Below, piece by piece: positions 1 through 64,000 of a DNA stretch of 64,000 nucleotides (positions are counted from its first letter, which is position 1; each line of letters starts with the position of its first letter). Below the pieces are notes generated by a model, which searched no databases, had not been told where the DNA came from, and worked only from the letters and a program-made list of their open reading frames with translations. This DNA comes from Styela clava (Eukaryota). The stretch spans positions 11,284,001 to 11,348,000 of the forward strand of contig NC_135256.1 in NCBI RefSeq assembly GCF_964204865.1. Direction: 5' to 3'. Position numbers and translations under genes: made by a program.

Positions 1-3000
1 GTTGTTTTAAATTCGACAACGGAAAAGCATTTTCGTTTACTTGAGGAATACGTTGATCATCCAACCATAAATGTAGTAAAGAATTACTCAAATCAGCAAG
101 GGCCGTGGTTGGAACCTAAAAAGATACATGTAGGATTTGTTACGATACATATTCGAGCACTGGCGTTGGTGCCTATTATTCCATCCCAATGTGCTGCGAG
201 ATTTCAACATCTAACGTGATTTCCAGAATTCGCGTCGTCCATGTCAAATGGAATAGAATAATATGACGAACAGGAGCAATCGGTCTTATATAGATCACAA
301 ATTCATTGCTTGTTAGTTTCAACTTTTGACATACCGTTACATTTTATAAAATTATACTCAAATTGTATGAGTCGTGCATGTACCCGTGAAAGAGATGTTT
401 ATGAATAGACAGACGGGCATGAAACATCCAGTATGAGTACTGGCTGTTATATTATTAACATTCAGCAGCATATTACCCTACTCTGCCCTCCTCATCAAAC
501 AGAATACTGTGGCAGAAAATTGTAATTGTGACTGGCATACCTTCGTGAGCCGATTAAAACTCAAATCAAGATGCGTGACAACTGGGAGATTGAAAAAGGC
601 GTCATTTTCTATTTCAGATAGCAAATTGTGATCCAGCATTATTTGTTTAAGTCTCAACAAGCCGACAAAATCGTCCGACAATATTGTGGAAAGACGGTTG
701 TTTGACAATATCAAGATTTCCGTTGAGTCAGGAATGCAAGACCTACAAACGAAAAAAAAAATTATAATAATATCTTTGGATCTTTCATCGAGACACTAAT
801 CATATGACAAAAATAATATTATGGGGAAGTAAAAAGCTGAAAAAATTGGCTCTACAGTATTATGAGAACTTGCTCACTACTGCTACTTATATTTTCCAAT
901 CATTGCTGTTTATCAACAAGTGCTCACGATATGAAAGAAAGATGGGCCATTGTATATATTCAATTTGTTTATAAAGTTGGGTCACAATTTTAAAAATTTA
1001 GATAATCAACGTATGTAAAAATATTGATATGCACTGAATGAAAAAGCAACGTTATAGCAACCTGGGTAGTGATCTCAAATTTTGACTTGAGCAATTGGTA
1101 ATATGAGCATTTTGGTCGAAAGTGCATTCTTGGTCACAATATTCTGGCAATTCCGTTGTTGTTAATGGGGCGGTAGATGACGAAACACACACAAGATCAG
1201 AGGAATGTATTTCTGAAATTTCCCAGCTTTTATACATCTGTGGCTCCGTGCATGTAATAGAAACAAAGTAATCGTCAAGATTCTGTGATCCATCTTCCAT
1301 CCATTGTTTGTATTCTAGTGCGCCACAGTCACATACCCACGGATTATCTTGCAAGTTAATGGATTTGACCTCATTCGGATTTATGGACGAAAACCACTGT
1401 GAATCAGGTTGTGTCAAATTGTTGTTGGACAGATCAATAACTTCAAGATTCACCAGGTCTGCAAACGTCAGTGAACCTAAGTTTGTTATTTTCCCACCAG
1501 ATAGCTTCAGAGTTTCTAGCTTTGTTAAATTCTTAAATGCTATTTCGGACACTGTACTTAGACTTTGGGTATCACTCAGCTGAAGCTGTACAAGATTCTT
1601 CAGCTGTGAAAAATTTTCGCTAATTTGAATGATAGGATTCCGGTCCAAAACTAAATAACCGAGCTTTGAGTTGCTTTTGAGAGCTTCGATGGGAATGTTT
1701 TCAAAATTGCAGTCATTCATAATCAAGCCCATCAAATTACTCAAATGAGATATAAATGAATTTTCCGGAATTTGCGATACTGGCGTATGGGATAAATACA
1801 ATGTTTCCATATTAGGCAGAAACGGCTCGATATTGTCATTCCGAACTGGAATTTCAGAAAATAGGTTATCATTCAGGCTTAAAGTTTGAAGACTTTCTAG
1901 TTCCGCAAAGGAATTCACAGGGATATCTCTCAAAAGATTGTAGCCAAGATCCAAAGTAAGCAGTTTACTTTTATTGTAAGATTGAAACTCGTCAATCATA
2001 TCCTGCGAAAAAGCAAGATTTCCAATGTTTGATATGTAACTGCCAGCTAATCGTAAAACTCTCAAATTCGGAAGCCCGACAAAACTGCCGTTTTCTAGGT
2101 CTGTATTATAACCACTTTCCATTTTGAGAATTTCAATACTGTTAGAGAACAAAAACTGCTTATGAATAACAGAGAAGCTGTTACCTCCAAGATCGAGATA
2201 TATCAATTTTGTATTGGTTTCGAGTAAATTAGGAGGGATTGTAGTAAGATAGTTGTCATTGAGATAGAGGTATGCCAGATTTGTCAGATTTACAAAACTG
2301 TCTTCATTAACTGCGTTGATGCGATTGGCTCCCAAATTCAGGTAAACCAACTGTGCTAGACCGTCGAACATGGGTTGTTGTAATGATGTCATCGCGTTTT
2401 TTGACATTTCCAATATTTGAAGAGATTCCGAATCTACGAAAGATTCATTAGAGATGTCCACAATATGGTTATCATCAAGCCTTAATTCTGTTAGTCGTTT
2501 TAAGAATGAAAACCACGTAGAACCAATAGTTCCTCCAAGGCTATTCCTATTTAGATGTATCTGTTCGAGTGAATCCGAATTTGCAAAGTTGTTGTTTTCA
2601 ATAGAAGTAATTTCATTATCACTTGCGATAAATATACGCAATTTCGAAAGATTGATAAAATCCTGCTGTTTAAGGTTAGTCAGTTTATTGTAGGCTAAGT
2701 TGAGATGTTCTGTTGAATTAGGCACGACTGGAAATTCTGTCATGTCTGACAATGTGCAATCTGTCATCGTAGATGCGGCTCGAGAGGCTGAAAGTTTCCT
2801 TTCAGATTTTGCCATGTGGTCTATGATATCAAATGAATGTGCAGAGTTTTCCGTGGAGTCAGTTACTTTTATCTTTGAGTATTCTTTCTGTGTTAGATCA
2901 TATAGCATAGTCAATCTTGATGTAGGAGTCAATGCTGTATATTTTGTAGTAGTGGAATCAATACATATGCAAGTCGAGGGACATTCACCGAAGTCGCACG

Positions 3001-5539
3001 TGATCTCGCCTTCTTGAAGATTTGTGATAATATCACCTTTTTGTTTTCTAGGTTGGTTACATTCTACGTCATCGATTGACTCAATATTACTATAGTCTTG
3101 GGATTCAGTCCATTCCCAATACTGTTCCGATTCACAGTCGCAATTCCACGGATTATTATCCAATTTAACTTCTGTTAATGGTTTACCTGTTGATAATGTA
3201 ATTGTCATTAGCGAAAGTATCAAAGTAATTGAAGCTAACTAATCAAACAATTGAAATCCTATCGACTACTAAACATCGTTTACTTTCTTATCGTGTCAGA
3301 AAAAAATTCAATTTTTAATGATAATAATATTACACGAAATTTGGGAGGGATGATTTATGAGAGTTTTTTTAATATAATCATACCATATTCGCGACCATGC
3401 CGTTGTTAATTATTAACTTTCTTTTGTTTGTTTTTGCTACAAATTTATACTTCAACACGTTTTCAACTTTATTTTGTTAATCTCAGCATTTTTCATCTGA
3501 TTTCAATATTCATAATCAAATAATTCTTGGATTCGCTTTTTGTCAACTAATTTGGAAATAATTTAAGCCTATAAATAGCAATTTTCGATTTATTGAACTT
3601 GTTATTCCGAGTTTTGTTTTACCTTGAAACCACTGGCTGTTCAGAGTCGTCAATAGATTGTTAGAAATATCCAGTACGGCCAAATTCGTCTGTTTGTTGA
3701 ATGCATTCTCTGATATGTTAGTGATCTTGTTATCGTTTAGACGTAATATTATCAGATTGAGATCGTGAAAGGAGTTTTCGTCAATATCAATTACGTCAGA
3801 ATACGACAATTCAACTTCCTGCAAGTTCAATAGGCTTGGAATTGCACCCTTGCCGATTCTGCAGAAAATATAGCATGTGGTAAATATTGCGAAAAATCAT
3901 ACATCATCGGTGCCGCGGAAAGAACATATATATAACAAGTAACATATATGCAATACATTTAAATGCTCACATCTATCAGGTATTTATTGGACATCCAAGC
4001 GTATGCAGTACCTAAAGCTATCATGCCATGGCATGGCTATAAATATTTAAAACATTTGACACTTGACATTTTTTTAAAAACGAATTATTTCTTTTCACCA
4101 TGCTTAAAAGAGTCTTGGATGAATCACTCTGTAAACAAATATAAATACCGTCGGGAGATCGTCATGTATCGCTAGAAATTCTATATGATGGGCAACTATG
4201 CAAGGTGGAAATAAATAATCATTCCCCTTTCGGACGACGATAAAAAGTATATTGTCACGCTATTTGCGCTATCGCATGTTATCCAACTAAAAATACAATA
4301 AAGTATTTCAAACCTTGAAATTTTGTTTCCAACGATGGTCATCGTTTTTAAGCTGGTTAGGTGGCTCAAAGCCTCTGTGGGCAAATCTGTCAGTTGATTA
4401 TAAGAAATTGATAAATGTTCCAACTTTTTCAAATTTTTGAAAAACGAATCACCACTGATGGAAACTAAATTTCCATTTTTCAGAGACAGAGTGGTCAAAT
4501 TTGCGAGATATGTTTCATCATACAGTGAAGTTAAATTTCCTATTTCAAGTGCGTAGTAACTCATATGGAGATGTTCGAGTGACTTGCTAATTGGTGAAAA
4601 TGCTGCATGTGGGAAAGTTTGGATGGGATTATACAGTAAATAAAGACTTGATAATTTTGGATTTCCAACAAAGCTACGAGGAAATAACGTCAAAAGCGAG
4701 TTTGCCGAAAGATCCATCGATTTCAGATTAGGGAGTCCTGCCAGGCTTCCGCCAACGATGCTCTGTATCCTACAAAAAGACATATCCAAAGTCTGTAGAT
4801 TGGGAAGATCAATTGCTGGTGAATTCGGACCTCCAATAATTGTAATTCGGGTATTGTAGCTCACGTTCAGATTTTGAAGGCTGTTTTTCACCAACTGTAA
4901 AGCATCCATGGGTATCTGATATAACATATTGCCAGCCAAACTAAGAGATTTAAGATTCGTCAGGCCGGCAAAGGATTCGTTTGCCACTGGTGAAAACAAT
5001 ATGTTGAAGTCCAGCCTCAGACTATCCAAGGATGACAAAGGGGAAAACGCACTTGCTGAAATTAAGTTTACTGTGTTATATTGGAACTCGAGGGTTTTCA
5101 GGTTCGTTAATCCATAAAACATATTCATCCGCATGACACGAAGGGAGTTATAGTTCATTTTCAATGTTGTAAGTGAGTTCATATCTGAAAAGGACTCTCG
5201 CTGTATATTCGATATTGAGTTATGGTTCATGTCTAGATTTTCCATATTTTCTAATCCTTTAAAGTCGCTGGTTCGGATTGTAGTTATTTCATTGTAGCTC
5301 AGATCTAACTCCCTTGTTTCATAAGGAATAGAGGATGGTACCACGTCATATTTTGTATCTTTACAATCGATTGTATTGTCACTGCCGTAGCAAGTACAAG
5401 CACCAAGACAACGTTCACCATCTTCAATGTACGGTACATTCCTACTGCTTCCATTATTGTGCAATTCAATAACTTCTAAAGCATTGGATGAACTAGATTC
5501 CCACCATGAAACGAGAAGGCTTAGATAAATCAATTTCAT
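1..5539 (-). CDS. Multi-exon leucine-rich-repeat protein (signal peptide + repeated LRRNT-LRR-LRRCT modules; Slit-like/Toll-ectodomain-like), 3' end beyond the window
   Basis: ORFs 4196-5539, 3543-3830, 1052-3223 and 478-714 are all LxxLxLxxN repeats. N-terminal hydrophobic signal, LRRNT (CLGACTC, CPSTCIC) and LRRCT (NPWNCDC, NPWVCDC). GT-AG-bounded exons at about 5539-4314, 3859-3623, 3186-1062, 742-541 and ~115-1 (VPTTALADLSNSLLHLWLDDQ...) join in frame. Confidence 0.88.
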
Positions 5540-5772
5540 GATTTCTAAAGAAATATAATTTATCTGTGATATAAAAGAACGTAAGCGAGACTACATGTCT
5601 GTAGCAATGGGTGTAATGAACATGGCACTTTCTCTAACCAACCACGAGAGTAAATTAGTATAAAATACTGTATAAACAAATATCAAAACTTTAACTAATA
5701 TATATTTCTATTCACGGTAAAAGGTTAATCGATACCAAATGTATAGTGATATATATTGTCTTACATCTAAGG

Positions 5773-6240
5773 CAGGGGTCGGCAACCTTTTGTCACTCGC
5801 GGGCCAAAATTAAGGGTTGCAAGTCATTGGGCACACATATTTCTAGGAAGTTGAAAACCGAACGGATAATTCTTTTTATAATAAAAAACAAGCAGTGATA
5901 CATCTTTCGATTATAATATAGATTTATTCCCTCATTGCATTGCATCTCAAAAAATTTCATTTGAATATTCCGGCGCCATTGAACCCTTTGCACTTAGTAT
6001 CAACTTTTCTGCTTTTCGTTGCCATTTTGTTTAATTATAATTAAATTATAGGCTTATTAAACGAGTAATTGTGAATTTTATACTTGTTAGATTATAATAT
6101 AATTTAGTCTACACGTGTCTCACAATAAATTCTGTTACGTAAAGAACATAATGTTAAAACAGCTGCTTTGTTACTATAATTCAGTGAAGCGCCGCGGGTC
6201 GGATTATATTATTCCGCGGGCCGTAGGTTGTCGCCCCCTG
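5773..6240. mobile_element. hAT-type MITE
   Basis: TIRs CAGGGGTCGGCAACCT / AGGTTGTCGCCCCCTG; perfect 8-bp TSD ATCTAAGG (5765-5772, 6241-6248). Confidence 0.9.
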
Positions 6241-8762
6241 ATCTAAGGGAATCAAGCTATCTCCAGATACTGCTATTATCAATTTATTTTTAGATAGCAG
6301 AACGATCTGAAACTATACCAAAATGTGCACATAATCACGCTGTAAACAGCGGAGTCGTGTTATCTGCTGGCGACAAGAAGTCACAATCAGGAGAGCTGAA
6401 AGCAGAATGTTTACGCTTGTCGCCAAAGTTTTGCGACCGCTACCCCGCTAAATAATAAATGCTATATCTATAGTAGGCGGGTTGGGGCATGCCATTGGTT
6501 CCGTCGGAATTGAATTTTGTACAAATATACCCAATGTACTGCCTTGTAATATACATATCTGTTATGCAGCTCAAAGTAAAATGGTCAACCCTACGATACA
6601 ACAATTATTATAATATACTGGACTTTGACTACTACTTTGGTATACTTAAACTAAGCGGAAAATGTTTGTATTCGAAATTCAAATGTCCTCAACAGATAAC
6701 AGAACAGTTTATTCAGACTCATCGTCACCCACAAGCAAATTATGAGAAACTAGCCGTAAAAAACTCATTCTAAGCAAACATGTCGGCATTTTTGAATCAC
6801 GTCGCAACTATTTGGAATTGAGATAATATTATATCCGTCGCAACCCTCAAATTCTCTAATACAGGTGGAATATTTAAATCACCTAACAGTTACTCGAACA
6901 AAACAAAACGTAAGTGCAAATGCTCCTTACAGTACACCAGATATTCTAAATTAAATCTTATATTTAAATAAATCTTTAGTCATGCTTAACATAACATTGA
7001 CAGAGCCTTATCACATACTAAACCAAAGACGTAACATAAGTCCTTGCCTTGATTTAATACAAATATTTACAATATATTTACCGTTCAGAGCAGAAGCGTT
7101 TTCAATAAATAAAAGTTTACACTGTTAAAAAAATCTGCACTGTTAGTCAGCTTTCGTAGTCTGATAAATAACGACATTCTCCCATTACACTAGTAGATGA
7201 CGGTTAGCATTGATTCGATAAATACGTGACAACGTTCTAATTTGACGTTCAAGTGTAAAGATTGAATTTGCATCGCATTATGAGTTTTTACGCAATTTAC
7301 CATTACGAATTTGTTTTAAATTGTTCATACTAATGAGACAGATAAGAAAGACGGGACGGGATGTTACGACTCTTGCTATGACGTTATATGTCTGTAAGAG
7401 AGCACATGGCAACAGCACGGAACAAGTTTGCACATGATCTGATTAATGTAAATATAATTACATGAGTGTAGTAGCCTACACGCCCCGTTCACATCCTCCA
7501 TAGGTTGAGCTAATTTTGGCATTAGTTTAATATGTCAACCAAAATAAAGAATCCGAGAGCTCTAAAATTGTTTCCTCGTTTTTAAAAATTAAATAGCATT
7601 ATTCCAAATATGTAAATACATATATATCAAGTGGAAATTTTAGATTATAATAATGCAATCGCGCTTCAATTGTAGTCAGAAAGAAACGCCACTTGATGGG
7701 CTATGGACGATATTGACAAATTCAGAAATAACGAGAATTAACCCATATCGCTAATTGCAATTTGATTCGGCCAAGTAGGCTATGTCATATATTTGAGTTT
7801 TGCTTGCGCATAGGTGAAATCTTGAATAGAAACATATCTTCTGCCATACCGGAAATTGAAATCTCGTGGGACGTCGCAGATTCAGTACTGGAGCACTTGG
7901 AAATTCTGGATGGTACCGAAATGTATTCTCTGGTATTCCGTAATGAATGGAATTTTGCAATATGTAATCTCAAACGTTGTTTAATATTCCCGTGCAATGC
8001 AAAAATAAGAAGTTACGAAGAAATCACCTAAAACGGAATTTCGACAACAAGAGCGAGATTTATTTTTATTAGTGGCAGTAGCCTATTTTCATTGGACTCG
8101 AAGTGGACCTATGGATCGTTTATTGTTGTTCTTGTTGGTATTGTTCTTTTCATTGTTACCGTATGGAAAAAATCGCTACTGCATCAATTGCTTCGAAATA
8201 TGTATTTTTCGATAGAAGGCAATCACTCCTATTTATTTCAAAACTCTCTGTGGGCTCTATGTGATTCGTTTTTCACTTTGAAAATTTGTGTGATGACCTC
8301 TTGACAATTAATACAAATTATTTGTAGAGGTGCCTCGGAGTCAAAGGTTTTTGACGGTACCGGTACTGTAAATGGTTAGAAAAACTACTGCTTCCCCTCG
8401 GTCTTCGTTGAGAGTTTCTCATTTTAATAGCACAATGAATACTACTCATCATTGGTACCAACTTTAACACTGTTAAAAAGCGTCAGTCGTGAAACGTTCA
8501 AATAGCAGTTCACCGTTACTTCGATACTGTTGAAAATCCCAATCGTTTAAAGTTCAAATTGCATTTCGCCGTAACTTCAATACTGTTAAAAAGTGTCAGT
8601 CGTTAAACGCTTAAATTGCATAGCCTTCTGAGGAACTTTAGTTTAGCTGCAATGATCAGAAAATTAGTCCCGAAAAAGATGCGAAAGACTAGATATAAAT
8701 AAGCCATCAGTACCTGTAGGCGGCAGGTGATTGAATATTTTAATAAAACTGATGGTTTGAAC

Positions 8763-9428
8763 CAGAGTTGGATCAATTACATTAATTAAGTTCAATTACA
8801 ATTGCAGTTATGCGCTTAAATATTTCAATTACATTACAATTACTCCGTGCAACAAATATCAAATTACAATTACTTTACAATTACAAATATATAGTTTAAC
8901 AAAACGTAGCAAGAATTTACAGATTCAAACCAGACAGCCAGTGCTCCCATGGATTCAGCCTATTTTATCACAGCTATTTCTTGACTAATTTTTGATTACT
9001 ACTATTGATTGAACTACAACTCCTAAGAAGGCAATATGATGATTCACTTATTTGATTCAAACTTAAATTTCCGACACACCATTAAATACTAACGAATAGA
9101 ATTCGAAATCTTAAAATAAGGTATTGTTTTACGTCATTTTTTCGCATCTTGTTGATTGACTAATGTTACGAAATAAAAAAGGAAGGCGATTCTCGGATAA
9201 CGCCACTTGAAAAAATATTTCGCCCTTTTTCGTCTTATTGCGGACCAGATGAAAGGAGGCCGTAGTTTGGTGACCCCTGGTGTAATTGAAAGTGTAATTG
9301 AGACAAAAATTTTCAGAAAATTACATTTACAATTACACAGAATGAAAATGCCTCAATTATATTACAATTATATGAAAAACTGTAATTATTATTTACATCA
9401 ATTACAAATTACAATTGATCCAACTCTG
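8763..9428. mobile_element. hAT-type MITE with AATTAC subterminal repeats
   Basis: TIR CAGAGTTGGATCAATT / AATTGATCCAACTCTG; 8-bp TSD GTTTGAAC/GTTGGAAC (1 mismatch). Confidence 0.85.
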
Positions 9429-10365
9429 GTTGGAACATTAACTCTCTAAAACACTCTCAAAATAAGTCTCAAAAGTTTTGTAGTAGTAAAGTATTGAGAC
9501 TATTTTCCTGGGGTCAAGGGTCGGGGAAACATCAATACTTTATCATACTTTGTAATGATAAATACAACATTTTCAACTTTGATTTTCAGAGTGTTTTGGA
9601 GAGTTGGCGCTTCCAAACTGGTTTACAAGTTCAAAACAATCAGTTTTATTACAATGGTCGCCGCTTACAGGTACTGATAGCTTATTTTTACCTAGTCTAT
9701 CGCATCGTTTGTGGTATTAATTTTGGATTATTGTAACTAGGGTCCCCAGAAGACATAATGACAGCGATTCCAGTGATTACGTCATTATTAACTTATTGCC
9801 GATTGGGCCCCTTGTTACGAAAATAAATAAGGAAATTGATGATCGGGAAAACATAAATTACTGTACCCAAAAATATATTCTGCTTTCCAGTTTCCACTTA
9901 GTTTCTCCGCTAGGTGGCGTCGACGGGGCGTAAATTTTTGAAGAATAAAGAATCGCCAAGATATCAATTTTGATACAAAAGCGAAAAAGTGAAGTCGGCC
10001 AGCTGGGTAGGTCGCCTGTTTTTCAAAGATACCCAGCCTGCCAGTTCCGTTATTTTTTATTGAAGTGACTGACTTTTGGCTTTCTTAACTACCGGACTCT
10101 AAGCAATTAGACTACAATCTGACAACAATGGCAGAAAGTTGATGCTACCGGTGTCAGATGCTCGCTAGTAATACTGTAATAACTGCATAACATGAATACC
10201 GTATCTGATTATTCGGAAAATATTGGCTTCACTTTAATATACCTGTATTCAGTTATTGTTTTATTATTAACAACCTTTTCTTCCCTCTGGGATAAATATG
10301 TGTGTAACACCTTATTTTCAAGTTTATATTTATAGTAAAATAGATTTTATGTAAATTGAATTTCA

Positions 10366-27136
<16,771 letters not shown>

Positions 27137-28699
27137 CTTTATTTTTATCGTCCCATTCCATTATTGAACTATGTCTTGCACCGATAACTTTATTCTAACT
27201 AGGATATCAGAAGTATATATTCTTAATAACATTCTTTTTTATTAATTCTTAGAATCAGCATAAAGAAATATTACCATTTATCATCACACATTTGGTAGCA
27301 AGGAAAAACAACTAATTCCTCGTTTTTATTTTATGGAAGTTGCAATACTTTTATTCATATTTATTATAAATGTATTGTTTGATTTTGAGGTTTTAACTTG
27401 AGAATAATCATCTTGCAAGCAATAATAAATGAAATTACTTGTCTAACATGAATCTTTTTCGATTGGGTAGCTAAGGAACATTTGTTTTGTAAAACAGACC
27501 TGGTAAACTATTCTCATTGTAGAATTGTGAGAAATGACACGGACAAGACTAAATTACTAACACAACAATGAGCAAATGTGTAAACCAATTTTTTAAAACA
27601 GGGATATGAGAATTCCCAAAACCGCTCCAATGGAAAAAATATTGTTCGGAAGAGCACAATCATCAAAGCGGATAAGGGGAGTGTTGTTCCTAATTGAGGT
27701 ACCAGATTCACCCTTTTATTGAGTATTCAGGGGAGTCTGTTAGGGTTACTCTCAGAAGACAGCCTTCATAAGTAACATTAACATTGCAAACAATTATCTC
27801 TGCTCTTCATAATCATTAATCTCCACTAGAAATTAGGCCTCTCATACCACTCCCTCAAATTGAAGTTGATTGGGACTTAACTCGTCATAATGCTTCATTC
27901 GCATTTCTTAAGAGTCGATCCATAAAATAGAGTCATAGTGAAACATCTCAAACTCTTCTGTCCAAAGAAGGCTCCAAACTAGCAAGATGTGCATAGATGA
28001 AGGGTATGATGACAACAGCCTCCTCTACCATTCTCAAAACTATTATTGAATATTTTTGAGAGACATGTGGTGCTGAAACGCTCATCTAAAAACATTGTTA
28101 AGATCAGTACAAAGATTGTTAACGAAATAAATTTTATTCATTATATGGCAATGTGAAGTTTCCACTGGGAAAAATTAAAGACTACATGCTGTTACACTTT
28201 TCTGCTCGTGCAAGTTATCTCTTTCCCATTACATTCAGCTGATTGGGCTTAGATTGCAATACCACAATTGGCAATATTGAACTGAATTGTTACGGAAATA
28301 CACATGATTAAACTGTGATGATGTAACAATTGGCGGTATCTAAAACACAAGAAAAAAACATAACATGTTAAAGTATGTCATCAAGTTTGGCGGGTCATAT
28401 TAAATCATTGGGCTGAGGTTTGGAAACCAATGCTCAGAAAAGTGACAGCAATAGTTTTTACGTTTCTTCCAAATGTCTTTAAGAAGATTCAGATACGTTG
28501 CTTTGACATATGCCTCTGCTTTTTCTCATTTCACCACATGACCATTTTCCACTGGTATCCAAAAATCAATGGCTTTTTCAATTCGTTGCATAAGACATTA
28601 GTCAATTTAACTAACATCTATTTCACAGTGGTACTAGTCTCACAAAAAGTCTTTTTATATAGTGATCATCAAGGTCGATATACTAATCAGGCTTGCCAT

Positions 28700-31442
28700 T
28701 CAAGTTTCCCCAAGTTCAAGCTTCAATTCTGTAATTTGCTTTTTTAGTTCTTCAATATCCTTTTCAGTTTCTTCCAACTTGAGTTGAGCTCGTGCTGTAG
28801 ATCTCTCTGTGACTTTCAACATTGGCAACAACAGATTGCTGTTCAATTTACAGAGTGCTTGGACATGAACACTTCCATTATATAATCTTGTCATAAAATC
28901 TCCATCTGAAGAGCTACATAAAAAAAAATTATTTACTAAAAAATAAAACGCGATATCTGTAATTAAAGTATCAGTCAAGAATTAACTACTAGGATAGGAT
29001 TCTCATATCTCGGAGAAAGGAAAGTCAATAAAATTGCATAATCATATGGGGAACCACGACTTCTAACTAGTTATCAGTATAAATCAGATATACAAATATT
29101 TAACTATTTATCTGTTTTAGATGCATGGACTTGAGAAGTTGGTTCTACTGAATACAGCTTGTTTATAGAAAACTAAATTTATCACTAACAGAATAATTTG
29201 GCTTTCAATGCGTCGGGCCAAGCTACTTTGGTGTAACTAATCAGCGATCCCATGCTTACAGGCCACACACACAACATCTTATAGTCAATGTGTAATAAAT
29301 TTGGTACAACATACTAAATCAGTAAGATTATGTTCCTTGTTACAAATAGAGTAGCGAACAACATAAATTCACTGCTTGTGTTGAGGAACGAAACAATTTT
29401 CTGAAGGAATCACTGAAGTGTCAAGGGTCCAATATCGAAATGGATAGTCAAACTTAAAATATGATTATTCAAAACAGAGTTGAGTATTCTAAAGTTCACT
29501 GGACACTGTATGTAGTATATTCATGAAATATATTACTATGATGCAATAATAAACAATTCTGCCAACAGCTTTCTCAAACCATTTTTTGATTAGAGTTGAA
29601 ACAAATTTTTCCTCACTTTGCAGCCTCATATGTATCTGTTTCTTCATGCATCAATATTTTCGGTAATTCTTTCAATGCATCCATACAAGCATCACTGATA
29701 GTTCTACATGGTGCAATTGATATTGGGATCTCAACTCTTTCATGCCTGGAAGGACAATAATTTTACATTATGCTTTCCACAAAAGCAGTTTTTCCATATA
29801 GAAACAAAAAAAAATTACTTCATCAAGTTGATGTTATAATCACTCAATGATAAATGCTTAATTCGTCTATAAATTCGGAAAAAAAGAGAAGTAAAATTTT
29901 CACATAAAAATAACTTACGGTGCAGAATCCCAGCCTGATGTTGTTACAGATTGAAAACATGTCAGATGTATAGAATGCTAAAATAGTTTTAAAGCATTGT
30001 AAATACAGTTTCTTGAACTTACTTGTCCTTTTTAATATGCTAAGATAAATTTTGATAAGGCAGAAGTTGATGGAAAAGGCATTATAATTATACCTCCTAC
30101 ATAAGTATAATGTCTTTCTGTAACTCACTTCATTCGATTTTCCTTCATTAAAACATGAAAATATCAATCCAACAAAAGTACCATCCATTGTTTGATAATC
30201 TGCTTGTGTCGCAATATCTAAACAACAGATCAAATATAAGAGAAGCTATTCACAAAAACTTTAAAAAAGAAATGACATACGTAAAGCTAATATACTCACC
30301 AACATGTGAAGGCCAAACAGTAATGTGTGGATGTGAATGATACCAACCAATAATTCGTAAAGGTCGTCCAGTTTTTCTGGCTAGTTCGTATAAATTCGTA
30401 ACAGTTAAGGATATAATAGTATGCTGAAAAGGCATTATTAACACAAAACTATAACAATATTGCAATAGTGGTCTGACATTTCAAAAACATCTAACATTGA
30501 ATTTACATATAAAAATGCAAAAGGATATTTCTGCTTTCGAAGATGCATTGGAAAGTTGTTCAACTGATATTTCAACTCTGTCTTTTCTTTTATCCAATCT
30601 TCGTAATGATAAAGTTGATGTTATATGCACTTCACATCCAAGTATCTGTAAAAGTAAGATATTTTGTAAAAAAATCACAACTATACTACAATCAAGAGAA
30701 AAATAAAGTTAGGACACCAGATCAGTGGGCGTGCAACTGTTTATCGCAATGTGCCAAAATGCAAATTATGGTGCCACTGAGAAGGCAACCGAAAAAATCA
30801 TTAGTTCATGGCAATTCGAAGTTGAGCTTGCAGTGCTCAATTGTAAGCTGGTTACTTGATGCCAAACAAGAGATCATTTTATTCATGATTTTCTAGATCC
30901 GTGTGATTTCCATACATATAGATCTCGTAAAAATCTGTCACATAAAACAACGTCGGAAACACAATGGTGCCAGTAAAAATTAAAAGGCGTTCAAAAAGAA
31001 TGGATAGTACGGTAGCCGGTAAGCCTCTTACAGGCCCTGTAAATAGGTTCCGCTGGGTAGGACAATGGCTCACTACCCCGAGCACAGGCCATAGTTGAGT
31101 TCCACCTGTTGGAAGATGATCATGAACAAGAAGATTGCTTTGATGTAACATATGATGAAGTTGTTAACATAACAATTTGGTTCACAGCTGTCTTGAAATT
31201 CACGTCAATGGTTTTTTTGACAACATAAACATGTGTACTTTATCGAAGGTTATCATGCAATTCATTTTTGCTTGCAGTGTTTTATTACTTGGATTAAAGA
31301 TATAAAAACAAACACCATTCACCGTATCTTTGGTTTCTCCGATACACAAACCCATAATTTCTTCTTGCTCATTAGAAAAAGCATGAGTGAGACAGGAATA
31401 ATATGCATCAGCATTTAAAATTACCATTCTTACTGAGCCCAT
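28700..31442 (-). CDS. BRCC3: Lys-63-specific deubiquitinase BRCC36 (JAMM/MPN+), multi-exon
   Basis: Exon 1 ...CLTHAFSNEQEEIMGLCIGE; RRLDKRKDRVEISVEQL; JAMM motif GWYHSHPHITVWPSHV; DIATQADYQTMDGTFVGLIFSCF; C-terminal coiled coil ending ELGET*. Confidence 0.95.
30388..30528 (-). other. U12-type (minor spliceosome) AT-AC intron in BRCC3
   Basis: Donor ATATCCTTTT, branch box TCCTTAAC (30404-30411), terminal AC; joins SKAE|ELARKTGRP in phase 0. Confidence 0.92.
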
Positions 31443-31779
31443 GATGCAATTGCAAATTAGTTATTTCTAATCTAATATCTGGTCCAGAAAGCACAATTAA
31501 TATTTGTTTGCTTTGATATTCAATTATAGTAAATCTTGACCAAAACCATAATTGTAAAAATGGAGTCAATCATCGTGAAAAATATACCAAGAAACAAAGT
31601 GTTATTGTTGAATATTTCACCCAATATATGCAATAACAAATATTCTGTTCAGTATAGCTATACAGTAATAAATACTGGTATGTGATCGATGTTTAGGAAT
31701 TATTTCCAGATATATCGAAAATGCACACGGCATTGCTGTTTTTATGTTTTCAAAAACAAAACTAACAAATTCACTTTCA

Positions 31780-32880
31780 TTAACTTTCTTGTGCTTTTAA
31801 AGATTCTAAATTTTTATTCAACTCTTGCGCAATTGCCTTAACAGTGTCAAGTATTCTATCGCGATCTTTTTCACTCAATCTCTCTCCGCATTTTTGTTCA
31901 AATTTATCAGGATGCCATAATACCAATTGTCTTATTATCGCACGTTTTCTATCATTACTGGAACTATCAACAGATTGTCCACTCAATAAAACTTCGACCA
32001 TTTCCGTGGCATTGCCTTGACAAGGCCAAGGTATATCTCGAAATCTGAGTTTATCATCACTCGGAGATTTCATAGAAGTCATCTTCTTTTCATAACGTTC
32101 TCGTTTTTGTGCCAAAACTTCCGTTTTCATTCGTTTGACCTGAGATACGTATTCACTATTGTTTTTACGTAGATGTGCAGAAACATCATCAAATTCTTCT
32201 CTACGTTTTCTGCTCTGAAATTCTTTTCGCCTTTTCTTGTTCTCCATTCCAATATTTTTTCTTTGATAATCCCTGAATATTCTTCCAGCCCATTGATCGT
32301 AATTTTGATAGTCGTCATCTGAGAATGAAGATATGTTTGAAGAAAATGATAAACCTTTCGTTTGTTCATTATATTCAGACTCTGTTTCTTGGAGAAGTTT
32401 AGAATTCCATGATTCCTCCTGTTCAGCTTTTTCTTGTACGAGATCTTCCTCTTCTTGATCAAATTTGCAGAACATTTTATATTTTTCTCTTGCTTGTAGA
32501 AGAATTTCAGATGGTGTTTTGCCTTTTTTATTCTTTTGTGACAAAAGCTCAGGTTGCTTTTGAATCAGAGGCTCAATAAGTAGTTTGTAATCCTGATAAT
32601 TCCCATCGTCACAAATGAACTGAGCCGCAATATGCACAGGAGTATCATTATTTTTGTCTTTTCTATCACTTGAAGCGCCATATTTAAGAAGACATCTGAC
32701 AACAGCGTCATCACCCAGAAGACAAGCAATATGAAGTGGCGTACGGTTCAAATCGCCAATTTTGAAACCTAGATTGAATTTATGTTCTCTTTTTCCATTC
32801 AATTTCTCCAACAGGGATTTGATTTTTAGCAATGAACCACTCTGAATATATTTCACAAGTTTTCTTTGATCACTGTTCAT
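31780..32880 (-). CDS. NFKBIL1: NF-kappa-B inhibitor-like protein 1 (ankyrin repeats + C-terminal WHPDKF J-like domain), single coding exon
   Basis: 366-aa ORF with TPLHIAC/TPVHIAA ankyrin repeats, LRFRDIPWP and RQLVLWHPDKFEQKCG motifs. Confidence 0.9.
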   Translation of the reverse strand: MNSDQRKLVKYIQSGSLLKIKSLLEKLNGKREHKFNLGFKIGDLNRTPLHIACLLGDDAVVRCLLKYGASSDRKDKNNDTPVHIAAQFICDDGNYQDYKLLIEPLIQKQPELLSQKNKKGKTPSEILLQAREKYKMFCKFDQEEEDLVQEKAEQEESWNSKLLQETESEYNEQTKGLSFSSNISSFSDDDYQNYDQWAGRIFRDYQRKNIGMENKKRRKEFQSRKRREEFDDVSAHLRKNNSEYVSQVKRMKTEVLAQKRERYEKKMTSMKSPSDDKLRFRDIPWPCQGNATEMVEVLLSGQSVDSSSNDRKRAIIRQLVLWHPDKFEQKCGERLSEKDRDRILDTVKAIAQELNKNLESLKAQES

Positions 32881-33800
32881 GATTATAATTACTGAATTAC
32901 CTAGCCTATATAAAGATTTTCAGTATCTGATAAGTGTATAAATTGAGTTATGTCAGTATGTCGAGAAAGCTAAACTATTATAACCCATCATAAGCGCCTC
33001 CTATTACAGTATTACTGTATTAGGATAGGATTTACATATTCATCCTATGGAAACGGAAATTTGATAAGACAGTTTCATCATATAGTGAACCACGAACTCT
33101 CGTTTGGTTACCAGTCCATATCGGGTATGAAATAAATTGGCCAGTTATTTATTTCAGATGCATGAACCTTAATCAATTTTATTTCGGTCACTCTGAAAGA
33201 AACAAAACAACAACAAACGGATAAACAAAATGCAGAGGACCTGGAGGACGAGCATAACCTAATAAGAAAGTTAAAAAGGAACAAGTAGCCCATGGGCCCG
33301 TTCACCAAGAACAGTCAAAAGAACACAATAAAACAAAAGCCCAATGTAAAATCGGGCAATGTGAAATCGGGCAATACCTTTTAAATCAATGTTAAAATGT
33401 GAAATGTGTACGTGTATAACAACAGTGCTTTTCCTACAAGAATATGGAATAAAAAACACTCATTGACGTAAAATGGTGATTCTGTAGTTCAATTACATTG
33501 CAAAAACAACACGGTGACAAAAAATCATTACTAAAAAACAAGCTCGTTAAATAGATTGAATGTTTCATAACAGTCTATGGACAAATCACGGACTGGGGTA
33601 CCGCGTTCTTTTGTCATTTTCGATCAGTTCATTTTAAAATAACTGTATCCATTCCAATGATGATATTATAAGGATGGGTAGCGTTAACCGACCAGCATGC
33701 AATATTTTTGAATGTTACTACGTCCGTATGGTATGCAGGTAGGCCTATGTCCAGAACCACAAACAGACAAACAAATGTCTCTTGTGAAGTGAAGCTGGAT

Positions 33801-34180
33801 CTACAGGAGTGGTGACTCCTCCACGGCCCATGGGCCGGGGCCACGACCCATCTAATTGGGCCACATGGCCACGGCCCCATCAGGAAAAATTCAATTATCT
33901 TAACAAAATTTTCAATTTTTACCAAATTGTCAATATTCAAACCAAAAAAATATACTCCTGTAGTATGTGTACCAGGTTAGGGTTAGGACAAAAAAATTCA
34001 GATTTTTTACATTATAGTTCTATTACTGTATTACGAGTTCGGGGACTGTCTATGTTAGCCAAGTGAATAGTTTCTTTACACAACTTGATGGGCCGCGGCC
34101 CATAGCCTGATGGGCCGAGGCCCAATTCGATGGGCCGTGCCCCCGGCCTATGGGCCGCAGAGGAGTCACCACTCCCACTC
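33801..34180. mobile_element. GC-rich palindromic MITE containing a fragment of the Merlin-like family
   Basis: Inverted repeat GGAGTGGTGACTCCTC (33806) / GAGGAGTCACCACTCC (to 34175) with GGCCCAT/ATGGGCC subterminal repeats; flanking direct repeat AGCTGGAT. Confidence 0.7.
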
Positions 34181-35926
34181 AGCTGGATAACAAATTTATA
34201 TCAATGGGCCTAATATTGCTGTACTTTATTACAACGAGACATGCAAATCACTGGATACTTCAGTACCGTATTGTTTGGATCAGTACCCCGTTTTTAATGA
34301 AAATGAAATCTGAAAAATTCACCTTCAAAATTCGGCCATCTCCCATCTGACTGTTCTACCACACACATCGCGGTTCCTTTAATTACCGGAACGGACCCTA
34401 AATTACCGGAACAGGGTGGAAAGCATACATAAACCTACCGGAACGGACCTTTAGATGTCTCGCAAATGTCATTTCATATACTTCCATCCAAGTTTTATAT
34501 TAAATCGGCAGGAACCCCACACATCGCACAGTCTGACAGTCGCCGCCTCATGTCTGCCAACTTTAACTCTGATTTTTCTCGTGCTTGTATCATTTTTAAA
34601 TTTATTGATGCCCCTGACTGACTGAGGTAAACGAATTCAATACGGCCTTGTCTCTAACATCGATAGTTAAATTGAGTAATGCTCGATCATTTGACAGGGA
34701 ATGTGACGGTAAACTGTTTGCGTTGAGCGTAATATTAATAACATGAAAATGACTTACCAATTGCCTATATTTGATCGAAGAGTAACTAACCCACTAACCG
34801 TAAATAAAGAACGCAAGTATGAGTTTATGCTGATTAGATATTCGCCCTTTGCTGTGGCAATCATTCAAGTTCCGAGTCAATTTTTTTGTCAATATGATTG
34901 GTTAAAAAACAGCTGCGTAGGAAGAACCCTTTTACAACAAATATTATCCTCGGTTGGGTACATAACCGAACCTTATGAAGTTGTACTAGGTGTGATACCC
35001 AGAGAGGTATTATTTATTCATTTATTGATGAAATAATCCATCGTCGCCTACCACCAGCGGAAAGCAGTGGTCATGGCCGCGATTCCTTCACACTATCACA
35101 CACAACTTCACTGTAAAACGCCTCACATAATGATTATCTTTTTCAAGCTATATATCTCATCTGCTGCCTTCCCAGGTCAAATACAGCTGTATAGCATTTT
35201 AGAACGATCTTCCACAACAGTGTAACCAAAATTTTATATTCCAACTAAAACATATATCTTACCAATGTCAGGACCGCTATGAGTATACGGACCACTTGCA
35301 GAATAAATCGCAACTACATCAGATTCATATAATAAAACTGCACTATTCTCGAAGCAGAGGCTTCTCAACTTTTAAGGCCGACAATCATTGTGGACACTCA
35401 GCCCCGAGTGTAACTTACCAAGGGGAACATTTCAAGTATATGCACAGGTGCTGGGATTGATTATCACCCGATCAACGCTAACCACAAAAGACACTGAATA
35501 AGATAGACTTGATACCAAGTGATTCAAATTTATTTTACAAAAGCCAGAAGGAATGCACAAAACAGTCAGCGCAGTCGCAATACAATTTAAATGTAAGGTA
35601 GATAACCAAGAAAATCAGTTTAAAAGAAAACCGCTCAAACGATCACAACTAAGATACTCAGGAACACCCCAAAACACATATTATAGCATTTACGTTGGCA
35701 CACATCAGAGTTGGTGTCACGACTTCTCACTAGTAATAAAACAAACAAAAAGCAATTTACAAGGGAGAAAAATTAGTGGGGTTTGTTACAGATAAACCAG
35801 ACTCTGCTACAGTGTATCATTAATACCAGGCAGTGCACACGTATCTGAAGACTGGAGAATCTCGCATGTTCAGCTAAGAATGACTCAATGTATATTTTCG
35901 ACCAGAGACTTGATGAAACATAATGC

Positions 35927-38900
35927 CTAGTCAGAGTCATTAAAAGTAGTCTTCTTTCCACCTCCACCTCCTCCATAACTGCCACGACCACCCCCTCTTC
36001 CACGTCCACCACCTCTTCCTCCGAAACCCCCACCACCTCGTCCTCCGTAACCCCCGCCACCTCGTCCTCTGAAACCCCCACCACCTCGTCCACCTCTGAA
36101 GCCGCCTCCACCTCGTCCACCTCTGAAACCGCCTCCTCGACCTGGAAAGTAAAATTGAAAGGTGAATGCAATCGCAATCACAAAACGGAATTTACTGGTG
36201 TTCAGAAATAGAATTATAATTGAAAATTAACAATATACCAATCACGAGTTGTGAATTCAGCAACAAATGGTTCTTATTTTCAGTTTATTCTTAAAGAGAT
36301 ATCATTCAGCATGAGGGATGACTCACAGTAAAAGGTAAAATGAATCATTGTTGCCATATCAGACTCCTTAATTAGTTGAAGGAGCAAAATATCTTACCAC
36401 CGCCGCCGCCGCTTTCTCGTCTCTTAGTAGCATAGTCAACATAAAAAGTAGTTGAACCGTCTTCTGCTTCTATTCCACCTTTAGCTGATGTGTAGCATTT
36501 TGTCGCATCACTTTCTGATTCGAATTCGATATAGGCAAAACTGGACAAAAAAGTAGCGAATTAGTCAAGAATTTGAGCGAGTGTGCCTATAAGTGAAAGC
36601 TCAAAAGAAGTTGAAAAATACTAACTGTTTATTTTTTCCGGTTTCTCTGTCAGTTATCATTCTGACTTCGGAAGCCCCTTCAAAATGTTTTGAAAGATCC
36701 GCTTGAGACATATCTTCAGTTACGCCTTTAACAAAGAGAGTTGACGACGTTTGTTCTGAAACAAGAAGTTATTATATGTAATACCTCATACAATTGTTTA
36801 TTTGAATAGAGTCAGATAAAAAAAACTTACGATCTCCATATCCCCCGCCTCTTCCTCCGCCACCATAACCTCCGCCGCCACGACCTCCTCTACCTCCACC
36901 TCCTCCTCTCGCCGGTTTTGAGCTTCTGCTATCTGTGTAATCAACATGGAGTTGTCTTCCTTCCAGTTCATATTCATCTTTATTTTTCATAGCATTTTCC
37001 AAAGATTCTGGATCATTGAATTGAACGAACGCAATTCTGCGGAATACAAACAATTTGGTTGTTTGAAAGTAGTTCACGAAAACTATGTCTCAAAAAGCAT
37101 TATCGTCAATATGTACCCTTTGAAATGGCCAGTCGCACGATCTTTTAATAATCGTACTTCTTCGACATTGTTGAAAACGCCATACAAGTCATCTTCTGAT
37201 GCAGAATACGGCAAGTTACGGACAAACATTGTTCTTGAATCTCTATCTGAAGTGTTTCCTCCATCTCCTATCAAACAAATATTTCAGATTTTTAATTGTA
37301 GTTCAGTATAAATTACCCAAATGTTTTAAAACTTGAAAAAAAACATAGAATTTCATAATGAGCAGTAGCAAAATACAAAAGGTATATCTGTTCCACAATT
37401 AACAACCGACTTACGAGCTTGATCATTTCTTGGTTTTGCTTCTTCGACCGCTAATTCACTACCTTTCCATTCAACTTGATTCAACACGAGCGCTTTTCCT
37501 TTATCGTCCACATTTATGTCTACAAAAGCTTTGCTGTGAAATAAAATAATAATGACTTGAAAATAAGTGAATCAACCAAGAAATATCACAATAATTTGCG
37601 TCATAATACAAAACGCATAAATGCTCACCATCGCCCATAGTTAGCTCTGCAGGCCCGACACTGTATTCCTTTACTTTTTAAAAATTTATTAAAAGTGTTG
37701 TCATCAGTTCCTTCTGGAAGTCCAGAGAACATAATCGTCACCAATTCGCCTGAAATTGCAATATGAAAAAAATTCTGTTAAATAGTTTTTCTAATGAAGT
37801 TACAGTTTATTGCATTGTATATCATTGGAAACAATACTAAGGAAATTTAGTGAATCGTTATTACACGCATTTTATAAACAGTATCGGACTATATTAAGCA
37901 ACATTAGCTTTACTTCAAATATTTTTGTATCGACATCACCCACCCAATTTTTCAGATTTAATCTGGCATTAAGCCTCATAACTTGTTGCCACAACTTTTT
38001 TTCAATAGTGGTCATTTCACCCATGATCGTTTGCCGAAAACTAGATATCGATAAAATTTCTCAAACCTTGTGGCGCATCATCTTTCATCTTCTTCGCCTT
38101 CGTATGTTCTTCAGTAGCTTGTTTTCGTTTTCTGTTATTATTTTTTTCATCTTCCTACAGCCAAATTAATAATAAAATTATGCTGCGTGTTTGCTCTGAC
38201 ATGGTAATTTACAATAACGCAAAGATGGGAAATAAATAAAATATATGACTGTGCAAATAATAAAAAAAGACATTCAATGTTTAGTAAAATGATTCAGTAC
38301 CTGCTCTTCTTCCTCCCCAGAATCACTCTCATCCTCGTCATCATCATCATCATCGTCGTCATCATCTACTTCCATTTTCTGAGCTTTCTTGGTCTAAAAT
38401 CATGATAGCATAAAATGGTTGCCTTATGGTAATGACTCAAATGTAATGTTACACTGACTGTGAAATAACTTTCAAACCCTATACCACTATTATTCGCAGC
38501 TGCTGGTGCTGGTCTCGCTGGAGTAGTCGAAATTTGGAATTTTCAGGAGTCAGAATTTCATACTTTTCGTGGTAATTAATTGAAGTCAAATTTGAATGGA
38601 AACTTTGAAATTGAATTGATTAAGCGTTAACATTAAAGTAGGCTTGCATGAGTCAAAGTATTTATTATTAAAACTAGATTTCTTCAATAATTCAGAGCTA
38701 GAGCCATTCCCATCAACCTGGAGTCAATGTCAAATATTTTTTTCGAATTCAAGTTTAGAGTTTATTGTGGAATATCCCCAATGTTCTGAGTACACAAAAA
38801 TTTTACATCTGTAAAACATTGTGATGGTATGGTAACCTAAATCTCCTCGCAGCATTTTAAATCCATACTAAGATACAAATTTGAGTAAGAGAATTGAGTT

Positions 38901-41600
38901 TCCAACCTTAGAGTCTTCCTCATCATCGTCGTCGTCATCATCATCATCGTCATCGCTGTCTTCTTCTTCCTCTTTCTTTGCATCTCCAGCAGCTTTCTTA
39001 TCTTTCTTCGTCTGTTGATGAAAATCAAAGCGTCATGACGAACTCGAAAAAAAAACTTCGAATTTCTAGCCTTGAAATTTTTCGGAAACCATCTTATGAT
39101 GGAAATTTTGTGGTCAAAAATTGATTTCAAGTTGACAACTCAAGTTTTAAATATATATATATATATATAGGCATATATATGTTTCAACATATAAAGAATA
39201 ATGAGGTTGAAGTATATGGAACCAGTTTGGATTCAATTAATATAACGATAGATTGCAATGGCACTAGACCAAGCCCTAGTTACATGAATTCACGAGGAAA
39301 TCCGAAAAATATATGTTTTATGTAAGTTTTTCATTCATTACCTCTTCCTCACTGTCATCATCATCATCGTCGTCATCATCATCACTGTCTTCCTCTTCGT
39401 CATCAGCTTTTGCTGCATTTTTTACTTTGCCGTTTGTTCCTTTCTGCATTGAAAAAAATTTTGGTTATCATGGCACCTAAATAAGTATTTAAAAGGTACT
39501 TGAGCAGTTACTTTGACTGTTTTTATTCTCATTTGATAATTTGGTTTTCTACAACAATGAACATTCACAAGATATCACTTTACAGAGCATAAGTATTTGA
39601 ACCTGCCAAACTAGATTCCAATATTTGCAAAATATTTTGGTACTCCTACAGTATGCGTACAAAGATGGCGGACACGGGAACGTAGTATGTATACCAGATT
39701 AGGGTTATGCCATAATTTCAGGTACAAATGCTACGGGAGTCACTTGGCTGTCCCTGAACTCGTAATAAAACTAAAATAAGGAAAATTGAAATAAAATTAT
39801 GGCCTAACCCGAACCTGGTACACATACTACATTCCGGTGTCCGCCATCTTGGTTCGCATACTACAGAAGCACCAATATTGTTGTGTAGGCAAGGGCATTA
39901 TATGTGTCAAAACATTATCTACATTACCATAGCTATAGTATTTATATGTATACTGTATTATTTATCACACATTTTCGTCCTGTCATACAACATAACAATC
40001 TTATTTTTGCTGGCGAATTTATTACCTTGACTTCCTCCTCCTCATCACTATCGTCATCATCATCATCGTCGTCGTCATCACTGTCTTCTTCCTCTTGTTT
40101 CTTTGCCGCTTTTGTTGTTTTCTTCTTTTGTGTTTTTTGCACCTGAAATTTGATATGGTTGAATTGTTATGCCAGCTGAAATGAAACACCCTTACATCAC
40201 AGATTTAGTAAGGCTTGGACAATAACACTAATGAAAATAAAAAATGGAAGATAGGTTTTTCATATCTGTTTCACACCTGCATCCTGAATAAGACTCACCA
40301 GCAGTCAATAAGCATTTGGAATATTGGCACTCCAGAAGTGTGTGTACCAATGTGGAGGTAAATAATTTTGTTCGCCTACTTTAAATCAAGTTGTGTAAAG
40401 GGACTGAAACCTATGGGCAGGGGTTATATTCACTTGGCTAACACGGACAGTCCCCGAACACGTAATATAACAAAAATAAGAAAAATCGGAATTAAATTAT
40501 GGCCTAACCCTAACCTGATACACTTACTACGGGAGAACCAGAATATCATGTGTTGAAAAAACAGGAATTTTCCCAAGTATAATATTACATCCAGATGTTG
40601 AATACTTTTAGTAGCAAAGCAGTGGTACGCAAAACAAGGCTTATAAGCAAGGTATAGCCAGTGGGCTTAATAATCTCAGTAAAAAACAAGGAGTCGCTAT
40701 TAAAAATGCTCAATAGGCAAGTCAGGGATTGGGAGGTGATTCGAAATCACAGAGGCTTTGGAGGTGGTTCGAAATCACAGGGGCTTCAGCTTCGGCCCAA
40801 TGCCCATTGACGCTTTTAGGTGTTACCACTACCATTAAACATCAGCCCAAATGCAGTGGGACTTAAAAATATTACATAAGGATTTCAAAATTAAACTTTT
40901 AAATATATAAAATTGAACATAAAATTTAGTTTATATGTATGAAGTATTGGAAAACTACTCAGATGGTGAGGAAGTGGAGTCACTAAAATTTCTGGTAGCT
41001 ACGGCACCATCTGATATGATGAGCTTGGCTCAAACTCCACCAAAATGCCACAGCTCCATGCTTCCATTCTCGACTCCAGCCCTGAGGCAAGTAATCAAAA
41101 TACGAGTAATACTGGACAAAACTGAATCTGTCATATTTCTGAAAATCTATACCTTGACTTCTTCCTCTTCCTCCTCACTTTCCTCCTCTTCACTACTTTC
41201 TTCTTTCGGTGGTGGATCAGGTTTTACCTGTTTCTTTGCTTTTGCATTTTTTGTTTTCTTGTCTTTTCCCTATTAAATGATTTTGATAATAAAAATTAAA
41301 GTTAAACAAAAATTGAGGATTCTATATGATACATATATATGACAAATAATAACAATGTTATACTAAGACAAATAAATACGACAAGTATTTTTAATGAGCT
41401 TTCAAAACTTGTTTGTGATTAGATCTTTAGGAATAGCAAGCCATGAATCTGAATCATCAGTTTTACCCAACAAATACTTTTAAACAAACTGAACAAGATT
41501 TATATAAAATTGATAGAATTATAATTCCAAAATCCTAAGAAAAATAGAATACAATACTTAGACAATGAAGAATACTCACTTTGGATTTCATCTGGACCAT
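35927..41600 (-). CDS. NCL: Nucleolin (acidic N-terminal repeats, three RRMs, C-terminal RGG/GAR domain), multi-exon
   Basis: First coding exon MVQMKSK|gtgag (ATG 41600); several Lys-rich/poly-Asp-Glu exons; RRMs with MFVRNLPYS...KGIAFVQF and LFVKGV...FAYIEF; RGG tail ending GKKTTFNDSD*. Confidence 0.92.
39639..39873. mobile_element. Merlin-like MITE (long-TIR subfamily) in a nucleolin intron
   Basis: GGTACTCCTACAGTATGCGTAC...AAGATGGCGGACAC / GTGTCCGCCATCTT...GCATACTACAGAAGCACC; TSD AATATTTT/AATATTGT. Confidence 0.75.
40326..40539. mobile_element. Merlin-like MITE
   Basis: Homologous to the 16011/20416/24689 copies; degenerate TSD GGAATATT/AGAATATC. Confidence 0.75.
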
Positions 41601-42403
41601 TGTGATTTACAAATTCTGATGTTAAGTAATATAGGTGCTTTTGTACCTTTTAGTTATTGGACTGTTAGTTAAGTTTTCTAAAATTCAGAATCATAAGATC
41701 AGGTAAATAAAATTCTCAAGGCCTTTATTCTCGGAAGGACAAGTTTAATTGATTGGAATGAGTCATCCAACTTAAAAATTATAACATATTTAAACTCTTA
41801 AGTGGGGTTGAACGGAAAAACATCAGTACATCATCTGTTGAAGGGAAAGACATCATAAACTCAATAAATATTGGCGCATCTGGCCATAATACACAACAGA
41901 TTAATACATCTAATACAATCAGATAAATTTATTATTATTAATAAATTCCTAGATTGCAAGTCCTAGGCAATGTCTCTAATACAACAGTTAAACAAAAGCA
42001 TAGGATATTGAATTAGATGAAAAACGTGTTTATTATAAATGATCATTCGTTTTTAAGAACAGATAATAAGGACAGAAATATGAAATTCATATGTATATAT
42101 TGTTATTAAAAGTCAAAATTTTACGACATTTTACAATCATTGTACTTTTCGTTTTCACTTTTGAAAACTAATTGCTGAAAATCATTTCGCAGTGAAGAAT
42201 AGAAACTCAAATAAAAGGATTGACAAAAAGCACTTTTCTCCGCTTCTGAAATTCCTGTATATAAATGCAGATAAATATGTGGAAAAAAATTGATATCTGG
42301 CTCAAAATTGTGGAAAACATCCATTCAATCCTGAAATTGTTTGGATGAATTGCCAAAATTTAAAACAAACAACAATTCGTTATCAATGGCCGATGAAGGC
42401 AGA

Positions 42404-42509
42404 TTTACTGAAGATGCCCAAAAATTACTCCAGAGCGTAACTTACGTTGATGGGACTTTACTGAAGATGCCCAAAAATTACCCCAGGGCGTAACTTACGT
42501 TGATGGGAC
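42404..42509. repeat. 53-bp direct tandem duplication upstream of the nucleolin start
   Basis: TTTACTGAAGATGCCCAAAAATTAC...CGTAACTTACGTTGATGGGAC x2 with 2 substitutions. Confidence 0.9.
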
Positions 42510-45500
42510 CAACATCAAATAATTGGAAAAATAAAAACGAAAATTCAAGTAATCTACGTCAACGGACAAAATAAGCAAATGCTGTGGAATTATGTGATAG
42601 CCTATATTAGATTCTGAGATTCATGCCAACTGTACTACAGTCTACAACCACTCAATGCCTGTCAGCCGGAGGCAAATCATGATTTTTAATCCATATTTAA
42701 CCTTTTATTTTTTTCTGACATGTTACATGTCTTTTAATTTTTCTTAATACATAAAACAATCAAAAAAACGCTTTCTCAAACACTCATGCGATTATTCAAG
42801 AAACCACAAATGACAGAAGTAGAAAACAACAGATACGCCTAATTATCAACAATATACAATGAAAACTAGGGCACTGTAGTTGTCATATAAATACAACAGA
42901 CTGACAGAGAAACGACCGCGCAATGGCCGACATCGAGCTTACCGTAATTATTTATTTATTTTCTGAGGTAGGTTACGGTAGCATTCCTCATCAATTTTGT
43001 TAACGTCGCATAACCGTTGCTACTTCTATATCAATCATAGCCTAAGTAAAAAACATTATTATACCATTATCCGCAGTCGTCCCAAATTCCTTCAAGTGCG
43101 TTCTGACAAACACGCATGCAGTTACGAAACAGCCGATCGAAAAAATTCCGAAAGCCACGGCGCTCCCACGTGCTTGACTTGCAGCATGAGACCCGCAGGC
43201 AGTGCTGCGGAGACACTAAATTGCAGAAAAAGAGACCGTATATTACTAAATTAAATATACGTGTTCATGGTCGTTATCGAAAAAGGCGCAGCTCAGCAAT
43301 ATTAGTCATGGTAGGCAATAAAAATATTCTTGTTGTGACTTATCAAATGAATGTATAGCATTAATTACAATTAATTAAGCAATAATAAATAGGTTGAGTT
43401 TAGACCAGTTTTCGAAATTGAGTGGGACTTAAATCAAGGTCTCCCGGATCCTCGAGTGATAAATTTATTGATTCGTCAACTAAAAACAATCATGAATGGA
43501 AGTAAAAATTGGTATTGATTTTGCATATGCCAAATATTCGGTAACAATGTTAGCGGAAAACAACGAATCAAACAAAACCACGCGTTCACTGGACCGAATC
43601 CGGACCTTTCGAGTATTTGATTCGGACCGCCCCTAATTATTTATTCTGGATCATTAGCCCCACTTTTCAAGTTTCTTTTTATAAATTGACTTTTATAGTT
43701 TTGAATATATATTATATGTAAAGAACTATAACACCATAATAAACAATCTTGATGAGATAATAATCATTAGCCGGTCGAGGAAGTGTGCGAATAAGGATGC
43801 CGAAATATAATTTTTGGAAAGACCGGACCCAAATAATTTTCAAGTATTGTATGCAGATCTTCGATGAAATAGTTGAGTAGCCCTGCGCTACACTATACAG
43901 TACTAGGGTTGCCAATTGCCCTATTTTTCCCTGGCATGTCCGGGATTTTAGTGGTCAAATTTGCGTCAGGGAGAAATGTTAAAAAGTGCTCAAATATCAG
44001 GGATTTTCGAATACAGTGAATCCTGCTACAAATACTCGAGCATTCAGATATTGCGCATCCACGAAATCCTATTTTTCAGAGATATGTCACATGCTAGCAT
44101 TTTTGTGCAACACAGATTGCGTACCTCAATGATTGTACTACCATTATCTGTACAGCACTTTATTCCGTGTTAGGGTTTAGTCACTAGTGCTAAAGATTAA
44201 GCAACAATTTTGTTCTGTATTTATTCTTTTCTCGCGAGAAAGCGACGATAGGTTGTGCCTTTGGATACAGCGTGAATTTGTACCGTAATACCATGTTATG
44301 TGGTATGGTATGTTAGTCGTTGCGTAATACTGTACAGCAGCGTTTCCCAACCTGTGTTCCGCGAGCGTCTTCGAAGTGTTCCGTGGAAAAGGAATCTTAA
44401 TTTAATTACGATGACGATCTAAGAATCGTGAAATTGTCGCCCAACTGACCGTTCTATATCGCGTCATTGTCGGCCTAAAGTAGACTAACTGTAGACAAAT
44501 ACTAATACGGACTAACTAGGGCGAAGTAGTGGCATTTTCGTTAACCGTCGGCCTGGGTTGTTGACTGTTAAGTTCATTAGAGAGAGAGAGAGATTTATTT
44601 TTTCGTCAACCAAAAATAACAGTCATCGTAATAATAATAAAAAAAAAAAATAACAATAAGAAATAAATTAGTTTGGTATAGACAGGAGGGAGTGATACGA
44701 CCGGATGGTCATCAAAGTCAACTCCCCCCCTTCAAGCTATTATGTTTAAGATCCACAGTTTCAGATGACTAAAATATTGGGGAGGAACATTCTAGAATTT
44801 TAAATTATATTCTCAAAATAGAAGAAAAAAATTGGGGAGGGGAATGCTAGAGTAAATCATTTTTATTTATTTATGTGGAGCGGGATTTCAAAATCTGAAG
44901 AGATTCCAAAGGTTACTGAAAGAATTTAAATAATTTATACGCATATGTGATGAATTAGCAGAAATGCTTCATTTCATGGCATAGGTACGCATTGAAGATG
45001 TAACAAACATGATCTGCTTTGATTTGTCTAGATTAGGAGGGGGAAAAATAGTTAATAGGACCTAACAAGCATTATTTCAGCATAATGATCAACAATTTTT
45101 TGCTTGCAGAGGGATGTCAAAGTAGTATATAAAAAGACAAGTGAAAGATAAACAAAAATGTAAATAATTATAATAGTATGAGTTGATGTAACAGCAAATC
45201 AAATGTTTTTGATTTTTCTATAGGCAAACAAGTAGGTTTAAAGAATAAAGGCAAAGGGCCAACTGTTCTTCCTCCATCTCTGCCTGGTTTTACTTTGAAA
45301 TGCTGAAAAAATTATTTATTTTCGGTAAACTCTGTTCAGAAAACAAGAGAGCTATGCTCAAATATATGGACACGTAGCGCCACCCAATGGCAATGATTTT
45401 GGTGACGTCATAGCGAAAAAAAAAGTAATAGCCTTCTGGAGAAAAATTTTATCTTTAACCACTGAAAATTTCAAAGCAATTGGTCCAGTATTCGAAGAGA

Positions 45501-46388
45501 AAAGCGATTTTTTAATGATAATGACGAAAGAAAACAAGAGAGCTATGCTCAAATATATGGACACGTAGAGTCACATTAATTTGATGACGTCATAGCGAAA
45601 AAAAAAGTAATAGCCTTCTGGAGAAAATTTTTATCTTTAACCACTAAAAATTTCAAAGCAATTGGTCCAGTATTCGAAGAGAAAAGCGACTTTTTAAAAA
45701 CGTGTCAAGCGGTACTGAGTTAGCAGTCAGGCAGCATCTTACCTGTACACTGTAGGCCATATACGGTAATTGATCACAGAACAGAGTTCCCTCGCAAATT
45801 TTATGTTGTTTACACTTTAGGACAGATAATTGATCACAGAACAATTCTTCCCTTTCAAATTTTATGTTGTTTCCAGTAGACTCTCATCAAAATAAACAAA
45901 TATAGTAGGCTACAAGTGCTACAACGCTTGCATTACTGCACTGGTAGGACCGTGAAAGATTAAGTTACGGTAATTTCATTGTGGTAAGACACCGGTACCG
46001 GCACCAGTACCAGTATCGTACTTACGTACTGAGCTACCAGTACCGGTTAGCAGTCAGCCAGCATCTTACCTGTACACTGTAGGCCATATACGGTAATTGA
46101 TCACAGAACAGTTGTTCCCTTGCAAATTTTATGTTGTTTACACTTTAGGACAGATAATTGATCACAGAACAATTCTTCCCTTTCAAATTTTATGTTGTTT
46201 CCAGTAGACTCTCATCAAAATAAACAAATATAGTAGGCTACAAGTGCTACAACGCTTGCATTACTGCACTGGTAGGACCGTGAAAGAATAAGTTACGGTA
46301 ATTTCCTTGTGGTAAGACACCGGTACCGGCACCAGTACCAGTATCGTACTTACGTACTGAGCTACCAGTACCGGTACCGAACCTGTAG

Positions 46389-46924
46389 TAAAGGGAGAAA
46401 GAGATGAGATGCTGATGATGAGATATTGACTATCACCCTATATATTTAAGTTCTATTCCCGCGTTATTGTTTTGACACGCGTTATGGAATGTGACTCCAA
46501 TCTGGACTCCTTCAGACGATAATAAGCACACAGTGTTGATGCTAATCGTTGTTGTATATTATAGGAAGATGCACAATCCAAATTCCGAAAACAGATAAAA
46601 TTGAGACACACTCAACTCTTAACACAGTAAATCAGGAGTGAATCAAAACACATCACACTTAACGCAGTAAAACAGAAGTGGATCAAAACACATCACACCT
46701 AACGCAGTAAAAACAGAAGTGGATCCAAACACAATATTATGCAGCCCTCTCGGCAAGCCGGAACGATACGTCATCAAATTGGTCGATACGAGAAAGGCAG
46801 TACATGTAATCAGTAATCAGTGTTGCTACAATAAAATGACCTATTGTGGGAAATGGAACACACTATTAAAATGAAAGGGTTAAATACATTATAATTCATA
46901 GTTACACAATGCACATTCGCTACA
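46389..46924 (-). repeat. 3' LTR
   Basis: Direct repeat of 48950-49485; starts TGTAG on the minus strand; contains ~39-bp internal tandem repeats. Confidence 0.95.
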
Positions 46925-46936
46925 CAATTCCCCCTC
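46925..46936 (-). promoter_or_regulatory. Polypurine tract
   Basis: GAGGGGGAA(TTG) immediately 5' of the 3' LTR on the minus strand. Confidence 0.8.
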
Positions 46937-47781
46937 GACAGTAAAAAAATTAACTTGATAATTTTTTAAATTTTGGAGTCCGGCGGCCGAGAGATGAAGT
47001 GAAAGAAAACATAATAACACGAATTAATAAAAGATATTGGTACGATATGATGAGTGATGGTTAAGGTATACAAGAGAATATACGCCATTTACGAGAGAAA
47101 ACAAAATACGAGAAAAAAAAATTCAAAGGGTCTCTCTCTATGTTGCTTAGAAATGCTTAACATTTTAAAATGGAATTGTAACGAAATAGTAAACAAAATG
47201 GCGACAATACTTGAAAGAGGTACCTAAAAGAATGTGAAACACTTTGATGCTTAAAGGAAGGGCCCGAGAAGAAACAAATGGCGGATTTAGTACTTGAGAA
47301 TTACATCGAAATTGGTTTGGTGTTTAAGATTGTAAAATTGGCGTTAGAGGTTATTTGAAACAAAATAATAAGTAAGAAAAAATCCTGTAAATTGAATAAT
47401 GAGTAATTTGACAGATTATTGAACCATTGAATCCCTAAAATTGAACCTGAATCAAATTCTGTATGAAGTAAAAGAACTCATGATATCTAAAAAACAAGAC
47501 ATTGATTAATAACAAGTAATTACAGAATAGAAAACTGACACTACACAATTATTTTATTTGTATGTTTTTTTTCTGTTATATTTAAATTCTTATACTAAGG
47601 TGTTTTGATGTGGATAATAATAAGAGAAAAGTAATAAAATACAAAACGATTAAAGTGGAAAAAAACAAGATGATTAATAACGAGGCGACACATTGCGAGA
47701 TACACACCATATACAACTCGCAACGACCGCCGGAATCGAGTTGACTTAATGGGGTGGGGATAAATTAAAAGGTTGTTACAG

Positions 47782-48686
47782 TCAAACTTTCGACTCCATT
47801 TGAGCTTGGGTGCTCGCACTTGAGAAGTTGCTAGCATTTTCCATCGATTCATCGTCAATTTCGACATCGGATAACTGGTGTATTTCTTGTTGTTCGTTGA
47901 ATTGTACTACGGTTTGTCGTGGTATGCTGAGAAGTCGTTGTATTGGTTGCAGCAATCCATTTGTTAATGTACGGCGAACGGACATTCGGCAGTTTGGCAA
48001 GCTTCGATAGATGAAATAACCTATGTAAAGCAGGGGTACAACGAATAAAGCGTAAATGAGGCCGAATAGCGGCCACGCCTTTATGACGTAATCTGACAAT
48101 GTCTTGGCAGTTGTCATTTACGTTTAAAACAAAGCCATTGTATGCACAATAGACTTCGTTTGATTCAATGCAAGATTTCGTTAGTTGAGAAAAAGTTTCG
48201 AAGGTTTGCAATGATCGGTATTTCCAATCGGTAAGATTGCCCGATGCATTGTAATATAACAAGAATTCGGTAGTGCTGAATTTAGGAAAGTTGCGAGCTC
48301 TACAAGCTTTCGTATCTTCAACATTCCAAACAAATGTAAACACACCTTTCCGGCAAAAACCAGAATTGGGTGCGCATTGGCTGAGGTATTTGAACGTGTT
48401 TTTGGTTGCGCTTGACGAAGAACAGCCATTAAATGGTTCGCCAGTAGGTCGTTGTACGTTTACAAATCTTGGTATCAACATTTGTAAGAAGGGCAGATGT
48501 CTCGTAGATGTTTGCTGAACAATTCTTCATTGTATGAAGTTTGTGTCGGTTACAAATAGCTAGTTTGCGTATGTCGTAAGTCTGTCCATGTAACGATTTG
48601 TGACATAATTTCAGTGGTCCCTCAACGGCTTGCGTTCTTATACAAAGCATGACAAAGCAAAGTAATGTGTAGTGAAATATGGTCAT
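47782..48686 (-). pseudogene. Frameshifted env-like type I membrane glycoprotein (signal peptide, Cys-rich ectodomain, TM, acidic tail)
   Basis: Three overlapping minus-strand frames: 48429-48686 (MTIFHYTLLCFVMLC signal; NCS sequon), 47855-48481 (SQCAPNSGFCRKGVFTFVW; NAS and NLT sequons), 47782-48117 (WPLFGLIYALFVVPLLYIGYFIY TM). Located between the pol tail and the 3' LTR, the usual env position. Confidence 0.75.
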
Positions 48687-48829
48687 CAGATATCCATCTG
48701 AAATTCGCTTGATAGAATAAAGTCTTTGCTTAAATGGCGTGGGAGTTTTCTCAGCCTTCGCGGCCGATTTGACATTTGCGGAGACGGTCCCAGACGATGC
48801 GCTGAATTTGGAAAGGCTGCTGTCTTCAT
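48686..48829 (-). pseudogene. Remnant C-terminal tail of Gypsy-like pol/integrase
   Basis: 47-aa frame containing SNRPRRLRKLPRHLSKDFIL, similar to the RPxRxRxxPxxLxDY tail of Gypsy integrases; its stop overlaps the env ATG (TGATG). Confidence 0.5.
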
Positions 48830-48929
48830 TGTTGAATTACTGAATTGCCATCATGAAGTTGATTTTCCAGTGGTTGAATTGATTTTTCTAATTTGTTAAA
48901 TAGAATTTCCCAGCGGTTGCGTGTCTTTA

Positions 48930-48946
48930 CACGTCGGAGGTCATCA
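48930..48946 (-). promoter_or_regulatory. Primer binding site, tRNA-Trp-like
   Basis: TGATGACCTCCGACGTG, 3 nt after the 5' LTR; close to TGGTGACCCCGACGTG, the complement of the tRNA-Trp 3' end (one mismatch, one extra base). Confidence 0.75.
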
Positions 48947-48949
48947 AAA

Positions 48950-49485
48950 TATAGGGAGAAAGAGATGAGATGCTGATGATGAGATATTGACTATCACCCT
49001 ATATATTTAAGTTCTATTCCCGCGTTATTGTTTTGACACGCGTTATGGAATGTGACTCCAATCTGGACTCCTTCAGACGATAATAAGCACACAGTGTTGA
49101 TGCTAATCGTTGTTGTATATTATAGGAAGATGCACAATCCAAATTCCGAAAACAGATAAAATTGAGACACACTTAACTCTTAACACAGTAAATCAGGAGT
49201 GAATCAAAACACATCACACTTAACGCAGTAAAACAGAAGTGGATCAAAACACATCACACCTAACGCAGTAAAAACAGAAGTGGATCCAAACACAATATTA
49301 TGCAGCCCTCTCGGCAAGCCGGAACGATACGTCATCAAATTGGTCGATACGAGAAAGGCAGTACATGTAATCAGTAATCAGTGTTGCTACAATAAAATGA
49401 CCTATTGTGGGAAATGGAACACACTATTAAAATGAAAGGGTTAAATACATTATAATTCATAGTTACACAATGCACATTCGCTACA
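48950..49485 (-). repeat. 5' LTR
   Basis: Matches 46389-46924; I see only two substitutions by eye. Confidence 0.95.
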
Positions 49486-51397
49486 GTAGGTCTGATATTC
49501 CGTTCCGCATACGATAGGCTATAAAACTTGCATTGCAGCATTAGTAATACCGCGGAAGGAATAAGTCAATTTCACTGCGTTACGGCACCGGTATGGCAAC
49601 TTACCAGTACCGACCTACAGTAGCTGAAGTACTGAGCAAGACAATCGATCGCGAAACCGCTTGAAATAAGTGTAAAACAGTGTTCCCATGAGTAAATTTA
49701 AATACCGCGAAATTTTGTATGAAATATCATATCTCATAGGATTCATATAAAATTTAAGAATAAACAAAAGTAATAGCCTTCTAGCGAAAAAATTAATCTT
49801 TAACCACTGAGAATTTCAAAGCAATTGGTCCAGTATTCGAAGAGAAAAGCGACTTTTTAAAAACGTGTCAAAGAACAAGAACAAGAACAAGAACAACAAC
49901 AACAACAACAACAACAACATAATATTGAAACGATCGTTATGTCCACTACGTGTCCAATAACAATAACAACAAAATTTTGAAACGATCGTTATGGCCACTA
50001 AACGTGTCCAATAAATAAACGGCAGGTCTGGAGCTCGCGAAATTGCGGCAAGAACTTTTATTTCCATTAGACGTAACATTAGAGGCAAACATTACGTAAT
50101 GGGAAGTAAACGCCATAGAATGGTAAAATGAATGAATTGATTCATATACACAGCATTTAAATTAAGAAACAATAAAACAGGTATAATAAATGCAATATGT
50201 AAAATATTCAATCATATTTTAGGTATGTTTAACACAATTCTGTAAGTTTTCGCGGCGCATTCAGCAACTCCGCTACATTGGGAACCGCTACATTACATTG
50301 GTTTTCTTTATCAATTTATTGTTCCACTTTTTGGTGTTCCGCGAGGCGAGATCAAAAGTGTAAGTGTTCCATGGCCGAAAAAGTTTGGGAAACGCTGCTG
50401 TACAGTATAGGTGTTTTGGTTGCAAAATTGGTCAATGTGACTCATTAAAATTTTGTCTTTCTAGATATGGTAACAACAACAGCAACAGCAGTAACGGGAA
50501 CATGCTAATTGGTAATTTTCGTTCATTATGCTGGCTGAACGCCAAAGCGGGACTTTTTGCTGACCAGTCGGGACGCCGGGACAAGATGTTAAAAAGTGGG
50601 ACTGCCCCGCCCAAAATGGAACGTATGGTGAGCCAGCCCACGCGTGATAGATGTAGACCTATCCTGTATACTATGATGTAAATTGACATGCTTGTCCATC
50701 CAATTAATTCAAACAATAATCTATTGCACGTATATATGTCTATTTGCCTCAAAAATGTGACAGTATCTGCATAATAACTAAACACTATGAGAGAGTAGGC
50801 ATACCTGTTCAAGCCCTTGTTGGCAGTTACGCATTTCTGCGACATGCGCCCTTCACATGTGTAACTGCCTCAAGACCGCTGCGTTATAACAGGACAAACA
50901 AAAAAGAAAATATACAAATATCGTATGTTATTCAATTCGTTTATTACTCCAGACCGCTGTGGTCCATATGAAACATAAGGCGCACTATCGATAGTTTTGA
51001 GTGTAGGCAATATCGTATATATAGTAGGCCTACTACCTGATCAGTGGCGGCGCGTGGTTATTTTGACAACCGGGGCAAGCTACTGCGGGACCAAGTCACC
51101 CCCATCTACGGGGACAGGATGAGCGCTGTAAGTTCTCCCATCATTTTATGAGTATAAAAACCATTCCATCGGTAACAACCAATCGGCAAAAGCGACAATT
51201 TTTAACGATAAGAAAGTGTCTTTAAAACCGGTCCAAGTCAAGGGATTAATAAATATAGACATAGTTTATTTTGAAACCTCTTTCAAAAGGAAAGGCAATA
51301 TTTACCCAAATAAATACAATGACATATTAACAGAAACTTCGGGAAAGCAGACAAAACCTAAAATAAGATATATATAGATATATATGCTGCTAGACTT

Positions 51398-52110
51398 CTA
51401 CTGCTTGAACATATATGCAACACGCCGCGGTTTCTTGGAAGCAAAATGCTCAATAACGCGCTGATTAAAGTCATGCATCCCAGAAATAACATCTCTGTGA
51501 ATGGATAAAACAGCCGAGGAATTTAATCTATCTTGCTTCATTGTTTTCTGAGATACGTTTTGATACGCTTCAGCGTGCTGAATGTTCGCTCTGCGTCGGC
51601 GGAAGAAATAGGCGTCGTCAAAATGATGTCCAGAAATTTTGCAGACGCCGCAAAGGTAGTTTCTAGAGTGTTATCTATGAGGAACCCATAGAGCGCGCAA
51701 GTTGATGTGATGTTCAAAAAAGTTTGATTGGTGTATATACATCGCAATTCATTTTCCAATTTACCCACGTTTATCATGGGTATCCTATTTGATTCACCAG
51801 AATGTCACAGCATTCCTTTGCAGACAAAATCAAACGCTGCGTTGTTTGCCCGCGGCGTAAAGAAGCACTCCATGTGTCGTCGTATTTTATTGTTTCCCGG
51901 ATACGAGATACAGCATCGCAGAAGTCTGAAATACACGACTGCACAGACGCTCCATCCATTAGCCTTGACTGCAATGCGCCGTATAATACATCCACGTGAT
52001 AGAATATTGTGGAGAAAAAATGAAAACTCACCATCTTCTAGCAGACGCTTTAGACCTGCCGCCTCCCTCACAGAGCGTTCGTCCCAAACCGGATGTAACG
52101 TGCGTCTGAA
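51398..52110 (-). pseudogene. Degenerate hAT transposase (ZMYM1-like, C-terminal dimerisation domain)
   Basis: LTTPISSADAERTFSTLKRIKTYLR... and ...DRLNSSAVLSIHRD...FASKKPRR across frameshifts; hAT-like terminus CAGTGGCGGCGCGTG at 51042. Confidence 0.85.
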
Positions 52111-52406
52111 ATTACGGTGAAACTTTAGTACAATACACAAGACAGAGAAATACGGCACAGCCATGAATATGTACAATAGTCAGTTTATGGCACGTCCATG
52201 TTCCAGGTTGCGACGTGAAAGTAGGGTATAAATCGTCAATTGTTATGTGTTTATAATATTTATTACACGTAAAAAAGATTAGCTCGGGCAATGAACATAT
52301 GCGGGACATAAACTTACCAAAATACAACGTTCGGTGAAACCACGACGAAACGAAATTATTAGGTACCAATAAGGTCAAAATTTTGTAATTGACATAGCCT
52401 ATAGGG

Positions 52407-54022
52407 CAGTGGTCGGCAACCACCGGGCCGCGGCCCATTGCCGGTCCGCGGAAAGGTTACTACCGGTCCGCAGAAAGGTGACACAAAGACGGACAAGGCT
52501 CAAATAACACCTCAACGATCGAACAACCACAACTAAAAAACATCACCCAATAGCAAAGCAGACAAATACAACGCATCTGAGCAGTATGTCTGACTTCATA
52601 AATAATTTTCGATGACATCACATTTGAACCCATACATTTGCACCCGGATATCCACGGGTTCAATCTATATGTTGGTGCCAAAATCCATGGGTTGGGGCGT
52701 GAATATATACTACTACGGGTTAGGGTTAGTATGGGTTCAAATATCCGTAGGTGCATTTTTCCAAGGGGGTCCCGCAGGGGTTCACGAAAAGATTTCCAGG
52801 GGTACTTGGAAGGCAGTCGAGTTTTTGTGTGTTGTTGTTTTTAATATCTTTTATTACTACCAGAGGAAAAAGCGTGTCAATTGAAACGTAGTTTTTCACG
52901 GATCTTTATTCTTGCGTTATTGTGATTGTGACGCACCAATGTGGAATTCACGGCTTTGCAGGCAAACTGAAATCTCTAAGACAGCGTGCAACTAGCATTG
53001 GAGAAAGTGGTTTTGCTTATTAAAACTTGGAAAGATTTTAAGAATTCATGAGTTAGGCAGACGACAAAGGCAATATTATCAACGCGAGGATTTAATTTAG
53101 TTACATATGGTCAATAAATTGTTGTTGCAACAAATTGTTATTCAATACATCCAGGGTTACCATATGGCTGTATGGTGCTTATTCCTAGGATTGGAGCTTA
53201 TTTTCTAGCCCACGTCTTATAACGATGTGCTTATTTCTGAGAAAAGTGTTTTCAGTTCTGTTCTAATTTGGTCTCAGAAACATGAATGAATGGTTCATGT
53301 TTTGCGTACAAAGCTTTCAGGAAAACCTCCGCCTTTTGGTGGCCTTTTGCTGCATGCAACCTTGTTCGAAACGACTTCTAATAAAATAAAAAAAACTCTC
53401 AACTTCTCAAGTACCATCTCCCCCCAAATAACCTTTTGACACCCGTGCTTATTTTTGGCTCTGGGTAGATGGTAACCCTGAATATATCACAACTTTGTTC
53501 CATGCCTGATTACAGGGGTTCGCGTTGCTTGCTTAGTGACTCGAACAGTTCTTGATAGAAAAAAGGTTGGGGACCCCTGGTCTAGACTCTAAATAAGATG
53601 TCCTAAACAAAATGATTCTCGCTAACAACGTGACTGTTGGACTTGTAACCGTACGTGACGGCAACGAAATTTGTCCAGTTTGCGACCTTTGTCATACTAA
53701 GCTCTCAATGCGGCAATGAATTCTTAGAAACTTCTTTGAACAATAGGATGGTCTTGTCAACACCGAAATAGGCTGGACGTAAGCAACATATTATGTGTAT
53801 CACTATCGACCATGACTTCCAATGGGGAACAGTCAATGGGCAGCAAACAAATGCAGATCTCGATTAAATATAGCATCACTTTTGTTTTCGAATATGGTAA
53901 ACAAATTTTTTAACTCGTAATATGCTTATAACTGTATCTAAGTTTGTTTGTATAGAAGTGGTCCGCCAAAATATTTGTCAAGCATTATCGGTCCGTCACT
54001 TAAAAAAGGTTGCCGACCACTG
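52407..54022. mobile_element. hAT MITE with nested insertions
   Basis: TIR CAGTGGTCGGCAACC / GGTTGCCGACCACTG; perfect TSD CTATAGGG. Confidence 0.9.
53152..53480. mobile_element. hAT (Blackjack-like) MITE
   Basis: TIR CAGGGTTACCAT / ATGGTAACCCTG; TSD AATACATC/AATATATC. Confidence 0.8.
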
Positions 54023-54157
54023 CTATAGGGTATAGAAATACTTTGTTAAATTCCGTCGTTAATCGTACATCGAATAAGAAGAATGGTGAGTCTAGCATAA
54101 GATAGAGTTCAATTAATTAGACACCATTGAATGGAATTTATATTGAATGATCTATAG

Positions 54158-54477
54158 CAGGGCTACTCAACTGGCGGACCGCGGTCCGAATCTGGACCAT
54201 TCGCGTACTCGATTCGGACCGCGACTAATTCTTTATTTTGGATCATGAGCCCCACTTTTGAAGTTTTTCTTTTATAAAATCACTTTTATAGATTTAAATA
54301 TATATGAAATGAACTATAACGCAATAATAAACAATTTTGATTAGCTAATATTCATAAGTCGGTCGAGGAAGTGCGGGTTTATTAAGGATGCCCAAATATA
54401 ATTTCTGAAAAGACCGGACCCAAATATTTTTGAAGTTTTGTATGCGAATATTCGGTAAAAATAGTTGAGTAGCCCTG
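54158..54477. mobile_element. hAT MITE
   Basis: TIR CAGGGCTACTCAACT / AGTTGAGTAGCCCTG; perfect TSD ATCTATAG; a truncated second copy is at ~43590-43885. Confidence 0.9.
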
Positions 54478-55778
54478 ATCTATAGTTTATATAAGCGACT
54501 TTCCATTAAAGGAACTGTATAAAGCTTGACAGGAAGGAAGGAAAAATATCAGTGATTGACCTGGACTTGTTTCCCGATCAATGGAAGTTTATTGCCTCCA
54601 CGATGAGGTACAGTATTTTTCATCTCCTAATATTTATTCATGTAAATTGTACTGGGTGGTGACTGGTGACCGACGCTTATCGTTACCACGCAATCATTTA
54701 CCGAAAACATTGAACGCTTATTTTGCCTATATATATATACACACAATTTTTTTGAGGTTTGAGAAAAGCAATAAATCCTCTCCTTCAATGTAGCAATCTT
54801 CTGCTGATGAAAACTATGAGTGCGAATTTAATGGTCGTATTGATTCCTCCAATCTGCACCGACATTGTTTTTGAAGCTTAATTTCGAATCCACGGATAAT
54901 TACATTCACATACAGACATTTGCAATTAGTAATATCAATTGCAACCCCGCACCCGATTCAATTGGATTTCCGTCCAACATCTTAGTTCAAACAAAACCTC
55001 GAACTGGGTGAAAAACAAAACGTAACAAGTAGAACAAGTGTCCCAAACAACTGATGCAGATTCAGGTATTTAATTTCACCGTGCACGAATAAATGTAAAG
55101 CAATAAACGCACAACTGATTCGACATAAACGTCGCTTGCCAAGCGAGGTAGTTTTTTGTCGTTCTTTATTTCCAATCAGGTTTCTTGCTTCGCCAGAAAG
55201 TCGGTGTACGATTTATAATTGCACTACGTTTGATTTATTCCAATGAATGAAGATCACCGACAAAGCCGAATGTGCGACATGATTATATCTTGTAATTACT
55301 GTAAAAACGTAGCGACCGCCGCCAAGATTATACTTAGTTTTCAGTTTATCTTGATTTCCAATAACTTAACACAAATACTCGCGAGTAAAGTTGAATGTGC
55401 GTGAAAATCAGCGGTGAGATTCAGGGGGTTCGTGCGAAACCCATTCTTAGAATGACGTGTAGTCAGCCAACCCGCTACTAGTGCAAATGTCCATAGGTGC
55501 CAATGGATGCAGGTACAAATATCCACGAGTGCAATGTAAAATGTTCGTGGTTGCACCTGGGTGAAAATGCTTACGAGTACAAATGTCCACGGGTGAAAAC
55601 GCAAGATTATGGGCATCATTAACAATCCCTGAGCTGCAATCAATTGCCAGTGATAAATCGGATAAAACTATCAATCACTCATACAATATTTTATACAAAT
55701 TGAACAAATCACATAAAAATATAAGTATCTTTTATTAAATTATATATAATCAAAAAAAGTTTGTTAATTCGAGGTTAA

Positions 55779-56663
55779 TCAAGCAGGTTGAACAGGCATG
55801 GTCAAAGTCAATATCTTTGTATTAACATTGAATTGTGAACCACATTCCTCTTGTATTAATTTATATGGGAGATACACGTCCAATTCATACAAATGTGGTT
55901 TTACTGACATCACTAGTCTGTCTTCCCCAACATCAACAGAAATTGCTTTCGCTCGACTCGCTTTTGGTAGTTCGATCTCAGCTATAAGATACTGTGGATG
56001 ACCTTCCTCTGGTTCTCGTAGGATTCTCAATTTAGGCTTCTCTGCAACTGGAGTTGGAACTGCAGATGAAGAGCCATGTACTTCTTGGATGAGGCGTTTT
56101 TTACGCATATATTGTTCTTGCAAGCTTCCGACAACTTTTTTTCGTTTCAGTAAAATCCATTTTCGATCGAGTTCTACCTCGTATTTATTGAAAATGCCCT
56201 CGATTACAACGCTCATGAAGAAACCAAGGAATATTTCATTATCCCTGATCTTTTGCAAATAAGCAGGATTAATTATAATATCATAAGCTGTGCATCCAGT
56301 ATTTTTCTTATCCAGTTCTGCATGTGGTTCACCAATACTCATTGGAACCCTGTAGTCAACTACTGCATTTTCATCATCAAGCAGATAAATAAGCTCTTTT
56401 AATCTTGACTCTGTTATATCTGAAGGAGCTGGAACATTACTAGATGTACAAACATTGATAAATACTTTTGTAGATGTTTTCATATCTTTGGTTTTAATAC
56501 AACAACCAGGAGTGGGCGTTACTTTTTCTTGAAGACTTTGAAGTTCTTCTAGCTGCTGCTTGTGTTCGGGTGTCGCTTGTTGCAAAAACTGTTGGTACAT
56601 GTCTGCCAGTTCCTCATCACTGGGTGCTGGTTCTTGATCAACAAGAGGCTCATTCAAATTCAT
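55779..56663 (-). CDS. PIH1D1: PIH1 domain-containing protein 1 (R2TP complex), single coding exon
   Basis: 294 aa; PTPGCCIKT...KVFINVC, YRVPMSIGEPHAELDK, and a C-terminal CS domain (LTLTMPV). Confidence 0.92.
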   Translation of the reverse strand: MNLNEPLVDQEPAPSDEELADMYQQFLQQATPEHKQQLEELQSLQEKVTPTPGCCIKTKDMKTSTKVFINVCTSSNVPAPSDITESRLKELIYLLDDENAVVDYRVPMSIGEPHAELDKKNTGCTAYDIIINPAYLQKIRDNEIFLGFFMSVVIEGIFNKYEVELDRKWILLKRKKVVGSLQEQYMRKKRLIQEVHGSSSAVPTPVAEKPKLRILREPEEGHPQYLIAEIELPKASRAKAISVDVGEDRLVMSVKPHLYELDVYLPYKLIQEECGSQFNVNTKILTLTMPVQPA

Positions 56664-58025
56664 AATGACAAATGAATTTATACAAATTCTACTAAACTAA
56701 ACATGGAAAAATAACAGATGAACAAATGAGATGAAATCAACTATCATATATATAGATTTATTGTTATGATCGAGAAATATTGTTAGTGCAAGACATGTAG
56801 CTGCGCTATGCTGATAAACAAACTGCCAAATGCCAACTAATTTTATTGATGGTGGATTGCTTATTGAGTTTGTGTTTACCGAATCGAAAAAGACTGCAAT
56901 AATTAAGCGAAAAAATCAATAAATATATAGCAAATTGCATCCTTTTTATCAATAAGCTCAAATCTATTGTCTAACTACAAACTTTATCTACTAAATTAGC
57001 ATAGGTAATTTGGGGGAAATTACCTAATTCGAGTGATACAGGAGCAGTTGCAGGATGATGAAACATCCAAATAAATGACGGAAGCTCGGTTTAAGTCGAT
57101 CGCGATAAATCCATTTGTATATCCAATAAAGATGCTCGTCCCGTTATTTGATGTAAACTAAAACCTTCACAATGGAAACAGAAGGAGAGTCCTAGTCACT
57201 TGAGGCTCTTGAGCATATATCATATACATATTTTTGTTGAGGGTATATACATTTTATTGCACTATTAAATACCAATACAATATGACTTTACACTTCAGGT
57301 ACAATGATACAAGGTACAATATAGACTATACTTTGGCCAGAAAAATGTAGAGAATCATATAACTGCACAGAGCAATGTGCATCCTCAAATAATAGCAGGA
57401 ATGAAATACAAAAAATGGGCATTTTAAAGTGAGATAATCAACATTATGAGACAGCCGTACCTCAGTTGGTGAGACAGCCAAAGTATAAGCAAGCCAATTT
57501 ATTTTAAGGATGAAAAACACCAATGTTTATGTCATGCAGATATGTGATATAGCTGCTTGTTATTACTGGCTCACATTATCTTTACAGATTGATTTTATGT
57601 TTTCATATTCTGCAGATTTATAATTGATGGTCCTGTTGAGATGTACCAGAGCAGCACACCAAATATGATTGAATAGAAAATATAGCAATCTGTAAGAAAT
57701 CAAAACTTCCAACTGCTATAATAAATCAACAGTATGAGCATAAAAAACCAGAAAAATTTGGAAGTCAATTAAAGATCTTAATTTTCTTAACTTCAACCAA
57801 TATTTTTTAATTTAATCACCTAAGACAAACTGATAAAAGTGAAAATTTTTATCAGAATTCGAACAAAATGCATGTAGCCTAAAGAGGTTAACATAATTAT
57901 AAGCAGTAGAAGAGACATGCCCCAAGAACATGTCATGATATAATACGAATGGCAATGATTACACAAAATGCCAGGTGATGAGACACGATTATAGAATTCC
58001 AACAAGTTCTGATTTATAAATGAAT

Positions 58026-58454
58026 TTATTCCAAGCTTTGCAACATCAATAACTGCTTCAAGACTTTTGTTTGGCTCGTCTCCCGTATCTCCCCAGCAAG
58101 AAACATTTCATCGACCACAGTGTAAACTTTGTAGAAGTTGAACACCAAATCAAGCTCACAAACGTTGTGGAAGTATTCATTCAGAACTTCAACAAAATTG
58201 TGTATAGCTTCAAGATATGCAAGGTTGTTGTCATGCACGTCCACACAAATGCAAAAGTAGAGCCCTGCATATCGCCTGTACACAATTTTGAAATTCCGAA
58301 ACTCGACAAAGTTTGTGTGCTTCGCATCGCGAACTGTCACCACAGCATGAACTTCTTCAATCAGTTTTTGTTTTTCATCATCATCAAAATGCATGTACCA
58401 TTTCGCCAGCCTTGTTTTCCCTGCTCTATTCTGTATCAATATGAACCTGATCAT
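58026..58454 (-). CDS. AP2S1: AP-2 complex subunit sigma, intronless CDS
   Basis: 142 aa [20 protein letters not shown]...[11 protein letters not shown], nearly the canonical sigma-2 sequence. Confidence 0.98.
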
Positions 58455-60478
58455 TTTGCGATAGAAAATACTTTGAAGAATCTACAACAGCTGAACAAGT
58501 ACCGGTAACGGTTTAACAGAAGCAATCTTTCGACGAACCACCAACAGCAGAAAAGACAAAACGGTTTTAGTCTAGCTTCCAAATAACGATCGAAACGCTT
58601 TTTCGACGAATATGGCCACAAGGGGGTAGCGAGAGTAAAAATATATTTATGGCGCTGCACCATTTTGTAAGTTACAGCCGTGTCCAACCACATTAGTGTT
58701 TATTTACGTTCCGACCCAAATTTCATTTAGGGCCGCAAATTATATTTCAAATATGATGCAAGTTGCACAATAATGCATGGTTTTAGGTGTGATAGGATGC
58801 AGACAACATAGAAGTTTAATTTTACCGATTCTACAGATAGTGCGAGACCTTTTTTGAATGTCATTTCTCTTCTTTTTAATATCGATTTATCACGTAATTG
58901 GTCTGTCATTTTTGAGAAGAAAAATTTCAACAAATACATTGAAAATGACCTAGAAAAGCATCATGCTGTTTCTTCAAGCCGCTTTTCAGTGACAATAACT
59001 TCGCTTTTAGCTCACAGGCACTCTTTTTAGTAATTTCATTGCACCTTATCTGGAAATGTCTTTTCAATAATAAAACTCGAAGCTCCGATTGCTTGGTTTT
59101 GACGTAATATTGCGTCACATCGATACGATATCCAATAATATTATCTGAGAAAGGCTCGGATTTTCCCTGTTTGTAACCAAACCTCTCCACATGCGTGCTG
59201 GGGGCCAACTCCTCAATTTTCTCCTCCACTCACACCACACATCGCAAACTTGAAAGCGATTATTCCACCACGAACACCTGGAAAATTATCGTGCGAGTAT
59301 GGAGAGAAATTGAACGGTTAAAGAATAAATACAAATGGTTTTGAAAGTATTGGCCCTGGGTAGTTAATTCCAAGAAACGCTGGTGGCAGGGTCAGATGAG
59401 TCTACATCAACAAACCTTGTTTGTTTAACTTGATTTCATGCGTTAGTGCAACGTTTTTGGCGATAATCAACTTTAATGTCGGCCTTCATCTTGTGTCTTA
59501 GAATTTGACAAAGAACATAGTTTTTGGTTGGGTTAAAATGCATCAATCAAAGCACTCCGATACATTTTGATATTAAAAGTGGGGAATCAATATACATACA
59601 TGCATATCCAAGTATTAATTTTACAGGTCATTTCATAAAAAATGATCAAATTCCTTCCAGCAACATAGGTTCACTCAGTTCAAACATTCAATTGGCGCGT
59701 GACTTGCTCTGCTTTGTTTGATCAATGTCATTGGTTTGATCAATTATAATTATAAATACATTCGCTGCATCATAGCTTCCATACTCTCATGATGTCGGGG
59801 ACAATAGGCCTAAATCAATATATAATCCTCTTCCTTTATTTTCCTAGCATTGGGGCGTAAAAATCAACTATGTCATTCTAGCTAACCCTGAACGCTGCAG
59901 TTAATAATCTTAATTCCGAAATTCAACTTATATTTTTAGTCCAGATCCTGAAGTTTATACTGGGGCAATATTCTTCATAAATAATCTCTAATAATTGGGT
60001 TTTTATATTATGTGATTCATAAATTTCCAGAGATTCTCTGGTTGTCTTGGCGGTCATGAAGATTCTTCTGGGAGTGGCACTGTTTGGTAACTTAATGACA
60101 AGGAAATCTCGCCTACACACGTCGGTAGACCAGTTTTCGCCTTCGGCGTCAAACTTAACAGTGTTCAGTGAACCTAACAGAAATAACAGTGTAACACGGC
60201 TTGTGCGATGTGCCAAATATAGATTTTGTCTGAGGCGGAAGAGAACTATGAAAATGCAGGCGCAACATGAAATTAAACACGAAATACCTTTGGAAACACT
60301 TGTGCTATAGAAATAGATTGTGTCATAGAAAATATACTGACGTCACCATTTACAACTGTGATTTGTTCAAATGACACAATTTGGCCTTTTACGCACTAAT
60401 TGCTAATTTGCTTAATGCAATATCGGGGTACAATTAGACAGGAGGTTGGAGACGAGGTAGGATGAAGCAATGAGCATA

Positions 60479-60724
60479 TAGGATAGGATTTACATATTTA
60501 TCCCAGAGGAGTAGAAAGTCGATCGGACGGCTTAACCATATGGCGAACCACGGACTCTCGTCCGGTTACCTTTCCATGTCGTGTATGGAATTAGTTAGTT
60601 ATTTGTTTTTCGGAATCTTGGACATGGTAGTGGAACCCGTAACCGACCAGCGGGTACGTGAACCACCCCAGAGGTGCGGTAGCGAGCTTATTCCTAACGC
60701 TTAGCACGATGAGCCACACCGCCG
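60479..60724 (-). mobile_element. tRNA-derived SINE with (ATCCT)n tail
   Basis: Minus-strand head with A-box-like TGGCTCATCGTG and B-box-like GGTTCACGTACC; tail TAGGATAGGA on +. Truncated copies at ~28990-29060 and ~33021-33130. Confidence 0.72.
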
Positions 60725-61476
60725 CGTCCTATTCATTGAATAAAGTAAGTAATGAGTCAATGAGAGACCTCAAACCATTTAGAATAATTCGACGCGATAA
60801 TAGAAAAAAAGTCCTCGGAAGCTGGAAATATCTCTGTGATCTGCACCATTGTCTGCACGAGGAGATCGATCTGCGTTTAATAAAAGGGTCAAAGGTCGGG
60901 GGAACGTCCACGGGATTTATATTTACTTTAAATTCGTTATCCTACTCTGATTCTCCTGGTTGCATGGGGCTATTCTATGTCATATAGTTCAATGTTAATA
61001 TGTGGTGTAACGTTTCTACCAAAACAGTAAGTAATGCGAAACAGAAATGGGGAGTGACACAGAGAGAGTTCTTTGATCATGCGCCCGCGCCCCGCTTAAC
61101 TTACCAGTACTGCAGTAAGTTACATGTAAGTTCGTCTTTTACCGTTTTACGTATTTATTTATGACTTGCAACTTGGTTTATGTACTGTACGTGCGGTAGC
61201 CGGTAGGGCACTCAGCGAGGGATGTATTTTGCCATTCCTTCAATATTGTAACCAAAAAGTATGACTGTAGTATGACAAATATAGATTGCTATACAACAGT
61301 TTAAAACAAGGTATGGCAGTGCTTTACTAAACATACATAAAAATGACTTAGCATATTTGAATAAACATTATCTTCCTATACATCCAAATTGCAGAATTGT
61401 TTGTAAACACATAGATTTTATATCACTTCCGTATACGCTATTCTAACAAATTGTAAATTTACTCTGGAAAAACAGT

Positions 61477-61653
61477 ATGACTCTCAAAGAATCAATTTAC
61501 ATGGTGACCATCTTCCTGGTGTTTTTTGGGGTTGACAAAGTTCATGCTTTTGATGCCGGAGATGCAATTGCTCTCATACTTGGACTGGTTGTAGGAATCT
61601 GTGGTTTCTTGGCTTGCATTGGAGCTTATGCAAGAAGAAAAAATGGACAATAA
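61477..61653 (+). CDS. SMIM30: Small integral membrane protein 30 (58 aa microprotein)
   Basis: Hand translation MTLKESIYMVTIFLVFFGVDKVHAFDAGDAIALILGLVVGICGFLACIGAYARRKNGQ*. Signal + TM with the SMIM30 hallmarks AGDAIAL and ACxGxYARxxNGQ; below the ORF-track cutoff. Confidence 0.9.
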   Translation: MTLKESIYMVTIFLVFFGVDKVHAFDAGDAIALILGLVVGICGFLACIGAYARRKNGQ

Positions 61654-62501
61654 AATTTGGTTTTTGTTATTTTGTATTTAAAGCAATATTCTTATACTAC
61701 AAATGTTAAAGTATTTGATTATTACCAAGAAAATCTTCTAATTGTGCCAAATGATTCTGTTAAAAGTTTATGGTCAAATCATTTGAAATTCGTGGAAACA
61801 AAAAATTATAATCAAAAAAAGAAATTGCAATGATAACATTACAAGGCTACGATTTAAATTGTACTACAGCGCTTCAATTCCATTGATCCGTTTTATTTCT
61901 GTTATATTATGTACCATTTGACTTCATTACTTGTGCAATATATATTTATAAATATGTCTTGAAATTGTAATTTCTAACCATAAATACTCGAATTTCTGTT
62001 GTATATGGACACCGTATGATATATGTTCAGGCTAATGTAACTCTCTCTTTTGTCCACACAGTTTTCAGGAATTTTTAGCATGATTTTGTCAAAAAATGAG
62101 TAGGTGGCTTTATTCTTGTGGAATTTGTATAGTTACTTAATCAGATATAACAATATTGACACTAATTAGTTTTGAAAACTTTAGCTTGCAATATATTGGT
62201 CCATAGACTATGTGAAATCATTGTTTTATATGTATGTGCGGAGGGGAGTTCATGAAATAAATTTTGAAAATCATCCTATGGCCTTTGTTAATGCATAAGA
62301 ATCTACTCCTTGATAGTAGGCTATGTGTTTTTTTTCCAAGTGTTTGGTTTTTAAGAACATTTGTTAATCAAGATTGTTTGGTCATTATTTTATCTTATAT
62401 TCTGTCATCACCGATTGATTTTTCATCTGTTGGCTGCCGTTTTTTTTTAATGATTCTACTTATATAAAATCAGTCAAAATTAGCTTTAGAAATAGTAAAA
62501 A

Positions 62502-63407
62502 ATGAGTGCTTTGCGCCTAAGATGCAAGTCTGAACATGGGACACAAGTTCTTAACAATCTTACATCATCTTCAACTCTTCTTGATCTGATGGAAGCTATC
62601 AAGAAGATATGTGATATAGAGATTAACGCACAGAAGATTCTCTCTGGTTTCCCTCCAAAATCAATGAAATTGGAAGACAAAACATTGACTTTGGGATCTT
62701 TATCTATCAAATCTGGAGATACATTTACGGTGGTAAATGGGAATAAAGCAAAAGACACATCGTCCAATAATCCGGAAGCAGACAGGTCCGATAAACCACA
62801 GCCTGGTGTAAGGAGAAAAGAAGTACCTGCGGATAACTCGTGTCTATTTTATAGTGTTTTTTATGTACTCGAAGGTTTTCTAGAATACGAAACGGCAAAA
62901 AAACTAAGAGCAAAAATAGCCGAGCAAGTCACCAGTGATCCAGAGAAATATTCAGAAGCAGTTCTTGGGAACACCCAAATTGAATATAGTGCTTGGATCC
63001 AAAGTGATACATCATGGGGAGGTGCAATTGAGCTTGCAATACTTTCGGAAATATTTAAGGTCGAAATTGCAGCGGTCGATATAAAATCACTTAGGTTGGA
63101 CATATATGGCCAAGATAAAAGTTACAGCAGTCGAGCGTATTTGATATATGACGGAATTCATTATGATCCATTATATTTTGATTCGTGTAATAAACAACTG
63201 CCACTGCAAACTATATTTTCATGTGAGGACCATGCAATGTTGACAAAAGTGATGGAGCTCGCTGAAATTGCACACAAAGCAAGACAATTCACTGATACTG
63301 GTAATTTTACTCTGATATGTGTTACTTGCCAGAAAAAATTGACCGGTCAAAAGGAAGCACAAGAACATGCAAAACAAACTGGACATGGTAACTTTTCAGA
63401 GTGTTGA
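62502..63407 (+). CDS. YOD1: Ubiquitin thioesterase OTU1 (UBX-like + OTU + C2H2 ZnF), single coding exon
   Basis: ILSGFPPK; catalytic PADNSCLF; WGGAIEL; YDGIHYDPL; C-terminal CVTC...HAKQTGHGNFSE. Confidence 0.96.
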   Translation: MSALRLRCKSEHGTQVLNNLTSSSTLLDLMEAIKKICDIEINAQKILSGFPPKSMKLEDKTLTLGSLSIKSGDTFTVVNGNKAKDTSSNNPEADRSDKPQPGVRRKEVPADNSCLFYSVFYVLEGFLEYETAKKLRAKIAEQVTSDPEKYSEAVLGNTQIEYSAWIQSDTSWGGAIELAILSEIFKVEIAAVDIKSLRLDIYGQDKSYSSRAYLIYDGIHYDPLYFDSCNKQLPLQTIFSCEDHAMLTKVMELAEIAHKARQFTDTGNFTLICVTCQKKLTGQKEAQEHAKQTGHGNFSEC

Positions 63408-64000
63408 CAACGATCTTCCTGGTTATTATTCATATTCTCACGCTGTGATATAAATACATCAGAATATCGATGCCTCATTGCCAGCTATCAATTTAGACTC
63501 CAAATATTACGCAAACTTTGTATTATTTAAAATATTGGATGTTCAATAATATTGAGAAACTTTTTTGATTATAAATTGTTCACTTTAAAGATTGATCCCA
63601 TCGTGACAGGGAAGCTGTTTATGATAGTTGGCTGTCACAGCCTATAAATCCAGGTCGCTCGTGGAAAAGCTAGCAAATTTAATTGAAAATGTGATAGTAA
63701 TCGATCCACAGTGTAAATTTGCACTGGAATGATAACCAGGCCCATTGCCTTAAATTATAAAATAGCAGATATTGAAAAAGATGCATGTTTTCCCCCCGCT
63801 AGCAAGAGTTGACTAATGACTTCACTAAACAAGAGTTCATTCACTTGAGAGGCTCCAGCTCTGACCATTTACACTTTCCAGCTCGTAAATTTCAATTTAT
63901 AATATTAATTTGAAAGTTTTAAGTTGAATTCATATTTAAAACCTTAGTCTAGAACCCCACGTCATTTCACGTTTATGAAAATAGTAAGGCTTGATGCTGG

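Follow-up and report, generated by a model that had tools for sequence, protein, structure and literature searches.

The window analysed here, a 64-kb stretch of Styela clava DNA, was found to carry a 3,097-bp LTR element on the minus strand, which is best read (with a probability of about 0.7) as a non-autonomous element derived from a Ty3/gypsy family of ascidians with a herpes-gB-type env, copied in trans from a parent that was already defective. That the insertion is recent is supported by its nearly identical LTRs and perfect target-site duplication. An initial annotation of the same DNA had likewise proposed a recently mobilised, non-autonomous element, and the young LTRs, the duplication and the lack of enzymes agree with this, trans copying being the likeliest route.

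The two LTRs are direct repeats which are identical at 534 of 536 positions with no indels, in agreement with the roughly two differences first reported, and they enclose an interior of 2,025 bp (Table 1). GTAG is present on both sides of the element, as had been described, the chance of such a 4-base match being 0.0056. Together with the nine-purine tract before the 3' LTR, which was also recovered, the two direct LTRs and a duplication within the 4–6 bp class give the element the structure of an LTR retrotransposon. An opposite, plus-strand orientation was ruled out, since the minus strand carries the primer site, the pol tail and env alike. The termini of both LTRs are TG...TA rather than TG...CA; TGTA is reported as a rare LTR-terminus motif in plants in the available part of bioRxiv 10.1101/137141. 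The tRNA-Trp-like primer site, which starts 3 nt past the 5' LTR, was correctly recognised as Trp-like, but it departs from the tRNA-Trp 12-mer given for a Clavelina element by one additional base and by one mismatch within the triplet that pairs with CCA, and this imperfection should lower priming efficiency. None of the seven AATAAA-type hexamers tested was found on the sense LTR. Given the imperfect primer site, the TG...TA termini and the lack of such a hexamer, the cis-signals cannot be called fully intact, although they had been described as intact. One AATAAA-type hexamer occurs on the opposite strand of the LTR near 46830, and the LTR also contains a CCAAT box and a CRE-like site in addition to its tandem repeat. 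No tRNA genes were detected in the 64-kb window by a tRNA scan, and an Rfam scan of the window was likewise empty. Folding of the 5' leader was no better than that of shuffled sequences (z 0.92), which leaves a packaging structure without support.

Table 1. Features of the LTR element and its flanks (positions in the 64-kb window).
Feature	Position	Strand	Basis or remark
Target-site duplication, left copy GTAG	46385..46388	+	direct reading
3' LTR, 536 bp, TG...TA, 40-bp x2.9 tandem repeat at 46618-46733	46389..46924	-	repeat comparison
Polypurine tract, 9 purines, T-run before, 3 nt before 3' LTR	46928..46936	-	function inferred from position
AT-rich 3' non-coding region, no recognisable ORF	46937..47781	-	31% GC over 46925-47781
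Env remnant, C-terminal piece, stop 47784-47782, third reading frame	47782..48100	-	
Env remnant, middle piece, gB-type domain I-II cysteine motif 48385-48302	48101..48415	-	
Env remnant, N-terminal piece, ATG 48686, C-x18-C motif 48521-48462	48416..48686	-	
Pol (integrase) C-terminal tail, stop overlapping env ATG	48686..48814	-	match to S. clava XP_077976161.1
5' leader, possibly first gag codons	48815..48929	-	
Primer-binding site, tRNA-Trp-like, imperfect	48930..48946	-	
5' LTR, 536 bp	48950..49485	-	repeat comparison
Target-site duplication, right copy GTAG	49486..49489	+	direct reading
Complete element	46389..49485	-	

The interior had been described as having no gag, protease, reverse transcriptase or RNase H, and no such motif could be credited in any of the six frames; neither reverse transcriptase nor CCHC/CHCC nucleocapsid nor integrase HHCC motifs were found in the element. 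Single occurrences of the short peptides DSGS and GPF in its 3' non-coding part were taken as chance. With a longest open sense frame of 223 codons, the element has no coding capacity for its own transposition and is in this sense non-autonomous, and it falls outside the errantivirus definition given in the available part of PMC13524379 (uninterrupted gag, pol and env ORFs). Visual inspection also raised the idea of a chromodomain remnant upstream of the pol tail, and this idea was abandoned.

The short pol-tail-like frame noticed at the outset, whose stop codon (48688-48686) overlaps the env ATG, proved to match the C-terminus of an S. clava integrase. The frame (ending at 48689) matched one protein among three candidates, XP_077976161.1 (E 7e-12), with 38 of the last 47 residues of that protein identical, a 5-codon gap and the same end residue, while the rest of the element gave no further match to it. 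XP_077976161.1 corresponds to the C-terminal half of a retroelement integrase with a GPF motif, and it clusters with a second protein, XP_077971796.1 (285 of 289 residues identical). Both relatives, available here as proteins from 289-aa partial gene models, showed weak rve_3 similarity (E 6e-5, below the cut-off) and foamy-virus integrase matches (E 0.003–0.007). Their loci, LOC144432026 and LOC144425897 respectively, lie on two contigs (31.3 and 32.7 Mb) other than the 24.3-Mb contig that carries the genes of the window and are "uncharacterized" in RefSeq; judged by these matches, they are retrotransposon integrase fragments and not host genes. The match of the pol tail and the near identity of the two relatives thus indicate that young relatives retaining more of pol are present in S. 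clava. The tail match to the C-terminal half of an integrase also places a gypsy-type integrase at the C-terminal end of pol, by which a Ty3/gypsy origin of the element is supported.

Direct searches with the env pieces did not identify a homologue in Pfam, PHROGs, solved-structure sequences, a word-indexed protein search, the ESM Atlas or a full HMMER scan. None of seven pieces had a useful Pfam match, PHROGs returned weak matches of unknown function, the solved-structure sequences gave no match, the word-indexed search gave 0 of 30 and 0 of 3 candidates, and nothing above 0.80 was obtained from the ESM Atlas. Two proteins from the full HMMER scan were rejected as sums of 4–8-bit matches over tandem repeats. 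A single-sequence AlphaFold model of the middle piece had a mean pLDDT of 35.6 and was unusable for fold comparison. The assignment of env therefore rests on motif tests against the supplement of PMC13524379, a work available in part, which describes nine ascidian errantiviruses, all with a herpes-gB-type env, and gives their domain I-II sequences.

Two spacing patterns taken from the nine ascidian C3 rows were each found to match once in the six frames of the window, both within the element and in the right order (the two cysteine motifs of Table 1). Shuffled interiors matched in 20 and 0 of 5,000 cases, respectively, rates which are optimistic since the patterns, while restricted to the residue classes of those rows, were written after viewing the window. 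The strict form of motif A was used, an earlier form having been widened to fit the window. Motif D is weak by itself (1,110 of 5,000 shuffles, four matches in the window) and counts through its position only. By eye, the cysteine and aromatic register of domain I-II is shared by the window and the C3 rows. A hydrophobic signal-like stretch follows the env ATG, and a transmembrane segment at ~48066-48010 (Kyte-Doolittle 19-mer 2.16) is followed by an acidic cytoplasmic tail. These features suggest that the env-like gene belongs to the ascidian herpes-gB-type (C3) errantivirus envelopes.

The gene had been presented as a viral-type glycoprotein cargo. Its type is that of a viral fusogen (gB), but it is not open, and what is present is a broken remnant of 905 nt with env-like pieces spread over three frames. 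Translation from the ATG gives only 85 residues before it meets an in-frame stop (48431-48429) in the first fusion-loop region. The anchor cysteines of the two env motifs are 88 nt apart and in different frames, compared with ~106 codons (by eye) in the Clavelina row, and ~76 codons of the domain I-II of the family are missing just downstream of the N-terminal piece. A weak conserved motif in another frame (48233-48219) suggests two further frame changes, giving at least two and probably four in all. Just ~40 nt separate the last domain-II cysteine from the start of the transmembrane piece; domains III-V of the five-domain ectodomain are thus absent, after about 48109. These breaks are observed, and with the loss of function that they would entail the env remnant is a passenger, not working cargo.

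The extent of this damage can be set against the age of the insertion. An LTR divergence of 0.37% corresponds to ~1.7 substitutions expected in the 905-nt remnant since insertion (95% range 0.2–6.1). Using the local indel to substitution ratio of 33:455, obtained from 21 repeat pairs in the window (overlapping BLAST pairs with the LTR pair left out, in which large gaps are under-counted), 0.12–0.44 indels would be expected in the remnant over the same time. The probability of at least two indels is then 0.007 to 0.07 and that of at least four 1e-5 to 1e-3; the LTR pair alone limits the indel rate weakly, to up to 2.5 events in 905 nt. The interior lesions comprise the stop, the frame changes and three large gaps. 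As these are too many for the age of the LTRs, the likeliest history is trans copying of a template that was defective beforehand, and most of the lesions should pre-date the present insertion.

Under this preferred reading, a parent copy which had already lost gag-pol and whose env was already ruined would have been transcribed from its own 5' LTR. From the established biology of LTR retrotransposons, its RNA would have been packaged, primed by tRNA-Trp, reverse transcribed and integrated by the Gag-Pol of a related element, and this retrocopying would have given both LTRs the same sequence again and produced the 4-bp duplication, two marks which are observed. The loss of gag-pol itself may have occurred by a template switch or DNA deletion or, with somewhat lower odds, by reverse transcription of a spliced env mRNA. 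Deleted macaque proviruses are thought to have spread by co-packaging (PMC11379458), and plant non-autonomous LTR families with coding remnants are known (PMC13570524), according to the available parts of both papers. No direct precedent for the element was found in those parts of PMC5443660 and PMC8220671 that were available. Points against trans copying are that neither a second copy nor a solo LTR occurs within the 64-kb window, and that the relatives are only partial gene models, with no intact helper seen. An autonomous helper in this genome had been predicted; pol-bearing relatives do exist in the species, whereas supplementary file 6 of PMC13524379, in the part available, lists three pol and ten env matches for S. 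clava assembly GCF_013122585.1 with the entry "yes - No intact copies". A gag-pol helper without env, or one in another assembly, would be compatible with that survey, the count of which took gag-pol-env copies.

It is unlikely that a full-length gag-pol-env element inserted at this site, then lost ~5–6 kb and decayed in place. Such a history would need at least three separate large deletions in addition to the stop and the small frame changes, within an interval that left the 1,072 bp of LTR with just two substitutions and free of indels. It would be easier to accept in that the element is single-copy in the window, that large deletions are single events which need not track the substitution clock, and that the site is repeat-dense and prone to rearrangement. 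Rather improbable, too, is an old element, long decayed, that was made to look young by recent gene conversion between its LTRs. The interior is indeed far more damaged than the LTRs and the primer site is altered, but the identity extends over the entire 536 bp, the target-site duplication is perfect, and beyond the junction the pol tail shows, relative to the young relatives, only one in-frame gap and 2 differing residues among 39, which argues that the interior is not deeply old.

A satellite keeping a working envelope, with which it would complement an infectious helper, is very improbable and already largely refuted for the present copy. In its favour, the element retains its 3' arrangement together with the signal-like and the transmembrane segment, and in other ascidians gB-type elements occur intact and in several copies. 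Against it stand the 85-residue reading and the loss of ~76 codons of domains I-II and of the whole of domains III-V, as does the lack of intact S. clava copies in the list of PMC13524379, the source of both survey statements in its available part. The possibly infectious system proposed initially thus finds no backing in either the broken env or that survey. Assembly or sequencing errors in a repeat are an equally implausible source of the env breaks. Repeats are generally hard to polish, but six host ORFs of 151–728 codons are unbroken in the window, two of the four host proteins compared match database entries exactly, the LTRs agree at every homopolymer, and gaps of several hundred bases are unlike polishing errors.

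Returning to the trans-copied origin, the gag-pol gap has a defined edge: similarity to XP_077976161.1 ends at 48817-48807, ~120 nt after the primer site. This clean join of leader to pol tail may be the splice junction of an env mRNA, and a deletion by template switch fits as well. In the env mRNA of Oikopleura Tor3a, a donor near the gag start is joined to an acceptor upstream of env (PMC4402516, available part). Across the pol tail, the env frame runs for 39 codons without a stop (P 0.096 under uniform codon usage and 0.023 under that of the host; the splice-frame test was post hoc). A pair of leader ATGs (48854/48851) is in the env frame with one intervening stop at 48839, and a further leader ATG (48829) is in the pol-tail frame. 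AG-compatible boundaries are common (149 of 855 in the protein of the relative), so that an acceptor at the break is possible but not forced. If the join is a splice junction, the overlap of pol stop and env start would be incidental.

By tentative extension, the element might found or join a parasite family descended from spliced env transcripts in an ascidian gB-type errantivirus. The RNA of such a family would keep the primer site, the purine tract and both LTR halves, be copied by a helper and shrink with each round, possibly acting as a defective-interfering RNA or a source of small RNAs against a helper that is losing its own env in Styela. A bolder and less likely addition is that the 85-residue fragment is secreted and interferes with entry. 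If the spliced-env origin were true, the element would be a fossil cDNA that records, as the first such case, where env is spliced in a gB-type errantivirus. The gap, if a splice junction, would also show how such elements express env. A search for "splic" in the available part of PMC13524379 gave no matches, and no report of this Styela element or of an LTR-flanked spliced-env copy in ascidians was found in the literature searched, most of it non-subscription.

With the ascidian HSV/gB-type C3 errantiviruses (e.g., Tunicata_Ascidiacea_Clep_errantivirus_1; PMC13524379, available part), the element shares the host class, the pol-then-env order, the domain I-II cysteine/aromatic spacing and the signal and transmembrane layout. 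The primer of Clep_1 is Trp_CCA, like the Trp-type site here, and the LTR length falls within the range of the C3 family. In contrast, the interior measures 2.0 kb compared with 7.0–7.9 kb in those six of the nine C3 rows that give LTR coordinates, gag and the enzymes are missing, env is broken, and Styela is listed without an intact copy. The S. clava loci LOC144432026 and LOC144425897 have the same integrase tail but keep at least 289 residues of integrase. Members of the TRIM/LARD/TR-GAG continuum (PMC13570524) and SERV-K/MER11 (PMC11379458) are likewise described, in the parts available, as helper-dependent, with young LTRs and target-site duplications around a non-coding or fragmentary interior; those are multi-copy with shared breakpoints, whereas one copy was seen here in 64 kb and the remnant is of env, not gag.

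A tRNA-Trp primer and a 4-bp target-site duplication are common to the element, with its imperfect primer site, and to the CsRn1 clade (CsRn1, PwRn1, Boudicca; PMC2582038), neither feature being unique to that clade. Some members have an env-like third ORF, and one described copy of PwRn1 has LTRs that are 99.7% identical around an interior that is corrupted (PMC2582038). The clade is defined by a CHCC Gag and reverse transcriptase phylogeny, and the element has neither Gag nor reverse transcriptase. Since the tunicate gB-type elements lie near chromoviruses in the reverse transcriptase tree of PMC13524379 (available part), against these CsRn1-like traits, the clade of the element is unsettled. 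Oikopleura Tor3a is also a tunicate gypsy-like element, with a donor and acceptor anatomy of its env mRNA like the join seen here, and no retro-copied spliced form is described in the available part of PMC4402516. Appendicularian elements have an F-type env in six of six rows in the available part of PMC13524379, in contrast to the gB type of the present element.

The host had been taken for an invertebrate, probably a chordate. The pol tail matches proteins of Styela clava, and a neighbouring single-exon gene shares 364 of 366 residues with XP_039249915.1 of this species, which makes the host this ascidian or a close relative of it. Intergenic DNA rich in repeats surrounds the element, which stands at one end of two tandem copies of a 328-bp unit (45719-46375, 49486-49640; 98% identical), and a second repeat (45338-45708) recurs at 49762-49871, which suggests nested insertions. 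A spliced gene on the minus strand (~35770-42950) with acidic exons and RGG repeats is nucleolin-like by eye; on that strand, its 5' end comes ~3.3 kb past the 3' LTR of the element, and LTR read-through could affect it. Single-exon host ORFs were found at 1052-5590, 31780-32919, 55779-56696, 58026-58481 and 62499-63407, the types recognised being two leucine-rich-repeat, NFKBIL1-like, PIH1-domain, AP-2 sigma and OTU1-like, and an ArfGAP exon at 21281-21673. A dispersed repeat family of ~225 bp (80–90% identical, with a TAACCC-like core) has copies at 16011-16229, 20417-20636, 24688-24913, 33953-34069, 39634-39878 and 40325-40539, one of which is palindromic and MITE-like. Three similar short motifs occur at 47195-47345 in the 3' non-coding region of the element, one being an exact match to the pattern tested; they resemble a YY1 site. 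LTR elements account for 10.76% in the S. clava transposon breakdown of PMC7540406 (available part).

Neither the parent family nor a non-autonomous way of life is new, and the element descends from an errantivirus-like parent. It shows neither a working envelope nor an infectious agent, and it is probably a fairly ordinary genomic parasite rather than the sign of an infectious virus. The two young pol-bearing loci are places in which to seek the helper. With this element, Styela joins the ascidians with recent activity of gB-envelope gypsy elements, despite a survey without an intact copy in this species (PMC13524379, available part).
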